In this document: piece by piece, positions 1-64,000 of the stretch
Layout of the letters: each line of letters begins with the position of its first letter
How positions within the stretch are numbered: position 1 is the stretch's first letter
DNA from: a virus
UHGV virus genome: UHGV-0293664
DNA length: 64,000 nucleotides
Strand: one strand, 5' to 3'
Position numbers and translations under genes: made by a program
The notes under the pieces: generated by a model
Seen by the model: the letters and a program-made list of their open reading frames with translations, nothing else
Databases searched by the model: none
Told to the model about the DNA's origin: nothing

Positions 1-396
1 GTGTATAAAGATGGGAACATATTTCTTATTAAAACTTACGGTCACTCAGTAACAGCTAATGAGCCAATCGCCCTCGGGCCTACTGGTAACGACGATTTTT
101 TGAAGACGGTTGGGTGGGAGCCAAACAGAGACATAGCCAGAGCCGGGGATAAAATATCTGTCAATGATGAATTGAAAGTGGTAACAGCTCCAGTGCGTAG
201 CGATGGTGTTGGGTCTGCTGTTATAGGTATATCTCCAAGACTTAGAAAACCTATTGCCGCAGGGGACACCATGAAGATAATAACTCAATCTCCGAAGGGT
301 AGGTTTCATATCAGAGATATTTATAAAATTAAGCAAAAAGTCGATGCTATGCAAAAAGGTGATAATATAGTTATCAACTTCTTTGAGGATTTTTAA
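1..396 (+). CDS. Tail-module protein, probably truncated at window edge
   Basis: ORF in frame from position 1; stop TAA 394-396 two nt before next tail gene; no motif recognised. Confidence 0.45.
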   Translation: MYKDGNIFLIKTYGHSVTANEPIALGPTGNDDFLKTVGWEPNRDIARAGDKISVNDELKVVTAPVRSDGVGSAVIGISPRLRKPIAAGDTMKIITQSPKGRFHIRDIYKIKQKVDAMQKGDNIVINFFEDF

Positions 397-397
397 G

Positions 398-949
398 ATG
401 ATCAGAGCGCCATTAGATAATTTATTTCTTGAAAAGCTGGAGCTTGATGGTGTTGAGATCTTAATTGCTGCAAAGCTGGAGCTACCGACAGGAACTGTCA
501 GGGTGTGCTCAGGCACTGGTGTTGTAGTAATTGAGGGGCAACATTTTATAGGGATAGGGGGATCAGCAACATTAACTGCTGTGTCTGAGAAAGATGCCAC
601 CAACTTCGGATCTGTGGTAGCAACATTAAACGGGTTTGATCCTAAGTATGTGGGTGATCTGCTGAAGACAGAGTATTCTGGTTGTCGTGCCACGTTGTAC
701 ATTACCGCTATGGAGAATGGTCTGCCTGTCACAACCAATGGCTTGTTTGACGGTCTTATAACAGATATGGCTATTCAGACAGGAGAGAATAGTGCTTTGT
801 CCATATCCATCTCTTCCATCTTCAACAGCTGGTTAAGAGGTTTTCCTTATCGGTACACTGAGGAAAGCCACAGCTCAAGAAACGATAACGACAGATTTTT
901 TAAATATGTGGATCAGGTGGCGAGCCGCCCGATCATTTGGGAGGTTTAA
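398..949 (+). CDS. Minor tail protein (tail-tip assembly module)
   Basis: ATG 398 just after upstream stop; stop overlaps next start (TAATG 947-951); sits upstream of gpJ-like gene. Confidence 0.55.
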   Translation: MIRAPLDNLFLEKLELDGVEILIAAKLELPTGTVRVCSGTGVVVIEGQHFIGIGGSATLTAVSEKDATNFGSVVATLNGFDPKYVGDLLKTEYSGCRATLYITAMENGLPVTTNGLFDGLITDMAIQTGENSALSISISSIFNSWLRGFPYRYTEESHSSRNDNDRFFKYVDQVASRPIIWEV

Positions 950-1374
950 TGAGCACACATCCTCGTTTAGTGGACTGGCAAGAAAGATTGTGGAAAGTGT
1001 TTGACGAAGAGGCCACCATACCTTTTGAATGGGGATTCCACGATTGTTGCACCTTTGCGGCTAAGTGTGTTGATGCCCAATACGGAACAGATTTTCTTTC
1101 TAACTTCGAAGGAACGTATAAAACAGAGTTGGAAAGCAAGAGATGGTGCATGCTTCATTTCAAAACCACACACCTGCCCACTATTTTTGATTTCTTTATG
1201 ACTCGGCTGGACACTCCTAAACAGGTTCAGCGTGGCGATATTGTTATCTTCAAAGGTCTGAACGGCCTCACAGCTGGTGTGTTCTGGAACAACCAGATTT
1301 GGGCGAAAGGTGATAAAGGGGTCTTTATGTTCGACATGAAAGATTCTATCGTTGTTGATGTCTGGAGGTATTAA
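949..1374 (+). CDS. Tail assembly protein, possibly NlpC/P60-like peptidase (gpK/gpI position)
   Basis: ATG 949; FEWGFHDCCTF Cys motif; stop overlaps start of gpJ-like gene. Confidence 0.45.
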   Translation: MSTHPRLVDWQERLWKVFDEEATIPFEWGFHDCCTFAAKCVDAQYGTDFLSNFEGTYKTELESKRWCMLHFKTTHLPTIFDFFMTRLDTPKQVQRGDIVIFKGLNGLTAGVFWNNQIWAKGDKGVFMFDMKDSIVVDVWRY

Positions 1375-4300
1375 TGCCAATTGCAATGATTGATAACATC
1401 GTTGCTTCTGCAAGATCTTCAAGTTATGACTGGAACGCATCCAAGGCAGCTCTGGCTGACAGCCTGAACACTGTTACCACCAGAACTCTGGATAAGATTT
1501 TTGAGGGCAACAAATCTTACAGAAGTCAGCAAGATAGACAAAAGCTTCTCAGATCTTCTGCTGCACCCTGCTCTGTAGTGTATGGGAAGACACGCACATC
1601 CGGATTGCTTGCGTTTTTGGAGCAGGACAGAGACAGAACCCTCCATTGTGCTATTGTTCTTGCCAATCATCCTCTAGAAGGTATAGAAGACATACTCATC
1701 GACGGTAATCCTATTTCCTCGTATGGAGATCTGGTATCGTGGGAGCTACATAACGACAGAAAAACATCTGATCCTTTCATGGGTACACACTGCCCATCAT
1801 GGTCACCTGACATGATAGGTAGAGGGATCAGTTGGCTACGTGCCAGCTTCAGGTTTGACCCTAACAAGTTTCCTTTTGGGTTGCCAAACGTTACACTCGT
1901 TAAGGTTGGTAAAAAATGCTATGATCCTCGCATCAGTAAAGAGGTGTATACCAATAACGCGGCCTTGGTGATTCTAGACTATTTAAGAACGTACCTTAAA
2001 TGTCCTGACGAAACCATCAACTGGGAGTCCTTCAAGGAGGCTGCTAACATATGCGACGAGGCGGTAAAAAACGCAGACGGAACCAGTGAGCGCCGATACA
2101 CCATTAATGGCGAGTTTGACATGGACGAGGCTCCGGCAAGCATTATGGCAGAAATGCTGAAAGCTTGTGGCGCAGATCTCAGCTATGTAGCTGGTAAGTA
2201 TGGTTTGCTGGTTGGTGCATACTATGGCCCGGCAACAATGACGCTGAGTGAGGATTGTGTCTGTGGTGAGGTTAAGATCTATCCGGAAGCCTCGTTTGAC
2301 AAAAGATCCAACACAATAACTGGCAGATTCACCAGTCCGACCAAAGGGTATTCTGAAACAGATTTTCCATCAGTGTTTGTCCCAGAGTGGATAGAGAAGG
2401 ATGGAGAAAGAAAGATAATCGATATAGACTACCGCTTTGTTACCAGCCCTTATCAAGCTCAGCGTGTTTCTGCAATATTTTTAAGACGTGCTAGAGCTGG
2501 CAGGATTATTGAAGTCACCTGCAATATGCGAGGTTTTAAATTTAAACCTGGCCGTTACGTTACAATGAATCTCCCAAGTATTGGTATAGTGGGCCAAGAA
2601 ATGAGGGTTCTTGAGTGGGAGTTCACCAAAAAGGGCGGTGTCAAGGTAAAACTTCGTCAAGATGCTAAAGAGTGGAATGATGCCACAGGGCAACTTCCGG
2701 ATTCTGGCGATGTAGATATTCCGATATCCCCATCCGGTGTAGCTCAACCGCAAAACTTCAGATACTCCGTCCTCCAAGCTGGGGAAATAACTCACGGTGT
2801 TCTGGCTTGGGACAACGTTGGGACTTACGCTCAAAATATTGTGCAGGTAAGAAAGAACGGAGAGATTGTTTGGACAGCACAGACAGTTGAGCAGTTTGTC
2901 CGAGTAGAAGGCTTGACCAAAGGGTCATACACAGCAACCGTGGTTGCAACATCCTATAAAGGTGGTGTATCTCCAGAAGCGTACTGCGAGTTTAACATTC
3001 AGGCACCTGAAGCTCCGGTTTCTGTAGAGGTTAAGCAGGGATATTTCGCTATCACCTTGATTCCGCATAGTAGGGATTTAGCAAGCGTAAGCACCCAGTA
3101 TGACTTTTGGACATCTGGTATGACAAGGTTGCCAGACACCAGTGATGCTACCGTTACTTCAAAAGCCACCCGTATGGGTGTTGGTTCAACTTGGACGTCT
3201 GAAGGTCTCCAGAACGATAAGGTTTATTATTGGTATATTCGAACCACAAACGCTTTTGGTAGCTCTCAGTTTGTAGAATGCGCTGCACGCTGCTATACCT
3301 CTATTGAGGATTTGATGCCTCAGATAGATGCTGAATTCAAAAAGACAGAAACTTATAAAGAGTTGATGAGCACTTTGGATTCCTCTATTGAAGAGGTTGA
3401 AAATCGTGTCACAGAACTTAACAGGTACATGGATGGTAGGGTAGATGAAGCGTTCCAACAACTTGGGGACAGAATAGGTGCGGTAGTTACAGAAACAACT
3501 CAGAAGTTTGAAGATGTCAATGGTAACATTACAGCGCTGGATAGGAAACTTGTTGCTGCACAGAACAAATTCACCAACGATCTGAACACTGAAAGTGGCA
3601 GACTGGCATCTCTGATCGAGACAACCAATAAAGCAACTACTGATCTTCTGAACAAAAAGACAGAGGCTTTAGATGAGAAATTGGTTGCCGCCAAAGGTGA
3701 GCTGGTAGAGCAGATAGAGGGAGTTGAGAGCGGGTATTTAGCCGGAGATAAAACTCTGGATGGTAAGATCAATACTCAGAGAACAGAACTTGACGCAAGC
3801 ATCTTGAGCACTAACCAGGCAACTGTGGATCTTTTGAACAGGACATCTGAAACTCTGGATCAAAAGATCAGTCAGACAAACGCGACGGTATCTAAAAACT
3901 ATACCACCCTGGATGGCAAGATAACCACCGCAAAAACTGACCTCAACACCTTGATTGCCAATACCAACAAGGCCACCACTGACTTGTTGAATCAGAAAAC
4001 ATCTGCACTGTCAGAGCAGATAACTTCTGCACGTGGGGAGATTTCTACCAACAAGCAGGCGATTGATGCTTTGGATGGAAAACTGACTTCCACAAAAACA
4101 GCGCTGGATGCTACAATTTCCGATACCAACAAAGCCACTGTGGACCTTATCAACGGCACAGCGTCAGCTATTCGTCAAGAACTTGCTGTTGCTAAGCAGG
4201 AGATCATTGATGATGTTGGGGATGTGTCCGAGATCAGGGCTGCAGTAGCTACAACATCTAAGGCTGTAACCGACTTGGAGGGTAAAGTAAATGCTCAGTG

Positions 4301-5213
4301 GGGTACAAAAATACAGGTGGACTCCGCAGGGAATAAATATGTTGCAGGTATCCAGTTGGGGATGGAAGGGTCTGGGGGCCAAGTTCAATCCTACTTCATG
4401 GTTAGCGCAAACAATTTTGCGGTATACAACCCCGGCAATGGAACAGCAACCCTTGCTTTCGCAATCAAGAACAACCAAGCGTTCTTGAAAGACGCTTTTA
4501 TAGAGAATGGCACGATCTCTTCTGCCAAGATCGCACAAGAAATTTCGTCAAACAACTACGATGGCAACGGGTACCATAAATACGGTTGGTATATTAACAA
4601 GAACGGGCACGCCCAATTTATGGATGTGTGGGTGAAAGGCAACATCAACGCCAGTTCTGGTAACTTCACAGGGGCAGTTAACGCCACTAGTGGTACCTTC
4701 CGTGGGGATGTTTATGCCAACAATGGTAGCTTTAGGGGCACCATAGATGCAACCGGAGGTACCTTCCGTGGGCGTGTAGAAGCTTCTGTTATCCGCGCTA
4801 ACCAGTTCGAAGGTGCAATTGTTGCACACAGGACTTACGGAGATTGTGCTCCAGTATATAACTCCCGGCAAAGGGTTTGCCGTTGGAGGTGGAGATATGT
4901 GGACAACGTGCAAGGCCAAGGTAAAAACGTAACATTCTTCTTTAAACTGAACGGTACTCGTGCCAACTCTCAACTAAATGCGTGGATAGCTGGTCACCAA
5001 CTACTTGCTGGCAAGAAGTACGGAAACGATAACGATGGCATGTGTGCAGTTGGGATAACAGGTCTAGGTGAACAAACTATAGACATTATTATCGAGATTT
5101 ACACACCATGGTCAACAGGGAACGTGACAGGCATTACAATATCTTGTCCTACAGTCGTTGTAAGTCGTTCTAACTCAAGTTTCCAAGGTCCTTGGAATGA
5201 GTCTCACGACTAA
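1374..5213 (+). CDS. Central tail fibre / host-specificity protein (lambda gpJ-like) with inserted coiled-coil repeat segment
   Basis: 1279 aa; GYFAITLIPH, YYWYIRTTNAFGSSQFVE and YVAGIQLGMEG segments align to lambda J from memory; periodic TTDLLN/ATVDLLN repeats. Confidence 0.85.
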   Translation: MPIAMIDNIVASARSSSYDWNASKAALADSLNTVTTRTLDKIFEGNKSYRSQQDRQKLLRSSAAPCSVVYGKTRTSGLLAFLEQDRDRTLHCAIVLANHPLEGIEDILIDGNPISSYGDLVSWELHNDRKTSDPFMGTHCPSWSPDMIGRGISWLRASFRFDPNKFPFGLPNVTLVKVGKKCYDPRISKEVYTNNAALVILDYLRTYLKCPDETINWESFKEAANICDEAVKNADGTSERRYTINGEFDMDEAPASIMAEMLKACGADLSYVAGKYGLLVGAYYGPATMTLSEDCVCGEVKIYPEASFDKRSNTITGRFTSPTKGYSETDFPSVFVPEWIEKDGERKIIDIDYRFVTSPYQAQRVSAIFLRRARAGRIIEVTCNMRGFKFKPGRYVTMNLPSIGIVGQEMRVLEWEFTKKGGVKVKLRQDAKEWNDATGQLPDSGDVDIPISPSGVAQPQNFRYSVLQAGEITHGVLAWDNVGTYAQNIVQVRKNGEIVWTAQTVEQFVRVEGLTKGSYTATVVATSYKGGVSPEAYCEFNIQAPEAPVSVEVKQGYFAITLIPHSRDLASVSTQYDFWTSGMTRLPDTSDATVTSKATRMGVGSTWTSEGLQNDKVYYWYIRTTNAFGSSQFVECAARCYTSIEDLMPQIDAEFKKTETYKELMSTLDSSIEEVENRVTELNRYMDGRVDEAFQQLGDRIGAVVTETTQKFEDVNGNITALDRKLVAAQNKFTNDLNTESGRLASLIETTNKATTDLLNKKTEALDEKLVAAKGELVEQIEGVESGYLAGDKTLDGKINTQRTELDASILSTNQATVDLLNRTSETLDQKISQTNATVSKNYTTLDGKITTAKTDLNTLIANTNKATTDLLNQKTSALSEQITSARGEISTNKQAIDALDGKLTSTKTALDATISDTNKATVDLINGTASAIRQELAVAKQEIIDDVGDVSEIRAAVATTSKAVTDLEGKVNAQWGTKIQVDSAGNKYVAGIQLGMEGSGGQVQSYFMVSANNFAVYNPGNGTATLAFAIKNNQAFLKDAFIENGTISSAKIAQEISSNNYDGNGYHKYGWYINKNGHAQFMDVWVKGNINASSGNFTGAVNATSGTFRGDVYANNGSFRGTIDATGGTFRGRVEASVIRANQFEGAIVAHRTYGDCAPVYNSRQRVCRWRWRYVDNVQGQGKNVTFFFKLNGTRANSQLNAWIAGHQLLAGKKYGNDNDGMCAVGITGLGEQTIDIIIEIYTPWSTGNVTGITISCPTVVVSRSNSSFQGPWNESHD

Positions 5214-5217
5214 CAGT

Positions 5218-5246
5218 AAAGCCCCGCTTCGGCGGGGTTTATTTTT
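5218..5246 (+). terminator. Rho-independent terminator
   Basis: CCCCGC-TTCG-GCGGGG hairpin followed by T-run. Confidence 0.8.
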
Positions 5247-5255
5247 ATGCTCAGA

Positions 5256-5284
5256 TTGACTATTGTTACAAAATTTGGTAAAAT
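5256..5284 (+). promoter_or_regulatory. sigma70-like promoter
   Basis: TTGACT, 17-nt spacer, TAAAAT. Confidence 0.55.
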
Positions 5285-5317
5285 ACCTTGTAGAGATTTT
5301 CATACCGGAGGAGTGAC

Positions 5318-6808
5318 GTGGCTAAGTATGGATTGACAGAGGCTGGTTTCGTTATACCAACCCTAAATGACCTAATCGTTGAAACTAAGCAAAGCCTGAT
5401 CCGTGCTTTTGGCGAAAACTTCAACGTACAGAGTAACTCCGTTGCAGATAAGCTGACCACTATCTTCAACGAGCGAGAGTATCAACTTATTCTTATGGCA
5501 GCATCTGTATACGCATCACAGACGCTGTATGGGGCAGAAGGTATTTACCTGGATGAGCTTCTTGGAAGACAAGGTATTTACCGAAGAGGCCGTTCTAAAT
5601 CATCAGGTACCTGCCAGTTGACAATCAACACAACTGTGCCGTACAATATGATTTACGATTCCAAAACTTACACACTGGACAGTGGGAACTTTGTTCTTAG
5701 CAATGACGTGCAGGTAGCGGGAAATCTTATTGCTCATAGGATAAACGCTCCAGATCTAAGAATTGGGAAATACAACTTTCAAATTACCAACCAGACAGAT
5801 GGAAGTATCAAAACAAAAAGTCTGGTTTTAACAGATAAGGCTCTGGACTCTTCTGATCTGCCAAGCTTTTACGGAGAGATTAAGCAGTTCATTGTCGATA
5901 ATACAACCCTGTTGAACGACGATTTGATTCAGATCGATATGTTGACAGGAACGTTGTGGATAGGGTACAATTCGAATCTTGATCAAGTTGGACTTAATAG
6001 TAGAGTAGATTTCAGGGTATCCCCGATTGTAGGGGAAAGAACTATTACCCTGGATGTTATCGCTAACGAGGCTGGTGAGCTGTCAAGAGAGGCAGAAACC
6101 GTGACAACAATGTCGCCTACTCCCAGCGGATTTATCAAACTCACCAACCGAGAAAGATTCAATGAGGGTAGGGATGTTGAGAAAGACTCAGAGTATCGCT
6201 TAAGAGCTTCCAGCACAAAACAGTTAACATCTAAGGCTACCCGTCCTGCAATCCTTAGCGCTGTAAGCGAGGTGAAAGGTGTTGAGAAAGTGAGAGTGTT
6301 CTCCAACAACACCGATAAAACTGATGCTAAAGGTATACCTCCTTACAAGTTCCAAGTGGTTGTGTTTGGTGGTGCAACGGAAGACATTTGCCAAGCACTT
6401 TACCAAACTATAGCCTGCACGAACAGGACTTATGGTAATATTTTCTACGATGTCACTACATCTGACGGTCAAACTGAAAGAATTTATTACTCCAAGGCAA
6501 ATACCTACCGCCTAGATGTAAGAATTACCTACTCCGGTGCTGCGCTTTCCACAACCGAAAAAGATGCCATTACAGAGGCCCTTTTGCATGTTGTTAACGG
6601 ACTAGATGTTGCAGATACGTTGTACAATATCCAATTGGTCGGTGCTGCATCTGCTGCTGTGTCGATAGGCAGATTTAATAGACTGGTAATTCAAGTTAAA
6701 CCAGTAGGAGCTTCTGATGAAGCTTACACTACAAACGATATTGTTGCGAACATGACCGAGGTGTTTGACCTCGACGAAAGTAATATAACTTTCCAACAAA
6801 CTATTTAA
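5318..6808 (+). CDS. Tail/baseplate structural protein
   Basis: 496 aa; GTG start with GGAGGAG RBS; located in tail module. Confidence 0.5.
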   Translation: MAKYGLTEAGFVIPTLNDLIVETKQSLIRAFGENFNVQSNSVADKLTTIFNEREYQLILMAASVYASQTLYGAEGIYLDELLGRQGIYRRGRSKSSGTCQLTINTTVPYNMIYDSKTYTLDSGNFVLSNDVQVAGNLIAHRINAPDLRIGKYNFQITNQTDGSIKTKSLVLTDKALDSSDLPSFYGEIKQFIVDNTTLLNDDLIQIDMLTGTLWIGYNSNLDQVGLNSRVDFRVSPIVGERTITLDVIANEAGELSREAETVTTMSPTPSGFIKLTNRERFNEGRDVEKDSEYRLRASSTKQLTSKATRPAILSAVSEVKGVEKVRVFSNNTDKTDAKGIPPYKFQVVVFGGATEDICQALYQTIACTNRTYGNIFYDVTTSDGQTERIYYSKANTYRLDVRITYSGAALSTTEKDAITEALLHVVNGLDVADTLYNIQLVGAASAAVSIGRFNRLVIQVKPVGASDEAYTTNDIVANMTEVFDLDESNITFQQTI

Positions 6809-6819
6809 GGCGGCGAGAT

Positions 6820-7506
6820 ATGGCAGAGATTAAGTCGGATGTTAACCACATCCACACTCTGCCAGATTTTGTTCAGGGAGGTCTTGACTACCTGCCTGGA
6901 GATTTTCTGGCTGAGAAGGTTAATTTAGTCACATTCTTAACCGTGTACCTTAAAAGGTTGGAGGATGTTGATAAGATGCTGGTAGGTTTGGCTGAAGGAA
7001 GATTGCTTAACAATGCCAGCGGAAGATACCTTGACGAGGTTGGTAATCAACTTGGTATTCTTAGGAATGGACTTTCAGATGCTGATTTTCGTGCCACACT
7101 AATTATTCAGCAGGCCGCAGCATCAAGGGGCGGGACTCGCGAAGATGTCATCTCCACCTTGCGACAATTGTTCGGAAGAGACAATTTCGATACGTGGAAA
7201 GGAGACAACTTCCGGTTTGACATAAATATTAGAAAAACTTGCTTTGACATATTGCAGTCTATCGATCAGATCTTAGATATGCTACCATTGCCTTGTCATT
7301 TGCGTCTTACAGAATCGCAAGGGCAAGCTTTTGGTTTTGAAGGGGACTCTACAGCTCTTGGCTTCGGATCAGTGTGGGAAGAAAACCAATTCGGAGTTGG
7401 TGGGCTGGCTACTTTGCTGTATGTTCCTGACGTAAGACCTGATTGGGACACCACAACCATTTATTGTGAAAGTATTACAGTAAACGCAACTAGACAGGAG
7501 GGTTAA
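6820..7506 (+). CDS. Tail/baseplate structural protein
   Basis: 228 aa; RBS present; stop/start coupled to next gene. Confidence 0.5.
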   Translation: MAEIKSDVNHIHTLPDFVQGGLDYLPGDFLAEKVNLVTFLTVYLKRLEDVDKMLVGLAEGRLLNNASGRYLDEVGNQLGILRNGLSDADFRATLIIQQAAASRGGTREDVISTLRQLFGRDNFDTWKGDNFRFDINIRKTCFDILQSIDQILDMLPLPCHLRLTESQGQAFGFEGDSTALGFGSVWEENQFGVGGLATLLYVPDVRPDWDTTTIYCESITVNATRQEG

Positions 7507-9578
7507 TGGCAACAGCTGTTTTTAAACCTTACCGTGATTACTCTACAATGGCTGCACAGTTTCATTACCGCACAGTTCAGGATACTGCCGTTCCTGGTAG
7601 GGATTATGATCATGTTGAGGGCGATGTAACTATCCCAGTCGGGGCAACCAGTATTGAGATTCCGGTGGAAATTGTTGACAAATTGCCCAACAGATTGCCA
7701 AGAAGCTTCTTTATGGAGTTTTCATCAAAATCTCAAGGGGTGATGATTGGGACACAAAGGGCGAAATGTACAATAGTTTCAGATGAGAATCTTGACAGGA
7801 TATCTTGGGATACTGTCGAGGAGAGAATGTTCCACCCAAGATATTGGGTTACAAATACTCAGCAGACTGAAAGTACCTGTATTGTTGCAGATAACAACTG
7901 TTGTATTAACCGTTTAGTGTCAAGAACATATGGAGGTGTGGCTGGGTGCATTTGGGAAACAGTTGACAAGTATGACCATTTCGGTATTGGGTTTGATGAT
8001 CACTATGAGATGAGAAACACCAAGCTTTGGTTCAGAATGTCAATAACCAACGCCAGCAACTTCTCCACTCCTGAAAAGATGATTATGACTGTAGACCTTG
8101 TTGATGGCACAATCATCTATGTTCCTTTAGCTCAATATGCTGTCAGCATCTCAGAGGATAAGAATGTTGCAGAAATTCATATTGATTTTGAGGACTGCGT
8201 CGGGATGGACCAGAACAACAACATGATGGGTGTTGATCCTCGGCAGGTGAGAAGGATTTTAATACCGCTCATGCCTAAAGACTGGGTAAGTAATAGCACA
8301 GACCCGAGAACGGAAAATGTAGAGTGTGAGTTGCGCCTAGATTTGCTTCAGCCAGACACAGGCTGGAAAATGATGCAACTTAACAATATTCAGGTGAGAG
8401 AGCACGACGTTGGGATCTGCACCGCATATGACGATATGTGGAACGTATCTCCTTTAAGGGTGTTGAACAATATCAAGCGTCTGGGCTATACCGGAACCAT
8501 AAACCATTATGTTGGTATGAGTCATTATTATGACTACACATGGTCAGGAACCCAATGGTCTATAAACAGAACAGGAGCGCTAAACGCTGCAGCTTATAAA
8601 TGGCATGATGATTTTATGTACAATGCCAAACGACATAACTTCGACGTTATGCAATCTGTAAGTTTTGAGCTTTTCAGCGATGCCTGCCCGTTGGAATGGA
8701 CCCAAAGAGACTGGAACGATAACTATGCTAAAACAGGCTATACGCCTTGTAGTTACCTCCTATCTCCAACCATTGAAGAGGGTATGAATTTCCTTACTGC
8801 AGTATTTAAGAATTTTGCATCAGCCGCTATGAGAAACAATCTGCCAGTGATTATGCAGATTGGTGAACCGTGGTGGTGGTTCAATACCGATACTCGTAAG
8901 CCTTGTATTTATGACTACCCTACAAAACAGGCGTTTTATGATGAGACTGGTGAATATGCACTAGACATTGGGACTATTGACGATCCTAAAACTGGCGGTG
9001 TTTATGACAAGTATGTAGCATTTTGTCGTGGTAAGCTTGGCGCTCGTATTGCGGCTATTTCAAAGGCAATAAAGGCACACGCTGCATCAGCTCAGATGAC
9101 AGCTCTGCTGTTTTTCCCAACCATTATGGAAACCGAGCTTACGCAAAAGCTGAACCTTGCTGACCAATATAAAAAAGAAGCAGGTGCTCTTGATTTCTTC
9201 TGCACTGAGTGCTACGATTGGGTGATGCAGGGAGGTATTGAAAAGGCAAAAGAGTCTGTAAACATACCTATCGTTAAGTTAGGTTGGCAACCGTCTGAAA
9301 TACAATACCTTGCAGGGTTCGTTCCTAGCAAAGAGCTTGCTCCGGTATATGGCTACGACCCAACCAGGAATTACCAAGAATTTTTATGGAGATGTATCTG
9401 CGGAAACATGGCAACCATAGAGTATAGATACCCTGAGGTAAAACAGTATGTGTGGGCATACCCGCAAGTAATGTCTGACAGCATCACTGTTACCGCTAGG
9501 GATTCTACCGTGCTTCATATAGGGCAGGTTGCTCTGAAAGGGTATGTAGAAGATGTTGTCCCGCCAGACTTCTCATAA
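7506..9578 (+). CDS. Tail/baseplate structural protein
   Basis: 690 aa; ATGA-type coupling with upstream gene. Confidence 0.5.
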   Translation: MATAVFKPYRDYSTMAAQFHYRTVQDTAVPGRDYDHVEGDVTIPVGATSIEIPVEIVDKLPNRLPRSFFMEFSSKSQGVMIGTQRAKCTIVSDENLDRISWDTVEERMFHPRYWVTNTQQTESTCIVADNNCCINRLVSRTYGGVAGCIWETVDKYDHFGIGFDDHYEMRNTKLWFRMSITNASNFSTPEKMIMTVDLVDGTIIYVPLAQYAVSISEDKNVAEIHIDFEDCVGMDQNNNMMGVDPRQVRRILIPLMPKDWVSNSTDPRTENVECELRLDLLQPDTGWKMMQLNNIQVREHDVGICTAYDDMWNVSPLRVLNNIKRLGYTGTINHYVGMSHYYDYTWSGTQWSINRTGALNAAAYKWHDDFMYNAKRHNFDVMQSVSFELFSDACPLEWTQRDWNDNYAKTGYTPCSYLLSPTIEEGMNFLTAVFKNFASAAMRNNLPVIMQIGEPWWWFNTDTRKPCIYDYPTKQAFYDETGEYALDIGTIDDPKTGGVYDKYVAFCRGKLGARIAAISKAIKAHAASAQMTALLFFPTIMETELTQKLNLADQYKKEAGALDFFCTECYDWVMQGGIEKAKESVNIPIVKLGWQPSEIQYLAGFVPSKELAPVYGYDPTRNYQEFLWRCICGNMATIEYRYPEVKQYVWAYPQVMSDSITVTARDSTVLHIGQVALKGYVEDVVPPDFS

Positions 9579-9590
9579 TCAGGAGATAAA

Positions 9591-10631
9591 ATGTCAAAAC
9601 CTAGTTTTCCATTAGAGATTTGGGCAGAGGAGGATCAGGTTCTGCCTAACACCCACAGACAGAACAGGCTACGCCCGATTGATGATTTGTGGAGAAAAGG
9701 TTGGGATCTTGGTCAAAAGCCATCCTGTGAAGAACTTAACTATATTTTCAATATGCTCGGGACTTGGGCAAAATACATTGCTGACGAGCAGATCCCCGCT
9801 CAAGAAGGCCGCTATCTGGTACGTGATAATAACTTGAGTGATCTTTTAAACATCCCTGTTGCCCGTAGAAACCTTGGAATTATTACTAAGGAAGAGGCAG
9901 ACGCCAGGTATGTAAAAGTTACAGGTGATACAATGACAGGCCCATTGGGTTTGCAACGTATCAACTTTAAAGCTGCCGAGACAGATAAGGCTTGGATAGA
10001 GACAACTATTGGCCCAGATAAGACAACTCTTGACTTTGGGTTAAGTGATAATATTGGGGCGTTCGATGATGGTGGCACATCTACAGTGGATGCGTTCCGT
10101 TGGAGATTCCAGCCAACTCAGCCGGACATTAATCCAGAGTTCACTTTAATGTACCTGAACGCAATCACGGCTAATCGTGCGTTGTTGAAAGTGGTGGGCA
10201 ATGTTGAAGTTGTTGATAACATGCGGTGTAATAACCTCACCATTAGTAGCACAGCAACATTCACTAACTGCAATGTAGCCAGTCAGTTGACAGCTGGGTC
10301 AGTATATGTCAATGGCGGTGCAAGTTGTGATAGTATGGTTGTAAGAAGCCAGCATTGTGTTGTCGGTAACAGAAATGTGGTGCGCTCTGTGAATGGAGTG
10401 ACGGCTAACGGCAACGGCGATGTAACGATCACCATCCCACAGACAGGTGTACAGGATATCAGAATCGGTGCAAGACTTGTTGATGGCGTTTCTGAATCTC
10501 CAATCCGCAACGGATACGTTGTCACAGGTTGGCATTTTGGTGACAAAAAAGAGATGCGTGGTTCAACTTACTGGGCAGGACCTTTACAAAAACTTGTAAA
10601 TGGTCAATGGATCACTGTTAATTATGCATAG
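9591..10631 (+). CDS. Tail fibre / receptor-binding protein, paralog A
   Basis: 346 aa; N-term MSKPSFPLEIWA and C-term KLVNGQWITVNYA shared with 11646..12689. Confidence 0.65.
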   Translation: MSKPSFPLEIWAEEDQVLPNTHRQNRLRPIDDLWRKGWDLGQKPSCEELNYIFNMLGTWAKYIADEQIPAQEGRYLVRDNNLSDLLNIPVARRNLGIITKEEADARYVKVTGDTMTGPLGLQRINFKAAETDKAWIETTIGPDKTTLDFGLSDNIGAFDDGGTSTVDAFRWRFQPTQPDINPEFTLMYLNAITANRALLKVVGNVEVVDNMRCNNLTISSTATFTNCNVASQLTAGSVYVNGGASCDSMVVRSQHCVVGNRNVVRSVNGVTANGNGDVTITIPQTGVQDIRIGARLVDGVSESPIRNGYVVTGWHFGDKKEMRGSTYWAGPLQKLVNGQWITVNYA

Positions 10632-10645
10632 ATCGGAGGACTAGC

Positions 10646-11230
10646 ATGAAAATACTTCAAGAGTTTAAACTTTACCAACCGGGATCTGGCGAATACCACG
10701 CCAACAAGGAAACCAAGGAGCTGACCCCTCAAGAGGTTGAGGACTACACCGCATACACTGGGTATTTTTTACGTAATGATGATGGCGATTGGTATGTGCA
10801 GTCACGAACATTACGACAAGAAAATCCGGGTTGTATCTTCCTACTTGTTGACGAGAAAGGAATTCTTAAGACATCTACAGAAGAACCTGATGCCTTATGG
10901 CCTGCTCCAGGTCTTCGTGTGGTTATCGCCAAAAAAGAAGAGGTACCAGAAAACATTATGCTTCACCACGACGCTTTGCGTTTAGTTGGTGATGAATTTG
11001 TCACAGATAATGAATTCTTTGTTCAACAGGCAGAGGGTGTCATAGAGACAGAACTTGCTTGGGCTACTGCTAGACTTGGTGCCTATCAAGACATGATTGA
11101 CCTTGAATATGATCTTACTGATGACCAGAAACGTAACATCAGAGATTTGAAAATGTACAGGGTAAAACTTCTTGAAATAGATACATCTAAAGCCCCTGAC
11201 ATTTTCTTCCCGGAGCGACCTACCCTCTAA
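10646..11230 (+). CDS. Hypothetical protein, possible fibre accessory/chaperone
   Basis: 194 aa; RBS GGAGGA; between the two fibre paralogs. Confidence 0.45.
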   Translation: MKILQEFKLYQPGSGEYHANKETKELTPQEVEDYTAYTGYFLRNDDGDWYVQSRTLRQENPGCIFLLVDEKGILKTSTEEPDALWPAPGLRVVIAKKEEVPENIMLHHDALRLVGDEFVTDNEFFVQQAEGVIETELAWATARLGAYQDMIDLEYDLTDDQKRNIRDLKMYRVKLLEIDTSKAPDIFFPERPTL

Positions 11231-11241
11231 GAGGAGGTGTT

Positions 11242-11556
11242 GTGGAGTTGGATTTGGCGGCATTGTACGGTATCTGTATGGGTACCGTTGTCCCGATCTG
11301 TGTATGGGCTTTCAACCAGTGGCACACCAAATGGAAAGGCATTTCCCAGAGGTTGGATGAACTGGAGAAAGACCTCATCTTAGTGAAAAATAGTATGGTT
11401 ACAAAAGATAGACTTGATTCCGTTATCGAGACCCGGTTAAGCAAGCTAGAGGCCGATATTAACGACCTTAAGCAGGATGTCAGGACAGATGTCTCCGGCA
11501 TCCGAGCTGATGTACAAAAGATTTTGCACATGCTCGTAGAGCATAGTAAAAGGTAA
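11242..11556 (+). CDS. Small membrane-anchored coiled-coil protein
   Basis: 104 aa; GTG start; N-terminal hydrophobic helix then heptad-like region. Confidence 0.45.
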   Translation: MELDLAALYGICMGTVVPICVWAFNQWHTKWKGISQRLDELEKDLILVKNSMVTKDRLDSVIETRLSKLEADINDLKQDVRTDVSGIRADVQKILHMLVEHSKR

Positions 11557-11564
11557 ACAAAGGT

Positions 11565-11600
11565 CAGAACGGAAAGGACTCCGTTCTTGCATTTTGTTCT
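11565..11600 (+). terminator. Rho-independent terminator
   Basis: CAGAACGG...CCGTTCTT stem followed by T-rich tract. Confidence 0.6.
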
Positions 11601-11645
11601 CTAAAGTGTTAAAATAGTCCTAAGGAATTTTCTCAGGAGAACGCG

Positions 11646-12689
11646 ATGACTAAACCAGTTATCCCTCTTGATATTTGGGCCAATCAGGATGTTGTGCTTG
11701 AAAATACGGGAGAGTTGAATAAATCTCAACCAAAAAAAGAAGAGAGATTGAAAGGTTGGGATATGACACAAAGAATGGCATGTGAAGTTGTTAACTTTGA
11801 ACTTCACATGCTTTCTGCGTGGTTGAAGCATTTAACAGAAGATGTTGTCCCAGGATGGGATAATAGATTCTTAAGGGTCACTAATAACCTAGCAGACGTT
11901 CCAGACAAAGCTGCTGCACGTCAAGTTCTCAATGTATACTCACCTGAAGAAATGGACGATCTATATGTTGACAAGTCTGGAGACATAATGACTCAGACTC
12001 AAACTTTAGGTCTTCAAAGAATCGAGTTTGCATCTGCGTCAACAGACAGTGCGGCAATATACACCACCATAACTCCAGACAAGACGACGATGGATTTCTG
12101 GATTATGGACAACATCGGTGGTGCTGACGGCACAGACCTTGATGATCCTTCTCACCAAATAGACGGGTTCCGTTGGAGATTTCAACCTTCTGGTGGGCAG
12201 CCTGTGTTTTCGGCTATGAAGCTCAATGCTATAACTGCCAACCGTGCAAGACTGGCTATCCAAGGAAATCTTGAATGTAACGATGCAAAAAGTTCCTCTG
12301 CAAATGCCAATGCGGTCACGATACCAAGAGCCACTGTTAACGGACAACAATCCTGCGGAAGCGCTCAAATAGGTGGAAGAGTTGATTGTAACGATGAAAC
12401 CGTTAGGGGCCAATATGCAACCGTTGGTGGAAGAAACGTGGTCCGCAGGGTAAATGGTAACAGCGCAGACGGTAGTGGTAACCTTACTATCCCTATGCCT
12501 AGCAGAGGGGTTGATGATGTAAGGATAGCGAACCGTTTCAAAACCACCTACAGAGAGTCAAGAGTCTACCCTGGACATGTGATGTGCTCTGGTAACTACG
12601 CCTATAAACACCCTTATCAAGGTGATTACTGGACAGGTGCTATCCAAAAACTTGTAAATGGTCAATGGATCACTATATCTTATGCTTAA
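11646..12689 (+). CDS. Tail fibre / receptor-binding protein, paralog B
   Basis: 347 aa; N-term MTKPVIPLDIWA and C-term KLVNGQWITISYA shared with 9591..10631. Confidence 0.65.
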   Translation: MTKPVIPLDIWANQDVVLENTGELNKSQPKKEERLKGWDMTQRMACEVVNFELHMLSAWLKHLTEDVVPGWDNRFLRVTNNLADVPDKAAARQVLNVYSPEEMDDLYVDKSGDIMTQTQTLGLQRIEFASASTDSAAIYTTITPDKTTMDFWIMDNIGGADGTDLDDPSHQIDGFRWRFQPSGGQPVFSAMKLNAITANRARLAIQGNLECNDAKSSSANANAVTIPRATVNGQQSCGSAQIGGRVDCNDETVRGQYATVGGRNVVRRVNGNSADGSGNLTIPMPSRGVDDVRIANRFKTTYRESRVYPGHVMCSGNYAYKHPYQGDYWTGAIQKLVNGQWITISYA

Positions 12690-12700
12690 AAAGAGGGTAA

Positions 12701-12967
12701 ATGAAACTAACTCAGTTTTTATGGGGACTGGTTGCGGCATCTGATGACCCTACGAAAGTGTCCCAATCTAAGCTATGGTCGAACATAGGTATGGCGGTGA
12801 TGACTGGGGTGTTTATTCATATGGGGTATAATGATACGCTTCCTGAATGGTATGCGTGGATATACGCGCCTTCAGTAGCTTGCCCCCAGCTTATTAGCAA
12901 ATTCATCTCGCTCCGGTGGGGTTGCCAGCACCCTGACCACGTTAAAAACGAAGAGCAAAAAGCTTAA
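12701..12967 (+). CDS. Small membrane protein
   Basis: 88 aa; two or three hydrophobic segments; RBS AAGAGGG. Confidence 0.45.
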   Translation: MKLTQFLWGLVAASDDPTKVSQSKLWSNIGMAVMTGVFIHMGYNDTLPEWYAWIYAPSVACPQLISKFISLRWGCQHPDHVKNEEQKA

Positions 12968-12976
12968 GGAGAAATC

Positions 12977-14722
12977 ATGGCGCAAGACATGACAAGCTTT
13001 GAGCAGGCGGTAGATCAAGTAATTGTTGATTCTGAACGTTTGCACCTGATTGTCAACGGTAACGCTGTGGATGAAGTTGTCGTAGAGGATGGGACCACCA
13101 TCCCTACGGTACGAAAAGCCATGCTTGACACCCTTTATTTTAAAACGCCACCGATCCCTTGGGCGTATGGTGCATCCACAACAGTTTTTAACCAGCTGTA
13201 CGAGTTTAAGGGGGACACAGGCCCTCAGTGGTGGTACGCTCCCGCAGCATCAAAATCTAACCCGGTTAGAATGCCAGCAGATCCTTCACAATCTCCAAAC
13301 TGGAGATTATATACAGATTCTGCAGTAATGGCAAAATACTACGCAAAACTTAACAGTCCGAGGTTCGAAGGTGACCCGCGAGTACCGACACCTCCAATGG
13401 ACGACAAATCCGAGTCTATAGCAAACACAGAGTTTGTTGTTGACTACGTGGATAGCATATTTGAAGCCATGGAGGGGATGAAAGTTACTGTAGGGTCTTT
13501 GGTGGTAAAAGGTCTTACAGAACTTGCTAACACCATAGTTGGTGGCACACTCACCCTACATGGGCCTGTTAATGGAGCAGATTCTACTGCACGCTTCAGG
13601 AACCTAATCCTCACGGCAAACACTTCTACACTTACTTTTGCGTGGAGCGATCCTAAGCATGCAGACTGGAGAAGTACAGAGCTGCAGCCTCATGAAGTGT
13701 CCACCCACAGGATTATAGCTGACACTATAACTTCTGGGAAACCAGTGGCTAATAATAACGATGTGCATTTTGATGGTCTAGGTAATAACTTTTTTGACTA
13801 CGTGTACATTCGTGGTAATGCCATGAAGGCAGCAACCGAACCGACATTGCAGGTAGATGGAACCACCAGGGTTAAGAACCTTGAGGTGACAGGTACTGTT
13901 ACAGGAATAACCTACTCTGTCGATGGCACCATGATCTACCCTAGCTATATTGAAAGCACGGGGGACGCATTAATAAATGGTGATTTAGAAGTTGGCGGAT
14001 CTGTAGTTATTCGAGGTACAGCCTCTATCCAAAACATAGCTCTGAATACCTTAAGAGTCAATGAGCGTGCAACTTTTGAAGGAGAAGGGCTTGCAGCCAA
14101 TAAAGGTACAATTACCGAGCTGACCACCACCACTCTAACTGCAACAACTGCAAACTCTGAAAACTGCAACGTTACCAGAAACTTGCAGGTAAATGGGGAT
14201 GTTAGTTTAAACGCAGCAGGTACTGGCACCACCTACCTGCACAACCTTGAAATATCCGGCACAGTGACTGGGTGGCTGCCAGACTTCTCTAATGTCAACT
14301 TTGTTTGTAATGGCATTAACTCTAGCGGTAAGATAACCACCTCTCAAGGAATTGAAGCTGGTAAAACCATTACTGCCCCTACTTTCCACGCAGGGAAGGT
14401 AGATTTTGATTTAGAGGAGGTTGACGCGTCCAGTGGGACATGGACACCTAACGGGCAGGCCAGTATGTATGTTGTCCACGCGAAAGGGGATTTTACAATA
14501 GGACAGTGGCCTGGGACATCAGCGGAAGATAAACCTTATCCATTCACTGCAGTTATCTATGTAATTCAGGATGCTGTAGGTCACAACGTGACTTTGCACG
14601 ATAAGTATGCCATCCTGTCGGCAACACCTGTTATTAACAACAAGGCTAACAGTGTTACCTTGCTGCAATTAACGTATTGTGGTGTTGGTGATATTGTAGA
14701 CGTAGTAATTGCACAACGTTAA
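12977..14722 (+). CDS. Tail fibre or tailspike protein
   Basis: 581 aa; Thr/Gly/Asn-rich repetitive beta-type sequence. Confidence 0.55.
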   Translation: MAQDMTSFEQAVDQVIVDSERLHLIVNGNAVDEVVVEDGTTIPTVRKAMLDTLYFKTPPIPWAYGASTTVFNQLYEFKGDTGPQWWYAPAASKSNPVRMPADPSQSPNWRLYTDSAVMAKYYAKLNSPRFEGDPRVPTPPMDDKSESIANTEFVVDYVDSIFEAMEGMKVTVGSLVVKGLTELANTIVGGTLTLHGPVNGADSTARFRNLILTANTSTLTFAWSDPKHADWRSTELQPHEVSTHRIIADTITSGKPVANNNDVHFDGLGNNFFDYVYIRGNAMKAATEPTLQVDGTTRVKNLEVTGTVTGITYSVDGTMIYPSYIESTGDALINGDLEVGGSVVIRGTASIQNIALNTLRVNERATFEGEGLAANKGTITELTTTTLTATTANSENCNVTRNLQVNGDVSLNAAGTGTTYLHNLEISGTVTGWLPDFSNVNFVCNGINSSGKITTSQGIEAGKTITAPTFHAGKVDFDLEEVDASSGTWTPNGQASMYVVHAKGDFTIGQWPGTSAEDKPYPFTAVIYVIQDAVGHNVTLHDKYAILSATPVINNKANSVTLLQLTYCGVGDIVDVVIAQR

Positions 14723-14729
14723 TATATCT

Positions 14730-14757
14730 AACCGCTCCTGACGGGGCGGTTTTCTTA
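14730..14757 (+). terminator. Rho-independent terminator
   Basis: ACCGCTCC-TGAC-GGGGCGGT hairpin followed by TTTTCTT. Confidence 0.75.
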
Positions 14758-14770
14758 TCTGGAGAACACA

Positions 14771-17700
14771 ATGCTTCCAATCCCTTTGCTAAAACTTGGT
14801 CGTCATTTCCTCGATAAGAGGGGTGGAATTAAGGAACTTGCTGTTCTGTCATACCCAATAGACAACAGTGATGGCACAAGCACTACAGTATCCTATGTAA
14901 ATAGTTTAGCTATACTTTTTGATGATGGTCAACTCAATATCACGGGCTATAACAGGTTCGGAGAGTGCCGCACTGGGGGTCTTGACACGATAAACTACCC
15001 CAACGAGGCTGCCTGGAACGTTGATCATGTGTGGAGAGCAGACCGTGCGTTTGTGATCCGAACTTTTGATAACCAGTTTTTCTACATCGGCTGCACTGCA
15101 GGGCTTATTGGGTCTGATGCTGCAGGCGGTAATGATGTTTGTGTAAGAGAGTGGACACCTCTTCCTGAACAGATCGTTAAAGGGTTGCACCTTGACACCC
15201 ACCCAGAGCGCCTTATTGAAGTAATGGGCGGTATTAACAACACTATCTGGGTTATTGCAGAGGCAGAAGGCACTGGCATACTTAACCTGTATGGATCTGG
15301 TAACAACACCTACGGATCTTTGCATGTAGATAAAAATCAGCATGCAACCCCTGTAAAGATCGGTGAGACATCGGAAAATCCTGAAACAGGCCCTTGGAAA
15401 AACCCAAGCATCAACTGCGAGGTGCATGACAACTCTGTTATTTTCGGTGGTCCTAGAGGTTTCTGGATTGCTGGATACGACTTTCTGAGAAATAACAGTA
15501 GAAACGATCTTGTTTGGCCTCCTGTGCAGATTACTCGTAACGATTTGAGGGGCATTCCTGCAGATGAGGAGTGGAAAGGGTTTATGTGTGGTCCTAACGG
15601 GGCAATAATTGCCACACAGAGGATGCATAGACCCGATGACCAGCAGCTTGTTAACGTATTCTACGGGCAAGACGTTTGGGGAGATGACACATGGCGTTCC
15701 TTAAATATCACCTACACCCATGAGGTAATAATGGCTCGTGGGTACGGCACAAGTGGCATTTTCTTCAATAATGGCACTAAGCAGTATCGTGGATTCTCTC
15801 GCAACTTGTGTAATGATATTGGCGCACAATCTGCAAACAATAGCCCTAGGGCCAATTTTATCCACTATCAAGCTCTTGCTACAGCTAAATATGTTGAGCA
15901 ACGCCTGCCAGTTAGCTGGACAGAGAGTGTTTATTTCCAAGGCATCCACAGGGAAGGTTTCTTAGGAACCTTTACTGTTGTTAATGGTAAACTTTGGTGG
16001 TCAGGCATCCCAAGGGGGAGTTTTGCAGGCTCTAACAACCTGTTTGGCGGCAGACTTAATAGTCAGGGGTTCACAGAGGTTCCTGAGAATTGGTATAAAA
16101 ATGTCCCAGTAGACAGTTGGGATGTTGATGATATTTTCGACGTTAACGGTGTTAGCAGCGTTAGCAATATTTACATTGGTGACACGGTCAAGATGAAATT
16201 GAAGCCTCAGCCAGAAGGGGCTACGTTCATTATTGACAAGATTGAACTGGTAAATGCTGCAGGCACGGTTGTTACAGATGCAAATTACCAATTCTCCACC
16301 AACTGGAACCACGGCGGGGCCAATGAAGTTGTTGTTACCCAGTATAACAGAAATGTTAACAGACGTGGCCTGTACTCTGTAAAAATAACTTATCATGACA
16401 AGCATGGCACAGGCAGAACCCATACGACAAGGACTTTGAACTGGAACACCATAGTTCCTGCGTATCCGTCTAACGGCAAGTGGCATACCGTTGGTAGAAA
16501 CAAGCAGTTCCATGTTAACGATACTGTATACTTTGGGCTGAATGGTACTCAGCCTGCAGTAGAAGGTGATACATCATATATGGTCCGACTCCACAGAATG
16601 GATGCTGGATCAGTCACTTACGATGTTACCCAAGAGATTTATGATCAGAGAAGAAATACCTACAACAACTTGGTGCAGACACAGGCCGTATGGGAGTTCA
16701 ACCCTAACGGCAGAGGTGGTAAAATGTTGCAGGTTAACGAGCAAAACGGAACGTCGTTAACTGTCCACAAACACCCAGACCCTTGGCCTGATCCTGGAAA
16801 ACCTCACCCAGGCGCTCGTACGCTGAAAATTGTCAGCCATGATGTAGGATATTTCGGAATACGCTGGGAAGCTACAGTAAGGTATGCCGACGGGACAACA
16901 AACAACATAGGGATTACACTTGGTGGCACCAGTGAAGATAACTCGCTGAAAATTGCCTACACTCCTAGAGGTATATCTATTGACAATATGGATGTTGTTC
17001 GCAATGGTTACGGCGATGTGAATGTCAAAGTTACTCTTGGCGAACATCTTGGTGGGGAAAGGATCATCATGTATGCTTTTGATCATGACCCGCGTACCAA
17101 CGGAACTTATGCAAATCAGGCATGGAGTTACCTGATAAATGCACCTGGGCCGAATACTAAAGAGTTCTACTACGGCATGAAGCGAGATGTGTGCAAGAAA
17201 ACAGGAACACATGACTGGATTGCTATCTGCGTTAAAGATGAGCGCACAGCTTGGGATGAGCCTGTTAACAGATGGTTCATAGGTATTCCTACCAGAAGTG
17301 ATAAGTATGTCGCAGAATATATTGTATGCATGGGCGGTACCAACCTGAACATGTGTTGGAACGAGGATGCAAACAAATACTCTGATTATGACTATATGAG
17401 GGACTACTCTTGTAATCAGTGGTTTAACCAATCAACAGGATACCCTCCACGTCAGGCGAGAGTAAACCCTGCAATCTTCACAGATACGCAGGTTTTCTTG
17501 ACAAAACAGGCCAACAAGGTTCAGACCTTCAAGAATAAATACGATCCTAACAAGTGGTTCTACAACTGTTACGGCGCATTTTTCTGGGGACCTGGTGAGT
17601 TACCTGGTGGAGGATCTTGCTTGAATGAGGCAACTTACGCCAGTGACTACATCATGGGGCAGGTCAAGAAGTATAAGATAATCCCCGGTCCTGAGACTCT

Positions 17701-20398
17701 GGGCAATGCCGTTGACCCTTATATCATCATGACTGCACTGAGATCAAACATGGACGGGACATCCATGTCTATGCAAATTCCGGTAACAAACGGGTACAAA
17801 CGTGTTGTGATGATCATTAAGTGCGACTTAATAGGTAAACAAGTTCTTGCAGAAAACGGGACATCCACACATCCTTTTGAGATTGCTCTGCACTATCAGT
17901 TTGCTGACTCGCCTTTTGCAGGTGATAAGAGAATATCTGATACAGATGCACAGCGTTGTAAGAAAGTATTGTTGGGTGCAGGTTGGTGGTGGTATGAGTT
18001 TGATTTAACAGACAAATTCACCGACACGTCTAAAGTTGTAACAGGACTTCGTCTAGACCTTGGCGAGAACATGCACAAAGCTGTTTGTGATGGCACCTAT
18101 GGTGACCCTACAATATACCTAAAATATATTTCTTTTGAGCATCCGGAAGATGTTGTCTACGGTCCAAAACTGAGATTGTTTGGCAGTTGGATTGCAAAAG
18201 ATAGGGTAGGCATGGGTAAGAAGGTGAGAGGGTTCTTGGTTGATGCAGGAACAGAAGACATGCTGGTTAATGCAGTATGGCCTGAATTACCTGGGACTCA
18301 GTGGAACAACTCAGCCAAATCTATAAACTGGTTTAACATCCACAGGGCTATGTGGACCACTAACTGCTACTTGTGGAGAGAGCTTAACGATCAGGCTTTT
18401 GGCTTCAGTGATGGCAGGAGGATGGCGATCATTTGCTGGACAACGCTGCAAAGATGCTATGACCATGACTACGAGATTGGTGGTAGGGCATGGAAAAATA
18501 TCAGGGACAGAATCATAACCAATTTTGCAGACGACAACGGTGGTGGAGCACATAACTTTGGCACAAGCCGACTTATCCATTTGAATGGATCCTCGGCCTA
18601 CAAGAAAGAAGGTTACTCAGGGTCCATGATCGAGTGGGGTCTGGTGAAAGATGCTCGCGTATTGATGGGCCAGCAACTTGCTGCCGCAATAGGCCCAAGC
18701 GCAGTGCAGTCGGTTAAACCAGCGTGGTTCGATATCCCATTGTGGTCACCAGGAACACCGGGAACTGCTGCAATCAACCCTACCACTGGGGATCTAGAAA
18801 TATCCTGGGAGGACTTGAAGCAGGTCGGTGGTTGGGATAAAACGGGGTATCAGGTCCAGTGGTGGAGGGCTGATGGATCTTTAGCCTCTGATGAGTTTGT
18901 TAAGGACAATTTCTACACCATGTCCTCTGCAAAAGCACAGCAATTATTTGGTCAGGCCACTCCGTCAACGATCACCATGTCTATGTGCTGTAAAGACAAC
19001 AGGACTGGAGCTTTGGGGCCAAGGGTTGCTAAGGTTTTCTCAGGTATTAAATGGAATCTCCCTGTTCAAAGTGTTTCATGGAAGCAAATAGGTGATAACA
19101 AGCTGCTGGTTACCCCTGCCTGTCAGTTCAACGCAACTCTTAACGTTGATCCTGCTGTTGCGGCAAACTCAGCTAAAGCTTCTGACTTCTCTGTGTCTAA
19201 CACTGCTATGGCAGATGTGAGGAAGATTGACACACTGAACGCCAGAATTACCTGTAAAAACACTTATGGCACATTCCAAATCATCAACAACTTCACAGAT
19301 GCTGATTCTAAGGTAGTAAGGACAGCAAGCCAGACTCTGAGTTTAGGGACTCTGGCCTATGCGGCCCTGATCACCGAACAGTCGGCAACACTCCAAGGAG
19401 GCGGTGTAGGCAAGTCCATTGCAACACCTGTGTGGAAGCCGAATGAGTGGGTTGTGTTTGATTTGACTGTGGACTTCTCCAGTGATAATAACTGGACATG
19501 GGTAAGGAATTGTTTGTCACAGTTGATGGGCGGTCCAAGCTCCATTAGCGATAGTCACGACTCTACTGACCCGAGCGTGTTCCAGGTGGGTAAAACTCAC
19601 CCAGAGACTGGAGAAACGTTGCCTGACAGGAAGTATGCTTTGGTTTGCATCTCTTACGGGAAGGCAGATGTCACCTTCTCAGGGACACACACTTATAACG
19701 GAACCTACAACTTCTCAAGGAAGTATAGTCTCAAAGCAGGGAACATTGTAGACGAGGTTGGTGTGCTGTATAATCCAGGTAACGGCATAGGGATTGTGGG
19801 TGGTCAACTGCAGATGCAGGAACCTTCTATTACACCTTCCAACGTATCCGGGATTAGAAAGACTTGGGAAAGTAGTAATACCAACATTGCAACAGTGGAT
19901 GCCACCACAGGACTGGTAACATTTAAAGCCACTGGGAATGTCACCATAAAGTTTGTAGTTACAGATGATGCAGGCCGCAAAACGTCTTCAACATCATTCA
20001 CTGTCAAACAGATGGCACCTCAGTGGTTTATTTGGGAAGGAAATCCTCTTGACGGGGCTTACCCTAGACCTGCAGGAACGTCTAATATGAGGGTCTTTAC
20101 CGGTCCGGTCATGAACAATCCGACCACAACCACCAACCCTACATTTTTTGGTGCTTACATACCTGAAATCATTGGCCTACCAAGGAACCAGATACAACTG
20201 CTTTTCGGAGCAGGTGTTGATGGTCTAGCCACCTTTGGGTACAGTGACAACATTGATGCAGCCAGAAGCTCGGGTTGGATTGGATTTAAGTTCCAGTGGA
20301 ACCCTGGTGGTAGAACATTAGGTCTTGCAAGCATAGGTGTTATGCTACCTGGTAACCAGCAATACCATCTCGAAGCTTATACAAACTTCCCTAGTTAA
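14771..20398 (+). CDS. Giant tail fibre / adhesin-like structural protein with Ig-like domain
   Basis: 1875 aa; Trp/Asn/Gly-rich; Big_2-like segment near residue 1700 (TGLVTFKATGNVTIKFVVTDDAGRK). Confidence 0.6.
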   Translation: MLPIPLLKLGRHFLDKRGGIKELAVLSYPIDNSDGTSTTVSYVNSLAILFDDGQLNITGYNRFGECRTGGLDTINYPNEAAWNVDHVWRADRAFVIRTFDNQFFYIGCTAGLIGSDAAGGNDVCVREWTPLPEQIVKGLHLDTHPERLIEVMGGINNTIWVIAEAEGTGILNLYGSGNNTYGSLHVDKNQHATPVKIGETSENPETGPWKNPSINCEVHDNSVIFGGPRGFWIAGYDFLRNNSRNDLVWPPVQITRNDLRGIPADEEWKGFMCGPNGAIIATQRMHRPDDQQLVNVFYGQDVWGDDTWRSLNITYTHEVIMARGYGTSGIFFNNGTKQYRGFSRNLCNDIGAQSANNSPRANFIHYQALATAKYVEQRLPVSWTESVYFQGIHREGFLGTFTVVNGKLWWSGIPRGSFAGSNNLFGGRLNSQGFTEVPENWYKNVPVDSWDVDDIFDVNGVSSVSNIYIGDTVKMKLKPQPEGATFIIDKIELVNAAGTVVTDANYQFSTNWNHGGANEVVVTQYNRNVNRRGLYSVKITYHDKHGTGRTHTTRTLNWNTIVPAYPSNGKWHTVGRNKQFHVNDTVYFGLNGTQPAVEGDTSYMVRLHRMDAGSVTYDVTQEIYDQRRNTYNNLVQTQAVWEFNPNGRGGKMLQVNEQNGTSLTVHKHPDPWPDPGKPHPGARTLKIVSHDVGYFGIRWEATVRYADGTTNNIGITLGGTSEDNSLKIAYTPRGISIDNMDVVRNGYGDVNVKVTLGEHLGGERIIMYAFDHDPRTNGTYANQAWSYLINAPGPNTKEFYYGMKRDVCKKTGTHDWIAICVKDERTAWDEPVNRWFIGIPTRSDKYVAEYIVCMGGTNLNMCWNEDANKYSDYDYMRDYSCNQWFNQSTGYPPRQARVNPAIFTDTQVFLTKQANKVQTFKNKYDPNKWFYNCYGAFFWGPGELPGGGSCLNEATYASDYIMGQVKKYKIIPGPETLGNAVDPYIIMTALRSNMDGTSMSMQIPVTNGYKRVVMIIKCDLIGKQVLAENGTSTHPFEIALHYQFADSPFAGDKRISDTDAQRCKKVLLGAGWWWYEFDLTDKFTDTSKVVTGLRLDLGENMHKAVCDGTYGDPTIYLKYISFEHPEDVVYGPKLRLFGSWIAKDRVGMGKKVRGFLVDAGTEDMLVNAVWPELPGTQWNNSAKSINWFNIHRAMWTTNCYLWRELNDQAFGFSDGRRMAIICWTTLQRCYDHDYEIGGRAWKNIRDRIITNFADDNGGGAHNFGTSRLIHLNGSSAYKKEGYSGSMIEWGLVKDARVLMGQQLAAAIGPSAVQSVKPAWFDIPLWSPGTPGTAAINPTTGDLEISWEDLKQVGGWDKTGYQVQWWRADGSLASDEFVKDNFYTMSSAKAQQLFGQATPSTITMSMCCKDNRTGALGPRVAKVFSGIKWNLPVQSVSWKQIGDNKLLVTPACQFNATLNVDPAVAANSAKASDFSVSNTAMADVRKIDTLNARITCKNTYGTFQIINNFTDADSKVVRTASQTLSLGTLAYAALITEQSATLQGGGVGKSIATPVWKPNEWVVFDLTVDFSSDNNWTWVRNCLSQLMGGPSSISDSHDSTDPSVFQVGKTHPETGETLPDRKYALVCISYGKADVTFSGTHTYNGTYNFSRKYSLKAGNIVDEVGVLYNPGNGIGIVGGQLQMQEPSITPSNVSGIRKTWESSNTNIATVDATTGLVTFKATGNVTIKFVVTDDAGRKTSSTSFTVKQMAPQWFIWEGNPLDGAYPRPAGTSNMRVFTGPVMNNPTTTTNPTFFGAYIPEIIGLPRNQIQLLFGAGVDGLATFGYSDNIDAARSSGWIGFKFQWNPGGRTLGLASIGVMLPGNQQYHLEAYTNFPS

Positions 20399-20410
20399 CA
20401 AGAGGAAAAT

Positions 20411-20440
20411 AAAAAGGGGCCGTTTGGCCCCTTTCTTTTT
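20411..20440. terminator. Bidirectional rho-independent terminator between convergent operons
   Basis: A-run, GGGGCC-GTTT-GGCCCC hairpin, T-run. Confidence 0.8.
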
Positions 20441-20444
20441 ATAA

Positions 20445-20645
20445 TTAGTAATATTCCCAACACGACCCATCTTCAGACGGCTGGACACGCTTACCTTCAT
20501 GATCGACATAGGTGTAACCACAGCCTTCACAGATAACAGGTGCCGCATAACCTTCCTTCCACTGCTTCTCCGTGATCAATCCTTTCAGATCTCCGCAGTC
20601 ACGACCAAACAACTCTTCAGAACAGTCTTTACAAAAATCAGCCAT
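20445..20645 (-). CDS. Small zinc-ribbon-like protein
   Basis: 66 aa; CxxC...C...CxxC pattern. Confidence 0.45.
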   Translation of the reverse strand: MADFCKDCSEELFGRDCGDLKGLITEKQWKEGYAAPVICEGCGYTYVDHEGKRVQPSEDGSCWEYY

Positions 20646-20714
20646 CTCTATCAGTCTCCATATTTAACCAATCTGTATTACATATTGCCGAAGAAACAGT
20701 ATTTCATTTCATCA

Positions 20715-20933
20715 TTACAGATCTCCAACAACTTCCCAAATACCCCAGTGAGCATCCATATCCTTGATAAAGTATCTTTCTCCACGGTTTGTCCACACAC
20801 CTATCCCAACTTTACCATCTATCCCATTGTATACATCTGCCTCATACTCTTTGCCCGGTGTAAAGTGTACACCCATCATAAGGGCTGTTATTCCGTTAGG
20901 ATTTTTAAATTTAACAAATTTTACTTTGCTCAT
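20715..20933 (-). CDS. Small hypothetical protein
   Basis: 72 aa; shares IKDxDxxWG-type motif with small proteins near the polymerase gene. Confidence 0.45.
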   Translation of the reverse strand: MSKVKFVKFKNPNGITALMMGVHFTPGKEYEADVYNGIDGKVGIGVWTNRGERYFIKDMDAHWGIWEVVGDL

Positions 20934-20934
20934 A

Positions 20935-21264
20935 TTACTTAATCCTTGCAGTTACAGTAGCGCTATACCCCATGTAGTTATGAGACATAAAGAATGTAAG
21001 CCCTTTAAGTTCAGGATTCTTTCTAAGAAATCGTTTCAATTTTCGAATGCAATTAACACCATGATCATAGTTTGAGAAATTAAATTTAATACCCTGCTCT
21101 ATCATAGTGCACACTTCTTCATGGGTATGCCATTGTCTATCGTGGTCACAAAACCAGTAACCAATACTTTCTTTTTCTTGGATATGCAACCCCCAAAATA
21201 CTTTATGCATTGGATATTTTGGTTTTCTACCATGATAATGTAGTTTAATATTCACATGTGCCAT
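20935..21264 (-). CDS. Hypothetical protein
   Basis: 109 aa; His/Cys-rich; 1-nt gap to downstream gene. Confidence 0.45.
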   Translation of the reverse strand: MAHVNIKLHYHGRKPKYPMHKVFWGLHIQEKESIGYWFCDHDRQWHTHEEVCTMIEQGIKFNFSNYDHGVNCIRKLKRFLRKNPELKGLTFFMSHNYMGYSATVTARIK

Positions 21265-21434
21265 TTTTTTGTTACTCCGTTCTGTATCTGTGATAATGAG
21301 AATAGCAAACTGGAGTGTGTGCTGTCAACAACATTTTTTAAGCGTTTTGGGGAAGTTTTTTGAAAGGTGGGTGTAATCACAAGAGGGGGTAGAGTTATTG
21401 AAGGCACAGGCCTCGTTTGAGGCCTTAAAACAGA

Positions 21435-21815
21435 TTATGATGCTTTGACGTAGCGCTCTGACAAAGCTGGGAAGCCAAAAGCAGCACCTACACTGCCGTA
21501 CGCTATCCACCATTGAAGTTCATCGTGACACCATTTTCCGATCAGAAAGGTGCTGGGGTAGCGGGTCAATATTTTGGCATAAGCTTTAGGGTCTGCATCC
21601 TCTGGGATAATGATGCTTGGAACATCTTTGTTATGACCACAGCAGCAGTTTAGAGTTTTCAATCCTGCCGCCCATAGACTCATGATAGGCTTAGCCATGC
21701 ACTTATCAAGGCACACACGTTTTTTGCCGTCTCGAAGTTTTTTAGGCACATCAACGATAACATTTGGATGCTTGGCACCTTTCACTTTCCAATTATAGGA
21801 TTTACACTTGCACAT
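21435..21815 (-). CDS. Cys-rich hypothetical protein
   Basis: 126 aa; CxC...C...CCCGH cluster; GGAG RBS 9 nt upstream. Confidence 0.45.
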   Translation of the reverse strand: MCKCKSYNWKVKGAKHPNVIVDVPKKLRDGKKRVCLDKCMAKPIMSLWAAGLKTLNCCCGHNKDVPSIIIPEDADPKAYAKILTRYPSTFLIGKWCHDELQWWIAYGSVGAAFGFPALSERYVKAS

Positions 21816-21941
21816 TTAATCAGTCTCCGTCTAGAAAGCTCTGTAACTAAAATGATGCACAAAACTACCTAGCAATGCAATCTTATGCCTGCGGTGAGTT
21901 AAGTGCGCTACAGGGACTCCTGTTGCGTTTTAAGGCATATT

Positions 21942-22112
21942 TTACTTAAAGTCTTTATCACCTGCCACGATTGCATGAATCCACTCATTGTGATGCTTAA
22001 TAGCGGTGAGATGTAACATGATGTAGTGATCGTCATTGCCAAACATGGTATGATAGGCTTTGGCAGCATTTTGATATAACTTCCACATCAGGTAATAATA
22101 TCTTCGCCTCAT
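21942..22112 (-). CDS. Small hypothetical protein
   Basis: 56 aa ORF below track cutoff; ATG with GGAG about 10 nt upstream. Confidence 0.3.
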   Translation of the reverse strand: MRRRYYYLMWKLYQNAAKAYHTMFGNDDHYIMLHLTAIKHHNEWIHAIVAGDKDFK

Positions 22113-22117
22113 GGCTC

Positions 22118-22582
22118 TTACTCCGGTTCAGGATCTGGGTAATCTTCAATAATAAAGGGCCATCCGTTCCGCTTAGCCTCAGACTTATACTCGATCTCCT
22201 TCATTGCAAACTCTAACTGATTCTTAGCCGGAATACATGCCGGAGAATCATCAATCCAGATATCTGGGTAGATATCAAACTGCGCCAGATAGGCTGCCTT
22301 CTGAACACCCCCAGTATAAAACACACCAACATCAAGCTCCTTGCGCCAATACTCAATGTCTACATTGTCTTGAGTAATGAATCGGGAAGTCACAAGGTAG
22401 ACTGTCCACCCCTCCTTCTTCAGATCCCTGATCAGGCGGGAGAAGATGAAAGGGCTCGCATTAAACGTTCCATCAAAGTCAATGGCAATGATGTGCGTGC
22501 CGTGGCGAGTCTCATATGGATTGCTCGTGGTAAGATTGCTGTAGTTAAAAGGAACTTCTTCCCCGCAGTAGCTGTAGTCCAT
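22118..22582 (-). CDS. HAD-family phosphatase (5'-nucleotidase-like)
   Basis: IIAIDFDGTF motif I (DxDxT); start ATG 22582 preferred over in-frame GTG 22588. Confidence 0.6.
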   Translation of the reverse strand: MDYSYCGEEVPFNYSNLTTSNPYETRHGTHIIAIDFDGTFNASPFIFSRLIRDLKKEGWTVYLVTSRFITQDNVDIEYWRKELDVGVFYTGGVQKAAYLAQFDIYPDIWIDDSPACIPAKNQLEFAMKEIEYKSEAKRNGWPFIIEDYPDPEPE

Positions 22583-22584
22583 AT

Positions 22585-22860
22585 TCACACCTTCTCGTTG
22601 ATAAATTTACGGGCGGTTTGGTGAGTTGTTTCTGCTGTCTTCAGAATGATGTTAATTTTATTGTCAAGATCATTCATCTCTGCAGTTAATTCAGGAATCT
22701 CTCCGGCGTGCATAGTGAAATCATACATAGACATGCCCAGAATCTCATTGATGCGGCGGTTGCATTCTGCAGCACGCTGGTTCATTTTCCAAGCTAACAC
22801 CAAAGCCTCCTGCGTAGCCTCTAGTGCAAAATCTAATACGTCGGCCTCTTCTTTCGTCAT
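22585..22860 (-). CDS. Hypothetical helical protein
   Basis: 91 aa; ATG start. Confidence 0.45.
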   Translation of the reverse strand: MTKEEADVLDFALEATQEALVLAWKMNQRAAECNRRINEILGMSMYDFTMHAGEIPELTAEMNDLDNKINIILKTAETTHQTARKFINEKV

Positions 22861-22917
22861 GTCAGTCTCTCCTGTTGTATTGTTGGTAGGTGTATGAATA
22901 CCTTATAACTCACCTTT

Positions 22918-23484
22918 TTATTCAAACTGCAATAGTAAATCCACCACCGCGCTAGGTCTGTCAACAAATTCCCCTGGTCCACATGCCCATAAAGGGTATC
23001 CGTCTACATACCGCCAAATCCAACCTGCAGTGTGGAGTTCGAGCAGGGCAGTACCGTCCTTACTGTCAACCACTCTTTCCCACAGTGTCGGGCAGCGAAG
23101 CTTGAGGATCGGATCCCCTCCCTTATACCCGTCCATGTAGATACCCATTGCAAAGTTCAGCATCATCTTTTTGTGCACCGATCTCTTACTGAGAGTGCTC
23201 ATCACTTCCTCTTTGTGAATGTTTGTAAGCTTCTCCTTGGCTATCCGCAGATCGTTGCAACCATTGTTCAGCAAATCTTCTAGACACCTGATCCGAAGGT
23301 CGTGAATGTCTTTGTCGTGTACCGTTGGCACAGGGTCGTAGCGGTATAGCACTGTTGATACAAGGTTGCTCGGGTGTGGGTCTGACAGCAACCCATAACC
23401 CCAATACTCTTCTGTATCTGAAAGGACAAGACACCCAATGTCTCTGTCAAGCTTTCCTGTGTTGTAAGCCACATTGACCGCCAT
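22918..23484 (-). CDS. Hypothetical protein
   Basis: 188 aa; ATG start. Confidence 0.45.
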   Translation of the reverse strand: MAVNVAYNTGKLDRDIGCLVLSDTEEYWGYGLLSDPHPSNLVSTVLYRYDPVPTVHDKDIHDLRIRCLEDLLNNGCNDLRIAKEKLTNIHKEEVMSTLSKRSVHKKMMLNFAMGIYMDGYKGGDPILKLRCPTLWERVVDSKDGTALLELHTAGWIWRYVDGYPLWACGPGEFVDRPSAVVDLLLQFE

Positions 23485-23486
23485 GA

Positions 23487-23732
23487 CTATAGCTCCACTA
23501 GCAAAGTGCTTTCAAAGTGCCGTTCATGCAGACCGTTGTAAGGGACCACCTCCACAACGCCATCACGAACATATGGGGTCATCATAGTGGTATAATCTCC
23601 AAACGGGTTGGTATTGTCACTAACCACAACCACCTTCTGCCCTTCCTTGGCAGAGTGCCAAATAGATCTGCACTTCATCAGGTGTTCGAGAGCTCCAGGT
23701 AAAATTTTGTTACGTTCTTTACGGGTCTTCAT
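23487..23732 (-). CDS. Hypothetical protein
   Basis: 81 aa; 2-nt gap to downstream gene. Confidence 0.45.
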   Translation of the reverse strand: MKTRKERNKILPGALEHLMKCRSIWHSAKEGQKVVVVSDNTNPFGDYTTMMTPYVRDGVVEVVPYNGLHERHFESTLLVEL

Positions 23733-24178
23733 AACAGGTATAGCTCCTTATGAAAGTGATCTTTTAATTTCTCACTGAGAAACTTCTTGATACCTTCCTC
23801 TAAAGTGTTTTCGATGTAGTCCAGCTTAACTGCTTCGATAGACATATCATAGATCGCCAGCTCTAAGCTGTCAAGTCCCATCATAGCATGAACCATAAGA
23901 TTTTCATCTTCAGATACATTCAGGGGACTTCCTATAACATCTGGAGGCAGAATAGTTTCCCAATTATTCTGGGTGGTAGTTCTCCCCCCCTCTGCTTTAC
24001 GGCGCAGTTCGAATGTGTTCTTAGTATAGAACACTTCATAAGAAACGATACGACTGTCGCTCTCATAATAAACGAAGTTCAGGTAGGAGCCTAGCCGCAG
24101 TCGGCAAACTTCCACCCCAAACCATTGTTTCTTATAAGAATTCAGGCTAATGCTGTCGCATTCACGTTTGCTCAACAC
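23729..24178 (-). CDS. Hypothetical protein
   Basis: 149 aa; GTG start with AGGAGA RBS. Confidence 0.45.
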   Translation of the reverse strand: MLSKRECDSISLNSYKKQWFGVEVCRLRLGSYLNFVYYESDSRIVSYEVFYTKNTFELRRKAEGGRTTTQNNWETILPPDVIGSPLNVSEDENLMVHAMMGLDSLELAIYDMSIEAVKLDYIENTLEEGIKKFLSEKLKDHFHKELYLL

Positions 24179-24194
24179 GGCTCTCTCCTTTTTG

Positions 24195-24428
24195 TTAATC
24201 TTCGTAAATCAGGATTTCTGCTTTAGGTTTTCGTGCTTTCAGATCCAGCTCTATCCAATGCACCATGGCTGTTTCAAGAAAAACAGCCTGGATGCATCCG
24301 TCCTCAGCGTGCCCTACCAACATAACAAGATCTTCACCTTCGTCATCTGCATCACGAACATACAGAATCTCTCCAGATTCAAAGTCTTTCACAACCTGAT
24401 TGCTGGATAATTTACGAATTTTTGCCAT
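24195..24428 (-). CDS. Small protein, tandem paralog 4 (most divergent)
   Basis: 77 aa; last of four head-to-tail small genes. Confidence 0.5.
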   Translation of the reverse strand: MAKIRKLSSNQVVKDFESGEILYVRDADDEGEDLVMLVGHAEDGCIQAVFLETAMVHWIELDLKARKPKAEILIYED

Positions 24429-24429
24429 A

Positions 24430-24693
24430 TCAGAAACCCTCTAAAAAGCTCTTGTAGAAAACAATCTCAGTGTCCACACCAGTCACAATCTTGTCGTTCC
24501 TGATTTCATCGGTAAGATAGGTGTCAAAACGCAGAACCTGTGTGGTGTTGTCACACATCCACTCAGCTGTGACCATTGCGAAAATCTTAGCATCTTCATT
24601 ATCCGGTGTAAATGTTACCACCTCACCGCATTTAAACTTTTCGATAGGTTGAGTGTTAGCTTTCGGCTCTGCGATAGTGATTTTTGTGGTCAT
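24430..24693 (-). CDS. Small protein, tandem paralog 3
   Basis: 87 aa; CGEVV and FD motifs shared with neighbours; start overlaps upstream stop. Confidence 0.5.
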   Translation of the reverse strand: MTTKITIAEPKANTQPIEKFKCGEVVTFTPDNEDAKIFAMVTAEWMCDNTTQVLRFDTYLTDEIRNDKIVTGVDTEIVFYKSFLEGF

Positions 24694-24956
24694 TATTCTC
24701 CTCCTTGTTTTGAATAGCTTGTCTCTCCAAGGATGGTAATTTTGGTATCAAGCTCTGTAACTTTCATGTTTGGTGGCAGATCGTACAACTCCTTATTTTC
24801 TAAATCGAACCCCCACACACAATGTTCTCCTGTTTTGACAATCATAACTATGTTTTGAATGCCGTCTCCGTCGCAACTTACCACGGTCCCACACGGAAAA
24901 CTATCTGCACGCTTTTTGTTCTTCACCTTAGAATTGAATACAATGCTAGTAGCCAT
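24693..24956 (-). CDS. Small protein, tandem paralog 2
   Basis: 87 aa; MAT...K.KK...GTVV...WGFDL...VTELD...ILGE shared with paralog 1. Confidence 0.55.
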   Translation of the reverse strand: MATSIVFNSKVKNKKRADSFPCGTVVSCDGDGIQNIVMIVKTGEHCVWGFDLENKELYDLPPNMKVTELDTKITILGETSYSKQGGE

Positions 24957-25219
24957 TATTGTTCCTCCACCATAACTTCGCCAAGAATTTCTATGCAGGC
25001 ATCCATTTCTGTAACAACCAAGGTGTGAGGTAGTTCTGCAAACACCTTTCTGAACAGGTCAAATACCCCAACATATATGTTTGCAGGATGTGATTTTACA
25101 ACAAGTGCTGTATTCACATCCCCAAGTTCATCAACAAACATCACCACAGTGCCTGGAGCTACTGAAGACAGATACTTCTTAGTTTTACGGTTTGATGCAA
25201 ATTTTAACTCTGTTGCCAT
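24956..25219 (-). CDS. Small protein, tandem paralog 1
   Basis: 87 aa; AAGGAGG RBS; same length and motifs as paralog 2. Confidence 0.55.
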   Translation of the reverse strand: MATELKFASNRKTKKYLSSVAPGTVVMFVDELGDVNTALVVKSHPANIYVGVFDLFRKVFAELPHTLVVTEMDACIEILGEVMVEEQ

Positions 25220-25234
25220 AAATAATCTCCTCCT

Positions 25235-26716
25235 TTATTTAGCGTACTCGATTAATTCCACAGTTTTCCCAAAGCTCGGGATATAATTTTTATTATACCC
25301 CTCGGTGAGAACCCATAAAGTATCGTACTTTTTCCACTTGTTGTCAACAGCCTTTTGTTCAAAGTTATGCTCAAAGTATAGGTCGGTCAGGACGATGACA
25401 TCTTTTGCATTCGGTATATTGGCATCCAGATACTCGAACACGCAAGCAGCTGTTGTGCCCCATGTTGAGTGGACCTCATAGTTGATCATCTCATCTATGT
25501 TACCGCGAGTGTATACTTTAACCTCTCCAACCTCAGTTGACCAACAGAACATTGTAACCTTAAACTCTTTATACAGATTGCACAATCCGGTGATTTCATT
25601 GAACATTTTCTTTAAAGTTCTTTGAGAGATCGAGCCAGAAACGTCTAAAGCCACCACAATATCTATGGTGTTTTCCGGATTACGACCAGGAACAATAACG
25701 TGCTGGTTCTTGTTTATAGCCCCAACTTTTCGCATTGTGCTGGTCAAAGACCCAGATCGGCGACCAGGTTTTCTGTAGGTCAGTTCAGCCTTTCGTTTAG
25801 ACAACATGCGTTGCTTAATGATATCTATATAGTTGATTACAGGCTTGCCTCTGTTCTTGACAAACTCACGCACCGCCTCAGGGCAACGACCTCCGGAAGC
25901 TTGCATTGCTGCCTCCAGCATGTCACCAGAATCCTGCATGGCCTGATCTTTATCAGATTGGCTGATTACAGGTTGTGGCCGATCATACCCCATAGCCTTC
26001 CCAAGATCATCGCTGGTGCCACCGTTCCCGCTCATGTGATCATCGGTTTGTCGCTTATCTCCTTGGGAGTTATCACCTTTACCGCTCTTACTTTTACCGT
26101 TATTTTGATCTCTTTGCCTATCAAGAACTGCATAGACGTTCTCAGCAATCCATCCATGAAACTTCATGTCGCAGTAGCAGCTGGCTAAGAAACCAAAAGG
26201 CTTACCTTTTACGAACGTAGTGCTTTTCCCCTTCGGGAAGAAAACACAAGGGGGCTTGCTAAAGTCAACCACAAGACCTGTGTTGATAACGTGATCACAA
26301 GCAATATTGAACAGTTCCGGCTCAAAGCTTTTGCCACGGACCAGGTGATCACAGATAATATGCCCCACCTCATGTGACAGAAGGAAAGCCACCTCTTTCA
26401 CAGATTTGGGGGAATAGAAAACTTCAGCCATCTCAAACTGCTCTCCAGTTAGAGAGGCCTTGAGAATAGCCTTGCGTTCATCAGCCAACCCCATAATGAA
26501 CTCAGGACTGTAATAGATGCGTTTATGGTCGGTTGCCATGGTGGAGCACCATGTGTGGTTTTCTACGAACTGTAACCCTGACAGCAGTGTGCCATAAAAC
26601 GGCAGCTTTTCAAGGAGATACATACGTGCAGCCTGTAACATTCTCAGGGCATCATCTTTCTGTGAGGCAATGATTTCTGAACTTCTGCTATCCATTAAAA
26701 CTCCAGAAGGGGCCAT
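25235..26716 (-). CDS. vWA-domain protein with N-terminal zinc-metallopeptidase motif
   Basis: 493 aa; HEVGH (HExxH) and VVALDVSGSIS (MIDAS DxSxS). Confidence 0.7.
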   Translation of the reverse strand: MAPSGVLMDSRSSEIIASQKDDALRMLQAARMYLLEKLPFYGTLLSGLQFVENHTWCSTMATDHKRIYYSPEFIMGLADERKAILKASLTGEQFEMAEVFYSPKSVKEVAFLLSHEVGHIICDHLVRGKSFEPELFNIACDHVINTGLVVDFSKPPCVFFPKGKSTTFVKGKPFGFLASCYCDMKFHGWIAENVYAVLDRQRDQNNGKSKSGKGDNSQGDKRQTDDHMSGNGGTSDDLGKAMGYDRPQPVISQSDKDQAMQDSGDMLEAAMQASGGRCPEAVREFVKNRGKPVINYIDIIKQRMLSKRKAELTYRKPGRRSGSLTSTMRKVGAINKNQHVIVPGRNPENTIDIVVALDVSGSISQRTLKKMFNEITGLCNLYKEFKVTMFCWSTEVGEVKVYTRGNIDEMINYEVHSTWGTTAACVFEYLDANIPNAKDVIVLTDLYFEHNFEQKAVDNKWKKYDTLWVLTEGYNKNYIPSFGKTVELIEYAK

Positions 26717-26728
26717 TGGCCCCTGTTA

Positions 26729-27718
26729 TTATTTAACGTGTTTGAAAATACCTGCCAACTCGGTCATTGTCATGCGGGTGGTCTTCATAAGATCTGTCAT
26801 AGCTTTCTCCATAATTGGGGATACTACCATAAAGTTTCCTTTAGTGAAACCTTTATTCCAGTCGGTCACCAACAGTGGTTTAAGTCCAGCTCCGAGACGT
26901 TCACCAGTTAAAGCACAACATTTTCGAATGTATGTGCTCTTAAACTGGCTGAATGACAGATCCACTTTCATACCTGCATCGTAGAACGTCTGGCAATAGA
27001 AAGTGTAAGCTTTGGCAATCTCAACATCGTCAGGCAGTGCAGGAACCTCTTCTGTAAGCTCTTCTTCGACCCCTTGAGGCTCTTTTTCCTCTTCGTAAGC
27101 CTGTTGCGTCATCTCTTCAATCTCCTCTACTACAGGCTCGTTTACAATGTCAGAAATGTGCTTGTTGGCTCCACGATTAGCCATGAAGTTTTTAAAATCC
27201 TGCATTGGTGACATATCTTCCTCCCATTCTTCGTCAAAGAGTGCCAGTTTATCCTCTTCCGTTCCATATTGCAAGATGAAATCTTCAAAAGTGTAATCAC
27301 CTTTCAATTTCTCCATACGCTCTTCGCTCAGGTGGAGCATCATCTGCTGGACAATTTTTCGATCAGTTTTGTCTTTAATCAAGACTGCGGTCTTTTTATC
27401 TACCAGACAGTCCTTTAGAGAGTTGCATCTCAACCCTACCACACAACAGTTATCAACCGCATAAGGGCCTTCATCATCTATCCGCTCTAGAGATGGGTAG
27501 AAAGGATTTCCCAGTCCGTTTTCATCCGTGTGCATGTCGAAAGGTATAAGGGTATAGTCGCATACTCCATCTCCTAAAAGTTTTTTACCAAATAGGAGAT
27601 ATTCTTCCCATGACAGGTTGAACTCTATATCTCGTTTCCGTGCATTATTCTGTTTGCGTCTGTATTTTTTGAGCAAGCGCTCTAACTCTTCTGGTGTATA
27701 ATATTTTTCAAGATTCAT
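26729..27718 (-). CDS. Putative HNH-like (endonuclease VII-type) nuclease with acidic linker
   Basis: FNLSWEEYLLF...C...ERIDDEGPYAVDNCCVV module, weaker second copy; ATG 27718 preferred over in-frame TTG 27784. Confidence 0.4.
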   Translation of the reverse strand: MNLEKYYTPEELERLLKKYRRKQNNARKRDIEFNLSWEEYLLFGKKLLGDGVCDYTLIPFDMHTDENGLGNPFYPSLERIDDEGPYAVDNCCVVGLRCNSLKDCLVDKKTAVLIKDKTDRKIVQQMMLHLSEERMEKLKGDYTFEDFILQYGTEEDKLALFDEEWEEDMSPMQDFKNFMANRGANKHISDIVNEPVVEEIEEMTQQAYEEEKEPQGVEEELTEEVPALPDDVEIAKAYTFYCQTFYDAGMKVDLSFSQFKSTYIRKCCALTGERLGAGLKPLLVTDWNKGFTKGNFMVVSPIMEKAMTDLMKTTRMTMTELAGIFKHVK

Positions 27719-27749
27719 GAGTTGTCTCTTGTGCTCTGTGGGTGGAGAA

Positions 27750-27778
27750 ATCTTACCAAGGGCCTGGGAAGATGTCAA
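27750..27778 (-). promoter_or_regulatory. sigma70-like promoter for leftward operon
   Basis: On minus strand TTGACA, 17-nt spacer, TAAGAT. Confidence 0.5.
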
Positions 27779-27791
27779 CCTCAAAAACGTG

Positions 27792-27820
27792 TTGACTTTA
27801 CTCTAAATCCTCGATATAGT
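27792..27820 (+). promoter_or_regulatory. sigma70-like promoter for rightward operon
   Basis: TTGACT, 17-nt spacer, TATAGT. Confidence 0.6.
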
Positions 27821-27860
27821 GCACCCATTCGAAAGAAAACTAGCATAGGAGTACTTATTC

Positions 27861-28760
27861 ATGGCAAATCTTAACAGTTTTAGCACCAGGTGGCAACAGG
27901 ATATAACAACCAATCTTTCAGCTGGAGATATCCTTTCTGCAATTTACGAGGCTTTGGATGATAAAGCTACTTCAAGATCGGTTTGTACTAATCCGCTAAT
28001 TCCTATAGTGATGAAGGTAATTGAGCGGAGGTTGGTATCCGGGTCTGATAAGTGGACATACCTTGATAATGGAGGGCATACTTACTCCAACGGATATGTT
28101 GATATAAAAGTGGAATACGCAGTATCATACCGCCGGAGCGGTTCTGTAACTTTCAACTTCTCTGGAGGTTTTCGATCTCTGGCTACTTCACCTTTTGTTT
28201 CCTCAGAGGAGAAGTATGAGCTGCCATTTCTTTGGATGATGGCTAACGCGACAGGAAAAACCCCCGTTAGCATCCGAGTAAAATACAACTACAACGGATC
28301 TAGTAAGATCTATGCCGAAAGTGCCTCAGCAAGTTTTTATTTTGTGATGGGGGATGGAATCCTCAAACATATAAAGATGTGCGATATGCATGATGTTATA
28401 AATGAAGTGACTGATAAGAATGTTCTAGTGAAAGACCTCAATAATTTTTATACACCTGGAGACTATTACGTCAACCGCCCACTGTGCATCTTTAATGCCG
28501 CACACCCTTTAGGTGAGTATTTGATCGCCAATAGCGATATTGCCAATAACCGCTTCGAGGTAGCAAGAGTACAGAATGAGGTATTGACATCTTGCAAGAG
28601 CGGTGATAAGTTTACCGAAGAAGAGATGGGTGTTTTAGAAATGATGGGATATAAGTGTAGCCTTTGGGTAGATGAGGTGTTTAATGACTGCATCTATGGA
28701 CAGGATATTTACCCGTTAAAGAAGTATACTGATTCCAGTTTAATTTACGCGGAGATTTGA
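27861..28760 (+). CDS. Hypothetical protein
   Basis: 299 aa; AGGAG RBS. Confidence 0.55.
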   Translation: MANLNSFSTRWQQDITTNLSAGDILSAIYEALDDKATSRSVCTNPLIPIVMKVIERRLVSGSDKWTYLDNGGHTYSNGYVDIKVEYAVSYRRSGSVTFNFSGGFRSLATSPFVSSEEKYELPFLWMMANATGKTPVSIRVKYNYNGSSKIYAESASASFYFVMGDGILKHIKMCDMHDVINEVTDKNVLVKDLNNFYTPGDYYVNRPLCIFNAAHPLGEYLIANSDIANNRFEVARVQNEVLTSCKSGDKFTEEEMGVLEMMGYKCSLWVDEVFNDCIYGQDIYPLKKYTDSSLIYAEI

Positions 28761-28762
28761 CT

Positions 28763-29035
28763 ATGATGAAGTCATGTGGTAGTGTATATTATGTTGGTGA
28801 GAATGTTCAGGCAGACAGCGTGTGGAAATCCATTAAGTCTACCACCGACGATGCCTTCTTGAGCGGGTTATGTTTTCCCAGCCCTGGGGACACTCTCCCT
28901 TACCCTGGAGATTTTGTTGTCAACAAGATGGACGGTTATACCGTGTGCCTGATGGTTGAAAAAATCTTTTTAGACACTAGACACAATCACCGTCTTGTGT
29001 TAAAATTTCAAGAATGTAAAATGACAATTGCCTAA
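28763..29035 (+). CDS. Small hypothetical protein
   Basis: 90 aa; ATG 28763 preferred over track TTG 28757. Confidence 0.45.
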   Translation: MMKSCGSVYYVGENVQADSVWKSIKSTTDDAFLSGLCFPSPGDTLPYPGDFVVNKMDGYTVCLMVEKIFLDTRHNHRLVLKFQECKMTIA

Positions 29036-29048
29036 GGAGGCCTTGCCT

Positions 29049-29405
29049 ATGTCTAAAGTTACGTATCGTGCAGCTATTTACTGCAATGAACACCCAATCA
29101 ATAATGATGGTCACTGCCTTTTTAAAGAAAATCAGTTGGGCTGTATTGTCCTCCCTGATGAAGGGAAAGGTTATCTGATTGCATTGACAGGGTTTGAGCC
29201 TGAAGCTTTGGAAGCCAATCTGGACTACCTGGTAGAAGAGGGTGCTGCAGACCTGGTTGCCAATGGCCTCTCCATAAACCTTGACGAAGTGGAGCGCTTC
29301 ATGGGCAATTACCGTGTAGTGCGTGAGTTTACTATCGAGGTGGAAACTCCAGAGTGGGGTAGCCCTGAAACTAATACCGAAGAAAAAGAAGAGGAGGTAG
29401 AATAA
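29049..29405 (+). CDS. Small acidic protein
   Basis: 118 aa; ATG 29049 with AAGGAGG RBS; Glu-rich C-terminus. Confidence 0.5.
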   Translation: MSKVTYRAAIYCNEHPINNDGHCLFKENQLGCIVLPDEGKGYLIALTGFEPEALEANLDYLVEEGAADLVANGLSINLDEVERFMGNYRVVREFTIEVETPEWGSPETNTEEKEEEVE

Positions 29406-29662
29406 TGAAAGTGCAGATTTTGACTAATGCCGAGAAGATGTTTATTGAAGATACACCTTTTGAAGCTGGTGAGCTACAGTTCGTTTATTTTGTTGACTTA
29501 GATAAGGTGTTCCCTGCACTGAATCTGGGTCTGGATGAAGTTCCTCATAAGGTTTTGTGCCAAGTTGTTCGTGCTTTAGCGGCAGATGGGGAGTTCCACA
29601 CTCTTGAAGATATCCAGACCTACGGGTATCTTGAACTACAACGAGAAGAAGAGGTGGATTGA
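29405..29662 (+). CDS. Small acidic protein
   Basis: 85 aa; TAATG overlap with upstream gene. Confidence 0.5.
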   Translation: MKVQILTNAEKMFIEDTPFEAGELQFVYFVDLDKVFPALNLGLDEVPHKVLCQVVRALAADGEFHTLEDIQTYGYLELQREEEVD

Positions 29663-29664
29663 TA

Positions 29665-30045
29665 ATGGCCCGATGGAAGACAACGGTTGACCTGCATGAT
29701 CAGTGGTTAGGACGCATCACTGAAGACGGGAAACTAGTAGAGTGGGACAATAAACATGTCAGCGAGTTGGCAAGTATTGTGGCTGGCAAGTTACGCTCCA
29801 AGTTCCCTGAACAACTGGATCCTGATAATTCAAAGTTCGATCCTGAGTTGGAGGATGTTGTATACTACTTCGATACCGTGGATGACTACGATGCGTGGTT
29901 TGCAGCACGGGAGCTTTACCCACAAGGCTCCGCTATGCGTCAGATGGAAGAAGATTATCCTCCGTGCGAGCAATTCAATAGCGCAATGACTTGCCTCTAT
30001 GATTGGGCAGATAAGAACCTTGTCTGGATCCGGACTGCATTCTAG
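29665..30045 (+). CDS. Small acidic protein
   Basis: 127 aa; ATG 29665 with GAGGTGG RBS. Confidence 0.5.
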   Translation: MARWKTTVDLHDQWLGRITEDGKLVEWDNKHVSELASIVAGKLRSKFPEQLDPDNSKFDPELEDVVYYFDTVDDYDAWFAARELYPQGSAMRQMEEDYPPCEQFNSAMTCLYDWADKNLVWIRTAF

Positions 30046-30051
30046 CAGGCT

Positions 30052-30354
30052 GTGGCAAGGATGCCACTTAAAAGAGTAATAAGCATGTTATACCAGAAAC
30101 ACAAACTTTGTGCAGAAAAAGAGTTAAATTTTGACAAAGTTATCCACAGATATTGTTATGGGAAAACCGGAAGACAACTAAGAAGGTGTACCCCAACATT
30201 CTTTCACCCCAGTAGACGGCTAAGTCCTGAAGAAGCAACAGCAGAAAGGGTTGCATACAACTGGGAAGTTGTGTACGATATTGACAGATCCGATGTGGCA
30301 TCTGTTTTGGAAAACTTTGAAAACACTTACACACAAGTAGAGGACTTTTACTAA
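30052..30354 (+). CDS. Hypothetical protein
   Basis: 100 aa; start uncertain (GTG 30052 or ATG 30061); stop overlaps AAA gene start. Confidence 0.4.
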   Translation: MARMPLKRVISMLYQKHKLCAEKELNFDKVIHRYCYGKTGRQLRRCTPTFFHPSRRLSPEEATAERVAYNWEVVYDIDRSDVASVLENFENTYTQVEDFY

Positions 30355-31538
30355 TGTCAAGAAACGTATTTGAAAGTGGTCAAATCACTGTCCGTGAGTT
30401 GCCAGCTATCATTCAGTTTGCCCAGCGTCATAACCGATCTGTCCTGATTTTAGGACCAATGGGCGTGGGGAAGAGCCAGGTGATGAAGCAGATTGCCGAT
30501 AATATGTTCGGTGAGCGAGATGACAACCTGGTTGACGTGCGACTGTCAGATAAAGATCCTGCCGACTTATCTGGGCTACCTATCCCTGTAGAAGCGGATG
30601 GAACTACACGTACAGTGTTTGCAATTCCAGAATTCTGGCCTGCAGATCCAGACTGGAGCGGGATTATCTTTCTGGATGAGCTTACTCATGCAGATAACTA
30701 TCTACAAAAGGTTGCAATGCAGATTATGCTCGACCACAAGTGCGGCACCTATGCATTCCCTAAAGGCTCTGTTTTTGTGGCTGCGGGTAACCGTTCTACA
30801 GATGGTGCGGTTCTTTCGGCGCTCGAAGCCCCTCTGGCTAACCGTTTTATCATTGTAGAAGTTACAAGCAATGCAGAGGTGTTTATTGAGGACTACGCAT
30901 TCCTTAATGGGGTGCATTCCTCTGTAATTGGGTATCTGAAAAGAGTTCCATCAGCTATCGATAATTATGAGGCTATGGCTGAGATTAATTGTCCATCTTT
31001 TGCCACACCGCGATCTTGGGTTGCTGCATCTGACATCTTGCACGATTTTGACAGCGGTATTATTTCTGACGCTATGGCCCGTGTTCTTCTGCAAGGTGCT
31101 ATTGGTCACACTGCAGCGGTAGAGATCTGGACCTACCACACCAAGAAACGCAACTTACCGGAAATCGGTCGGATTATGGCAGGGGGTTGCAAAGAATACG
31201 TAGGTCCTAAACAGCCAGACATTTTGTGGATTCTTGGATCTGAAGGTTGTATCGCTATTCGTAATATGATGGAAAATGCAAGTATCTCCGACGAAGATCT
31301 TGTCAGCTGCGTGGCAAACTTCCTCGATTTCCTTTGGGAAAACTTCAAAGACGAGAACCGAGATTTTGTATTCTCAGTCTTTATGGCGATGATGAAACCT
31401 AATGCCTTAGGAAATGCCTTGCTTATCGGTAAAGGGCGTGACAAGATTGTTGCTCAGCTGATCAAAGCATACCCAAACCTGATGAAGATTGTAAAAGAGT
31501 TTGGTGAAGAGTTTAGCGCCATTTTGGCTAAAGCTTAA
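30354..31538 (+). CDS. AAA+ ATPase, MoxR/CobS-like
   Basis: Walker A LILGPMGVGKSQ, Walker B IIFLDELTHA. Confidence 0.7.
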   Translation: MSRNVFESGQITVRELPAIIQFAQRHNRSVLILGPMGVGKSQVMKQIADNMFGERDDNLVDVRLSDKDPADLSGLPIPVEADGTTRTVFAIPEFWPADPDWSGIIFLDELTHADNYLQKVAMQIMLDHKCGTYAFPKGSVFVAAGNRSTDGAVLSALEAPLANRFIIVEVTSNAEVFIEDYAFLNGVHSSVIGYLKRVPSAIDNYEAMAEINCPSFATPRSWVAASDILHDFDSGIISDAMARVLLQGAIGHTAAVEIWTYHTKKRNLPEIGRIMAGGCKEYVGPKQPDILWILGSEGCIAIRNMMENASISDEDLVSCVANFLDFLWENFKDENRDFVFSVFMAMMKPNALGNALLIGKGRDKIVAQLIKAYPNLMKIVKEFGEEFSAILAKA

Positions 31539-31547
31539 GGGGGTTGT

Positions 31548-31928
31548 ATGGCTAAAGTAGGTAAGCGGGGAAACTACCTGGTGGTATTGACCGAGGAGCC
31601 AGAGAAGGAGTACGAATGCAGCTCCACTTGCGTGATCGATATCCGAGAAAAAGATGTAGATGAAATCTGGTTTGAAATATTAGACGCTTGCGACAGCAGT
31701 GATTATTTCTTCATCTATGTCAACGATAAGGCTGGGTTCTTCCATGACGACGGAGAGTTGCCGTATGAAATCTATGAACTTGTAGAGGCTTGCCATCGCG
31801 GAGATGCGGAGTTGTTTGGCCTACGGCTGAAAAGCGGTAAATTCTTCTATCAAGATGAGTGCATGAATCTTCATAACTTTGTAGAGGGAACTTGCAACGA
31901 TGGAGAGATTTTGGCACACTACGATTAA
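31548..31928 (+). CDS. Small acidic protein
   Basis: 126 aa; Asp/Glu-rich. Confidence 0.5.
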   Translation: MAKVGKRGNYLVVLTEEPEKEYECSSTCVIDIREKDVDEIWFEILDACDSSDYFFIYVNDKAGFFHDDGELPYEIYELVEACHRGDAELFGLRLKSGKFFYQDECMNLHNFVEGTCNDGEILAHYD

Positions 31929-31937
31929 TTTCTAAGA

Positions 31938-31965
31938 CACCCCGCTTCGGCGGGGATTTTCTATT
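31938..31965 (+). terminator. Rho-independent terminator
   Basis: CCCCGC-TTCG-GCGGGG hairpin then T-rich tract; same hairpin as at 5218. Confidence 0.7.
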
Positions 31966-31975
31966 TGGAGTTATT

Positions 31976-32476
31976 GTGAAAATTAAGATCTTTGCTATTA
32001 TTTTGAGCGCATTTTTATCGCTGCCTGTTGTTGCAGCACCAAAACAAAAAGTATATCATACTTGCAAGCCCTCAGATACTAAGGAAAACATTCTGGCATG
32101 CAATATCTACAGGGAAGCTAGAGGGGATGGCACGATGGGTATGCTGGCATCTGGGTTTGCCACACTAAACAGGAAATCTCACCCCAAATACCCAGACACT
32201 ATAAGAAAGATCGTCTACCAACCTAACCAGTTTTCGTGGACAAACCACGGCAAAACTTTTAAGGTGACAGAAAAAGATTCATGGGATCACGCTAAAAGTC
32301 TTGCAAAGATGCTTCTAAAGGTCTATAATAACAACCATGTTGCATACATGGCTATGGATATAACAGGTGGAGCAACACACTACCATACAACCAAAGTACG
32401 ACCGAAATGGGCAAAAAAGATGCAGAGGACAGCTCAATTCGGGAACCATATCTACTACAAGGAGCGCAATAAATGA
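31976..32476 (+). CDS. Secreted cell-wall hydrolase, SleB-like
   Basis: GTG start after GGAG; signal-peptide-like N-terminus; YREARGDG...NR...YQPNQFSW motif. Confidence 0.55.
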   Translation: MKIKIFAIILSAFLSLPVVAAPKQKVYHTCKPSDTKENILACNIYREARGDGTMGMLASGFATLNRKSHPKYPDTIRKIVYQPNQFSWTNHGKTFKVTEKDSWDHAKSLAKMLLKVYNNNHVAYMAMDITGGATHYHTTKVRPKWAKKMQRTAQFGNHIYYKERNK

Positions 32477-34455
32477 TCGTAAACAGTAATGAAACTAAAG
32501 CGGTACTGACCGGGAATATGGAGGTCACCAGGGGCTCAATTTCTCTGAACAAAGAGACTTTTGGGCTAATCATTAAAGGGATTTACGAAGATAAGGTGCT
32601 GGCAAGCTGCCGTGAACCAATCTTCAATGCTGTGGACTCCCATGTTGAGTCTGGACGGGGTGATGTACCGATCATCATTCACTCTCCTACAGACCTTGAA
32701 CCATACTTCTTTGTGCAGGACGTTGGATTGGGCATGTCAGAAGAGATGGTCCGTAACACTTTCATGAACCTCGGGGAGTCAACCAAGCGCAACAGCAACG
32801 CCCTGGTTGGCAATAAAGGTGTTGGTTCAAAGGCCCCGTTCAGCATGGTGGACACTTTCGATGTGATCAGTGTGCACAATGGGGTTGAAAGCACATATCT
32901 ATTGTTCTTGGATCAGGGTATCCCAAACGTTACCAAGATCCGCGAGCGGAAGACCGAAGAGCACAATGGGGTAAAAGTTCAGTTCCATGTTAAGAAAGAG
33001 CATGTTCTGAAATATCGCACTGCTATTGCGTCATGCCTACGCTATGCAAAGTTTCCGTTTACCGTTACCGACCCTATGACCAGTAAGATGCTGGAAGGTG
33101 ACAAGGTTGAGGCGCAGTATCACTACGAGAAGGATGGTTGGAAAATGACCATCCTGAAAGGTTATACCAGCTCTGATGAGAGCCGTGTGGTGATGGGACA
33201 CCAACCTTACCGCTCTAAGTTCCTGGAAACATTGACAGACTACCCTGCAATCTGTGTGGAGATCCCTATCGGGGATTGCAATATTAACCCTGGGCGCGAA
33301 TGGACCATAGAGGGTCACGACGATGGTGGATTCCAAGAGCGTCTGGAGGCTTTTGTCAAAGAGGGTATCCGTCTTCGTGGGGCAGAAGTTGTTGCGGAAT
33401 TGGAAACAGCAAAAACATCCTCAGAAGCACGCGAAATGATGAAGAACAGCGGAGTGTTCGGGCACATCTTCGGTAAGAATTTTATGTGGGAACGATGGGA
33501 AGAGACAGGCCTAGGAAATTTGGGGGACTGTGAGATCTTCGCTGGCGGCTTAAATAAAGGCCGCATAGGTTACGCTTGTTACGGAAAGGTAGAATTCTTA
33601 CGGGGAGTCTATTTAGTATTTAACGACGGAGACGGCAAATATAACCGAAATAAGTGTAACTACTTAAGCGAGATCACCGGACGCAACGTTTTCTATTGCC
33701 GGAACACGGATCTGGTGAAAGAGTTTAAAGAGGCGGCACACCATCCGTTCTTTGCAGATACGATCAAATTGTTATCAGAGCTCCCTCGCCGACCTGCGAA
33801 GAAAGGTGAAACAAAAACTCATTATGAGCCAGGCTATTGGGTTAAAAAACTTGAGGATGATGGTTACTTCCGTCGTGAGCGTATTACTAAGGCAGAGTTC
33901 AAGAAGATTAAGCACTGCATTCCTTATGAGGGCGATATCCAACGTGGAAGTTGTTGGCTGGGACAGCTGAGTAACATCTACCAGCAAAATTATGACCGTG
34001 TGCGTGCGGCACTCCAAATTCCTGAAGGTGAAGATCTGTACTTGGTATCAGAATCTCGTCTGCTTTGGACTGATCCTGATTGCCAGTATGTTACAGAGAA
34101 GAGTGTGGAACATTTGTTGAAAGAGGATGCTTGGAAATTCTTACTGACTCGCGCAGCAAATGAAACCTCATATGACAGCCTGTATAGACAATTAGGGAAA
34201 ATTATCCCCATGCAAGATTTTGGAAATTATCGGCCACATTTCCACAAGTGGGAAGGTAACACCGCGTGGAAGCACAGTGAGCTAAATCATCGTGCCAAAA
34301 TCTTAATCGCCAACCGAGTTAAGTGCGGGAAGGCCTATATTGCAAGATTGGAAAAGAAATATCCACTTTTGAAGCATGTGGGCTTGAAATATTGGGACAC
34401 TCCTGCTATGATTGAATACCGTGAACTGATTGATACAAAGAATAACACCAACTAA
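32473..34455 (+). CDS. rIIA: rIIA-like protein with GHKL ATPase domain
   Basis: REPIFNAVDSH resembles T4 rIIA RELITNMIDAH; DVGLGM and GNKGVGSKA G-boxes. Confidence 0.6.
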   Translation: MIVNSNETKAVLTGNMEVTRGSISLNKETFGLIIKGIYEDKVLASCREPIFNAVDSHVESGRGDVPIIIHSPTDLEPYFFVQDVGLGMSEEMVRNTFMNLGESTKRNSNALVGNKGVGSKAPFSMVDTFDVISVHNGVESTYLLFLDQGIPNVTKIRERKTEEHNGVKVQFHVKKEHVLKYRTAIASCLRYAKFPFTVTDPMTSKMLEGDKVEAQYHYEKDGWKMTILKGYTSSDESRVVMGHQPYRSKFLETLTDYPAICVEIPIGDCNINPGREWTIEGHDDGGFQERLEAFVKEGIRLRGAEVVAELETAKTSSEAREMMKNSGVFGHIFGKNFMWERWEETGLGNLGDCEIFAGGLNKGRIGYACYGKVEFLRGVYLVFNDGDGKYNRNKCNYLSEITGRNVFYCRNTDLVKEFKEAAHHPFFADTIKLLSELPRRPAKKGETKTHYEPGYWVKKLEDDGYFRRERITKAEFKKIKHCIPYEGDIQRGSCWLGQLSNIYQQNYDRVRAALQIPEGEDLYLVSESRLLWTDPDCQYVTEKSVEHLLKEDAWKFLLTRAANETSYDSLYRQLGKIIPMQDFGNYRPHFHKWEGNTAWKHSELNHRAKILIANRVKCGKAYIARLEKKYPLLKHVGLKYWDTPAMIEYRELIDTKNNTN

Positions 34456-34465
34456 GGAGACCAAG

Positions 34466-35671
34466 ATGATTTTCATCTACGAACATTTCAAAACTCGTAA
34501 AGAAGCACGTGACCGCCGTGCAGAACTTGAGAAGAAGGGTTTCACATGTGCCATTGAGAAAGGTGATACAACCTGGACACTAGCAGTTGGTGCCCCAGAG
34601 CTGTTCGATCCTGACCGTGACAGCGTCTGCTACACCCGTGAGGATTTTGAAACCCGTGAAGAGGCCCGTTTATTTCGATATGGGCTGGAAGATAACGGTA
34701 AGTACGCCATGATCTTAGACTTAGGCGAAGGTTCCGTTAAACGTTGGGGCGTGGTATACCCACTGTGTGTTGTTCACGGTGTGGGGTTCACTGGTGTAGC
34801 AATCAAGTCAGAAGAACCTTTAGTAGAAGTCAAAGATCCGGTGCTGGAGGTGGTGAGCAGTGTGTCTCAGCAACAGACTCGAAGCATCGAGCCTTTGGTA
34901 GTTATTTGCGGAGAACTCCTCCAGATCACCTGCAACGAAGGCATTTTTGAAATTCGCCGCAGTGAAAGTGAGGAAGTTTACCAGAAAGTCTTTGACCATA
35001 TCTCTGTTCAGGAATATGACGAGGCAATTGGTGAAATCCTTGTCTGGCTGGAACGCAAGAATGAGTTCACCACACTTGCAGACAACTTGATCATGAAAGA
35101 TGGCAAGCTCTACTACTACGGCGTAGAGATGCGATCCACTATTGCAAAGAAAATTGAGAAAGACTATGCAGACGGAACATTGGATGACCGCTATGTGAAA
35201 TTCCTCGTTCGACTGCTACGCAATCCATCTGCAAAATCTGTAAACATGCTCTACGATTTTATGCAGGCCAATGATATTCAGATTGCAGAAGATGGTCGAA
35301 TCATTTGCTACAAAGGCGTTCAGTTTAACGGCAGCAAGTGGGTGGATTGGCACAGTGGTAAAGTCCCACAATACCAAGGTGCTTTTGTATCCATGCCTCG
35401 TAACTTTGTAGAGGATGATCCTGAAGCTGCGTGCTCCTATGGCTTACACTGCGCCAGCAAAGAGTATGCAAAGAGCTACGGCACTGTAATGACTGTTATG
35501 GTTGACCCTGCAGATGTGGTTAGTGTGCCATACCAACACAATAGCGCTAAGTGCCGTGCATGCCGCTATGAGATTGTGGTAGCTCCGGAAGCACGCAAGG
35601 ACGGCGACCCGATTGAATACGTGGTTGACCGAGACGGTAACACTATCGACATTCTTTACGAGGAGGCGTAA
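34466..35671 (+). CDS. Putative rIIB-like protein
   Basis: 401 aa directly downstream of rIIA-like gene; call is positional only. Confidence 0.35.
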   Translation: MIFIYEHFKTRKEARDRRAELEKKGFTCAIEKGDTTWTLAVGAPELFDPDRDSVCYTREDFETREEARLFRYGLEDNGKYAMILDLGEGSVKRWGVVYPLCVVHGVGFTGVAIKSEEPLVEVKDPVLEVVSSVSQQQTRSIEPLVVICGELLQITCNEGIFEIRRSESEEVYQKVFDHISVQEYDEAIGEILVWLERKNEFTTLADNLIMKDGKLYYYGVEMRSTIAKKIEKDYADGTLDDRYVKFLVRLLRNPSAKSVNMLYDFMQANDIQIAEDGRIICYKGVQFNGSKWVDWHSGKVPQYQGAFVSMPRNFVEDDPEAACSYGLHCASKEYAKSYGTVMTVMVDPADVVSVPYQHNSAKCRACRYEIVVAPEARKDGDPIEYVVDRDGNTIDILYEEA

Positions 35672-37041
35672 TGGAAAAAGGGCAGTATGATGTAGGCACA
35701 GATGCTGCCCTTGTTGCAATCATGAGCGGTGAGAATGTCTTCGTTTCAGGACCCGCAGGTTGTGGGAAGACGTACCTCATCAACATGATCCAGTCAATGT
35801 ATGGAGACTCTTGCATAACGGTTGCCCCGACAGGGGTAGCCGCTTTAAACGTTAATGGAGCAACAGCACACCGAACCTTCGATCTTGCAGCAGGTGTGAG
35901 CATGGAGTCAGACTGGACCGCAATAAGGGCAAAAACAGCAAAGCCTTTGAAAAGCAAGGCATTTACCATCCTAATTATCGATGAAATCTCTATGATCCGT
36001 GCTGATAAGTTTATAGAGATGGATAGGAAACTCCGCTTCCTTCGAAAAAATGACAAACCTTTCGGAGGCATACAGGTCATATTGTTTGGCGATTTTTACC
36101 AGGCACCTCCTGTTGTCTCTTCTATGGAGAAGGAGGCCTACTTCAACTTCTACCACACAGACCTATGTTGCTATACCGAATCTTGGAAAGAGCTTGACCT
36201 TCACAACATAGCCCTAATAGACCAGTTCCGACAGGAGTCTATTCGATTTGCCACAATGCTCAACTGTGTTCGTGAGGGTCGTCGCATAAAAGAGGTTGTA
36301 GCAGAACTTAATGCTCGCTGTTACAAAGGCGGTGTACCAACAGACGCTCTCACAATTTGCGCCACCAACAAACAAGCAGAGGAAGTGAACAGAAGGTTCT
36401 ATGATGCCATCAACGCCCCAGAGAAGGTATACACTGGTGAAATGAAGGGTAAGTTTCCCTCCACCCTGCCAGTGGAGCAGGAGATGAAGTTGAAAATTGG
36501 CATGAAAGTTATGATAACCGCCAACGATGTTGACCCGACGCACAAAGTACCTTATTATGTTAACGGAACACGTGCCACAATTGTTAAATTTAAGAACAAG
36601 GCGGTGGTGGTAGAGCTTGAAGATGGAACACAGGTTGACATAGAGCAGAGGTTGTGGGAGAATAACGAGTATAAGCCATCTCAGAGATACAACATTGCAG
36701 AAAGGAAGATGGAGAAGTTTATAGAGAGGGTAGTGATTGGGTCATACAAGCAACTTCCTCTGAAATCTGGGTACGCCGTAACATCTCATAAAAGTCAAGG
36801 ACTTACGTTAGATTGTTACAACCTAGACCTTGGAAAGAACGGAGCTTTCTCTCCTGGTATGACGTATGTTGCTTTGAGTAGAGTTAAGACAATACAAGGA
36901 ATAAACTTGTTGCGTCCACTAAGAGAGGTTGACATTATTGTTGACCCGCGAGTCGTAGAGTTTTACAATACAACATTCCCTGACTTAGACAAAATTGTCA
37001 GGAAAGATTTTGAAACCAGAGCAGAAGAGGGGGACGTATGA
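35671..37041 (+). CDS. Pif1/RecD/Dda-like SF1 DNA helicase
   Basis: Walker A GPAGCGKTY; ILIIDEISM; TSHKSQGLT; ALSRV motifs. Confidence 0.75.
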   Translation: MEKGQYDVGTDAALVAIMSGENVFVSGPAGCGKTYLINMIQSMYGDSCITVAPTGVAALNVNGATAHRTFDLAAGVSMESDWTAIRAKTAKPLKSKAFTILIIDEISMIRADKFIEMDRKLRFLRKNDKPFGGIQVILFGDFYQAPPVVSSMEKEAYFNFYHTDLCCYTESWKELDLHNIALIDQFRQESIRFATMLNCVREGRRIKEVVAELNARCYKGGVPTDALTICATNKQAEEVNRRFYDAINAPEKVYTGEMKGKFPSTLPVEQEMKLKIGMKVMITANDVDPTHKVPYYVNGTRATIVKFKNKAVVVELEDGTQVDIEQRLWENNEYKPSQRYNIAERKMEKFIERVVIGSYKQLPLKSGYAVTSHKSQGLTLDCYNLDLGKNGAFSPGMTYVALSRVKTIQGINLLRPLREVDIIVDPRVVEFYNTTFPDLDKIVRKDFETRAEEGDV

Positions 37042-37379
37042 GTTTGTGGAGAAATATCGTTAACTACGTGTGTGGCAATCCAACCCCTGAAGAGAAGGAT
37101 GTTGTGATTCACGATTTTACTAAAAGATCTCGTGAAAAAGATCTACTGCTAACAAAGGTGACTGATAAAGATCCCGCAGTAGGGGACTGGGCAGGTTTTG
37201 CATTTACATCGGACAAATACACCTTTAACAAAGGTGACTACCTTGTTGTGGATTTTAACGAAGACATTGAGGGTGCTGAACCTTACTATCAGACCCTTAT
37301 TGTTGCAGGGTGTGTTGATCTCTCTGCAGGTATGCACAGTTTGATTCTTTTTGAGCTTGACTCTGAAGACCTTGAGTAG
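37038..37379 (+). CDS. Hypothetical protein
   Basis: 113 aa; ATGA-type overlap with helicase stop. Confidence 0.5.
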   Translation: MSLWRNIVNYVCGNPTPEEKDVVIHDFTKRSREKDLLLTKVTDKDPAVGDWAGFAFTSDKYTFNKGDYLVVDFNEDIEGAEPYYQTLIVAGCVDLSAGMHSLILFELDSEDLE

Positions 37380-37395
37380 TAAGATGTGAGTCTAA

Positions 37396-37413
37396 AGGGG
37401 AGGCACTCCTCCC
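37396..37413 (+). promoter_or_regulatory. Leader or attenuator hairpin
   Basis: GGGGAGG-CACT-CCTCCCC followed by ACAAAAA, no T-run. Confidence 0.35.
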
Positions 37414-37439
37414 CACAAAAACTAAGGAAGCACTAAACG

Positions 37440-37742
37440 ATGAAACGTTATAAACCATACACTTTTGAAATCGATTTCGAACTTGACGATATGTTTACTG
37501 TGGAGGCTCAGGCAGTTGTCCAGTTGCCAGACCCGGAGTGCCGTGATTCTGATGTTGACTATTACGGATTTAGACAAATTACCGATGTGCATGTTTACCA
37601 CAACGGTGAAGAGGTGGACTTCTACAAATTGCCAAACGATATGCGCCACTCAATTTACAAACGTGCAGCCCGTGAACTAGATTCCTATCTGGATGCAGCG
37701 ACGACAGCAGCTGCATTTGCCGAAGAAGTGGGAGGTTTCTGA
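37440..37742 (+). CDS. Small acidic protein
   Basis: 100 aa; Asp/Glu-rich. Confidence 0.5.
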   Translation: MKRYKPYTFEIDFELDDMFTVEAQAVVQLPDPECRDSDVDYYGFRQITDVHVYHNGEEVDFYKLPNDMRHSIYKRAARELDSYLDAATTAAAFAEEVGGF

Positions 37743-38137
37743 TGATTACAGGTGTGAAGATTATCCAATACCACTTAACTAAATTGGAAGATGCTGAAAA
37801 AGAGCTTGCAGAAGTTCTGAACAGTGGATATACTTTGCTATCATGCGCCTGCTCAGACACCTACGCTGTGTGGACACTTACCCGGAAGGAAGAGCCTGCA
37901 TGGATCTTGGTGCCAAACCCTAAGATTATTAGTGAGGTGGATGACTACCCCCAGGACGGCCTGCCAGAAGGCTGGGAAGTATGGGAAGGTGGTGAAAACC
38001 CTGCACCAGGTAAGTGGGTAAAATACAAACTACGTAGTGGTGCACAGTACGCTGACTACTCTGATGACCTAGACTGGAGTCATTCTTCACCAGGATCATC
38101 TGCAAGTTCATATGATATCGTTGCTTTTCAGGAATAA
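37742..38137 (+). CDS. Hypothetical protein
   Basis: 131 aa; ATGA overlap with upstream gene. Confidence 0.5.
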   Translation: MITGVKIIQYHLTKLEDAEKELAEVLNSGYTLLSCACSDTYAVWTLTRKEEPAWILVPNPKIISEVDDYPQDGLPEGWEVWEGGENPAPGKWVKYKLRSGAQYADYSDDLDWSHSSPGSSASSYDIVAFQE

Positions 38138-38149
38138 GGAGAGAGCGCT

Positions 38150-38632
38150 ATGTCAGATTTTATGTGGAAAGTAGGCTATGCCACTCCTGAAATGTGTGAG
38201 GCTTGCTTTGTGAAAATAGGCCGCGAGGATATCGACAAAGTGATCCTTAAGTTTCGTGATGTAGCTGTGATCGGCAACCGAGTGCTTAAGCACTTAAAGA
38301 ATCTGAAGCTAACCAAAAAGAAGTTCTTCGGACTTTTCGAAGAGAAAGTTGATGCTTGGACCCATTGCATTCAGGAAGCGAAATCTCACTACAGTGCTAT
38401 CGTTACTCCAGAACGGGTAGCTAAGATGGAAGGATTCATCAACAGCACAGAATTTGAGTGTCTGAAAGCTGCACTCGATAGTTATCCGAAATGCCTCAAG
38501 CACTTGGACAAGTATGTAGAAAAGGATGGGGAAATGTATCTCACCCTAGACGCATATTATGAGATGCAAGAAATTTTAAATTTAGATTTGACATTGGTAT
38601 CCACCGAGTATACAATAGGTATCCGGGTTTAA
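38150..38632 (+). CDS. Hypothetical protein
   Basis: 160 aa; AAGGAGAGAG RBS. Confidence 0.5.
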   Translation: MSDFMWKVGYATPEMCEACFVKIGREDIDKVILKFRDVAVIGNRVLKHLKNLKLTKKKFFGLFEEKVDAWTHCIQEAKSHYSAIVTPERVAKMEGFINSTEFECLKAALDSYPKCLKHLDKYVEKDGEMYLTLDAYYEMQEILNLDLTLVSTEYTIGIRV

Positions 38633-38637
38633 CACTA

Positions 38638-38666
38638 GGCCCTGCCCGAAAGGGTGGGGCTTTTTG
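38638..38666 (+). terminator. Rho-independent terminator
   Basis: CCCTGCCC-GAAA-GGGTGGGG hairpin then TTTTT; duplicated at 49350. Confidence 0.75.
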
Positions 38667-38683
38667 CATTAGGAGACAGCAAA

Positions 38684-39295
38684 TTGAAATTTATATACAA
38701 AGAACACTACCACAAAGGTGTTGTGTGGAGTCTATTTGACGGGTCTGGTGGTGCAGTCATTGACTGGGCAAAAGCTGGGTACCTGTGCCTGTGCTTTAAT
38801 GCAGAAGGTGCTGATCACGGCAGTTATGCAGAGGTGATCACCGATCATCCCAACATTCACTATGTTGATTATTGGATTGACCCATGGTTCCCTCAGGAAA
38901 CTTTTTGCATGTACCCAGCTCCAGACTTTATTCTTGCATTTCCTCCGTGCACGCATTTAGCGGTGTCAGGTGCTGCACATTTTAAGAAAAAGCTGGCTAA
39001 GGACCCCCTGATCCAAATTAATGCTGTAAAGGATGCTCGGGTTGCGGAAGAGCTGGGAGAGATTTACGATTGCCCGTGGCATGTAGAGAATCCTGTGGGT
39101 GTTATGTCCACACTGTGGCGCAAACCTGTCCCGCAAATAGTTGACGTGGTTAGCGGGTATTCCATGCAACACGCCAAGCTGGGTGGAAAGAGTGCAAGAA
39201 CGAAGATGATTCGAAGCCTCACACCACGTGGCTGGGCAAAAGCCGTATTCTTAGCAAACGAGCCTGTAGTAAGGAGCAGAATTAATGGGAAGTAA
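38684..39295 (+). CDS. Small C5-cytosine methyltransferase-like protein
   Basis: TTG start after AGGAGA; motif I LFDGSGG, motif IV-like FPPCT, motif VI-like HVENP; about 203 aa, no obvious target-recognition domain. Confidence 0.5.
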   Translation: MKFIYKEHYHKGVVWSLFDGSGGAVIDWAKAGYLCLCFNAEGADHGSYAEVITDHPNIHYVDYWIDPWFPQETFCMYPAPDFILAFPPCTHLAVSGAAHFKKKLAKDPLIQINAVKDARVAEELGEIYDCPWHVENPVGVMSTLWRKPVPQIVDVVSGYSMQHAKLGGKSARTKMIRSLTPRGWAKAVFLANEPVVRSRINGK

Positions 39296-41363
39296 ATTTA
39301 TGGCATCTGCATACAACCGTTTCGGCGAGCCAAACCCGAAAGCAACTAAGTATAAAAGTGGGGGAAGTGTGAAACGAGACTATCGTGATGAAAAAGAAGT
39401 TGAAACTGTAGAGACTGTTTTAGAAAATACTAAAATTGTCCCTGTCCCACAACAGAATATCGGTCTGATGGCTGCACAATATTTTGGTGTGCGATCAGCA
39501 TTGTCCCAAGAAGACGGTGTGACAGTCACTGCAACATATTTCCCATATTACGACCGCTACGGAAATCTGTCCGGTTTCAAAAAGCGTGACTGGACTATTC
39601 CTAAAGAGCAAAGGGGCCATTTCTCCGTTGTTGGCATCGTAAAGGCCAACTCCCAGATGTTTGGTCAAAAGCTGTGTGCATCTTCCAACAACCGTAAGCA
39701 GATCAACGTTTGTGAGGGAGAAGGTGATGTTATTGCAGCATGGCAGGCTGCATATCAGATACAAGTAAAAGGGATTCTCACCAATGCTAAAGCCCCGGCA
39801 AAGGTGAAGCAGTGGGCTAAAGAGGTCCAGGACGGGATCGATGCAGTTATCAACGGCGGTGATCTGGCAGGAAAACCCTGCCTGCCTTTTGTTGGAATTA
39901 ACTGTGGATGTGCAAACGCAGTAGATACTTTTGCAAACAATGAGAAGTTTATCCGTAGCTATGGAACAGTTGTGCTGGCAATGGATAACGATGCAGCTAA
40001 CGAGGTAGAGAAGCAAAAACACGTCATTAAAGGTGTTGAGGCCACGCACAATATCGCAGCATTTTTAATGGCTGATAACGTTTACCACGTAGAATACCCT
40101 GGTGAAGTAAACGACCCTGACGGTGTAAAAGATATCCGAGACATGCTGAAGGCTAAAAAGCTGGAAGATATTGTCAACATGTTCCGGCATCCTGTTAAAT
40201 ATGTGCCTGATGCTGTGTCGGATTTAGAAGACTTCTCTATCGAGTCTTTGCGGAAAAAGACTTCCAACGGGGTAGATATCAGTGCAGAGTTCCCAAAACT
40301 GCAAAAAATGCTAAAAGGCTTGCACAAAGGGACACTTGTAATGCTTACAGGTCCATCAGGCGGCGGTAAAACAACCGTGGCTAAAAAACTGGAACACTGT
40401 ATTGCAAGATACCTAATGGACCCGACATGCCAGAAGGCTGATGACTATGAAGAGGATGATCGTCTATGTATGATCCATCTTGAGGAGGACCCAGAGGAAG
40501 CAATTAACTCCTTGTATGCAAACCAGTTAGGGTTTGATGTTAAAGAGTTTGTTGAAGATCCTAGCCAGTTTTTAACTGATCAAGAACACGCAGAGATTCA
40601 CCAATCATGGGCAAAAGCTGGAAAAATCAAAGTGTTCAAACATTTCGGATCTATTCCGGTGGACGAGTTGATTACCAAGCTTAAGCAAATGGTTTGCCTG
40701 TACCATTGCCGTTATATTGTGCTGGATCACCTGTCCATGGTAATTTCAGGGCTTAATGTTAAGGATGAGCGAAAAGAACTGGACATGGCTATGACTCAGC
40801 TGGCTGCGTTTTGTAAGCAGTTTAACGTGTTTATCTTGGTGATCGCTCACCTCAAACGTACAGAGATTGTGCCTCCTAAGGACAAGGATGGTAACCCGTT
40901 ACCTTTCTGGTATCCTGTGCGAAAAGAGAATTTGCGAGGATCGGCGGGGCTTGAACAGTTGAGTTGGGTAGTCATAGGTGTCGAGGCCGAAGAAATGGTG
41001 GATCGTTCTCGTGGACGTGTCCGTCTGGTAGGTCTTAAAAACCGTCCAGCAAAAACTCTAGGTATTGCTGACACTTTGGTTATGGACCCGCACACAGGTA
41101 AGTTCCATGATGCCAGTAATTGGTACTGGGACAAAGAAATGCAAATGTTTACAGACGGAGAAGGTGGGGAGGTTGTTTGGAGACCTCAGGCTATGTTTGA
41201 GGATCAGGAGCATGCAGTTGTAGAAACACCTATGGGCAAGGTTGTGGCTGATAAGGTTGTAACTCCTACTGTTAAGTCTGTTGACACGCAGGAAGACCTC
41301 CAGTACGATGATCCATCCTCTGACCCGGTCCCCGGTTTTGAGGATGATGAAACGCCTTTTTAA
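39285..41363 (+). CDS. Primase-helicase (TOPRIM plus DnaB-like)
   Basis: CEGEGD and AMDNDAANE TOPRIM-like; Walker A GPSGGGKTT; acidic C-terminus EDDETPF. Confidence 0.75.
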   Translation: MGSKFMASAYNRFGEPNPKATKYKSGGSVKRDYRDEKEVETVETVLENTKIVPVPQQNIGLMAAQYFGVRSALSQEDGVTVTATYFPYYDRYGNLSGFKKRDWTIPKEQRGHFSVVGIVKANSQMFGQKLCASSNNRKQINVCEGEGDVIAAWQAAYQIQVKGILTNAKAPAKVKQWAKEVQDGIDAVINGGDLAGKPCLPFVGINCGCANAVDTFANNEKFIRSYGTVVLAMDNDAANEVEKQKHVIKGVEATHNIAAFLMADNVYHVEYPGEVNDPDGVKDIRDMLKAKKLEDIVNMFRHPVKYVPDAVSDLEDFSIESLRKKTSNGVDISAEFPKLQKMLKGLHKGTLVMLTGPSGGGKTTVAKKLEHCIARYLMDPTCQKADDYEEDDRLCMIHLEEDPEEAINSLYANQLGFDVKEFVEDPSQFLTDQEHAEIHQSWAKAGKIKVFKHFGSIPVDELITKLKQMVCLYHCRYIVLDHLSMVISGLNVKDERKELDMAMTQLAAFCKQFNVFILVIAHLKRTEIVPPKDKDGNPLPFWYPVRKENLRGSAGLEQLSWVVIGVEAEEMVDRSRGRVRLVGLKNRPAKTLGIADTLVMDPHTGKFHDASNWYWDKEMQMFTDGEGGEVVWRPQAMFEDQEHAVVETPMGKVVADKVVTPTVKSVDTQEDLQYDDPSSDPVPGFEDDETPF

Positions 41364-41378
41364 TGTTTAACAAAGAGT

Positions 41379-41403
41379 GGGAGGGGTAGTACAACCGCCT
41401 CCC
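41379..41403 (+). promoter_or_regulatory. Hairpin, possible weak terminator or leader structure
   Basis: GGGAGG...CCTCCC stem followed by CTTT. Confidence 0.3.
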
Positions 41404-41421
41404 CTTTAAGGAGAACACTTC

Positions 41422-42156
41422 ATGAACGAGTTCAGAGATCACTGTGTAGCCAATCACTTGTGGTCAGAGATATTGGAGTATGACGGTCAAAATCTTTTTT
41501 GGAAGATAGACATTCTGGCAGGTAGCGGTGTAGGATATGTTAAAACTTCAGCAGGCTCTAGAGCTGACAAGGGGCAAGATGCTGATGGCAGGCCTGTGGT
41601 CAGTCTAGGAAAGCATTGCACTAAAGGTGCCCACGTCATAATTTGGGAAATGTTTAACGGTCCTGTACCGGAAGGGTATGAGGTTGACCACATCAAGGAG
41701 ATAAGAGAAACAGGTGGTGTGGCTGATAACAGTATTCAAAATTTGCAACTGCTCGAGCCTACAGATAACAAAAAGAAAAGTTGCAAGATACCTCGTAGTA
41801 ACAACAAGTCTGGTAGGGTCGGGGTGCACTATTCTGAAGAAAGAGAGGCATGGATAGCTCAAGGCACAGATTCTGCAGGTGAAAGAGTCTGGCTAGGCCA
41901 GTACAGAACTTTTGAAGAGGCAGAGTGGGCAAGAAAGTTCTTCGAAGATAATGGTTTTTCGCACAAGAGTGGAAGAGCCGTGCAGTATAATAACACCAGC
42001 GGTTGCTCAGGGGTGAATTGGGATAAAACCCATGAAAGATGGGTAGCCAGAATTTATGTAGATGGTAAAAGGAAATGCCTTGGGTATTTCAAGAACAGAG
42101 AAGATGCAATAGCTGCAAGAAAGAGTGCTGAGAAGAAACAGGAGGAGACAGTATGA
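41422..42156 (+). CDS. HNH homing endonuclease with AP2 DNA-binding domains
   Basis: EVDHIKEIRETGGVADNSIQNLQLL HNH motif; two AP2-like repeats; inserted between primase-helicase and polymerase. Confidence 0.7.
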   Translation: MNEFRDHCVANHLWSEILEYDGQNLFWKIDILAGSGVGYVKTSAGSRADKGQDADGRPVVSLGKHCTKGAHVIIWEMFNGPVPEGYEVDHIKEIRETGGVADNSIQNLQLLEPTDNKKKSCKIPRSNNKSGRVGVHYSEEREAWIAQGTDSAGERVWLGQYRTFEEAEWARKFFEDNGFSHKSGRAVQYNNTSGCSGVNWDKTHERWVARIYVDGKRKCLGYFKNREDAIAARKSAEKKQEETV

Positions 42157-44930
42157 GTAATTGGTGCTTCGACTTGGAGGCCTCCGGGCTTTTGGAAGAC
42201 CCAGATCTTTATTATCACTGCGGTCTGTTTAAAGAGCTGAATAAGAACCGTTTTATGCTGTTCCTTCCTCTAAATGACCGCACACACTACTCCGAGGAGG
42301 ATATAGAGAAGGCTAAGAACTTTATTCTGGCAAAGAAAACTCTTTATAAAGATTTTGAAGTTCGCATAGCAGATTTTTCGGAGTTGGAAGGTTGGCTTAC
42401 AGGCAATTCCGACTGGTCACCAACAGCTTTGAACTGCCATAACTGCTACAGTTATGACTTTATGCTAATGGAAAGATTGTCCGGTATTCATTTTGATATG
42501 TTCCGTGATCCTAAATGCATGGGGACTATCAACGACCACCAGGTTAACCTGTTTGATACGTTGGCGATGAGCCGAATCTTGTGGCCTGATCGCCCTTTAC
42601 CAAAAGGTTGTCCGGACTCTGTATTCAACCCGGTTACTAAGAAAATGCAGCCTGTTGGTCCTCACGGCCTTATGGCATGGGGCTACGCCCTTGGTAACCA
42701 GAAAGTTCAAATTGATGACTGGCGTGATCTTCCGTTGTGGAAGTATGTGGATCGTGTATTCGAGGACGTTATCATCCAAGAGCTGCTCTGGAAAGAGCTG
42801 GTAGCGGAATCAAAAGGTGTATTCTACGGCAAATCTGACATGCAGAACTTTATGTACGATCCTGCCAAAGAGAAGCCGAAAGGGTTCAAGAAGATCACCT
42901 GGAAGAACGCATTACGCCGAGGCATGCTGCAGCACTTCCTGATGGAGCTGCAGGCCCGTCAGGGTGTGTATTTCGACATAGATGGAGCTATTGCTTTACG
43001 TGACCGTTGCGATGCGTGGATGAAAGAGATCGCTGATCGTGTTGAACCTCAACTTCCTTTAAAAGAGTTGTCAATGTCTCAGCGGCCCAAGTTCCCTGAA
43101 AAGCCGTTTAACCAAGATGGGACAATCTCCAATAATGGTTGGAAATGGTTAAAAGATAAGCTTGGCTATCCTGTGGACATGAGCGCTTTAGAGTTCAAAG
43201 CCCCGCCTAAGCGAGCATTTACCTCCACAGGGGATGTCAGTAAGATGGGGATAAAGTGGTGTGAAGAGATGGGCTGCAAAGACCCAGATAAGATGGCTGA
43301 TTTCTTGAGAGGCTATATTAAGGGCACCTCCACACCACAACCTTTACCTAAAGAGCTAATGGATCAGGCAATAAGTGATCTACAGCAGAAGCGAATGCCG
43401 GACTGCAAGATACCTATGAAAATCAGCAATCAGGACGACATTAAGAGATACCTGATCAGTGCTGGTTGGCTTCCGACAATGTGGAGAACTAAGGATGTAA
43501 CTAAAGACAGCAAGAAGAAAGCTCTACCTGATGCAGATGTTGATGCACGAGTGTATGCATATATGGACGAGCTTTTAGAGTCAGAGTATTGTGACCTAAT
43601 TATCAACTTCTGGAACAAAACTGATGCTAAGTTCCAGACAACCGTGCACAAGTTCCGAAGCTTTCCTAACTCTGAAAGGATTAAAAAGGAAGTATTCGGG
43701 AAAATACGTAGAAAAGCTAGGACACTTATTACTTCTCCGCAGCTGAAAGATACGTTTGGACACCTATGCCCGAATCTTGAAAAATTGAACGGGGAGATGG
43801 CTAAAGATATCGTCTTGTGGTTATCATTGCGAAACCGCAGATCGGTCCTTGATCCAATCAAGGAGGATAAGGTTGATACTGGTCTTCTTAATCACCCACG
43901 TTTGAAGATTGACCATAAGCTTCCGGCTAAAAGCTCTGGATTAACAAACACTTCCAGACAGAAACACAGTATTTGTGCAAACATGCCTAAACCATCTCCT
44001 AAAGTGGTTATGGGTAAAGAGATGCGCAGTCTGTGGGGTGTTCCTCCAGGATACTTTGAGATCGGTATTGACGGGTCCAACTTAGAGCAGCTTATCGGGG
44101 CTTGGGGTGCCTTTGAGTTCGACAACGGCTTGTATTATGATGTTGTAAGTAACGGGGACGCACACCAAAACAATGCTGAGGCATATACAAAAGTAGCAGG
44201 CAGAGAGGTGTCTCGTAACGACGGTAAACCTATCACGTATGGGGTTATGTATGGGGCACAAAAAGACAAAGTTGCAGACATGCTGGATATCTCCCCAGAG
44301 TTGGGACAAAGGGTAATCGATGCACTTTGGGATGCCAACCCCGGTCTTAAGGGGCGTAAAGAAGATCTGGAGAAATTCTGGGAAGCAACGGGTAAGAAGT
44401 TTATCTACTCTTTTGATGGTCATGCTATCTGGACCCGATCTAAACACTCTTTACTTAATGCATACCAACAGAATGGTGGTGCATCGTTGTGTGACTTAGT
44501 TGGGATACTCATGCACCACCAAATGGTGAAGCGCGGGTGGTACGATGAAGGTGTTCGTCGTATTATTTATTACCATGACGAATATCAGCTTCAAGTCCCT
44601 GACACACCTAAGTATAAGACTGTGTACACCTTCGACACAATTGAAGAACTGGAAGCATTTAAGGCAGAGCAGGAGGCCAAACTTCATGTGTTCGACGGTC
44701 ATAAGTACAAAAAGGCACGCAAGGATGAGGACGGAAACGAAGTGGTTGACAGAGACGGAAACACGGTGTACGATCCTATCCTGAACGATGACGGAAAGCT
44801 TGAACTTATCTGGAGCCCTGTGGGTGAAATGGTGGTGCATTGCTTCTGGCAAGCTTCTAAAATGATGGGAGTCCCGTTCCAGATCACAGGTGAATACTTG
44901 TGCGGTCGTAATTGGGGTGATTGTCACTAA
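42153..44930 (+). CDS. Family A DNA polymerase with 3'-5' exonuclease domain
   Basis: Exo I FDLEASG; K...YGVMYG motif B-like; YYHDE motif C-like. Confidence 0.8.
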   Translation: MSNWCFDLEASGLLEDPDLYYHCGLFKELNKNRFMLFLPLNDRTHYSEEDIEKAKNFILAKKTLYKDFEVRIADFSELEGWLTGNSDWSPTALNCHNCYSYDFMLMERLSGIHFDMFRDPKCMGTINDHQVNLFDTLAMSRILWPDRPLPKGCPDSVFNPVTKKMQPVGPHGLMAWGYALGNQKVQIDDWRDLPLWKYVDRVFEDVIIQELLWKELVAESKGVFYGKSDMQNFMYDPAKEKPKGFKKITWKNALRRGMLQHFLMELQARQGVYFDIDGAIALRDRCDAWMKEIADRVEPQLPLKELSMSQRPKFPEKPFNQDGTISNNGWKWLKDKLGYPVDMSALEFKAPPKRAFTSTGDVSKMGIKWCEEMGCKDPDKMADFLRGYIKGTSTPQPLPKELMDQAISDLQQKRMPDCKIPMKISNQDDIKRYLISAGWLPTMWRTKDVTKDSKKKALPDADVDARVYAYMDELLESEYCDLIINFWNKTDAKFQTTVHKFRSFPNSERIKKEVFGKIRRKARTLITSPQLKDTFGHLCPNLEKLNGEMAKDIVLWLSLRNRRSVLDPIKEDKVDTGLLNHPRLKIDHKLPAKSSGLTNTSRQKHSICANMPKPSPKVVMGKEMRSLWGVPPGYFEIGIDGSNLEQLIGAWGAFEFDNGLYYDVVSNGDAHQNNAEAYTKVAGREVSRNDGKPITYGVMYGAQKDKVADMLDISPELGQRVIDALWDANPGLKGRKEDLEKFWEATGKKFIYSFDGHAIWTRSKHSLLNAYQQNGGASLCDLVGILMHHQMVKRGWYDEGVRRIIYYHDEYQLQVPDTPKYKTVYTFDTIEELEAFKAEQEAKLHVFDGHKYKKARKDEDGNEVVDRDGNTVYDPILNDDGKLELIWSPVGEMVVHCFWQASKMMGVPFQITGEYLCGRNWGDCH

Positions 44931-44946
44931 TGTAAACTATCAACAC

Positions 44947-45264
44947 ATGGAAGTGTTGTTGAGCAAAGAGGAGACTTTTATGGTAGTAGAACCAACAAAA
45001 ACATTTACATCCATGACTATTCCTGTTATTATGCAGGTGGAGTGTGTTCAGGTATCTCAAGTGTGGCCTGGCACCAAAATCCCGACAGGGCCTGATTTCT
45101 TTCAGGTTGGCAAAGTGTACAATGTCTGGAAGGCACCAGATTGTTACCCTTTCATCAAAGATGACCGTGGGATGCTGTGGTATCTTGGAAATGATTTGAC
45201 ACTGCACCTTGGGAATGCTATTATTGCAGTATTCAGACTTAACAAGAAGGAGACTGATCAATGA
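44947..45264 (+). CDS. Small protein, dispersed paralog family
   Basis: 105 aa from ATG 44947; IKDDRGMLWYL motif. Confidence 0.5.
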   Translation: MEVLLSKEETFMVVEPTKTFTSMTIPVIMQVECVQVSQVWPGTKIPTGPDFFQVGKVYNVWKAPDCYPFIKDDRGMLWYLGNDLTLHLGNAIIAVFRLNKKETDQ

Positions 45265-45488
45265 CGACTTTGGTTAAAGCTACCTTTGTAGAAGAAAAGA
45301 TGACAGACCTGTCATTCTTTAAAGAAGGAAAGACCTACGAGGTTTATTACGATAAAGCTCGTGCAAATAAAATGATTAAAGACGAGGAAGGGGTTGCCTG
45401 GCTTATCTCCCATCTGGCAAACGGTGAGTATCATATCTACGGAACCACCCTGCTTGCCAAGTTTGTAGCTGTTGAAGAGGACCTATGA
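45261..45488 (+). CDS. Small protein, dispersed paralog family
   Basis: 75 aa; ATGA overlap; IKDEEGVAWLI motif. Confidence 0.5.
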   Translation: MTTLVKATFVEEKMTDLSFFKEGKTYEVYYDKARANKMIKDEEGVAWLISHLANGEYHIYGTTLLAKFVAVEEDL

Positions 45489-45679
45489 AAGTAAAGTATC
45501 TGGCTGAGGGTATGAGTAGGTATTTCACCCTTGGTGAAGAATATTGGCCATTTACAAGCAACGGCGATGTCTACGTGAAAGATAATTTCGGCACGCCATG
45601 GTTTTTGCACTCTAACGGGTTAGGGTATTCTATTTATCGCAGTGCAATGAGCGACACAACCCTTGCAGAGTTTGTATAG
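45485..45679 (+). CDS. Small protein, dispersed paralog family
   Basis: 64 aa; ATGA overlap; VKDNFGTPWFL motif. Confidence 0.5.
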   Translation: MKVKYLAEGMSRYFTLGEEYWPFTSNGDVYVKDNFGTPWFLHSNGLGYSIYRSAMSDTTLAEFV

Positions 45680-45689
45680 AGGAGGTAGA

Positions 45690-46061
45690 ATGTTAGTAAA
45701 AGGTACTCACACAGTCAAACAGCGTATTGAAGTTGAGATTGATGATTGTGAGCTGAAGCATATTCTACGGTCATGCTCCAACGTTTTGCTCCTTGGTATT
45801 CTCCAGGAGCGAGCGGAGAACGAGTTCTTAAATGCATTGGCAGGCCGCCCTGGTGACTTCTGTGTGCGTAAGCGTGGTGACAACAAGTCATGGCTGTGGG
45901 AGATAGACGCAGAATGGGATTACCACAAAAATGAGGGTATAGATGAGCCTATTCGTGAATTGACAGACAAAGAGATTCAGATGTACAATGAAGTTTGTCA
46001 TTGGGCAAGACGTCAACAAATTTACCTCGACCCTGTGTGGATGATTGAAAATAGCCATTGA
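45690..46061 (+). CDS. Hypothetical protein
   Basis: 123 aa from ATG 45690 with GAGGAGG RBS. Confidence 0.5.
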   Translation: MLVKGTHTVKQRIEVEIDDCELKHILRSCSNVLLLGILQERAENEFLNALAGRPGDFCVRKRGDNKSWLWEIDAEWDYHKNEGIDEPIRELTDKEIQMYNEVCHWARRQQIYLDPVWMIENSH

Positions 46062-46086
46062 CAAGAAGTAAGATTAGATATAAGAT
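46058..46086 (+). promoter_or_regulatory. sigma70-like promoter
   Basis: TTGACA, 17-nt spacer, TAAGAT. Confidence 0.5.
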
Positions 46087-46137
46087 GCTTCACACAAACA
46101 GAGCGTTGATTTTTAAATAACTAAGGAGACTGCCAAG

Positions 46138-46392
46138 ATGAAAATTACTTTGAAGCCAGAATGCGTTGCAAATGACCGAGCTTTTAAAGATTGCACAGTC
46201 GGTGCAATTTATGAAGCGGAGTTTTGTGAGAACCCTCTGGTAAAAGCCCTTCTGGAAGAAGGGGCCCCTTTATCACAAGAAGAGATTGATGAGCTGGAAA
46301 ACTCAGCACAGTGCCTTACCTTTAAAGATGACGAAGGAGATTCTGTCTGGTGCACTGTTAATGAAGTAGTTTTTGTAAAACCTGAACATTAA
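46138..46392 (+). CDS. Small acidic protein
   Basis: 84 aa; AAGGAGA RBS; FKDDEGDSVWC motif. Confidence 0.5.
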   Translation: MKITLKPECVANDRAFKDCTVGAIYEAEFCENPLVKALLEEGAPLSQEEIDELENSAQCLTFKDDEGDSVWCTVNEVVFVKPEH

Positions 46393-46395
46393 TAC

Positions 46396-46424
46396 TTGAC
46401 AACAGTGATGGGGCCTAATATAAT
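46396..46424 (+). promoter_or_regulatory. Consensus sigma70 promoter
   Basis: TTGACA, 17-nt spacer, TATAAT; -10 flanked by GGGCC/GGCCC inverted repeat. Confidence 0.6.
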
Positions 46425-46455
46425 GGCCCTATCGAAACGAAAGGGGACCACAGCA

Positions 46456-46716
46456 ATGACCAAACAATATCAACGAATTAAAGCCAAGGTTAAGCCAGAC
46501 TATCTGGAAAAGGACTCTGCTTTTCGGGACTGCACAGCCGACAAAGTTTACACAGGGGCTGTCCTGTTGAACGATAAACTTGAAGTAGATGTGCTGGGTA
46601 AAGAGGCCGTTATCGAGGATGACAACGGTGACTGTGTTTTCTGCACCACACGGGAGCTAGAAGTCTTAGAATACTTCGGTGAAATCTTCAACTCCTTAGA
46701 CGACGAGGAAGCGTGA
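46456..46716 (+). CDS. Small acidic protein
   Basis: 86 aa from ATG 46456; track ORF start lies inside the promoter; IEDDNGDCVFC motif. Confidence 0.5.
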   Translation: MTKQYQRIKAKVKPDYLEKDSAFRDCTADKVYTGAVLLNDKLEVDVLGKEAVIEDDNGDCVFCTTRELEVLEYFGEIFNSLDDEEA

Positions 46717-47105
46717 TGAAAAATATTTGGGATATTGATATCTTTGAAGCCTCTAAGCTTGACGGTGCTGATGGAGTGATTATGGTGTCTGACGGCAAGG
46801 CAACACTAACTTCCGGAGATATCATCTATGCCTTGGACGAGCTGGCGCTTCTGAAATCTACCGGTAACACTTTGGAGGAGCGTCTTCAAGGCTTCGCTTT
46901 CAAAGAAGGTACAAATACCGCCATGATGTGCACCACACGGACAGTTCAGGTTGGTAACGGTGTCTATATGATCATTGCGGTGTGTCCTAAATTCAGCAAC
47001 GTCAACAAAGATGATGCTGACGCTGTCAACGATGTGGTTGTTCTCTTCGTGGGTGACGCTATGGCAGATCTGATGAATGCAGGAGAAGCAGCAAATGAAG
47101 ACTGA
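46713..47105 (+). CDS. Hypothetical protein
   Basis: 130 aa; ATGA overlap. Confidence 0.5.
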   Translation: MMKNIWDIDIFEASKLDGADGVIMVSDGKATLTSGDIIYALDELALLKSTGNTLEERLQGFAFKEGTNTAMMCTTRTVQVGNGVYMIIAVCPKFSNVNKDDADAVNDVVVLFVGDAMADLMNAGEAANED

Positions 47106-47397
47106 AAACATCACCCCCGCAGGGTTCTTAAAAGTATACCGTGAACTGCTATATACTACAGAGGACAGCGTTCTAGAGTATCCAGAATATCTTTTGCTGT
47201 ATAAGTATCTGCAGGAGGCTGGTGAAAATCTGCCAGTTAGTGCAGAAGGTGGTCCGAACTGGATATACAGCGCATGGAGAAAGGTTGACATTCTCCCAGA
47301 CCCAGGTAAAGATATGGTAGTTTGGCAGCTTATCAACAACATCGGGATTCCAATCTTTGATGAAGCTGTTAAAATCTATTTTGAACTTGACGATTAA
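47095..47397 (+). CDS. Hypothetical protein
   Basis: 100 aa from ATG 47095 with GGAGAAG RBS. Confidence 0.45.
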   Translation: MKTENITPAGFLKVYRELLYTTEDSVLEYPEYLLLYKYLQEAGENLPVSAEGGPNWIYSAWRKVDILPDPGKDMVVWQLINNIGIPIFDEAVKIYFELDD

Positions 47398-47414
47398 TAT
47401 CAGGAGACCTTAAG

Positions 47415-47660
47415 ATGACTGAAGTAGTTGCTCGCGCAGGACAGAAAGTACGTTGTGTTGAAGTAGGTTTTGGTGGCAAAGGGTGTCAAAACTTGACTCA
47501 AGGTAAGGAATACGCTGTTATTTCTGGTGGTGGCGACGAAAGTATTGTGTTCGAGGGCCACATCCTGGATGCTGAAAACTTTGAAATCTTTGACGACGAT
47601 GGGGATCCGATCACCTGCCTGCTGGACGGGAATTGGGGAACTTTTGAAGTGATTGGCTAA
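47415..47660 (+). CDS. Small protein, dispersed paralog family
   Basis: 81 aa; AGGAGA RBS; FDDDGDPITCL motif. Confidence 0.5.
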   Translation: MTEVVARAGQKVRCVEVGFGGKGCQNLTQGKEYAVISGGGDESIVFEGHILDAENFEIFDDDGDPITCLLDGNWGTFEVIG

Positions 47661-47743
47661 CAAATACCTATTGTAATTTGCAGAAGGGGATGCTAAAATA
47701 GTGTCTCCTTTTATGTTGTTCAAATAAAATCGGAGATTCCATA

Positions 47744-48109
47744 ATGGAACAAATGAACGATCAAACGTCGGTTGCGATGAACGAGCAAGAACAACCTCAA
47801 GAATTTTTCTTAGGGTTAAGTAAAGATCAAGTGTCTCTTCTGCTAGTGCTTTCTTCTTTCATGGGAAGACTTCAGGAGCTTACACAACAGCCAGAGGCTG
47901 AACAATTATTCCAGGCTCTGCGTGAAGAAGAAAAATATCGTCGTTTGGACTATGCCTTAGGTTGGGTAGCTCAACAACGAGATATGCTGATGGCCCTCTC
48001 TGGGACCACAAGTTTTGCAATGGGCCTGTTGGCTCAAGTTCAGGACAAATTAATTCAAGCAGGGTTTGCACACACGGCAAACACTAACGAAGAACAAGGA
48101 GACAAATAA
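47744..48109 (+). CDS. Hypothetical protein
   Basis: 121 aa; stop overlaps SSB-like start. Confidence 0.5.
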   Translation: MEQMNDQTSVAMNEQEQPQEFFLGLSKDQVSLLLVLSSFMGRLQELTQQPEAEQLFQALREEEKYRRLDYALGWVAQQRDMLMALSGTTSFAMGLLAQVQDKLIQAGFAHTANTNEEQGDK

Positions 48110-49335
48110 TGAGCGTTATTCAACAATTCGCTAACCCGATGAATCCGCGTGAAACTGTTTTACTGGCTCACGGCATGATTAAACGTGTCAGCATCAAGCC
48201 TATCAAGGGTGCTGATCCTACAACAGGTATTAAAACCACTGTGTGGCAAGGTAAGAAAATTGAATCCAGCCACACCATCTCTTTACTGATTTCTGAACTG
48301 GATTCCTCTGATAACCTGCTTCAAGGTGGTGAAGAAGTTTGGATCAGTATGGGTGATAAGCTGCTTAAACCTGGTCATCAAGACTCTGTCTCTGTTAAAA
48401 TTGATGACAAGTGGGAAACCGTAACGCCGGGATGGATCGTAAATATCCCTTTGAAGGCAAACGAGCATAAAGGTAAGACCTATTACAAAGGCTCACTGGC
48501 TAAGATGGTCAAGCTGGGTGCAGGAGAGGCTCCAGCAGCGACTCAGCAGCAAAAACAGCAACAAGGTGCACAATCACAAGGCCAGAAGCAGAAACCTCAG
48601 CAGAATGCCAATCAGGACGTTTTACGCATCTATGGTGATGTGACTCAGATTGTTGGCAACGTGGTTACTGTTAATGACCACAAGATTGGCGAAGGTGCTA
48701 TGGTTGTCACTGATGAGCAGCTTAAAGACCTGGTGGTAGGTGGTCGTGTTGCAGCCATTGTTGACAAAGACACCGGAAACATTATCAGTGGTTTCAAAGC
48801 CTACCCACCTAAGGAAGAGAACGGCACTCAAGGCTCTGGTGGCAAGCGTAAATCCTCTTACGACCCTATCGGTGTGGAAACGGGGCATAGCATCAATGCG
48901 TTGCAGATCATCCTGGATCGCGGGTTTAAGGTAGACGACCCACTGGGCGTGGCTAAAACACTGCACGTAGTCACCATTGAGCTTAAGAAAGAGTATGCTC
49001 AAGCCACCAACCGAACTGAAGATGAAGTAGGTGCCAGTGTCGGTAATGCGGTGTTGAACGCTTGTCGCCGTATTGACAAGAAAACGAAAGTTGATGATTT
49101 TGCAGCGGCAATTACTGCAGAAGCAAAAGATGTCTTGACTAATCTGGCTGAGCCGTTGTACGATTGGATCAAGAACGGTGCTGGGTCAACTGACCATCAA
49201 GAACCTCAGGCTGCCAAACAGGAAGCAGCTCCACAGCAAAACACTGTAGACGCTCCTCCTGTAAATGATGAGGAAGATGACCCAATGGATCAGAATCCAG
49301 CACAGTACGCCTTTGATGATGACATCCCTTTTTAA
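48109..49335 (+). CDS. Single-stranded DNA-binding protein-like
   Basis: 408 aa; Gln-rich linker; C-terminal DDDIPF matches the E. coli SSB tail tip. Confidence 0.55.
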   Translation: MSVIQQFANPMNPRETVLLAHGMIKRVSIKPIKGADPTTGIKTTVWQGKKIESSHTISLLISELDSSDNLLQGGEEVWISMGDKLLKPGHQDSVSVKIDDKWETVTPGWIVNIPLKANEHKGKTYYKGSLAKMVKLGAGEAPAATQQQKQQQGAQSQGQKQKPQQNANQDVLRIYGDVTQIVGNVVTVNDHKIGEGAMVVTDEQLKDLVVGGRVAAIVDKDTGNIISGFKAYPPKEENGTQGSGGKRKSSYDPIGVETGHSINALQIILDRGFKVDDPLGVAKTLHVVTIELKKEYAQATNRTEDEVGASVGNAVLNACRRIDKKTKVDDFAAAITAEAKDVLTNLAEPLYDWIKNGAGSTDHQEPQAAKQEAAPQQNTVDAPPVNDEEDDPMDQNPAQYAFDDDIPF

Positions 49336-49349
49336 CAATTAGTTAACAT

Positions 49350-49378
49350 AGCCCTGCCCGAAAGGGTGGGGCATTTTT
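49350..49378 (+). terminator. Rho-independent terminator
   Basis: CCCTGCCC-GAAA-GGGTGGGG hairpin then T-run; same as 38638. Confidence 0.75.
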
Positions 49379-49397
49379 GTACAAGGAGATCTGAAAA

Positions 49398-49814
49398 ATG
49401 ACATTAGAAGATATCATTGTTAAACCTGAGAACTATGACCAATACAACCTGTCAACTCAATCTGTAGACCTCGGATGCGCCACAGTCAGTGCATGGCTGG
49501 TTAACGGAAAAGAGCTTGACGAGTGCCTGGAAGCACACATGTCGGTGAATAAATTTCTTGATGAAAATACCCACTGGCTAGAGGGTGCAGGAGTATATGC
49601 TTCATGGTTGGAGAGTATGGGATTCGACTACCAATCTGAAGAGGGGTGGTGGAGCTATTTAGCTATCTGCCCAGAGACGCTGCAATGCTTCATGAAATAC
49701 TCTGAAGATTTGGAGTACCGGGCGGTGGTTGATAGTGCTATTGCCCGTTATAGCCGTAAACCTTTTTCCCACGACATTAAAACTGTGGAAGAATTTGTTG
49801 AAGTTTTCTGTTGA
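49398..49814 (+). CDS. Hypothetical protein
   Basis: 138 aa; AAGGAGA RBS. Confidence 0.5.
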   Translation: MTLEDIIVKPENYDQYNLSTQSVDLGCATVSAWLVNGKELDECLEAHMSVNKFLDENTHWLEGAGVYASWLESMGFDYQSEEGWWSYLAICPETLQCFMKYSEDLEYRAVVDSAIARYSRKPFSHDIKTVEEFVEVFC

Positions 49815-49910
49815 CACAGGTTGAAAGGCGTGCAATTATAACTTCATATAACGGGAGGACGCGATGAACGAAGAAAACTGGGATGTATAACTAACAGGAG
49901 GCCACTGCCC

Positions 49911-50108
49911 ATGATTTATCGAATCCGTGTAAGAGAAGATGCACCAGGCTGTTACTTTGACTGGCGTGGGTGGTGGTTTCTCCACCCGATGGATGGACTC
50001 ACAGATAGAATGCTGGATGCTGCCCTTTATACAGATACCGACATAGAATATAATCTCTATCTGAAGGACGGTATAGATAACGGTCTATTTGAAGCAATTC
50101 CTGTGTAA
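49911..50108 (+). CDS. Small hypothetical protein
   Basis: 65 aa; AGGAGG RBS. Confidence 0.45.
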   Translation: MIYRIRVREDAPGCYFDWRGWWFLHPMDGLTDRMLDAALYTDTDIEYNLYLKDGIDNGLFEAIPV

Positions 50109-50176
50109 GAGACTGTGATAGCCATGTTTTATGATCTTCCTGTAGCACCACCACCTGTTGAACCCGGAGAACTAAG

Positions 50177-50602
50177 ATGACCTATGAAATGCCAAAACTG
50201 ATTCGTGACGATGCCCAAAACGCCCACACCTTTATCATGGGCAAACGCATGGATATTATTTGTCATAAAGATTTCTGGGAAGGAAGTTACTTCACAGAGT
50301 ATTTTGGTAAACTGGACAATGGTCTGCTGATCCAGTTCTACACCGATGCGGAAAACAACATTCACTGGGAGTTCGAAACTGAAGATATCCATAAACTTTT
50401 CACCTTCCTCGGTATTAAGGTTGAGGCCAAGTTTGAAGAAGGTGAGTGCGACGATTGTGGATTCTATGAGGTAACAGATTTCTATCTCCCGAGTGGTGAG
50501 AACCTTTACTATGAAAGCCACTTCGGTAACTCCAATATGCCACAGTGCTGGACTGAGTTTTTTGAAATTGCGGAAGAGGAGCTGGCATACCGTGATTATT
50601 GA
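50177..50602 (+). CDS. Hypothetical protein
   Basis: 141 aa; GGAG RBS. Confidence 0.5.
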   Translation: MTYEMPKLIRDDAQNAHTFIMGKRMDIICHKDFWEGSYFTEYFGKLDNGLLIQFYTDAENNIHWEFETEDIHKLFTFLGIKVEAKFEEGECDDCGFYEVTDFYLPSGENLYYESHFGNSNMPQCWTEFFEIAEEELAYRDY

Positions 50603-51050
50603 TACTGTAGAGGGGGATTTAATCTCCCTTTTTAAGAGCGGTGCTGGTCACCTGATCCACGGTTGCAACTGCTTCCACACAATGGGCAAGGGGATAGCAA
50701 AACAGATCGCCCGTGAGTTCCCTCAAGCACTGGCAGCTGACAAAGAGACCAGACATGGTTGCCTAAGTAAACTGGGCGCGTTCTCAAGATGGGAGCACTT
50801 ATCTCCGATAGGTATTGTCTACGGAATAAATCTGTATACTCAGTTCTACCCAGGGCCTAATGCTGAATATTTCTCAATCCTGAAAGGCTTTGAGCGAGTC
50901 AATGAGGTATTCGAGGGATCGACTTTACCATTCTACATCCCTAAGATCGGGTGCGGCATAGGCGGTTTGAAGTGGGAACACGTAGAGGACGTTATTAACC
51001 TTGCCACTTTCGACATAGATATTGTCGTGGTGGAGTACAAAAAGTGTTGA
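50592..51050 (+). CDS. Macro-domain (ADP-ribose binding/processing) protein
   Basis: GTG start after GAGGAG; GAGHLIHGCNCFHTMGKGIAKQI and IGCGIGG resemble macro-domain glycine-rich motifs. Confidence 0.5.
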   Translation: MIIDTVEGDLISLFKSGAGHLIHGCNCFHTMGKGIAKQIAREFPQALAADKETRHGCLSKLGAFSRWEHLSPIGIVYGINLYTQFYPGPNAEYFSILKGFERVNEVFEGSTLPFYIPKIGCGIGGLKWEHVEDVINLATFDIDIVVVEYKKC

Positions 51051-51075
51051 CGACAATCTTCTGAGGTGATATAGT
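51047..51075 (+). promoter_or_regulatory. sigma70-like promoter
   Basis: TTGACG, 17-nt spacer, TATAGT. Confidence 0.55.
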
Positions 51076-51104
51076 TTCCACAACAACTAAGAGAGGAGAG
51101 CACT

Positions 51105-51275
51105 GTGGAGACTAAAATCTTAATTCTTGCTGTGGTAGATACAACCGAAGGAGCTATATTCGAATCTGCAGGAGGGTATTTCTACCTACCATACGGAAAA
51201 AGAACTTCCGAGCCAAGTAAAGATTCAATCCTCAAAGTGTTCCCGTGTGCTTTCTGGCTGGAGATTTTGGTATAA
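51105..51275 (+). CDS. Small hypothetical protein
   Basis: 56 aa ORF below track cutoff; GTG start after AAGAGAGGAGAG. Confidence 0.3.
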   Translation: METKILILAVVDTTEGAIFESAGGYFYLPYGKRTSEPSKDSILKVFPCAFWLEILV

Positions 51276-51301
51276 GATTGCAGAGGATTTGGGAGAGAAT
51301 T

Positions 51302-51496
51302 ATGAGAAACAAGAAAGAACTTTACTCTGGTGAGTGGATCAACGATCAACAGGTGGGAGAGGTAACCTGCTTCCGATGTTTTACCAGGTACAATCTTAAA
51401 ACTGCACCAAAAAGTGTTCCAAAGACTGACGGTTATTACATAAAAGAACCTCATTGCCCAAAATGTAAATGCCGATTGTACTGGAGCAATCTGTAA
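51302..51496 (+). CDS. Small zinc-ribbon protein
   Basis: 64 aa; CFRC...CPKCKC pattern; GGAG RBS. Confidence 0.45.
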   Translation: MRNKKELYSGEWINDQQVGEVTCFRCFTRYNLKTAPKSVPKTDGYYIKEPHCPKCKCRLYWSNL

Positions 51497-51500
51497 GAGG

Positions 51501-51529
51501 TTGACATCTGAAAACTGCAGTGTATAATA
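51501..51529 (+). promoter_or_regulatory. Consensus sigma70 promoter
   Basis: TTGACA, 17-nt spacer, TATAAT. Confidence 0.6.
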
Positions 51530-51762
51530 TACGCATAAACTAACAGAGAGCGATGTATTATGGTAATTTTTAACCGGGATGGTATCATAGTTAGACAGCA
51601 CCCGTTCCTTGAATACTATCAAATTGAGCAATGGTGCTACGGGGATTGCAGTCACTCCTATGGACAAAGTTGGGGGGTATCGCACAGTTTTTGAATCAAC
51701 AGATCTTGACAAAGTAAGACAGAAAGTTTTAGAACTTCTTAACAACAAGTGAGTATCGTGCC

Positions 51763-52095
51763 ATGGTAACATTGGAAAGACGTAAAGCTATCGCCGCCAC
51801 ACTGGCAGACATCTTTTGGGATTGCAACTTAAAAGATACCCGAAATTGTGGCGCATCTGTAGATGTATTATTCCCACGGCCCACCATTGTTGCAATGGGC
51901 AACCTGCTCGATGTGGTATATGGAGCATGGGACAAGGAAGGTGGATTCTATATCTGGCAACCTGACTACGGGACCTGGAAAGAGGTTAGTGGTTCTGCGG
52001 ACTTCACTCCTGCAGAGGCTAAAATGGATGGCTGGAAAATCTATGTCGGTAACGACATGGAACTGAAAGGCGAAATTGTTTACTGGTTACCTTAA
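51763..52095 (+). CDS. Hypothetical protein
   Basis: 110 aa; weak RBS. Confidence 0.45.
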   Translation: MVTLERRKAIAATLADIFWDCNLKDTRNCGASVDVLFPRPTIVAMGNLLDVVYGAWDKEGGFYIWQPDYGTWKEVSGSADFTPAEAKMDGWKIYVGNDMELKGEIVYWLP

Positions 52096-52115
52096 GAAAG
52101 TGCAGGAGATAAAGT

Positions 52116-52361
52116 ATGAACAAAGGGTGGACATTTGTAGACGGCGTTAAAAACATGCCTCTAGGAAAGTATATTGTAGCCATGGCAGATGAGAATGGCA
52201 AGGTGGATTTCGGAGTTTGCGAGGTTGTTCTTGCAGGATCTGGTGACTATGCTCACAAAACTGGGATAATTAACGGTCATTTCTACTTTGATTACAACCC
52301 TGTTGTGGCGTATATGGCTATGCCAGAGTTAGAGCTCCCAAAGGAGGGTGCAGATGTTTAA
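52116..52361 (+). CDS. Small protein, dispersed paralog family
   Basis: 81 aa; CAGGAGA RBS; ADENGKVDFGVC motif. Confidence 0.5.
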   Translation: MNKGWTFVDGVKNMPLGKYIVAMADENGKVDFGVCEVVLAGSGDYAHKTGIINGHFYFDYNPVVAYMAMPELELPKEGADV

Positions 52362-52551
52362 GCTTAAATCTGCATGGAACATCGCTGTGGGGGACGAGAT
52401 CCGTATCCCAGGTGGAAAGACCATTATGAAGATATCTCGTATCGAGTACGAAGGTGATCGTGTATTTCATATCTTTGCAGAAGATGGTCGAGAAATTTAT
52501 ATACAGGCAGGCTCTCACATCTATATCTGTAAGAAAGGGGACGACAAATGA
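52354..52551 (+). CDS. Small hypothetical protein
   Basis: 65 aa from ATG 52354 with AAGGAGGG RBS. Confidence 0.45.
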   Translation: MFKLKSAWNIAVGDEIRIPGGKTIMKISRIEYEGDRVFHIFAEDGREIYIQAGSHIYICKKGDDK

Positions 52552-52880
52552 CAGAGATCATCGTTTCAACTGCAGGGTATGTATTCCTGACAATCATTGC
52601 GTTGGCTATTCTGGTGGCGGTGTATGGATTTGTTATCCTGCCTATTCTTGAGACATTTAGTTTGTGTCGGTGTTGGAGAAAAGCTTACGGACCACAACCG
52701 TGGAAAGACTGGTTCCATTTGGTGCGTATAGCGTTCTCTTATGCCTATGACCACTCTAGCAGTGCATGCGTAACTGGGTACCATGCCTACAACTGGAACT
52801 GGGAAGGGCTGGGGAGATGGACTGTTACAAAAACTATACCCTTACGGTTGTACAAAGGAAAGAACACACTGGGAGCCTGA
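52548..52880 (+). CDS. Small membrane protein
   Basis: 110 aa; two N-terminal hydrophobic helices; ATGA overlap. Confidence 0.5.
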   Translation: MTEIIVSTAGYVFLTIIALAILVAVYGFVILPILETFSLCRCWRKAYGPQPWKDWFHLVRIAFSYAYDHSSSACVTGYHAYNWNWEGLGRWTVTKTIPLRLYKGKNTLGA

Positions 52881-52909
52881 TATTTTAAGTTATCAGGTTG
52901 CCAGAGATC

Positions 52910-52945
52910 AGGAGGATTTCTAAAATGGATTTCCTCCTTTTGATA
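52910..52945 (+). terminator. Possible terminator at operon end
   Basis: AGGAGGA...TCCTCCT stem with 15-nt loop then TTTTG. Confidence 0.35.
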
Positions 52946-53191
52946 TTTTACCTGCCAGGATATTTTAAAATCCTTAGAAAATCAGAAAATGGATCGAAAA
53001 CTAAAATGGATTTTTCAGGGCAGGCACGACGAGATGAACCACTCATCCTGTCGTTTGCACCATATTCCAGACCACCATTACAGATTTCCCGCACATGCTT
53101 ACATCCTTCTACTGGAACTTCCTCCGCTTGCCCTTGACCTTTTATGGTAATAATCCAACCACTATCTTGAAGTTGCGATGCAGCTTTTCAG

Positions 53192-53354
53192 GTACTCGAT
53201 CTGTTTTTCGTTTCAAAGATTGAATTTTCTGAAAATTTTTCTCGATAAATTTCTCAGTACTCGATCTGTTTTTCGTTTTCTGAATCGGATTTTCTGGAAA
53301 TCGTTCCGGCTCTCGACCTGAAATTTTTGGGGACGAAATCGATTTTTCGTTTTC
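53192..53354. repeat. Iteron-like direct repeats, three copies
   Basis: Repeat unit TCGATYTKTTTTTCGTTTTC at 53192-53214, 53257-53280 and 53334-53354 in AT-rich non-coding DNA. Confidence 0.7.
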
Positions 53355-53481
53355 AGAAATGGATTTTTAAAATTTCTATATGGGAATATTTTATGGGATA
53401 CTGTTTTATAGGAAATTGTTACGGAGGGTAATTAGCGTGCTAATTAAATTTATGAAATGCGAGGAGTTCTCATTTAGAATT

Positions 53482-53500
53482 TTGAATGATAATCATTCTC
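53482..53500. promoter_or_regulatory. Fur-box-like palindrome A
   Basis: TTGAATGATAATCATTCTC matches 15 of 19 positions of the E. coli Fur consensus; contains perfect palindrome GAATGAT-A-ATCATTC. Confidence 0.4.
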
Positions 53501-53514
53501 GTTTGCAGAATAAC

Positions 53515-53538
53515 GGGCACCCCCGGTGATTGTCTCCC
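53515..53538. repeat. GC-rich conserved element, copy 1
   Basis: GGGCACCCCCGGTGATTGTCTCCC; related copies at 53655 and, inverted, 62331. Confidence 0.6.
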
Positions 53539-53617
53539 GGCCCCTGTTGCCCCGGCTTGTTATTATAGTATCACACAGGACAAAGAAAGCAAGGACTTTT
53601 TGCATAAATTTTTAGAC

Positions 53618-53636
53618 GATAATGATAATCGTTCTC
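53618..53636. promoter_or_regulatory. Fur-box-like palindrome B
   Basis: GATAATGATAATCGTTCTC matches 17 of 19 positions of the Fur consensus. Confidence 0.5.
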
Positions 53637-53654
53637 ATTTCATGCAGCGCCCAT

Positions 53655-53692
53655 CCCCGGTGGTTGTCTCCCCCGTCACCGGTGCCTGCCGT
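53655..53692. repeat. GC-rich conserved element, copy 2
   Basis: CCCCGGTGGTTGTCTCCCCCGTCACCGGTGCCTGCCGT; reverse complement of 62331-62378 is near-identical. Confidence 0.6.
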
Positions 53693-53844
53693 CCTTTCGA
53701 TATGTATATTGTGCCACCTGGCGGGGCCGCTGTCAACACTTTTCAAAAAATTTTTCTAACCTGATGCGCTAACCGTTGCAACCTGGCGGGGCCAGCCTGG
53801 CAGGTCCGCGTTATAAAGTAAACAGCTACGGAAGAGGTACAAAA

Positions 53845-53994
53845 ATGAAAGGTAATGCTACTCGCCTGGAAAATGTAGTAATTGATGATACGGAAGCTAT
53901 CGCCCTGGTCGAGAAGGTTGAAACGGAAGCGCGGGAACATAAAGAAGAGTACGAAAAAATGGTAGTTAACCTGGCGGGGGCGATTCTATCATAA
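53845..53994 (+). CDS. Small hypothetical protein
   Basis: 49 aa from ATG 53845 with GAAGAGG RBS; first gene after the non-coding island. Confidence 0.4.
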   Translation: MKGNATRLENVVIDDTEAIALVEKVETEAREHKEEYEKMVVNLAGAILS

Positions 53995-54013
53995 AAATAA
54001 TTTAAAATAATCG

Positions 54014-54042
54014 TTGACAGCTCGGACAGCTATTGTTATTCT
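54014..54042 (+). promoter_or_regulatory. sigma70-like promoter
   Basis: TTGACA, 17-nt spacer, TATTCT. Confidence 0.5.
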
Positions 54043-54094
54043 TATCCTCGCAAGGTGAACAACACCACACCAATTAACAGAGAGGATAAAAATC

Positions 54095-54292
54095 ATGAAC
54101 GCCTACGGAATTAAAGTACGTCGCAACACCCGCCAGGTGGTCACCGATCAAATGGTTTGCCGGGTGGATGTAACCATCAACAACGGGCAAGGCCTTTATA
54201 AATTTCGTCGCGGTCATAGCTATACCCTGCAGCAGCTTAATCGTTGCGCCCTGACAAAAGGTCAGATCAACCACTGGTTTAATAAAAAATAA
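54095..54292 (+). CDS. Small basic protein
   Basis: 65 aa; GAGAGGA RBS. Confidence 0.5.
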   Translation: MNAYGIKVRRNTRQVVTDQMVCRVDVTINNGQGLYKFRRGHSYTLQQLNRCALTKGQINHWFNKK

Positions 54293-54295
54293 ATA

Positions 54296-54324
54296 TTGAC
54301 ATGTAGTCTGAAACAAAATATACT
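54296..54324 (+). promoter_or_regulatory. sigma70-like promoter
   Basis: TTGACA, 17-nt spacer, TATACT. Confidence 0.6.
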
Positions 54325-54356
54325 GAAAGCACAAAAGACACTAAGAGGATAAAATC

Positions 54357-54755
54357 ATGAAAACCACAACCTTTAATTTTGACAATGCTAACTTCTCTTT
54401 TTCTGATGTTAAAAGCTGCCGCCGTGATCGCGGATTCTACAAGGCCTATAATCTGGTTGTCTTGGACGATGATAATAATTTGCACGAAGTAGCGGAGATC
54501 CGGTACTATGCCGCCGCCAGCGGTAACACTCACTACTGTGTATTTTGGATTCACGACAACAAGAACAATAAGTACGGTTATACTGGCGGCAAGGCGAGCG
54601 GTCACGGTTATGATAAAGCCAACGCTGCACTTGAAAGCGCATTAAGTGCCATGGGAATCACTGCCGACGGCTGGATCTATGAAGAAGAGTTTTTGGCGGC
54701 ACTTGCTAACCGCTTGGGCTATAAAAAGCACATTGTAACGTGCGCCCACGAATAA
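54357..54755 (+). CDS. Hypothetical protein
   Basis: 132 aa; AAGAGGA RBS. Confidence 0.55.
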   Translation: MKTTTFNFDNANFSFSDVKSCRRDRGFYKAYNLVVLDDDNNLHEVAEIRYYAAASGNTHYCVFWIHDNKNNKYGYTGGKASGHGYDKANAALESALSAMGITADGWIYEEEFLAALANRLGYKKHIVTCAHE

Positions 54756-54768
54756 AAAAAAAAAATTA

Positions 54769-54796
54769 TTGACACGCTGCAAAATTAAAGTAAACT
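54769..54796 (+). promoter_or_regulatory. sigma70-like promoter
   Basis: TTGACA, 16-nt spacer, TAAACT; followed by GGCGGGAATATTTCCCGCC leader palindrome. Confidence 0.5.
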
Positions 54797-54844
54797 AGAC
54801 ACAAAAGGCGGGAATATTTCCCGCCAACACAAAGGAAAAAGATC

Positions 54845-55249
54845 ATGAATAAGAACGTACGCCGCATCATGAACGAGTTGGCAAACGATGAAAAAATTAT
54901 TGACATGCATTTGATCAACATTTGCCGCCGTTGTGTAACATATAACAACCGCGCCGCAAAAGCGCGTGAGATGAACGCAAAAGGTACCTTAAAGCCATTC
55001 CAGGTGGTGGTAAAGGCCATTAAAGATGTAACTAATACGGCAAACCAGGTACAGGGGAACACCAACGAGAGTACCAATATTGATCCGTCTTACGTAATGA
55101 AACGGATCCGGACTTGCAAGAATAAAGAGCAGGTGTATAACGTCATAGATTGGCTGGACTCCCTGGGTGATGTGGTTTACAATAGGTTTTCTGCAGCTAT
55201 CGAGATCCAGCTTGACAGATTAGACGGGAAAGTACTAAAAACTTATTGA
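54845..55249 (+). CDS. Hypothetical protein
   Basis: 134 aa; AAGGAAAAAG RBS. Confidence 0.55.
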   Translation: MNKNVRRIMNELANDEKIIDMHLINICRRCVTYNNRAAKAREMNAKGTLKPFQVVVKAIKDVTNTANQVQGNTNESTNIDPSYVMKRIRTCKNKEQVYNVIDWLDSLGDVVYNRFSAAIEIQLDRLDGKVLKTY

Positions 55250-55252
55250 GTT

Positions 55253-55297
55253 TATTTTTAGATGGCCTTGACTTCAGGGCCATCAATAAAGTAAACT
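55253..55297 (+). promoter_or_regulatory. Promoter with -35 inside palindromic operator, copy 1
   Basis: GATGGCC-TTGACT-N-GGCCATC then TAAACT; near-identical copies at 55875 and 59620. Confidence 0.6.
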
Positions 55298-55329
55298 AAC
55301 CACAATTGAGCGGAAAAGGAGGCTTAAAG

Positions 55330-55449
55330 ATGAGCACTACACGCCAGCACACAAAGGTAACTATTATCGTTTGCATCATTGGTTACATCCTGGCGCAAAT
55401 GTTGATGAGTAGCGCCAACAGTTTTGCAAAATTTTTCTTAAATTTTTAA
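55330..55449 (+). CDS. Small hydrophobic peptide
   Basis: 39 aa ORF below track cutoff; AAAGGAGG RBS; one predicted transmembrane helix. Confidence 0.4.
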   Translation: MSTTRQHTKVTIIVCIIGYILAQMLMSSANSFAKFFLNF

Positions 55450-55478
55450 TTGACAAGCTAACCCAAATCGGTATACTT
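55450..55478 (+). promoter_or_regulatory. sigma70-like promoter
   Basis: TTGACA, 16-17-nt spacer, TATACT; followed by GGGAAAACTTCCC leader palindrome. Confidence 0.55.
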
Positions 55479-55528
55479 AAACACGTAAACGGGAAAACTT
55501 CCCAAAACACACAAAAGGAGAAAACACC

Positions 55529-55870
55529 ATGACTACTATGACCGCCGAAGAAAAAGCCCTGCAGATCGCCGCTCTGAAAAAACAGATCGCAGACCTTGAG
55601 AATAAGATCGATAACTTTGAAATCGACGAGGACAAGTACGACGAAAACTATGATGAATGGCTAGACGAGGTTTATGGCGAAATTATGATCGGAAACATTT
55701 CTTTTCTTCCGTCGCGTATCCTCAAGGAGTTAGATCCTATCGCTTACCGCTGCGGATTTAGCGACTACATCGACAGCCTGGATATTGAGGACGATGAAGA
55801 GTACCAAGAATTGCAGACAGAGATTGAAGAAGTGAAAGAAGAGCTTTCAAAGCTGGAAGAAAACGAGTAA
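55529..55870 (+). CDS. Strongly acidic coiled-coil protein, candidate DNA mimic
   Basis: 113 aa; runs of Asp/Glu (IDEDKYDENYDEWLDE, DIEDDEEYQELQTEIEE). Confidence 0.55.
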   Translation: MTTMTAEEKALQIAALKKQIADLENKIDNFEIDEDKYDENYDEWLDEVYGEIMIGNISFLPSRILKELDPIAYRCGFSDYIDSLDIEDDEEYQELQTEIEEVKEELSKLEENE

Positions 55871-55874
55871 AATT

Positions 55875-55919
55875 TATTTTTAGATGGCCTTGACTCCAGG
55901 GCCATCAATAAAGTAAACT
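55875..55919 (+). promoter_or_regulatory. Promoter with -35 inside palindromic operator, copy 2
   Basis: Near-identical to 55253-55297. Confidence 0.6.
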
Positions 55920-55960
55920 TTATACTGTTAACACTGAACTACTGCAAAGGAGTTAAAACC

Positions 55961-56206
55961 ATGGCAGCACTAATCACCAAGTATTATGCCCCTACTAACA
56001 CCAAAAGCGCCCGTATCATGGTAAAAGGCTTCGGACGTAAAAAGGTTTACACCTGGGATTATGCCTTAGATACGGAAGACAACTACACCAACGCGATGAC
56101 CGATTTTATTAATGAGCTGAACACGCGGATCTTGACAAATTATAAAATTACCGATATTGCCTATATAGGGGAAGGCGGGATCTGTTTTGTCGGTATCGTC
56201 AAATAA
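55961..56206 (+). CDS. Small hypothetical protein
   Basis: 81 aa; AAGGAG RBS. Confidence 0.5.
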   Translation: MAALITKYYAPTNTKSARIMVKGFGRKKVYTWDYALDTEDNYTNAMTDFINELNTRILTNYKITDIAYIGEGGICFVGIVK

Positions 56207-56281
56207 ACTATTTTTTCGGTGGTCCTGGCTGCAGGGCCATCTATAAAGATAATTTATTAACACCGTGAAAGGAGAAAGTAC

Positions 56282-56635
56282 ATGATCAGCGGGGCTAGTT
56301 TTATTATTGGCGCTATTGCTACGGCTTTAATTGTAAACAAGATCCAATCTAAAAACGAAAAAGATAGCAACGCGCTCACAGAATACCCATTTTGGGTATT
56401 CAACGACAACGAAGACTACATAATCAAGTACAAGAATGAGAAGGGCGACCAGGTAACACCGCGACCGATCCCGGCTTACAAAATGCAAGAAACACTATAC
56501 CGCCTAAAGGCTGGAGGCGCAAAAATCGTAGACTTTTGGGGATATGATTGCAAGGATCAGGAGGTTATAAAACGGCGTATCCGGGCGATTCAGGCAAATA
56601 TCGAGATCAGTAAGGGGGGAAGTTATGAAAATTAA
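56282..56635 (+). CDS. Small membrane-anchored protein
   Basis: 117 aa; N-terminal hydrophobic helix; AAAGGAGAAAG RBS. Confidence 0.5.
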   Translation: MISGASFIIGAIATALIVNKIQSKNEKDSNALTEYPFWVFNDNEDYIIKYKNEKGDQVTPRPIPAYKMQETLYRLKAGGAKIVDFWGYDCKDQEVIKRRIRAIQANIEISKGGSYEN

Positions 56636-56822
56636 TTTCGAAAAAATTGTAAAGCGCCCCCACGATTCCGAAGAGCTGCCGGAACGCCGCCAGCGCAACA
56701 ATAAACTGAATAAACCGAAAAGATTTGGGAAGATCTGGCGGAATCATTATGATCGTAAACTGCCTGGCCTACTCTTGGAACGTGAACGACAGGCGGAACG
56801 ATACCGCCACAAAGGCAAATAA
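56625..56822 (+). CDS. Small basic protein
   Basis: 65 aa; Arg/Lys-rich; overlaps upstream gene by 11 nt. Confidence 0.45.
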   Translation: MKINFEKIVKRPHDSEELPERRQRNNKLNKPKRFGKIWRNHYDRKLPGLLLERERQAERYRHKGK

Positions 56823-56828
56823 CAACCA

Positions 56829-56858
56829 ACGCCCCGCCATTGTGCGGGGCTTTTTATT
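56829..56858 (+). terminator. Rho-independent terminator
   Basis: CCCCGC...GCGGGG hairpin then TTTTTATTT. Confidence 0.75.
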
Positions 56859-57002
56859 TCTATCCTACGAATAGCGCCCCTGGTTGGTCCCACAAACGCC
56901 ACAAAAGCCCCTACCTATGCAATCCCCTTTCTTAGTCTGAAAACATCGCCCAGGGCCGTTTTATGGTGTTAAAAATAGCATTGACAGTGATTTTATTTAA
57001 AG

Positions 57003-57031
57003 CTTGACACCTTGGAATAGCCCAGATATAC
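57003..57031 (+). promoter_or_regulatory. sigma70-like promoter
   Basis: TTGACA, 17-nt spacer, TATACT. Confidence 0.6.
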
Positions 57032-57067
57032 TAACCACATCAAAGCAAGAAGGAAGGAGTAAACGCC

Positions 57068-57328
57068 ATGCGTAAATTAAAAAATTTTGATAAAGTCGAT
57101 ATTGTCCTGAATAATTTTTACTACTGCAATAATAAAGCCGTTTGGTGGCGTGATAGTTCCACCGATAAAGTTAAAGCGCGCTTTCTCCAGGGGCACTGGC
57201 AAGGCCGCCCAGTGATTAAGATCCTGGGGCAATCGGTAGCGTTTAAAAATTGCCGCCGTGTTGATGACGTTGAAGAGATTCTAAACATTTTACGCCACAA
57301 TAATTTAAAAAATAGTGTTGACAAGTAA
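57068..57328 (+). CDS. Small hypothetical protein
   Basis: 86 aa; AGGAAGGAG RBS. Confidence 0.5.
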   Translation: MRKLKNFDKVDIVLNNFYYCNNKAVWWRDSSTDKVKARFLQGHWQGRPVIKILGQSVAFKNCRRVDDVEEILNILRHNNLKNSVDK

Positions 57329-57346
57329 ATCTTGATAAGTATACTT
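57318..57346 (+). promoter_or_regulatory. sigma70-like promoter
   Basis: TTGACA, 17-nt spacer, ATACTT; followed by GGCGGGAAAACTTCCCGCC leader palindrome. Confidence 0.55.
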
Positions 57347-57402
57347 AAACACACAGGCGGGAAAACTTCCCGCCACTAACAAAGAAAATAGGAGAAAATA
57401 TC

Positions 57403-58026
57403 ATGACCACCGTTAACATTACCGCAGGTTACAATTTATCTTTCGACGTGCTGACCGACGAACAAAAAGAAAAAGCTATTGAAATGGTCCGCGAAAGAGA
57501 AGAACACAGCGGAGAGGATTTTTTCGCAGAAAGTGTAATTGAATATTATAAAGAACAAGTTTTTCCAGAGTACGGCCTTGAAGATACCGAAGTACATTGG
57601 TCCGGATTTTGGTGTCAAGGCGATGGCGCGTCAATTAGTGCTGAAAATGTAGACTTAGAAAAATTCTTGCGTAAAGTAAAGGCCCTGACCAAGTTCCGAT
57701 CAATTCGTCACTTGTTCGGCACAATGCACGATGGCGAGTTATCAGCCAGTATTGAACGCGACAAGTACAGCCATTACAGCCATGAAAACACTGTAAACGG
57801 ATACATTGATACCACCTGGATAAATCTGACCGCCAAACAAGAAAACAAAGTGGAAGACCTGGAAGAGCTGATCACCGAGACGGCACGGGAGCTATCCCGT
57901 AAGGTTTACGTAGACCTGGAGGAGGCCTATCTAGAACAGTTCACTACCGAAAACCTGATCGATCTTATTAAGGCTAATGATTGGCGGTTTGATGTAGATG
58001 AACATGGCGAGATGACTTTTTCATAA
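57403..58026 (+). CDS. Acidic protein, candidate anti-restriction or DNA-mimic protein
   Basis: 207 aa; Asp/Glu-rich throughout; no confident family assignment. Confidence 0.55.
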   Translation: MTTVNITAGYNLSFDVLTDEQKEKAIEMVREREEHSGEDFFAESVIEYYKEQVFPEYGLEDTEVHWSGFWCQGDGASISAENVDLEKFLRKVKALTKFRSIRHLFGTMHDGELSASIERDKYSHYSHENTVNGYIDTTWINLTAKQENKVEDLEELITETARELSRKVYVDLEEAYLEQFTTENLIDLIKANDWRFDVDEHGEMTFS

Positions 58027-58034
58027 ATAAAGTG

Positions 58035-58062
58035 TTGCAATAACCTAAAAACCTGCTATATT
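58035..58062 (+). promoter_or_regulatory. sigma70-like promoter
   Basis: TTGCAA, 16-nt spacer, TATATT; followed by GGGGCAAGACGTTTGCCCC hairpin. Confidence 0.45.
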
Positions 58063-58115
58063 AAAACTCAAGGGGCAAGACGTTTGCCCCCACACAAAAC
58101 AAAGAGGAAAACATC

Positions 58116-58496
58116 ATGAAAAACACTACTAAAGCTATTGACACCGTTATGTTTAACCTGGTTACCTTTCGCGAGGATATGAAAGATCTTCCGCGTGAAA
58201 CAGTGTGCGACCATATCGAAAACTATCGCAAACTAATCAAAAAGTTGCCTTTAAAACGTGATCAGTATGCGGCTAACGCCATGCTTAATGCCATGATCAA
58301 AAAGATGATCCAGTGTGATTTAACTCTGGCCTATGATTATGCAGGTGGTCGTTTTGCAGTATACAATCAGCCCGTGCCTGGTATGAGCACCACAGAAGAA
58401 TTGCACGCGTTAAATCTAAAACAAGACGTGTGGGATAGCATGCCTCGCGTGGTGGTATGGGTAGAAAGCGGGAAGATTTACGGCGATAATTTTTAA
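58116..58496 (+). CDS. Hypothetical protein
   Basis: 126 aa; AAGAGGAAAAC RBS. Confidence 0.55.
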   Translation: MKNTTKAIDTVMFNLVTFREDMKDLPRETVCDHIENYRKLIKKLPLKRDQYAANAMLNAMIKKMIQCDLTLAYDYAGGRFAVYNQPVPGMSTTEELHALNLKQDVWDSMPRVVVWVESGKIYGDNF

Positions 58497-58504
58497 TCAG
58501 ATAA

Positions 58505-58538
58505 CAGGCGGCGGCATATTTGCCGCCGCCTTATTGTT
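58505..58538 (+). terminator. Rho-independent terminator
   Basis: GGCGGCGGCA-TATT-TGCCGCCGCC hairpin then T-rich tract. Confidence 0.75.
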
Positions 58539-58566
58539 AAACAGAACTGCAAAAGAGGTACATAGA

Positions 58567-58938
58567 ATGGAATTTATTATTTTGGCTGTATTGGTTGCCT
58601 TGTTTAACGCCTGGATTGCTGGCAAGATGGGCAGATCCGCCTTTTTATGGTTTATTATATCTATTTTCCTGGGGGTGGTTGCAACTATTGTATTGGTTAT
58701 CCTTGCAATTGTTGACAAGGGGAATAATAGAAAGGGTAAAGTATTTTCAGACCTGTACGACGCTCAAACGTTTGTCAACGCATATTATAGTGATCTTCCA
58801 GTCTCCCTACGCTGCAGCCTGGCACAACAAGTTTTCGATGAGGCTAAAACCAGAGATCAAGCCCATGAGATATGTTTAACTGAGGCGGATCGCCTATTTG
58901 AGAGGAATAGAAAATATGTGGGCCAACCGTTTAAATAA
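58567..58938 (+). CDS. Membrane protein with two transmembrane helices
   Basis: 123 aa from ATG 58567 with AGAGG RBS; two long hydrophobic segments. Confidence 0.5.
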   Translation: MEFIILAVLVALFNAWIAGKMGRSAFLWFIISIFLGVVATIVLVILAIVDKGNNRKGKVFSDLYDAQTFVNAYYSDLPVSLRCSLAQQVFDEAKTRDQAHEICLTEADRLFERNRKYVGQPFK

Positions 58939-59161
58939 TGCCACGTTAATTAATCCCTTTAGTGAAGATTTGAAGCCAGCCGCCTGGCGTGATGGATTCA
59001 ATACCGAACGCTTTATTTTCAGGCCTGATCTTGAGGAATTTTATAACAATGGATCGAACAACGACAGAGATAATTTTTCTTGTGATGTGCGTGGTGATGG
59101 TACTCCTGGGGGCCATTGTAAACCACGTCACTACTACCAGGGGGAAAGGGGGAGACGATGA
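58916..59161 (+). CDS. Small hypothetical protein
   Basis: 81 aa from ATG 58916; overlaps upstream gene end. Confidence 0.4.
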   Translation: MWANRLNNATLINPFSEDLKPAAWRDGFNTERFIFRPDLEEFYNNGSNNDRDNFSCDVRGDGTPGGHCKPRHYYQGERGRR

Positions 59162-59277
59162 CACCCAAGGATAAGCCACGCACCAATAAGGCGCGCCGTG
59201 TTATGGTGTGGCTGGAGATCATCGCCCTTGAAATATTGCTAGGCGTAGGGATGTACTTTATCGCTGTAAGTAACTAA
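59158..59277 (+). CDS. Small hydrophobic peptide
   Basis: 39 aa ORF below track cutoff; GGGGGAGA RBS; ATGA overlap; one hydrophobic helix. Confidence 0.35.
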   Translation: MTPKDKPRTNKARRVMVWLEIIALEILLGVGMYFIAVSN

Positions 59278-59279
59278 GA

Positions 59280-59315
59280 ACGGCCCCCCGATCATGGGGG
59301 CCTATCTTTAAAAAA
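59280..59315 (+). terminator. Rho-independent terminator
   Basis: GGCCCCC...GGGGGCC hairpin, then A-run and T-run. Confidence 0.65.
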
Positions 59316-59332
59316 ATTTTTCTTCCGGGGTG

Positions 59333-59361
59333 TTGCAATCCGGTCCGGAATGTGGATAATA
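59333..59361 (+). promoter_or_regulatory. sigma70-like promoter
   Basis: TTGCAA, 17-nt spacer, ATAATA; TGTGGATAA overlaps the -10. Confidence 0.45.
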
Positions 59362-59415
59362 ACAATCAACGGGGAGCTAATCCCACCACCACAAAAACCA
59401 GAAAGGAGAAACAAA

Positions 59416-59616
59416 ATGAGCAACAATATCCGCGTTATTAACTTCAAAAAAGAAGAAAAAATTGCCGTGCTGATTGACGGTCAAGAAATCTTCAAGGGCG
59501 ACTATGAAGATCATCAAACGGCGATTAGTATCACCCGCGTGATTGGTTACCATAATTTCTACCCCCAAGGTGCTGAGGCAGCAGTTAAACGAATCAAAGA
59601 GATTGTAGGCCTGTAA
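59416..59616 (+). CDS. Small hypothetical protein
   Basis: 66 aa from ATG 59416 with AAAGGAGA RBS. Confidence 0.5.
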   Translation: MSNNIRVINFKKEEKIAVLIDGQEIFKGDYEDHQTAISITRVIGYHNFYPQGAEAAVKRIKEIVGL

Positions 59617-59619
59617 AAT

Positions 59620-59666
59620 TTATTTTTAGATGGCCTTGACTCCGGGGGCCATCAATAAAGTAAATT
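59620..59666 (+). promoter_or_regulatory. Promoter with -35 inside palindromic operator, copy 3
   Basis: GATGGCC-TTGACT-N-GGCCATC then TAAATT. Confidence 0.55.
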
Positions 59667-59708
59667 TAAACCCTGTTAAAATAATCAGTGCAAAAAGGAG
59701 TAATGATC

Positions 59709-60008
59709 ATGTTTATACCCGCCAATAATCTTTATTTCTTTGATGGTCAAATCGTAGACGGCGTGGAAGTTGAGATCACCGGGTGCCCTGGTGGTCAGGC
59801 TATGACTTTTCGGAATAATGCTTTTGATGATTCTCATATCGTTATGAGAATGGAAGTTACGAAGCTGGACGACAAGAAAACACTTATTGACTATTCTGTG
59901 AAAGATCATCCAGACTACCGCATGATCCATGGCGATTTGTGCAGTGTTGACCGTGACAAGGTGGGCGGCATTGTGATCGCTATTGTGAACGATGTTTTCT
60001 CAAACTAA
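59709..60008 (+). CDS. Small hypothetical protein
   Basis: 99 aa from ATG 59709, 8 nt after AAAGGAG; ATG 59703 also possible. Confidence 0.5.
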   Translation: MFIPANNLYFFDGQIVDGVEVEITGCPGGQAMTFRNNAFDDSHIVMRMEVTKLDDKKTLIDYSVKDHPDYRMIHGDLCSVDRDKVGGIVIAIVNDVFSN

Positions 60009-60025
60009 TTTCAGCAGGTGATTTT

Positions 60026-60376
60026 ATGAAAGTCAAACTATATTACCTTAATGAGCTTAACCCCCTTGCCCAGGTCCGCGCCCTGGCTAATACCTTGATT
60101 TGTGAGAAATCTGCATATTGTGTTGAGCTTAACGCCATGCGTGAACGTCTCAAAGGGGGTTACTTCGACATCCATGCTGCAATCAACGGCCTGAATATGG
60201 AATTTATACGCTTACGTAACAGCCGCCGGAATCTGGCAAGAATGGAACAAGATCCGGCCCACCTTCGTAAGCTGGTTATTGAAAATCATCTGATGTTTAA
60301 TGCCGAGGGTGATTATTACCATTTTCACCGCAAACGCTGGTACCGTGGCGGCAATACAGGCAAGAATGCAAAATAA
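60026..60376 (+). CDS. Hypothetical protein
   Basis: 116 aa; weak RBS. Confidence 0.45.
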   Translation: MKVKLYYLNELNPLAQVRALANTLICEKSAYCVELNAMRERLKGGYFDIHAAINGLNMEFIRLRNSRRNLARMEQDPAHLRKLVIENHLMFNAEGDYYHFHRKRWYRGGNTGKNAK

Positions 60377-60411
60377 GGCCCCAGGCAGGGCCTGCAGCGA
60401 TATAATCACAT

Positions 60412-60445
60412 AAAGGCTATGCGGTTGCATGGCCTTTATTATTTT
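60412..60445 (+). terminator. Rho-independent terminator
   Basis: AAAGGCTATGC...GCATGGCCTTT stem then ATTATTTT. Confidence 0.6.
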
Positions 60446-60493
60446 AGCGTTACAGCGACCCCCAAGGCGCTTAAAAAAATTTTAAAGAAGTAC

Positions 60494-60522
60494 TTGCATC
60501 AAGCCCTACAATATGGATAATA
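60494..60522 (+). promoter_or_regulatory. sigma70-like promoter
   Basis: TTGCAT, 17-nt spacer, ATAATA. Confidence 0.45.
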
Positions 60523-60577
60523 GGACGTGTCGGGGGGCGGCCCCCAATCATTAACCGGATAGATAGGAGTTAAAACC

Positions 60578-60862
60578 ATGGCTATTGTTACCGCTGGCGA
60601 TGTAGTAGAAATGGAAGCAAAATACTTAAAAGCGGGTATGCATATCCTACGCAACGATCTTGAACTGGTCCTGACAATGGTTGACTATAACCCAGGGCAA
60701 GATTATCCAAGTGTTGACTACTTTTTTAGGTATGTTGATGAAGAATTAAAAGAGGATGAGGCTTATCAGGGCGAATTCTGTAATTTCTTTTGCTCTGATG
60801 AGGTTGTAAAAGTTATCTATCAACCTGGCGTACCTTTCCCGTTGCACGCTATCAATAAATAA
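60578..60862 (+). CDS. Small acidic protein
   Basis: 94 aa; TAGGAG RBS. Confidence 0.5.
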   Translation: MAIVTAGDVVEMEAKYLKAGMHILRNDLELVLTMVDYNPGQDYPSVDYFFRYVDEELKEDEAYQGEFCNFFCSDEVVKVIYQPGVPFPLHAINK

Positions 60863-60917
60863 ACCTGGCGGGGCCGAAAAGGCCCCCAATTATGAAAATA
60901 AAGAGAGGTAAATCATC

Positions 60918-61151
60918 ATGATGGAACAAATTAAACGCGCTGAGGCTATTAATGGCAATGTGATCTACTTTGTCAGCAAAAACGAAAAAGGCGTACCATA
61001 TGCGGCGGTAATAGTACAGCCTGACGGTGATTATTGGTTTACTGTGTACGGCGCTTATTCTTTCGGGCGTCCGGTGCATGATAGAATTTTGAAAGTAGCG
61101 AACCCCACCGGGAAGAATATCACGGCAGAAAAATTTTTTGAAAATAATTGA
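60918..61151 (+). CDS. Small hypothetical protein
   Basis: 77 aa; AGAGAGG RBS. Confidence 0.5.
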   Translation: MMEQIKRAEAINGNVIYFVSKNEKGVPYAAVIVQPDGDYWFTVYGAYSFGRPVHDRILKVANPTGKNITAEKFFENN

Positions 61152-61176
61152 CAACGTTTTAAATTAGTTTAAGATG
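61148..61176 (+). promoter_or_regulatory. sigma70-like promoter
   Basis: TTGACA then TAAGAT; shares TAAGATGTATCACGTAGGG with promoter at 61997. Confidence 0.5.
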
Positions 61177-61232
61177 TATCACGTAGGGGAGACAAGCGCC
61201 CTATTAAACGCAACAGGAAGAGGATAAACACC

Positions 61233-61472
61233 ATGAAAAGCAATAAAGGTTATAACGGTTACAAAAACAAAACTCATTGGAATGTAAGCCTTTGGATTAA
61301 TAACGATGAGTCATTGTACCGGTTGGCCCAAGGCTTTATCAACGCTAATGCTAATCGTAATGATGCGGCGCGGGATATGATGCTTTTTCTGGAGCTAACC
61401 GGACAAGATAAGACCCCGGACGGCTTCAAGTACAGCACTACGGCGATCCGTGCCGCGATGGTTGGAATGTGA
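61233..61472 (+). CDS. Small hypothetical protein
   Basis: 79 aa; GGAAGAGGA RBS. Confidence 0.5.
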   Translation: MKSNKGYNGYKNKTHWNVSLWINNDESLYRLAQGFINANANRNDAARDMMLFLELTGQDKTPDGFKYSTTAIRAAMVGM

Positions 61473-61481
61473 TAAAATAGC

Positions 61482-61509
61482 TTGACACTGTTTTTTATTC
61501 TGGTATAGT
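61482..61509 (+). promoter_or_regulatory. sigma70-like promoter
   Basis: TTGACA, 16-nt spacer, TATAGT. Confidence 0.55.
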
Positions 61510-61651
61510 TTATCACATAGGACGGCACGACAGAGTACTACGGATTCGAGGGTGTCCGGTGCGGTGAACTTGCTCGCGACCTTAAGGAAGATCCAGACCT
61601 GGAAGATCTGCCCATCACCGTAAACGGGAAAACTTACGTAAACCGTTAACC

Positions 61652-61786
61652 ATGAGAAAGATAATCATCACCTTGGGGATTGTGGCGGGATCGCTGGCGC
61701 TCTTTCCCCTTATGGTTAGATATGTGCTGATCAGTATTGTCCTGATAGTTAGTGATTTATTGGAAACGGTTGGCACCTTGTTTTAA
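61652..61786 (+). CDS. Small hydrophobic peptide
   Basis: 44 aa ORF below track cutoff; almost entirely hydrophobic; weak RBS. Confidence 0.3.
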   Translation: MRKIIITLGIVAGSLALFPLMVRYVLISIVLIVSDLLETVGTLF

Positions 61787-61798
61787 AGAGCGGTAAAA

Positions 61799-61990
61799 AT
61801 GAATATCGAACAAGTTAGAAAGGTATTGGCGGTACTGCGTTATCATAATCATAGAAAGGTCATAGACGATCCTGATTATGTCGATTCAAGCCTGGAAGGG
61901 GATACACTACAAGCCATAAGCAACATGCAAGAATTGCTAAAGCGCATGACAGAGAAAAACAGATCTGATTATATAGGTGACGAGATCTAA
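61799..61990 (+). CDS. Small hypothetical protein
   Basis: 63 aa; weak RBS. Confidence 0.4.
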   Translation: MNIEQVRKVLAVLRYHNHRKVIDDPDYVDSSLEGDTLQAISNMQELLKRMTEKNRSDYIGDEI

Positions 61991-61996
61991 AATAGC

Positions 61997-62024
61997 TTGC
62001 ACAATGTATCTGATAGTGTAAGAT
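61997..62024 (+). promoter_or_regulatory. sigma70-like promoter
   Basis: TTGCAC then TAAGAT; paralogous to promoter at 61148. Confidence 0.45.
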
Positions 62025-62074
62025 GTATCACGTAGGGCGGCAATAGTGCCGCTCACAACTGGAAGGAAAACACC

Positions 62075-62278
62075 ATGACTACAGCTAACCGCCTGATCGC
62101 CGTCCTGAACAAAGCAAAGGCTAACCGCCTGGATGTTCAAATCAAAGAGCAAGCAAATGGCGAGATCCTTGCTACGGTGTCCGATGGCGGTTATGTATCG
62201 GAATCATTTTTATCAGGGAGCTTAGATCATCTTGTTTGGAAATTAGAAATTATCGTGGAGGATATGCAGATCATCTAA
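62075..62278 (+). CDS. Small hypothetical protein
   Basis: 67 aa; GGAAGGA RBS. Confidence 0.5.
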   Translation: MTTANRLIAVLNKAKANRLDVQIKEQANGEILATVSDGGYVSESFLSGSLDHLVWKLEIIVEDMQII

Positions 62279-62283
62279 TCTTT

Positions 62284-62318
62284 ACAAAACAGGGCTTGTT
62301 TTTATCCTGTTTTTTGTT
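62284..62318 (+). terminator. Possible rho-independent terminator
   Basis: AAAACAGG...CCTGTTTT stem with long loop then TTTTTGTT. Confidence 0.4.
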
Positions 62319-62330
62319 ATACTTGTTTCA

Positions 62331-62378
62331 CGGCAGGCACCTGGCGACGGGGGGAGACAATCACCGTGGGTGCCTGTC
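62331..62378. repeat. GC-rich conserved element, copy 3 (inverted)
   Basis: Reverse complement aligns closely with 53655-53692; GGCAGGCACC...GGTGCCTGTC can form about a 10-bp stem. Confidence 0.6.
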
Positions 62379-62399
62379 ATGTAAGAACTATAAAAACCG

Positions 62400-62428
62400 T
62401 TGACATCTGCCAGGGGGTGGGGTAACAT
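62400..62428 (+). promoter_or_regulatory. sigma70-like promoter
   Basis: TTGACA, 17-nt spacer, TAACAT. Confidence 0.5.
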
Positions 62429-62482
62429 TTATCTTGAAGGGGCAAAAGTGCCCACACAACAACCAGAAGAGAGGAAAACATT

Positions 62483-62755
62483 ATGTCAAGCTGGATTAAT
62501 CAAGAAGTCGAATCACGTTTTAATGCTATTTGGGATCTCATCGAAAAAGAGGACGGAACATCAAGCCCCTACCTCAACAATTTGGAATTCCATTTTGTGG
62601 AAGCGATGAACGCAGAACATGATCACGAAGGTGGTGCGGATGAATTCGCTAAAGGATATGGCTTCAACAATGCCAACGAAATGATCGAGGCGGTTGTACT
62701 CCAGGCTGAGGAAGATTATCAATTAAAAACGCTTGAATTCTGCCGCCGTAAGTAA
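62483..62755 (+). CDS. Small acidic protein
   Basis: 90 aa; AGAGAGGAAAAC RBS. Confidence 0.5.
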   Translation: MSSWINQEVESRFNAIWDLIEKEDGTSSPYLNNLEFHFVEAMNAEHDHEGGADEFAKGYGFNNANEMIEAVVLQAEEDYQLKTLEFCRRK

Positions 62756-62817
62756 TAAGATAATGACACGGGCCAAAAGGCCCACTAAACAAAAACCACA
62801 TAAAGAGGAAAAACATC

Positions 62818-63081
62818 ATGAAACGCCTTGATCAGCTCAAATTAGTTCAATATATGGCTTATCGTGTTCTTGAAGTCCAGAAAGGTAGCAAAAAAGAGGT
62901 TTGCGAGAAAGCTTATAAGATCTTCACTCGCAAAAAAGATGACTGGATGCTACGCCAGACCAAAAAGGCTGACATCTTGGGGTACCTGGAAGAAGAGATC
63001 CGACTTGAAGAGCAAGAAGAGATCCGCCGTAGTGAGGCAGATTATCAGGCCGCTTGGGAAAACTGGATGAGCAACAAATAA
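62818..63081 (+). CDS. Small hypothetical protein
   Basis: 87 aa; AAGAGGAAAAAC RBS. Confidence 0.5.
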   Translation: MKRLDQLKLVQYMAYRVLEVQKGSKKEVCEKAYKIFTRKKDDWMLRQTKKADILGYLEEEIRLEEQEEIRRSEADYQAAWENWMSNK

Positions 63082-63100
63082 TACAACAAGGTGCACGGTC

Positions 63101-63117
63101 AGGGGCTTAAAGCCCCT
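63101..63117 (+). terminator. Hairpin, possible weak terminator
   Basis: AGGGGCT-TAA-AGCCCCT; no clear T-run; same core as 63663 hairpin. Confidence 0.35.
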
Positions 63118-63146
63118 TGATCACATAAAAATTATGCTATCCCTGG

Positions 63147-63175
63147 TTGACAGGGATCGGCAGTTTTGCTATATT
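63147..63175 (+). promoter_or_regulatory. sigma70-like promoter
   Basis: TTGACA, 17-nt spacer, TATATT. Confidence 0.6.
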
Positions 63176-63224
63176 CTTTTTTGAAGGGAAGTTGTAAGAA
63201 AATTAACTAAGAGGTAAAAACACC

Positions 63225-63644
63225 ATGAACATTAAATCTAATAATCCGGCATATAGCTTTGATAACGCTTTTTGTCACGGTCCGGCGGCGAAAGGATTCG
63301 AAATCGATGGTAAACTAATTATTGTCAATGTTGACGGGGAAGAGGTTGCAGTATATCCGGTGGCAGACGTAAAAAGCCGTTTACAATGCCGCATGGATGT
63401 TACCGCCTATCAGCTTGATCCGGTCCGCATAGTTGCCCTGGTCCTGGAGGAAGAAATTAAAGCCATGCACCATAGCAACAGGTTTATTGGTGACGCTCAG
63501 GATAATATGAAGGTGTGCCGCCATAAAGTTAATGAAGTGCTTAAAGAGTACGGCTATAAGGATTTAATGATCAAGCGTGATGAAAAATTCCGCTACCGTA
63601 ACGACCTGGCAAATCGGATTTTTGAAATATACGAATCATTATAA
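63225..63644 (+). CDS. Hypothetical protein
   Basis: 139 aa; AAGAGGTAAAAAC RBS. Confidence 0.55.
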   Translation: MNIKSNNPAYSFDNAFCHGPAAKGFEIDGKLIIVNVDGEEVAVYPVADVKSRLQCRMDVTAYQLDPVRIVALVLEEEIKAMHHSNRFIGDAQDNMKVCRHKVNEVLKEYGYKDLMIKRDEKFRYRNDLANRIFEIYESL

Positions 63645-63662
63645 TTTCTTAACTGAATTATC

Positions 63663-63690
63663 AAGGGGCTTAAAGGCCCCTTTCTTTTTG
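63663..63690 (+). terminator. Rho-independent terminator
   Basis: AAGGGGC-TTAAAG-GCCCCTT hairpin then TTTCTTTTT. Confidence 0.7.
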
Positions 63691-64000
63691 TCTGCTCTTC
63701 TCCTACCATAAACGGCCCTACCTGGCAAGTGGAATAATTGACTAGCCATCAATCCCACACACTGTACAAATATACATGGAAAATAACTATTGCATAATTT
63801 TTCATTGTGTGGTAGCAAGTCCATTTTTACCCGTTTTCTCTCCCAAAATTGCACGTAATGCCGCTATTGCACAAATTTTAACCTGATGCACATCTCCAAT
63901 ATCTTGTCAACAACTAAAAATCTTTATAAGTCATACACTTACACAGCATCGAAAGCGTGTTCTACGCGAAAAATCGAGTATAACTATAGCCGCCAGATCT

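Follow-up and report, generated by a model that had tools for sequence, protein, structure and literature searches.

The 1279-aa J-like protein of this Vequintavirus carries, between its last Ig-like domain and its tip domain, a segment (aa ~644-954) that we interpret, with a probability of roughly three in four, as the alpha-helical shaft of a trimeric fibre of the lambda J / T5 pb3 family, expanded by duplication, setting the reach of the fibre and belonging to an accessory module of the virion. The window, i.e., the whole 64,000-nucleotide stretch analysed here, comes from an rV5-like myovirus, an E. coli phage with a contractile tail. A preliminary description had flagged nt 3300-4300 (aa 643-976) as a coiled-coil segment of about 330 residues with periodic repeats, located between conserved J-like regions. 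Four motif copies, a hydrophobicity period of 3.62-3.63 residues, a gap-free tiling and an AlphaFold2 helix bear out the coil and its repeats, and the segment does lie between Ig_J_second (aa 547-652) and Phage_Tail_Tip (aa 957-1097); its length is corrected to ~305 aa.

Gene, family membership and domain layout

At the DNA level, the open reading frame at 1374-5213 matches ~70 Vequintavirus records at 95-96% identity. A protein exactly identical to the J-like protein (P0001) is present in public data, and the nearest homologues retrieved by a protein homologue search are 98-100% identical and all 1279 aa long. BASEL phages carrying the gene at 99% identity belong to the collection that the RBPseg paper (PMC12143355) analysed. 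By sequence, the protein is a member of the lambda J / T5 pb3 family. It is matched by PHROG 31 ('central tail fiber J') at E=9.5e-164, and the profile of its own family recovers lambda J at E=2.8e-131 and pb3 at E=1.6e-14. The top Foldseek matches of its model are lambda gpJ central fibre structures (8XCJ at E=6e-15, for the PF09327 domain).

The domain layout agrees with this assignment (Table 1). Residues 244-472 resemble the baseplate hub pb3 of T5/DT57C (phmmer E=2.3e-4). Of the two Ig-type domains, Ig_J_second (PF24489) is above its cut-off (E=1.4e-30) and Ig_J (PF24421) scores 24.7 bits, under its 29-bit cut-off. In a phmmer comparison with the PDB, residues 497-678 align to lambda J 666-844 and residues 957-1116 to lambda J 844-991; the alignment thus breaks at lambda J ~844, where the Vequintavirus protein has ~280 extra residues. 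The Phage_Tail_Tip domain, which aligns to lambda J 844-991, also aligns to the F2-pyocin fibre. The C-terminal head, probably the receptor-binding end, diverges by ~9% at the amino-acid level from phages carrying the same allele, versus 0-0.9% in the rest of the protein. Foldseek relates it weakly to beta-sandwiches of the CBM35 and GOLD types, in a part of the model that is of low confidence.

Table 1. Features of the J-like gene and its upstream neighbours (window coordinates).
Feature	Position	Strand	Residues	Basis and remarks
Upstream module partners	1..1374	+		Dit-like 1-396 (truncated at window start), tail protein 383-949, DUF6950 protein 937-1374
J-like hub-and-fibre protein	1374..5213	+	1279 aa	ORF list and translation; orthologue of rV5 gp37, bas54_0031 and bas59_0030
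N-terminal hub-type region	1515..2843	+	~48-490	Seuratvirus J 54% identical over aa 48-758
Two J-type Ig/FN3-like domains	2850..3329	+	493-545, 547-652	Pfam PF24421, PF24489
Predicted alpha-helical coiled-coil shaft	3303..4235	+	~644-954	Periodicity, no Pro, heptad/hendecad tiling, AlphaFold2 helix
Allelic cassette	3363..4157	+		Gene part without blastn alignment to C12/Murica-type allele
Repeat unit 1 core	3567..3701	+	732-776	NKATTDLLN at aa 752
Gly-rich stretch GVESGYLAGDKTLDG	3720..3764	+	783-797	Gly positions and AlphaFold2; sole predicted helix break at aa 789-793
Repeat unit 2 core	3753..3887	+	794-838	NQATVDLLN at aa 814
Repeat unit 3 core	3906..4040	+	845-889	NKATTDLLN at aa 865
Repeat unit 4 core	4068..4202	+	899-943	NKATVDLIN at aa 919
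Phage_Tail_Tip PF09327 beta domain	4242..4664	+	957-1097	Pfam E=1.2e-38, 132 bits versus 22-bit cut-off
C-terminal head	4794..5210	+	1141-1279	Fastest-evolving part; probable receptor-binding end

Coiled-coil character and repeats of the shaft

Pro, Trp, Cys and His are totally absent from aa 655-956 (302 aa). Thr (14%), Asn, Asp and Lys are abundant in the shaft, in which Leu and Ala account for 10.6% and 9.6% of residues. Its hydrophobicity has a single dominant period of 3.62-3.63 residues, with a power of 20.9-24.9, the lower value of which was reached by none of 500 shuffles. A canonical heptad coil was rejected, since the power at period 3.5 is only 0.31 compared with 20.9 at 3.62. Residues 647-954 (308 aa) tile without gaps into 11 heptads and 21 hendecads, with a score of 207.7 against 110.5 +/- 9.1 (maximum 132; z ~10) for composition-preserving shuffles. 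AlphaFold2, run as a monomer on a 27-sequence alignment (pTM 0.25), predicts helix at aa 644-788 and 794-948 (pLDDT ~70-80) and strands from aa 956. Weak matches were also found to the trimeric needle coiled coil of P22 gp26 and to helical Pfam families, the latter far under their cut-offs. As judged from sequence and model, the shaft is a non-canonical alpha-helical coil, and its mixture of heptads and hendecads with a period of 3.63 would make the bundle nearly straight. The predicted break divides the helix into near-equal halves of 145 and 155 aa, and the protein may instead fold back at this point into a bundle half as long as the straight shaft. The segment evolves under constraint, unlike a loose linker, given that it differs from that of phage MaxBurger by 33 nucleotides and no amino acid.

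The motif N(K/Q)AT(T/V)DL(L/I)N occurs four times in the shaft. The repeats had been described as regular; their spacing is in fact irregular (62, 51 and 54 residues) and they are built on the heptad/hendecad mixture. The 45-aa cores of the units share 36-49% pairwise identity, and the top internal local alignment of the shaft scores 212, compared with 44.7 +/- 7.3 (maximum 70) in 200 shuffles. Tandem Repeats Finder detected no tandem DNA repeat in nt 3000-4600, and a repeat search of the DNA recovered remnants of 15-27 nt only. The repeats are therefore visible at the protein level alone, and the duplications that gave rise to them must be old.

Shaft alleles and relatives in the J family

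Within Vequintavirus, the shaft exists as alleles with 2, 3, 4 and 6 motif copies (199, 224, 304 and 406 aa, respectively), all of which have a period of 3.63-3.64 and, despite their differing lengths, almost identical flanks. The allele of Typing phage 14 equals that of the window minus 105 aa, with the join located between repeats 2 and 4. The C12/Murica allele is common (43 records). Alignment of the window gene to C12 by blastn covers nt 1-1989 at 94.5% and nt 2785-3840 at 88%, with nothing in the gap, and protein identity to this allele is 8-64% in the cassette versus 98-100% at aa 1-600 and 1001-1150. In addition, an 18-aa deletion (aa 787-804) removes most of the Gly-rich stretch from the C12/Murica allele.

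The diversity of the J family was sampled through 50%-identity representatives and by tblastn against phages. Among the representatives, Pro-poor linkers range from 21 to 593 aa, and in 26 of the 31 linkers of at least 75 aa the top period falls between 3.4 and 3.75. Shafts of differing length are frequent in the J family, and a length of 304 aa is mid-range in a distribution that extends from 21 to ~590 aa. Lambda J and many other homologues have no segment of such length; this comparison, together with the clear coiled-coil propensity, upholds the distinctive segment proposed in the preliminary description, which had taken it for an insertion. The segment is not foreign. From the last FN3 domain to the tip domain, the linker measures 24 aa in lambda J, 88 aa in Seuratvirus J and 304 aa here, and the Seuratvirus coil aligns twice, with the N-terminal and with the C-terminal part of the Vequintavirus shaft, which argues for the expansion of a pre-existing coil by internal duplication. 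A unit of 44-62 aa would thus have been duplicated inside the short coil present in J proteins between their last FN3-like and beta-prism domains.

In lambda, whose tail is non-contractile, J forms the essential tip. Its structures (8IYK, 8XCG, 8XCJ) display the same order of hub, two FN3/Ig-like domains, short helical bundle and PF09327 beta-prism; the Vequintavirus protein differs by its longer linker and its C-terminal head, and also by being encoded by a myovirus and having an orthologue that is reported as dispensable on K-12. Outside the genus, the J protein of Seuratvirus, siphoviruses of the Queuovirinae such as vB_Eco_SLUR76, is the closest relative, with 54% identity across aa 48-758 and 51% across aa 869-1124. 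Its coil has a period of 3.51 and is devoid of N.ATxDLLN motifs. Central fibres of F-type pyocins (F2, 25VF; F7, PMC12874032) also belong to the J family and bear a long three-stranded alpha-helical shaft between FN3 and a homologous beta-prism. The sequence at the junction between shaft and beta-prism matches the F2-pyocin fibre at E=2e-16. The pyocin shaft, of 163 residues, is a docking site for side fibres and contains the fold-switch pattern SxSxxMxxLxS; this pattern is not enriched in the Vequintavirus shaft.

Several database records label the J-like protein 'outer membrane protein alpha precursor'. Thermotoga Omp-alpha and the stalks of trimeric autotransporter adhesins are long fibrous hendecad coiled coils with a periodicity above 3.5 and polar core residues. 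They share with the shaft coiled-coil composition, not homology, and the name was rejected as an annotation artefact of that composition.

A siphovirus-type module in a contractile-tailed phage

By its gene content and similarities, the J gene is part of a siphovirus-type Dit-THP-DUF6950-J module inside a myovirus. The three genes upstream, assigned to PHROG 1302 ('distal tail protein'), PHROG 2048 and Pfam DUF6950, are collinear with their Seuratvirus counterparts, to which the products are 32%, 40% and 44% identical, respectively. In Seuratvirus, which has a non-contractile tail, the module comes straight after the tape measure gene, whereas in related annotated genomes ~10 baseplate and fibre genes separate the two. 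The gene that precedes the module, bas59_0026, shares 36% identity with the side tail fibre of Seuratvirus.

Although membership in the J family stands on Pfam, PHROG, phmmer and profile evidence, the tail-tip role and the long central tip fibre suggested in the preliminary description are doubtful. The role of the family is not transferable to this protein, because hub and central spike genes are annotated elsewhere in the gene cluster, separate from the J-like gene, and because the orthologue tolerates disruption: on E. coli K-12, transposon insertions are reported to be tolerated in bas54_0031 and in the Dit-like bas54_0028 (transposon-sequencing preprint 10.1101/2025.11.20.689424). Moreover, in the related phage phi92, the 50-kb region with the genes for the tape measure, baseplate and fibres encodes no J-like protein, nor is one mentioned in the 2026 cryo-EM paper on phi92. 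Mass spectrometry of virions detected rV5 gp37, and thin fibres of ~70 nm were observed on rV5 (PMC3606486). A remark on coiled coils in the same paper was rejected as evidence for gp37, as it concerns gp41, a different protein. Against a further protruding fibre stands a cryo-EM study of two Vequintavirus phages, in which no more than three fibres were seen near the baseplate; the J-like protein may or may not be among them. In our reading, the module appears to serve adsorption as an accessory fibre of a contractile virion, not as an essential tail tip.

In the reading that we favour, the ~305 residues of the shaft would most likely form a parallel three-stranded coiled coil, as suggested by homology to J, which is trimeric in solved structures. 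The role of the shaft would be mechanical: it would keep the beta-prism and the lectin-like head up to ~46 nm (305 x 0.15 nm) away from the hub/FN3 part, and gain or loss of units would alter the reach of the distal head. An influence on host range, also suggested in the preliminary description, is a conjecture.

Three other explanations deserve consideration. That the periodicity arises by chance from the composition of a disordered or low-complexity linker devoid of defined structure is hardly credible: the bias toward Thr and Leu and the sub-threshold Pfam matches to helical families would fit such a linker, but shuffles that keep the composition never match the observed periodicity, tiling or repeats, and both the predicted helix and the lack of amino-acid changes between phages speak for a structured segment. 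A more elaborate proposal is that the shaft is a metastable spring which, upon binding at the distal end, converts from coil to beta-prism as in the F7 pyocin, thereby shortening the fibre and releasing energy. The coil, ending at aa ~954, immediately precedes the homologous beta-prism 'seed' domain (from aa 957), the junction ATTSKAVTDLEGKVNAQWGTKIQ aligns to the F2-pyocin fibre, and the coil is under strong purifying selection within one allele; furthermore, the F7 preprint (PMC12874032) reports a switch of 163 residues, which it also predicts for 21 of the 24 central fibres of siphophages. Nevertheless, the SxSxxMxxLxS pattern, searched as a regular expression rendered from the text of that paper, has 3 matches versus 2.85 expected (550 of 1000 shuffles reach 3), and is likewise not enriched in the other three shaft alleles. 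The shaft contains 14% Thr and 9.6% Ala, whereas the 'small' positions of the pyocin motif are 68% Ala, and the AlphaFold2 monomer prediction based on 27 sequences returned helix alone. A contractile phage obtains its penetration energy from the sheath, and K-12 can be infected without an intact copy of the orthologue according to the transposon-sequencing preprint. We regard such a spring as improbable.

The shaft could also serve as a docking rail, i.e., an attachment platform for other fibre proteins with which its alleles co-vary. The shafts of F2 and F7 pyocins each bear three side-fibre trimers, attached at a Gly-induced kink (PMC13455828, PMC12874032), and the Vequintavirus shaft has one Gly-rich break, at aa 783-797. 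A partner could be supplied by the product of bas59_0026, and the conservation of surface residues within an allele, combined with the sharp replacement of the cassette, fits a partner-binding surface. However, the widespread C12/Murica allele has lost most of the Gly-rich break, and we consider docking unlikely, albeit compatible with a reach-setting shaft.

A more speculative extension, offered tentatively, is that a whole siphovirus-type tail-tip assembly was co-opted as a dispensable accessory organelle whose shaft alleles are swapped as reach-tuning cassettes. The assembly would then comprise the Dit-like ring, the hub partner, the DUF6950 protein, the J trimer and possibly the Stf-like fibre, and shafts of 2, 3, 4 or 6 units would span ~30-61 nm, tuning the reach of the lectin-like head through differing surface glycan layers.

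The shaft is genuine, yet its architecture is already known for Vequintavirus. RBPseg assigned fibres of Vequintavirinae and Tempevirinae to classes TC5 and TC3/TC4/TC9, with 'large coiled-coil domains' in their predicted structures, a central-fibre-like N-terminus and a C-terminal beta-helix; the TC5 Vequintavirinae fibre, by its description, probably corresponds to the J-like protein (PMC12143355). The published passages on these fibres do not describe repeat units, the 3.63 periodicity or copy-number alleles, and the repeat-number alleles are the sole detail here that is modestly new. With their near-identical flanks, the 2-, 3-, 4- and 6-unit alleles constitute a natural series for testing fibre reach against adsorption and host range, which is relevant to therapeutic rV5-like phages. 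The presence of a siphovirus-type tail-tip module within a myovirus is a second potentially useful result of this analysis.

Sequence identity and helical register of the fibre protein

By sequence, the 1279-residue protein of the window is a true member of the J/pb3 family of hub-and-fibre proteins. A profile built from diverse homologues matched lambda J (E=2.8e-131) as well as pb3, the hub protein of T5/DT57C (E=1.6e-14), the latter also being matched by the N-terminal 500 residues alone. PHROG 31 ('central tail fiber J') was matched at E=9.5e-164, and lambda gpJ central-fibre structures were the top Foldseek matches of the protein model. The gene is orthologous to rV5 gp37, bas59_0030 and bas54_0031, and is 95-96.5% DNA-identical over its full length in ~70 genomes of Vequintavirus, i.e., rV5-like E. 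coli myoviruses (megablast). Public databases hold one protein exactly identical to it and more than 100 others at 98-99% identity, variously named 'tail fiber', 'tip attachment protein J', 'central tail fiber J', 'lateral tail fiber protein with fibronectin type III domain' or 'outer membrane protein alpha precursor'. Eighteen public records titled 'Campylobacter phage' (MG0656xx, with L003 and L004 of the records compared here) also match the gene; the two inspected are UNVERIFIED, classed as Vequintavirus and without annotation; this gene appears frameshifted in one of them, and their host label looks unreliable.

The coil lies between the second J-type Ig/FN3 domain (residues 547-652) and the Phage_Tail_Tip domain (residues 957-1097; Pfam). 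Residues 497-678 align with lambda J 666-844 and residues 957-1116 with lambda J 844-991 (phmmer against PDB); since these alignments break off and resume at 844, ~280 residues have no lambda J counterpart. From residue 655 to 956, Pro, Trp, Cys and His are all absent, and Thr and Leu abundant. The motif N(K/Q)AT(T/V)DL(L/I)N occurs four times, at residues 752, 814, 865 and 919, within 45-residue cores sharing 36-49% identity, and the top internal alignment scored 212 versus 44.7 ± 7.3 for shuffles. No tandem repeat was found in the coil DNA, hence the duplications are old. Hydrophobicity follows a single coherent period of 3.62-3.63 residues across the whole coil, reached by none of 500 shuffles, with negligible power at the canonical 3.5. 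Dynamic programming tiled residues 647-954 without gaps as 11 heptads and 21 hendecads (308 residues in 85 turns, 3.62 per turn; score 207.7 versus 110.5 ± 9.1 for shuffles). AlphaFold2 (monomer, 27-sequence alignment) predicted helix at residues 644-788 and 794-948 with pLDDT ~70-80, the sole break falling in the Gly-rich GVESGYLAGDK and the first beta-strands after the coil at residue 956.

The repeat-bearing coiled coil that a preliminary description had reported at 3300-4300 (residues 643-976) is therefore real, rightly placed and ordinary: repeats, periodicity and predicted helix agree. The segment is indeed long, at ~305 rather than ~330 residues; its repeats exist, spaced by 62, 51 and 54 residues instead of regularly; and its register as a fibrous coiled coil mixes heptads and hendecads rather than being purely heptad.

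Features of the window (nucleotide positions) and their counterparts in other DNA records compared with it
Feature	Window	Strand	Other records	Remark
Dit-like/tail protein/DUF6950/J module	1-5213		L001 10433-15840; L005 4271-8970	siphovirus-type, in myovirus baseplate cluster
J-like hub-and-fibre gene	1374-5213	+		ORF of 1279 aa
Allelic coil cassette	3363-4157		alleles also in L004, L008, L009	flanks nearly identical
C-terminal 139 aa (head)	4794-5210
690-aa protein	7506-9578
346-aa ORF	9591-10631
347-aa ORF	11646-12689
Skew region	20000-28000			~8 kb

Repeat-number alleles and shaft length in the J family

The coil alone matched 115 records, exclusively of Vequintavirus type (tblastn), with 58 at ≥90% identity, 14 at ~65-71% and 43 at ~40%; every matching record that was listed or opened is an 88-144-kb genome classed in or resembling Vequintavirus.

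Coil alleles
Allele	Motif copies	Linker (aa)	Protein (aa)
O157 typing phage 14	2	199	1174
C12 / Murica / LL12 type	3	224	1199
Window / rV5 type	4	304	1279
ECP32 type	6	406	1381

All four alleles keep a period of 3.63-3.64. The typing phage 14 protein equals the window allele minus exactly 105 residues, with a clean junction between repeats 2 and 4, a deletion that may be an assembly artefact as this record is a partial genome. Compared with the C12 allele, residues 1-600 and 1001-1150 are 98-100% identical and the coil 8-64%; in DNA, nucleotides 1-1989 and 2785-3840 of the gene align, with nothing in between. Within one allele class, the coil differs from that of MaxBurger by 33 nucleotides and no amino acid. 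The allele series, the sharp boundaries and this within-allele conservation indicate that the shaft is a constrained, exchangeable, copy-number-variable cassette. The shuffle controls, and the fact that divergence was synonymous only, ruled out a compositional artefact as the source of the coil pattern. The fastest-drifting part of the protein is the distal head, which diverges from same-allele phages by ~9% in amino acids and 12-15% in nucleotides, and weakly matches CBM35- and GOLD-type beta-sandwiches (Foldseek, low-confidence part of the model).

In 74 sequences (50%-identity representatives and reference proteins), linker length was taken as the distance separating the end of the last FN3-like domain from the first residue of the tip domain. 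The linkers span 24 (lambda J), 52, 78, 88 (Seuratvirus), 110, 146-224, 263-312 and 378-593 residues; the 304 residues of the window protein far exceed those of lambda J and Seuratvirus J, but belong to the 263-312 group, mid-range within the family. Linkers of 24-593 residues contain 0-1 Pro in most cases, and those above 770 are Pro-rich, so that the latter hold other domains. The strongest hydrophobic period lies at 3.4-3.75 in 26 of the 31 Pro-poor linkers of at least 75 residues. Moreover, the Seuratvirus coil aligns twice on the window coil, with its first and its last part, as expected if a short pre-existing coil grew by internal duplication. Together, length spread, periodicity and double alignment indicate that a helical shaft of variable length is a family trait at this position, which contradicts the initial view of an inserted segment.

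Place of the fibre on the virion

Three genes precede J, encoding a Dit-like distal tail protein, a 'tail protein' and a DUF6950 protein. The four genes of this module have collinear counterparts in siphoviruses of Seuratvirus, which follow the tape measure gene there (32%, 40%, 44% and, for J, 54% identity), and a large fibre gene just before the window's start shares 36% identity with the side tail fibre of Seuratvirus. In the rV5 record, gp37-gp40 are noted as similar to proteins of PY54, a siphovirus.

The phage is contractile-tailed, and its tube initiator, hub, central spike and wedge proteins are encoded in the same cluster as the module. In phi92, a 50-kb region with tape measure, baseplate and fibre genes contains the wedge gene and none of the four module genes. 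A transposon-sequencing preprint (10.1101/2025.11.20.689424) reports that both the Dit-like bas54_0028 and the J-like bas54_0031 can be disrupted, and they are thus dispensable for producing infective virions and for infection of E. coli K-12. Given the phage's own hub and spike, the phi92 absence and this dispensability, the tail-tip or central-fibre role first proposed is doubtful, and an accessory fibre is more likely. In rV5, virion proteomics detected gp37, and thin fibres of ~70 nm are occasionally visible (PMC3606486); for two Vequintavirus phages, just three fibres near the baseplate were resolved by low-resolution cryo-EM.

Other probable fibre genes lie further along the window. The 690-residue protein carries Calx-beta together with the N-terminal and TIM-barrel domains of the N4 gp65-type 'non-contractile tail sheath' (PF23844, PF23845), and matches a fibre that the literature connects with recognition of ECA/NGR glycans by Vequintavirus and N4. 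The ORFs of 346 and 347 residues, annotated as paralogous short tail fibres in related genomes, flank a tail-fibre assembly (Caudo_TAP) gene. Further on, GC and AT skews both turn negative, which suggests an opposite-strand gene block.

Shaft function and relation to known fibres

We favor, with a probability of about 0.75, a nearly straight shaft, formed by a parallel trimeric coiled coil, that spaces the head from the hub/FN3 part, with unit number setting reach. By homology with J, the shaft would be a trimer; at most ~46 nm long (305 x 0.15 nm), it would hold a beta-prism and lectin-like head away from the proximal part, and alleles of 2, 3, 4 and 6 units would reach ~30, 34, 46 and 61 nm, respectively. 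Pyocins offer two other readings by analogy. In F7 pyocin, a homologous 163-residue coil turns into a beta-prism upon cell contact (PMC12874032). A similar switch appears very improbable here, as the SxSxxMxxLxS signature, searched as a regular expression written from that paper's text, is unenriched in all four alleles (window, 3 matches versus 2.85 expected), the coil is Thr/Asn-rich rather than Ala-rich, and the AlphaFold2 monomer is helix only. The shafts of F2 and F7 pyocins have a Gly kink at which side fibres attach (PMC13455828). Other fibres might likewise attach along the window shaft, which would be compatible with the spacer reading and finds an echo in its one Gly-rich break; that break is largely missing from the common Murica-type allele, however, and such docking seems unlikely, if somewhat less so than the switch.

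[quoted passage not shown] The window protein matches this architecture by description, although the exact protein may differ, and BASEL phages carry the same gene at 99% identity; hence the coil as a feature was likely already known. The portions consulted of published accounts of these fibres contain no description of the 3.63 heptad/hendecad register, the four-unit repeats, the 2/3/4/6-unit alleles or the cassette boundaries. Register, four-unit structure, allele series and cassette boundaries are thereby modest additions to a known architecture.

Follow-up and report, generated by a model that had tools for sequence, protein, structure and literature searches.

Few broad-host-range coliphages are isolated as often as those related to rV5, which find use in both biocontrol and therapy. 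The terminal step of receptor recognition in these phages is assigned to short tail fibers, of which there are two paralogs, gp33 and gp30. What the second paralog contributes to the virion is the question raised by positions 9,591 to 12,967 of a 64,000-nucleotide stretch of the virus genome UHGV-0293664 (hereafter the window). A sequence-only reading had described here two paralogous receptor-binding fiber genes with a different set of small accessory genes behind each, and had proposed a dual-receptor or host-range cassette. The feature is real but was already known. In rV5, gp33 and gp30 were recognized in 2013 as paralogs, were found in virions by mass spectrometry (MS), and were suggested to address two LPS chemotypes (PMC3606486). 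The BASEL study of 2021 described two paralogous short tail fibers (STFs) and a chaperone, homologous to Mu GpS/GpU (PMC8594841). The rV5 and BASEL Vequintavirus phages carry the same locus as the window, with nothing materially different in sequence, and rediscovery adds nothing because the feature had been published. A per-domain map of divergence between the fibers, the replacement of a 157-aa gene, and a terminator and promoter-like site ahead of the second fiber gene were not found in the published accounts of the locus consulted here.

Gene order and conservation of the locus

Judged by its sequence, the window carries the tail-fiber module of an rV5-like Vequintavirus coliphage. At the DNA level it shares 97-98% identity with rV5-like Vequintavirus phages (97.7% for Bas49), and positions 6800-14800 are covered by 111 phage records at 95-99% identity. 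All five open reading frames claimed for the locus are present on the + strand, encoding proteins of 346, 194, 104, 347, and 88 aa, with the gene order and sizes of rV5 gp33/gp32/gp31/gp30/gp29; annotations of relatives give two copies of a "short tail fiber protein" and a "tail fiber chaperone." The first fiber gene, F1 (9591..10631, +, PHROG 4465), is the orthologue of rV5 gp33 (99% protein identity). It is followed by a Tfa tail fiber assembly chaperone gene (rV5 gp32 orthologue; 10646..11230, +, Caudo_TAP) and by a gene with a GTG start whose 104-aa product (rV5 gp31; 11242..11556, +) is a type-II, coiled-coil-containing membrane protein, identified by its transmembrane (TM) segment and homology. 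The second fiber gene, F2 (11646..12689, +, PHROG 4465), is the orthologue of rV5 gp30 (about 98% protein identity) and is preceded by a Shine-Dalgarno sequence, AGGAG, at 11635-11639. An 88-aa small protein annotated "membrane protein" (rV5 gp29; 12701..12967, +, PHROG 1322) closes the locus. Upstream (6820..9578, +) lie genes for a 228-aa baseplate wedge protein (rV5 gp35) and then a 690-aa fiber (rV5 gp34). The former is the positional equivalent of phi92 gp146, and the latter is an NCTSP/N4 gp65-like fiber. Downstream (12977..14722, +) lies the gene for a 581-aa tail fiber, rV5 gp28, of the phiTE gp241 family.

Both fiber genes are stably maintained. Every one of about 116 Vequintavirus records has both, with identity never below 95% for F1 or 90% for F2; F2 falls to 78% and 49% identity only in deeper, uncultured lineages. 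Values of dN/dS (0.024 for F1, 0.056 for F2) indicate purifying selection on both. Neither copy is a pseudogene or a chance open reading frame, possibilities ruled out by intactness, conservation in more than 100 genomes, dN/dS of 0.02-0.06, and detection in virions. The idea of a swappable host-range cassette finds no support in the same comparison, since no swapping is seen in the roughly 116 records, dN/dS is low, and repeats of the inversion type are absent; BASEL likewise reports no allelic variation of these short fibers (PMC8594841). Allelic swapping within the genus is ruled out by the identity levels just given. An invertible or shufflon-type cassette is also ruled out, both genes being complete and on the + strand without suitable inverted repeats. 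The two inverted repeats present are short (14-18 nt) and imperfect (78-86% complementary) and flank no fiber tip.

Divergence of the two fibers by domain

F1 and F2 match the PHROG 4465 profile ("tail fiber protein") end to end (F1, 2.3e-171, aa 1-346; F2, 9.9e-167, aa 1-347), and the family profile itself matches the phiTE STF (2.8e-25) and the C-terminus of Mu gpS (1.6e-10). The F1 docking domain, approximately aa 1-100 (nt 9591-9890), lies within a match to the phiTE STF (9cuy_c) at 1.5e-19 over aa 1-108; the corresponding F2 match is weaker, at 1.9e-8 over aa 1-83. At the other end, F1 matches Mu gpS (5yvq) at 4.9e-6 over aa 286-343, and F2 alone gives no gpS match in phmmer at E up to 1. 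In Foldseek, Mu gpS (5yvq_A) is the sole significant match for the AF2 models of both F1 (E 7.8e-7) and F2 (E 2.2e-7); these models are low-confidence monomers (pLDDT 63-64), used only for this fold match and not for loop-level comparison. The description of the pair as paralogous receptor-binding fiber genes is thus borne out by a docking N-terminus of the phiTE STF type and a tip of the Mu gpS type in both, together with the presence of both proteins in rV5 virions (PMC3606486).

Homology between F1 and F2 extends from end to end (44% identity, E 1e-96), with identity distributed unevenly. It amounts to 37% over residues 1-100 (the docking domain), 54.5% over 101-204, 19.6% with indels over the shaft segment 205-255, 54% over 256-290, 29% over the tip at 291-331, and 80% over the last 15 residues (332-346). 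The docking domain and the tip are therefore where the proteins diverge, and conservation is found centrally, in the shaft (54%), and over the final 15 residues. Conserved termini around a divergent middle, as first described, hold in the pairwise alignment for only the first and last 15 or so residues; the longest conserved block is central, and residues 1-100 as a whole reach just 37%. In the DNA, the 3'-terminal 63 nt of F1 (10568..10630, +) match F2 at 12626-12688 with 84% identity, including 30 identical bases that encode QKLVNGQWIT. The only other similarity is a second patch of 21-26 nt at 85-90%.

The duplication is old, because the diverged contigs L007 and L010 share the two-copy layout, with orthologous docking domains; its age is taken from this orthology, the F1+F2 clade in a neighbor-joining phylogeny having a bootstrap of just 49.5%. 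Of the two copies, F1 appears from its sequence to be the conservative one. It stands after the wedge genes with the gp34 fiber between, as in Av-05, and has the chaperone gene immediately downstream. Its Mu gpS-like tip (aa 291-346, nt 10461-10628) carries the motif GYVVTGWHFGDKKEMRG, the canonical form common to single-copy relatives, and is 54-58% identical to Av-05 and phi92-like tips (58.5% to the latter). F2 stands after the 104-aa gene with no chaperone gene of its own. Its tip (aa 293-347, nt 12522-12686; motif GHVMCSGNYAYKHPYQG) is confined to Vequintavirus, the next best match being 48%, and has no DNA match among 5,426 complete E. coli genomes. Horizontal import of this tip from another phage or prophage was rejected, with no source found and 48% as the best match outside Vequintavirus.

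A dual receptor is plausible, and the 29% identity of the tips would be consistent with it. Alternatively, F1 and F2 may bind the same LPS-core receptor, the second copy giving redundancy or dosage (12 fibers in place of 6, say, or an additional ring elsewhere on the wedge), with tip differences that are neutral or compensate for different geometry. We consider this unlikely, though it accounts for several observations. [quoted passage not shown] In the L010 lineage the paralogs' tips are 95% identical and the docking domains only 36%; two copies therefore need not mean two specificities, and the docking end emerges as the part that consistently differs, at about 37% identity in all three lineages. 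The F2 tip of the window and L007 nevertheless departs from F1 at positions that are near-invariant in F1, Av-05, SSE121, and phi92-like fibers (GW.FG.KKELRG). This derived tip is itself conserved (92.5% identity of the window to L007, and 90% or more in 116 genomes), and neutral drift would not hold a new sequence constant to that degree.

The chaperone, the small genes, and transcription of F2

The locus has one chaperone gene for two fibers. Its 194-aa product matches Pfam Caudo_TAP (PF02413) above cutoff (7.5e-11, aa 121-192) and PHROG 136 at 1e-35, and rV5 gp32 has been detected in virions (PMC3606486). The view that each fiber is followed by its own accessory genes stands for this protein alone; the 104-aa and 88-aa genes correspond by orthology to the first and third members of a trio, 104/157/88, that follows fiber and chaperone in Av-05, SSE121, GAP31, L011, and phiTE. 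A single fiber-chaperone pair precedes the trio in Av-05, SSE121, GAP31, and phiTE, and a gp28-type 581-aa tail fiber stands after it in all relatives.

The 104-aa protein is 32-34% identical over its full length to the 104-aa genes of Av-05, SSE121, and GAP31, and matches phiTE_238 at 3e-14 and a phi92-like 113-aa protein at 1e-4. It has a strong N-terminal TM segment (Kyte-Doolittle 1.91, 19-residue window, usual TM threshold 1.6); its similarities to XhlA or Rz are weak and fall short of thresholds. The 88-aa protein is 50-56% identical to the 87-89-aa genes of the same three phages and 46% identical to phiTE_240 (5e-31). Its designation as a membrane protein derives from annotation alone (PHROG 1322) and is not upheld by hydropathy; the best 19-residue value, 1.05, is below the usual 1.6. 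Two of the protein's segments are weakly hydrophobic, and its C-terminus is charged. Searches of Pfam, PHROGs, and PADLOC for a function of either protein gave only sub-threshold coiled-coil, XhlA, or Rz-like matches, and the rV5 supplementary tables hold no usable MS-coverage entries for gp29 or gp31, just "1 TMD" for gp31. The window lacks the 157-aa gene, and no relic of it was found there (best tblastn E 0.04). On these homologies, the trio is a membrane-protein cluster ancestral in the Vequintavirinae, with F2 occupying the slot of its middle (157-aa) gene and the 104-aa and 88-aa genes as remnants that are partners of neither fiber.

A terminator had been proposed after the 104-aa gene, and the sequence there has the expected features. 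A hairpin at 11566-11587, with a T-rich tail to 11597 (+ strand), folds at -16 kcal/mol (z -3.3), with none of 200 shuffles as stable, and its stem is kept by compensatory substitutions in the diverged relative L007. This terminator-like element would close a transcription unit of F1, chaperone, and 104-aa gene. It runs into a candidate sigma-70-type promoter for F2 (11587..11615, +) composed of TTGCAT (11587-11592), a 17-nt spacer, an extended -10 TG (11607-11608), and TAAAAT (11610-11615). Both hexamers are invariant in four lineages in which the flanks diverge. The motif TGYTAAAATA occurs three times against 0.49 expected, each time between genes and upstream of a + strand open reading frame. 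Promoter function upstream of F2 is suggested by these elements; F1 and F2 are likely to lie in separate transcription units, and a transcript beginning at the promoter-like site of F2 seems to cover F2, gp29, and gp28.

This arrangement bears on two further explanations. F2 could be a structural adaptor in a branched fiber network, attached to another fiber instead of the wedge or anchoring gp28, and no longer a primary receptor binder. Its weaker docking match to the phiTE STF (1.9e-8 vs. 1.5e-19) and its apparent co-transcription with gp29 and gp28 would fit such a role, as would the contact between the long fiber and the STF in phiTE (PMC11972413) and the densities left unassigned in cryo-EM of Bas49 (PMC12143355). 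F2 nevertheless retains every part of the STF architecture, the gpS-like fold of the tip and the QKLVNGQWIT motif at the C-terminus among them, and no homology to any known adaptor domain came to light; we regard an adaptor role as quite improbable. The second explanation, that F1 and F2 form heterotrimers and hence one fiber type of mixed composition, is to our minds very improbable indeed. Origin from the same locus, a single chaperone, and the near-matching C-terminal segment (80% in protein, 84% over 63 nt of DNA) could be accommodated by it, but shaft segments 205-255 that are only 20% identical with indels, docking domains at 37%, and likely separate transcription units could not easily be. 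We know of no heterotrimeric gpS-like fiber.

Comparison with known short fibers

Parallels to F1 in post-wedge position, docking N-terminus, and tip are phi92 gp147 with its chaperone gp148 and PaulScherrer bas60_0032/0033. In phi92-like phages the fiber is followed by a Caudo_TAP chaperone and a small TM and coiled-coil protein, as here, but the fiber is single-copy, its shaft is 13-17% identical, and the 157-aa gene, the 88-aa gene, and a second paralog are absent. In phi92, gp147 is fiber III, present as six trimers on the wedge and responsible for irreversible binding and triggering (PMC13450770). The phiTE STF (gp236; PDB 9CUY/9MJN) docks on wedge 1 through residues 3-92 (PMC11972413), and its N-terminal 100 or so residues are homologous to those of F1 and F2. 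The downstream order in phiTE, namely chaperone, membrane trio, and gp241-type fiber, matches that of the window. The phiTE STF differs in its length of 554 aa, long coiled-coil, and Ig-like distal domains, and the phage is flagellotropic with a single copy.

Mu gpS, with gpU/TfaMu (PDB 5YVQ), has a homologous C-terminal tip and also targets the LPS core, and a Caudo_TAP chaperone lies directly downstream of F1. In Mu, S/U and S'/U' tips alternate by inversion of the G segment, whereas the window has two complete genes in the same orientation and one chaperone. T4 gp12 has the role proposed for F1 and F2 (LPS-core binding, irreversible adsorption, and baseplate triggering); its assembly uses gp57A, unlike the Tfa system here. 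HHpred similarity to gp12 was reported for rV5 (PMC3606486), and among the PDB matches of F1 and F2 at E up to 1 there was no gp12 chain.

A model for two short fibers on one virion

We favor the reading that F1 and F2 form two trimeric short fibers and that F2 probably gives the virion another LPS-core-binding activity, distinct from that of F1. The N-terminal domain of each fiber would dock on the baseplate wedge, followed by a beta-rich shaft, and the C-terminal tip would bind the LPS core after folding with the aid of the gp32 Tfa protein, whose use by F2 is an assumption. By analogy with phi92 and T4 gp12, binding would lead to irreversible adsorption and relay to the wedge the signal that sets off contraction of the sheath. 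F1 would provide the canonical tip; single-copy relatives with such a tip are thought to recognize the outer-core Glc I. F2, duplicated long ago and now standing in place of the trio's middle gene, would have acquired a terminator-insulated, promoter-like start, a tip peculiar to its lineage, and a docking domain that evolved along a different path.

Two observations count against a second fiber set. Cryo-EM of Bas49 and Bas54, at 7-9.5 A, shows one STF density class, in Bas49 at low resolution (PMC12143355), and phi92 has only six fiber III sites.

The refinements reported here provide targets for knockout and tip-swap experiments, namely which copy is canonical, which domains differ, the unrelated remnants of the trio, and tip homogenization in a sister lineage. 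A more far-reaching and rather doubtful proposal, offered tentatively, is that F2 has neofunctionalized, with its own docking site, transcription unit, and unique tip, so that each virion would carry two LPS-core specificities, and that lineages toggle between bivalent and monovalent states (the latter as in L010) by gene conversion seeded at the conserved 3' end. If true, such toggling would amount to an evolutionary switch, built into a phage group of therapeutic importance, that sets the breadth of terminal-receptor use.

Short Tail Fiber Genes of the rV5-Like Locus

All five open reading frames proposed in the sequence-only reading were found on the + strand: the fiber genes F1 (9591-10631, 346 aa) and F2 (11646-12689, 347 aa), genes for a 194-aa and a 104-aa protein between them (10646-11230 and 11242-11556), and an 88-aa gene 3' of F2 (12701-12967). 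More than 100 GenBank phages of the genus Vequintavirus, the relatives of rV5, match the surrounding 8 kb (6800-14800) from end to end at 97-98% identity; in the rV5 reference numbering the five genes are, in order, gp33, gp32, gp31, gp30, and gp29. In BASEL, the curated record for phage EmilHeitz labels them, in the same order, "short tail fiber protein," "tail fiber chaperone," "hypothetical protein," "short tail fiber protein," and "hypothetical protein." Between 16 and 21 unannotated GenBank "Campylobacter phage" records in the series MG065635-MG065676, with Campylobacter jejuni given as host, share 97-99% identity with this rV5-like E. coli locus, and some others of the series resemble phi92 or phAPEC8; the host given in these records looks doubtful.

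Paralogy of F1 and F2 is certain, since the proteins align from end to end (44% identity, E = 1e-96) and both match PHROG 4465 ("tail fiber protein") over their whole length. Their description as fibers conserved at both ends and diverged in between is contradicted by the pairwise alignment, in which identity is 37% over residues 1-100, 54.5% over 101-204, 19.6% over 205-255, 54% over 256-290, 29% over 291-331, and 80% over the last 15 residues. At the DNA level the last 63 nt (84% identical) are the sole substantial similarity, apart from a patch of 21-26 nt at 85-90%; this 3' segment includes 30 identical bases, encoding QKLVNGQWIT. The rV5 genome paper called gp30 (347 aa) and gp33 similar short-fiber-like proteins, with 42.3% identity (PMC3606486), and both the two-fiber observation and the dual-receptor idea, a published hypothesis, are already in the literature for this very phage group (2013 and 2021). 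The refinements made here are incremental, namely a domain map, a displaced 157-aa gene, a probable separate F2 transcription unit, and homogenization of the fiber tips in a sister lineage.

The N-terminal ~100 residues, the docking domain, are homologous to the short tail fiber of phiTE (PDB 9CUY/9MJN; 1.5e-19 for F1, 1.9e-8 for F2, and 2.8e-25 for the family profile), residues 3-92 of which form the joint docking the fiber on wedge protein 1 (PMC11972413). Homology to the tip of phage Mu gpS covers the last ~60 residues (4.9e-6 for F1, 1.6e-10 for the family profile). Modeled as monomers with AlphaFold2, F1 and F2 reach a pLDDT of 64 and 63, a low confidence that obligate trimers would lead one to expect, and the two models agree in secondary-structure layout; the sole significant PDB fold match of either low-confidence model is Mu gpS bound to its chaperone (E = 7.8e-7 and 2.2e-7). 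The 194-aa protein, gp32, is a Caudo_TAP tail fiber assembly protein (7.5e-11). Low-resolution cryo-EM of Bas49 and Bas54 resolved one class of short tail fiber density, with a Mu-like C-terminus (PMC12143355). In phi92, which has one orthologue (gp147) compared with the two copies here, this protein is "fiber III," seen by cryo-EM as six trimers under the wedge that swing down upon contraction, with proposed roles in irreversible binding and as the contraction trigger (PMC13450770).

Two genes 5' of F1 also deserve mention. The 228-aa open reading frame at 6820-7506 is labeled "putative tail terminator protein" in BASEL, probably wrongly, since its PHROG match is 4056 ("baseplate protein") and it lies at the position of the phi92 wedge protein gp146. 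The 690-aa fiber (7506-9578) carries Calx-beta, NCTSP_N, and NCTSP TIM-barrel domains (N4 gp65-like) and has been proposed in the literature to bind the ECA/NGR glycan; its gene occupies this position in Av-05 and is absent from Seunavirus, phiTE, and phi92-like loci. Farther along, GC skew and AT skew flip sign over about 20-28 kb (20000-28000), which indicates a minus-strand gene block directly after the tail fiber module.

Small Genes and the Spacer Upstream of F2

Each fiber had been thought to be followed by its own small accessory genes, a view that holds for the chaperone only. Three other genera of the subfamily include relatives with one fiber copy, namely Av-05 (Avunavirus), SSE121 and GAP31 (Seunavirus), and phiTE (Certrevirus), and these, together with an uncultured Seunavirus-like contig, share one gene order: short fiber, chaperone, a membrane protein of ~104-112 aa, a polytopic membrane protein of 152-157 aa, a protein of 86-89 aa, and a fiber of the gp28/phiTE-241 type. 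This membrane trio (about 104, 157, and 88 aa) lies 3' of the short fiber and chaperone at, for example, 5638-6701 and 8228-9305 of two relatives' loci (L003 and L013). The 104-aa (11242-11556) and 88-aa (12701-12967) proteins of the window are full-length orthologues of its first and third members (32-34% and 50-56% identity; phiTE matches at 3e-14 and 5e-31), so neither gene is an accessory of its neighboring fiber. The 157-aa gene (Pfam PF26221, "Phage_phiTE_239") has left no trace within the whole 64-kb window, and F2 sits exactly at the position expected for it. The most parsimonious history from these observations is an ancestral trio whose middle gene gave way to F2 in the Vequintavirus lineage. 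A strong transmembrane segment lies at the N-terminus of the 104-aa protein, which also has weak, sub-threshold XhlA or Rz-like matches. The "membrane" label of the 88-aa protein rests on the annotation of PHROG 1322, as hydropathy finds two weakly hydrophobic stretches (maximum 1.05).

Where the relatives have a 4-nt overlap of the 104-aa and 157-aa genes, the window has an 89-nt spacer ahead of F2 that contains a terminator. This terminator, noted earlier, is credible, with a hairpin at 11566-11587 and a T-rich tail (-16 kcal/mol, z -3.3), and its stem is kept through compensatory substitutions in a relative with diverged flanks. It is followed by TTGCAT, 17 nt, and TG-n-TAAAAT, both elements being invariant in four lineages with differing surroundings. 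Three copies of the extended -10 motif TGYTAAAATA lie in the window (0.49 expected), all of them intergenic and upstream of a + strand gene; the other two (47691-47700 and 59674-59683, +), 25-55 nt upstream of open reading frames, are candidate promoters of the same class. Upstream of the copy at 59674 there is a GC-rich hairpin. Given the terminator-bearing spacer, the invariant promoter-like elements, and the exclusively intergenic motif copies, F2 probably starts its own transcription unit from a putative promoter.

Conservation and Divergence of the Two Copies

Both copies are always present in about 116 sequenced Vequintavirus genomes, with identities of 95% or more for F1 and 90% or more for F2. 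Neither shows any sign of decay among these genomes, with dN/dS against EmilHeitz of 0.024 (F1) and 0.056 (F2). The suggestion of a host-range cassette finds no support, with no sign of cassette swapping in these genomes nor of inversion repeats. The 3' half of F1 (10050-10549) is 90-93% identical to EmilHeitz in nucleotides, compared with 96-100% in its flanks, and dS is 0.256 for F1 versus 0.016 for the chaperone; with an F1 dN/dS of 0.024, the segment resembles a patch acquired by recombination from a different Vequintavirus lineage, with the protein left nearly unaltered.

As judged from sequence, F1 is the conservative copy. It is 48, 46, and 42% identical to three single-copy proteins (F2, 38, 40, and 39%), and its tip motif, G(Y/H)V.TGW.FG.KKE.RG, is common to the fibers of Av-05, SSE121, and phi92-like phages (54-58% tip identity). 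The F2 tip, GHVMCSGNYAYKHPYQG, is found in Vequintavirus only and is 32-39% identical to the Av-05, SSE121, and phi92-like tips. Two deeper lineages in public assemblies, L007 and L010, keep the two-copy layout. Identity to the window is 88% (F1), 78% (F2), and 77% (chaperone) in L007, and 73% (F1), 49% (F2), 49% (chaperone), and 52% (104-aa protein) in L010, where flanking genes are at 63-78%; by these lowest identities F2 and the chaperone evolve fastest. Nothing in the GenBank phage collection corresponds to the uncultured L010 lineage, whose second fiber has a best match there of 49%. The L010 chaperone has 208 aa, and the L010 homologue of the 88-aa protein (6076-6432) has 118 aa, its C-terminus being extended by ~30 residues with many Tyr, Ser, and Asp.

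Docking domains are 75-88% identical between F1 copies and 62-80% between F2 copies of different lineages, and 36-39% between F1 and F2 in every genome; the duplication therefore predates L007 and L010, and the docking ends have been kept distinct. The two L010 tips are 95% identical to each other and 54 and 22% identical to the window tips, so tips have evolved in concert in that lineage. This homogenization is not recent, since DNA identity in the last 269 nt is 75% there; the 63-nt 3' similarity between F1 and F2 of the window, with its 30 identical bases, is a plausible seed for such conversion. The main rival to a second specificity, that F1 and F2 share one receptor and provide redundancy or dosage, is favored by these matching L010 tips and by the single requirement for Glc I on K-12. 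[quoted passage not shown]

Proposed Roles of the Two Fibers

F1 and F2 would be baseplate-anchored, gpS-like trimeric short fibers, binding the LPS core and passing on the signal for contraction. The chaperone gp32, probably shared, would help fold the fiber tips and may stay attached to them as in Mu, since gp32 is found in virions. Protein identities and the history of the locus are demonstrated in this picture; where the fibers dock, the sharing of gp32, the activity of the promoter, and the difference in ligand are inferred. Weaker alternatives are that F2 acts as an adaptor inside the fiber network, or that F1 and F2 form heterotrimers. In the preferred reading of two separate fibers, F1 would retain the ancestral, Glc I-type recognition and F2 would be a duplicate kept with a docking end unlike that of F1 and a derived, conserved tip, which most likely adds a second LPS-core specificity.

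Follow-up and report, generated by a model that had tools for sequence, protein, structure and literature searches.

Assignment of the protein

The 1875-residue protein encoded at positions 14771–20398 on the + strand of the window (the whole 64 000-nucleotide stretch of virus genome UHGV-0293664 that was analysed) is read here, with modest confidence, as a giant accessory adhesin of the Vequintavirus gp27 type: a low-copy, probably monomeric protein that would widen host recognition. The phage is a Vequintavirus, an rV5-like myophage, and by sequence comparison the gene is an already catalogued one, orthologous to rV5 gp27, Bas59 bas59_0040 and Bas54 bas54_0041. What is new here is the propeller homology of the N-terminus, the chain of β-sandwiches, the family-restricted middle and the two tip alleles; the gene itself was known. 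On the best reading of the data, it does not belong with the classical trimeric depolymerase fibres.

Gene and genomic context

The open frame runs intact from an ATG at 14771 to a stop codon at 20396–20398, exactly as called in the first-pass annotation; for 1875 codons at 45% GC a chance origin is far out of reach. The product is a member of phrog_15684 with a computed mass of ∼208.2 kDa and a pI of 6.5. Its described richness in Trp, Asn and Gly was borne out by the composition (3.09, 7.36 and 9.87%, or 2.9, 1.8 and 1.4 times the general protein background, respectively). A search for tandem and internal DNA repeats was negative.

A ribosome-binding site, GGAG, was read from the sequence at 14761–14764 (+ strand), 6 nt 5′ of the ATG. 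Between the upstream gene for a 581-residue fibre protein and the ORF lies a terminator-like hairpin at 14730–14751 (+ strand) with the sequence CCGCTCC-TGAC-GGGGCGG followed by TTTTCTTAT; its 9 bp stem contains six G–C pairs. The same sequence is listed as t028 (−12.4 kcal/mol) in Table S4 of the rV5 paper, in which no promoter is listed between t028 and gene 27. Transcription would appear to reach the ORF by read-through of this hairpin alone, and small amounts of protein are proposed because the gene lies behind an intrinsic terminator and has no promoter of its own.

The genes 5′ of the ORF, on the + strand, are baseplate and tail-fibre genes, and the immediate upstream neighbour is homologous to the phiTE tail fibre chain 9cuy_g. 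A bidirectional intrinsic terminator at 20411–20436 (t026/t027 of rV5) marks the end of the tail module and the genes 3′ of it are encoded on the − strand, so that the gene does end the tail module, as had been proposed.

Orthologues and conservation

The ORF shares 98.3% nucleotide and 99.2% amino-acid identity with bas59_0040 and 92% amino-acid identity with rV5 gp27. All three named orthologues have the same length, position and flanking terminators as the ORF; the tip allele differs in rV5. The phrog_15684 profile (1878 positions) was matched end to end (residues 1–1874, 4431 bits), and at least 80% of the gene was covered at 90–99% identity in ∼108 phage records. In a word-indexed search for homologues, the full protein retrieved 15 family members, the N-terminus three matches and phi92 gp153 two. 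Bas59, Bas54 and a metagenomic relative of 40% identity share the gene order. The protein is intact at 1875–1878 residues in the ∼108 genomes and is also kept in relatives of 40–58% identity, which points to purifying selection.

Shorter homologues occupy the same slot in other genera. In Seunavirus (PVP-SE1 gp40, GAP31_232 and 4MG gp038; 567 residues; phrog_11922) the tail module closes with a gene for the homologous N-terminal propeller plus two Big_2 domains, and in Phapecoctavirus ESCO13 gp245 (891 residues; phrog_11922) the homologous propeller likewise has Big_2 downstream. The ORF product exceeds these proteins two- to threefold in length, and its orphan region (residues 441–1640) is missing from them, whereas the end of the Phapecoctavirus protein, a homologue of the RcGTA head spike fibre (PDB entry 6tb9, E = 5.7e-14), is absent from the ORF protein. 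In phi92 the slot is filled by gp152 (two Big_2 domains, no propeller) and a separate gp153, and these two are the true phi92 counterparts of gp27.

N-terminal propeller

Residues 1 to ∼445–449 were shown by sequence comparison to be homologous to RCC1-like β-propellers; the module (residues 1–445, positions 14771–16105, + strand) is presumed to attach the protein to the virion. It is the best-conserved part of the protein (70–79% identity to divergent relatives). Residues 1–449 align with residues 1–399 of 4MG gp038 (BLASTP, E = 7e-14), and ESCO13 gp245 aligns with residues 1–197 (BLASTP, E = 2e-28) and with the last blade. Pfam RCC1 (PF00415) was matched by the 4MG and GAP31 homologues at 32.7–36.9 bits (cut-off 21.7), the ESCO13 homologue passed the Pfam RCC1 cut-off with 24 bits, and weak PF25390 matches were seen in P0003 and P0007. 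The joint N-terminal profile (A4) retrieved HERC1 (E = 2e-7), UVR8 (E = 1.7e-6) and HERC2 (E = 1.2e-5) from the PDB, with RCC1-like structures as the only fold at E < 0.1, and its matches fall on the repeat signature YGSGxNxxGxLG.

The ORF protein itself scored below the Pfam RCC1 threshold (RCC1_2, E = 0.053, 13.8 bits versus a cut-off of 22). The assignment is transitive via the homologues, because the family-only N-terminal profile gave no PDB match. The propeller probably has seven blades, counted by eye from the GxN/GxG repeat motifs; an hhalign self-comparison of the N-terminus gave a single weak repeat pair (E = 0.13) and was nearly uninformative because of the low alignment diversity (Neff 1.3). 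In the AlphaFold model of residues 1–1000 the pLDDT was ∼25 over residues 144–434.

The kinship to the eukaryotic-type RCC1-like domains matched by the joint profile (RCC1, HERC1/2, UVR8 and RPGR) is very distant and is seen only when the homologues are included. No sign of the GEF or chromatin functions of RCC1 was found for this domain, for which a role in virion attachment or as a binding platform is presumed.

Central region

The propeller is followed by about three Ig-like β-sandwiches (residues 446–840, positions 16106–17290, + strand), for which only β-strands were predicted (pLDDT 50–76 in both models). Weak PF16403 matches to this region occur in P0003 and P0007, and no homologues were found beyond the gp27 family. 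The adjoining conserved orphan segment (residues 841–936, positions 17291–17578, + strand) carries invariant GGTNLN, DYxRD and FTD motifs, has a pLDDT below 30 and gave no Pfam or PDB match. A larger β-sandwich (residues 937–1125, positions 17579–18145, + strand) is possibly a CBM-like jelly roll, which weakly suggests a carbohydrate-binding-module-like fold in the protein. It leads into a Trp-rich orphan region (residues 1126–1331, positions 18146–18763, + strand) that is predicted to be helical (pLDDT 20–30) and contains many invariant Trp, Glu and Asp residues; over the orphan region 841–1331 as a whole many Asp, Glu, Trp and His residues are invariant.

Further on, an FN3-like β-sandwich (residues 1332–1428, positions 18764–19054, + strand) is related to repeated modules of phi92 gp153 and N4 gp65. 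The fastest-evolving part of the protein is the β-rich stretch that follows (residues 1429–1676, positions 19055–19798, + strand; 15–33% identity to divergent relatives), within which an Ig-like domain lies at about residues 1591–1670; pLDDT values are 75–90 from residue 1591 on.

An exhaustive phmmer search of residues 441–1640 against 1.84 billion representative proteins yielded only two weak FN3 matches outside the family, and ∼900 residues of the middle are without detectable relatives outside it. In the structure prediction of segments suggested in the first-pass annotation, AlphaFold2 models from a 16-sequence alignment were poor overall (mean pLDDT 42.7 for residues 1–1000 and 54.2 for residues 741–1875) and nearly all β, with separate confident β-sandwiches, but neither the propeller nor the helical region was resolved confidently. 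Foldseek searches of the PDB returned generic Ig-domain arrays only.

Search for enzymatic and trimeric features

The first-pass annotation had described an adhesin-like fibre and had raised the possibility of a carbohydrate-active or depolymerase domain that determines capsule or LPS specificity. The adhesin part is upheld by the Ig-like, adhesin-type domains and by the location in the fibre cluster, but features of a trimeric fibre were not found: Pfam and the predicted secondary structure gave no trimerization element (coiled coil, triple β-helix or S74 chaperone), and no dedicated assembly-chaperone gene follows the ORF, the next genes being on the opposite strand. The enzymatic part found no counterpart. 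Searches with Pfam, NCBIfam, PHROGs and PDB sequences revealed neither a depolymerase nor any other catalytic domain active on carbohydrates; β-helix pectate-lyase, sialidase, lyase and SGNH families were not matched in Pfam or NCBIfam, either by the whole protein at E ≤ 1 or by segments of it at E ≤ 10. The first-pass reading is also supported by the distal end, which varies between phages like a receptor-binding tip.

These results bear on the view that the gene encodes a lateral tail fibre or tailspike of the classical trimeric kind, with a central polysaccharide depolymerase or esterase that sets capsule or LPS specificity. The gene does sit in the lateral tail-fibre cluster, in keeping with the 'lateral tail fiber' label in BASEL, and Maffei et al. 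place it among three large, allelically varying fibre genes (PMC8594841). Region 841–1331 is conserved, with many acidic and aromatic residues that never vary, and could hide an enzyme that the libraries do not recognize. For an esterase in particular, residues 1218–1419 align with residues 102–288 of phi92 gp153 (25% identical residues, E = 5e-9 in the pairwise comparison; with the family HMM, gp153 reached only 16.5 bits), and a weak SASA esterase match occurs in gp153 (residues 41–110, E = 0.008, below the cut-off). That match, however, falls almost wholly N-terminal of the part aligned with the ORF, and no invariant GDS(L)- or DxxH-like pattern is evident in the family, so that an SGNH/SASA esterase assignment was rejected. 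Together with the missing catalytic families, coiled coil, S74 domain and chaperone gene, the N-terminal, probably seven-bladed propeller and the Ig-like strings, which are typical of single-chain proteins, make a trimeric enzyme unlikely, and the protein is presumably without enzymatic activity. BLASTP at E ≤ 1 did not bear out the published resemblance of gp27 to the N-terminal part of gp150, the colanidase of phi92 (PMC7229145). In favour of the esterase view, two genome records give gp153 homologues the label 'tail carbohydrate esterase'.

C-terminus

A Big_2 bacterial Ig-like domain (PF02368; residues 1677–1745, positions 19799–20005, + strand) passes the Pfam threshold at residues 1677–1733 (E = 1.6e-8, 34.8 bits versus a cut-off of 22.8). 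The Big_2-like segment of the first-pass annotation is therefore real, but it is subterminal rather than terminal: ∼130 further residues form a separate tip domain (residues 1746–1875, positions 20006–20395, + strand), the presumed ligand-binding end. The last ∼150 residues exist as two discrete alleles. Allele A, that of the window, occurs in 38 of 114 records; the rV5 tip is allele B (∼66% identity to allele A). A PDB search with the C-terminal 135 residues gave no match.

In BASEL the orthologue is annotated as 'lateral tail fiber protein with intimin domain', a label that is explained by the single Big_2 fold. Intimin was the PDB match of the Big_2 segment (E = 0.004, ∼48 residues), and intimin D1/D2 is the nearest solved sequence match. 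Membership was rejected, as NCBIfam intimin_all scored 21.2 bits against a cut-off of 1400 and the match covers ∼40 residues of one Ig domain; Big_2 is common to this protein and to the intimin/invasin-type adhesins, whereas the intimin β-barrel, LysM and C-type-lectin domains are absent from the ORF protein. Among phage virion proteins, lambda gpV-C and T4 Hoc offer a parallel, their Ig chains being presumed to be weak surface or carbohydrate binders.

The last comparison raises the question of a Hoc-like decoration protein, a head or neck fibre away from the baseplate that adheres non-specifically to mucus or cells through its Ig-like domains. Residues 1592–1760 match phrog_215 ('structural protein with Ig domain', head and packaging), BFVD matches include a Hoc-like outer capsid protein and Ig-bearing major head and tail proteins, the Phapecoctavirus protein in the same slot has its head-spike-like domain at the end, and both the laboratory dispensability and the lack of baseplate density assigned to the protein (see below) would fit. 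Nevertheless, we regard such a role as distinctly unlikely: the gene is contiguous and co-oriented with the fibre genes while the head genes are far away, the discrete allelic replacement of the distal tip speaks for specific receptor recognition rather than generic adherence, and the very low spectral counts obtained for rV5 argue against capsid-wide decoration.

Virion presence and dispensability

Mass spectrometry of rV5 virions yielded gp27 with three peptides, nine spectra and 3.1% coverage; the peptides were non-tryptic with weak scores, and gp27 is missing from the list of structural proteins in the rV5 paper. In W70, a related phage, RCC1-type proteins were detected in purified virions (PMC11370258). 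Only three fibres could be resolved by cryo-EM of Bas49 and Bas54, and none of them was assigned to a gp27-type protein (PMC12143355). According to a preprint (bioRxiv 10.1101/2025.11.20.689424), bas54_0041, whose orthology to the ORF was checked in the present analysis, tolerates disruptive transposon insertions on E. coli K-12. A frameshift removes the tip in Bas50, and the gene is split into two CDS in several deposited genomes.

The weak rV5 data, the frameshifted or split copies in several isolates, the dispensability on K-12 and the frequent annotation of phage RCC1-like proteins as 'chromosome condensation' could all be accommodated by a protein outside the virion, either a non-structural late protein or the product of a decaying gene, with the RCC1-like domain acting in or on the infected cell. 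This is very improbable in view of the purifying selection on the ORF, the Big_2, FN3 and Ig-like domains, which are typical of extracellular or virion-surface proteins, and the identification of RCC1-type proteins in purified W70 virions.

Proposed role

For the accessory adhesin favoured here, the following arrangement is envisaged. The RCC1-like propeller would probably be the docking module, seated at the edge of the baseplate or on an adjacent fibre of the virion. It would be followed by some nine β-sandwiches (Ig-like, CBM-like jelly roll, FN3-like and Big_2) strung into a flexible and probably monomeric chain, which would be interrupted by the family-specific Trp-rich helical region and end in the small exchangeable tip domain with its two alleles. 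By binding weakly and reversibly to glycans or other structures on the surface of particular hosts, the protein would raise adsorption on those hosts; it would be needed neither to assemble virions nor to infect E. coli K-12. The monomeric state, attachment by the propeller, glycan binding and the low copy number are all inferred. We give little weight to a more far-reaching interpretation, a distinct non-trimeric appendage class in which a single chain combines an RCC1-type propeller anchor, a new carbohydrate-active or carbohydrate-binding core fold and an exchangeable tip that sets a conditional host range. That interpretation describes the ∼900-residue family-specific core as being without relatives among 15 billion proteins.

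The broad host range of rV5-like phages, which is the reason for their use in biocontrol and their consideration for therapy, has been credited to a 'Swiss-army-knife' fibre set (PMC8594841), of which the ORF product is the largest protein. A probable propeller-anchored adhesin, two tip alleles and dispensability on K-12 offer handles for host-range engineering and for unexplained cryo-EM density, and a new glycan-binding or glycan-modifying fold could reasonably be sought in the orphan central region. The value is incremental and current views are not overturned. The N-terminal propeller, the ∼900-residue orphan middle and the named orthologue (rV5 gp27) go beyond the first-pass annotation.

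Comparison with N4 gp65

Phage N4 gp65, the non-contractile sheath/receptor-binding protein (PDB entries 9lc0 and 9yf4), is a solved one-chain, ten-domain receptor-binding protein (PMC13434306) and counts in favour of the proposed string-like architecture. Only its FN3-like modules resemble the ORF protein, and it has no RCC1 propeller. A gp65-type identity was rejected, since the ORF protein has neither PF23844 (NCTSP_N) nor the split TIM barrel of PF23845. Both domains are present in full in another protein of the window, the 690-residue product encoded at 7506–9578.

Identity and composition

The 1875-aa protein is encoded by a single open reading frame (14771-20398 on the plus strand; 1875 codons plus stop), with a GGAG ribosome-binding site 6 nt 5' of the ATG, and has a mass of ~208 kDa and a pI of 6.5. 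Internal DNA repeats were looked for in the ORF and none were found. It matched bas59_0040 of Escherichia phage EduardKellenberger (Bas59, Vequintavirus) with 98.3% nucleotide and 99.2% amino-acid identity, and the full-length gene was present at 90-99% identity in ~108 phage genomes. The protein was matched end to end by phrog_15684, a family without assigned function, and is the orthologue of rV5 gp27, a 'conserved hypothetical protein' of 1878 aa and 208,334 Da with Big_2 (PMC3606486 Table S3). In the BASEL phage collection the gene bears the annotation 'lateral tail fiber protein with intimin domain' and was counted among three large, allelically varying fibre genes, and which genes build which fibre was stated to be unclear (PMC8594841). 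The gene had been described and named before; the additions made here (an RCC1-like propeller forming the conserved part of a slot-specific family in three genera, the orphan status of the core, a two-allele tip and an upstream terminator) are useful and incremental. Identity as an intimin was rejected (21 bits with the NCBIfam model versus a cut-off of 1400).

The first-pass annotation had correctly described the protein as Trp/Asn/Gly-rich with a Big_2-like segment. Trp (3.09%), Asn (7.36%) and Gly (9.87%) were enriched 2.9-, 1.8- and 1.4-fold, respectively, versus the general background, and Big_2 was the sole Pfam family above threshold (residues 1677-1733, E 1.6e-8, 34.8 bits versus 22.8 bits). 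The Ig-like domain also stood, at a subterminal rather than the proposed C-terminal position, followed by ~130 further residues that form a separate tip.

N-terminal propeller

Residues 1 to ~445 were the best-conserved part (70-79% identity even to ~50%-identical relatives) and are well supported by transitive homology as an RCC1-like β-propeller; the count of seven blades was made by eye only. Searched by itself against Pfam, the 1875-aa protein gave only a sub-threshold RCC1_2 match, a profile built from the rV5 gp27 family alone gave no PDB match for the N-terminus and AlphaFold did not fold this region. BLASTP aligned residues 1-197, and also the last blade (residues 393-440), with ESCO13 gp245 (Phapecoctavirus, 891 aa; 40% identity and E 2e-28 for residues 1-197). 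The Seunavirus proteins (567 aa) aligned at their residues 1-399 with residues 1-449 (E 7e-14). These homologues scored above the Pfam RCC1 threshold (24-37 bits versus 21.7) and matched PF25390 'RCC1-like domain' (E 1e-9 to 1e-11) as well as RPGR, HERC2 and UVR8 in the PDB; weak PF25390 matches were also given by two divergent family members. All PDB structures retrieved with a joint profile of the family and these homologues were RCC1-like (HERC1, E 2e-7; UVR8, E 1.7e-6; HERC2, E 1.2e-5). The propeller gene was the last tail-module gene in Vequintavirus, Seunavirus and Phapecoctavirus, and likewise in a metagenomic relative of 40% identity whose synteny is the same. Residues 615-831 of the ESCO13 protein (L002 6001-8676) were homologous to Rcc01080, the head spike fibre of the Rhodobacter capsulatus gene transfer agent (PDB 6tb9, E 5.7e-14).

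Domains downstream of the propeller

The propeller is followed by approximately three predicted Ig-like sandwiches (residues 446-840, all-β in both structure models) and a conserved orphan core (residues 841-1331) in three parts: a low-confidence initial part in which the motifs GGTNLN, DYxRD and FTD are invariant, a larger β-sandwich (residues 937-1125, pLDDT 60-86) and a Trp-rich, predicted helical part (residues 1126-1331, pLDDT 20-30). An FN3-like sandwich (residues 1332-1428), the fastest-evolving part (residues 1429-1676, 15-33% identity to divergent relatives), Big_2 (residues 1677-1745) and the C-terminal tip domain (residues 1746-1875) complete the chain. An exhaustive phmmer search of 1.84 billion representative proteins with residues 441-1640 gave only two family members and two weak matches to the FN3-like piece; the ~900-aa core thus belongs to this phage group alone.

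Residues 1218-1419 were 25% identical to phi92 gp153 (pairwise E 5e-9), which scored only 16.5 bits with the family HMM. The gp153 protein in turn matched the repeated FN3-like modules of N4 gp65 (PDB 9lc0_I, E 1e-24), with many Ig-like adhesins, S-layer proteins, lambda gpV-C and intimin ranked below. The phi92 slot (L009 6321-7983) differs in holding gp152 (202 aa, two Big_2, no propeller) and gp153 (295 aa); since phrog_32204 (655 positions) covers both, the phi92 gene appears to have been split or degraded. The gp153 record notes no RBS. The resemblance of gp27 to the phi92 colanidase gp150 that has been published (PMC7229145) did not recur with BLASTP at E≤1.

Identity as an N4 gp65-type sheath was also rejected, the domains that define such a sheath being located in a 690-aa protein (7506-9578, plus strand) with a complete PF23844 NCTSP_N and a complete PF23845 TIM barrel (270 bits). 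In N4 the barrel is split between gp65 and gp64, whereas the 690-aa protein is a one-chain version; the BASEL work describes it as a fibre with glycosidase and deacetylase domains and proposed ECA recognition.

The best-supported reading is that the 1875-aa protein would be a low-copy, probably single-chain accessory adhesin, docked to the virion by the conserved propeller, from which β-sandwich domains, among them possibly a CBM-like module, would project as a long flexible string so that the exchangeable tip may contact a host-specific surface structure. Solved N4 gp65 establishes the large one-chain multi-domain receptor-binding protein as a real phage design (PMC13434306). The main rival, a trimeric depolymerase fibre, is weakened: no catalytic family was detected in the protein, which also tells against the depolymerase domains suggested in the first pass, and neither a trimerisation element nor an assembly chaperone was found. 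An enzyme of unrecognised type could nevertheless lie in the conserved orphan core, and relatives of gp153 sometimes carry the label 'tail carbohydrate esterase'.

Tip alleles and truncations

Among 114 Vequintavirus records the last 150 aa fell into two discrete classes, 38 at ≥95% identity and 76 at 60-80% with none between, and the remainder of the protein was 90-99% identical. Two database relatives formed a reciprocal mosaic at the tip: P0001 was 96-100% identical except in the tip (67-73%), and P0002 was 76% identical overall with a tip at 87-99%. For the putative adhesin, such cassette-like replacement is the pattern that would be expected of a ligand-binding end.

A 1-nt deletion in the orthologue of Bas50 (DrSchubert, L005 201-5827) leaves a product of 1818 aa that lacks the tip, and the gene is annotated in pieces in phages nomine, magaca, phita32, ime, V18 and APECc02; both fit dispensability under laboratory propagation. 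The tip-truncated Bas50 grows on K-12. In a Bas54 transposon study, disruptive insertions were tolerated in bas54_0041, the orthology of which was confirmed here, and the gene was dispensable for virion formation and E. coli K-12 infection; some fibre genes, not named in the text, were conditionally essential on clinical isolates (bioRxiv 10.1101/2025.11.20.689424).

Over the gene, approximately 15 'Campylobacter phage' GenBank records (MG0656xx, host C. jejuni) shared ~94% identity with E. coli Vequintavirus, and other MG0656xx records matched phi92-like phages; their host labels look doubtful.

Genomic position and expression

The same-strand genes 5' of the ORF encode baseplate and tail-fibre proteins. 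Behind it lies a bidirectional terminator (20411-20436, both strands; matching predicted rV5 t026/t027), beyond which the genes are on the opposite strand, and the gene therefore ends the tail module, as the earlier annotation had stated. An intrinsic terminator hairpin (14730-14751), identical to predicted rV5 t028 (−12.4 kcal/mol), stands directly in front of the ORF, and no promoter appears in the rV5 tables between t028 and gene 27. We infer that the gene is transcribed by read-through only and its product made in small amounts.

Low output would fit the low spectral counts in rV5 virion mass spectrometry, in which locus 27 gave three peptides, nine spectra and 3.1% coverage. The peptides were non-tryptic with weak scores and the text of the rV5 paper does not include gp27 among the named structural proteins; evidence for its presence in the virion is thin. 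Only three fibres were resolved by cryo-EM of Bas49 and Bas54 (PMC12143355). A non-structural role, or one in head or neck decoration, is possible at a lower probability than the trimeric depolymerase fibre.

The 581-aa upstream neighbour (12977-14722, plus strand) is a candidate docking partner of the 1875-aa protein. It showed homology (E 3.3e-76) to chain 9cuy_g, a solved 'putative tail fiber protein' probably belonging to phage phiTE, and a relative's version carries PF26208/PF26209 (Phage_phiTE_241_N/C). Three back-to-back 87-aa ORFs on the minus strand (24430-25219; 24430-24693, 24693-24956 and 24956-25219) correspond to three consecutive Bas59 hypothetical proteins and look like a tandem triplication.
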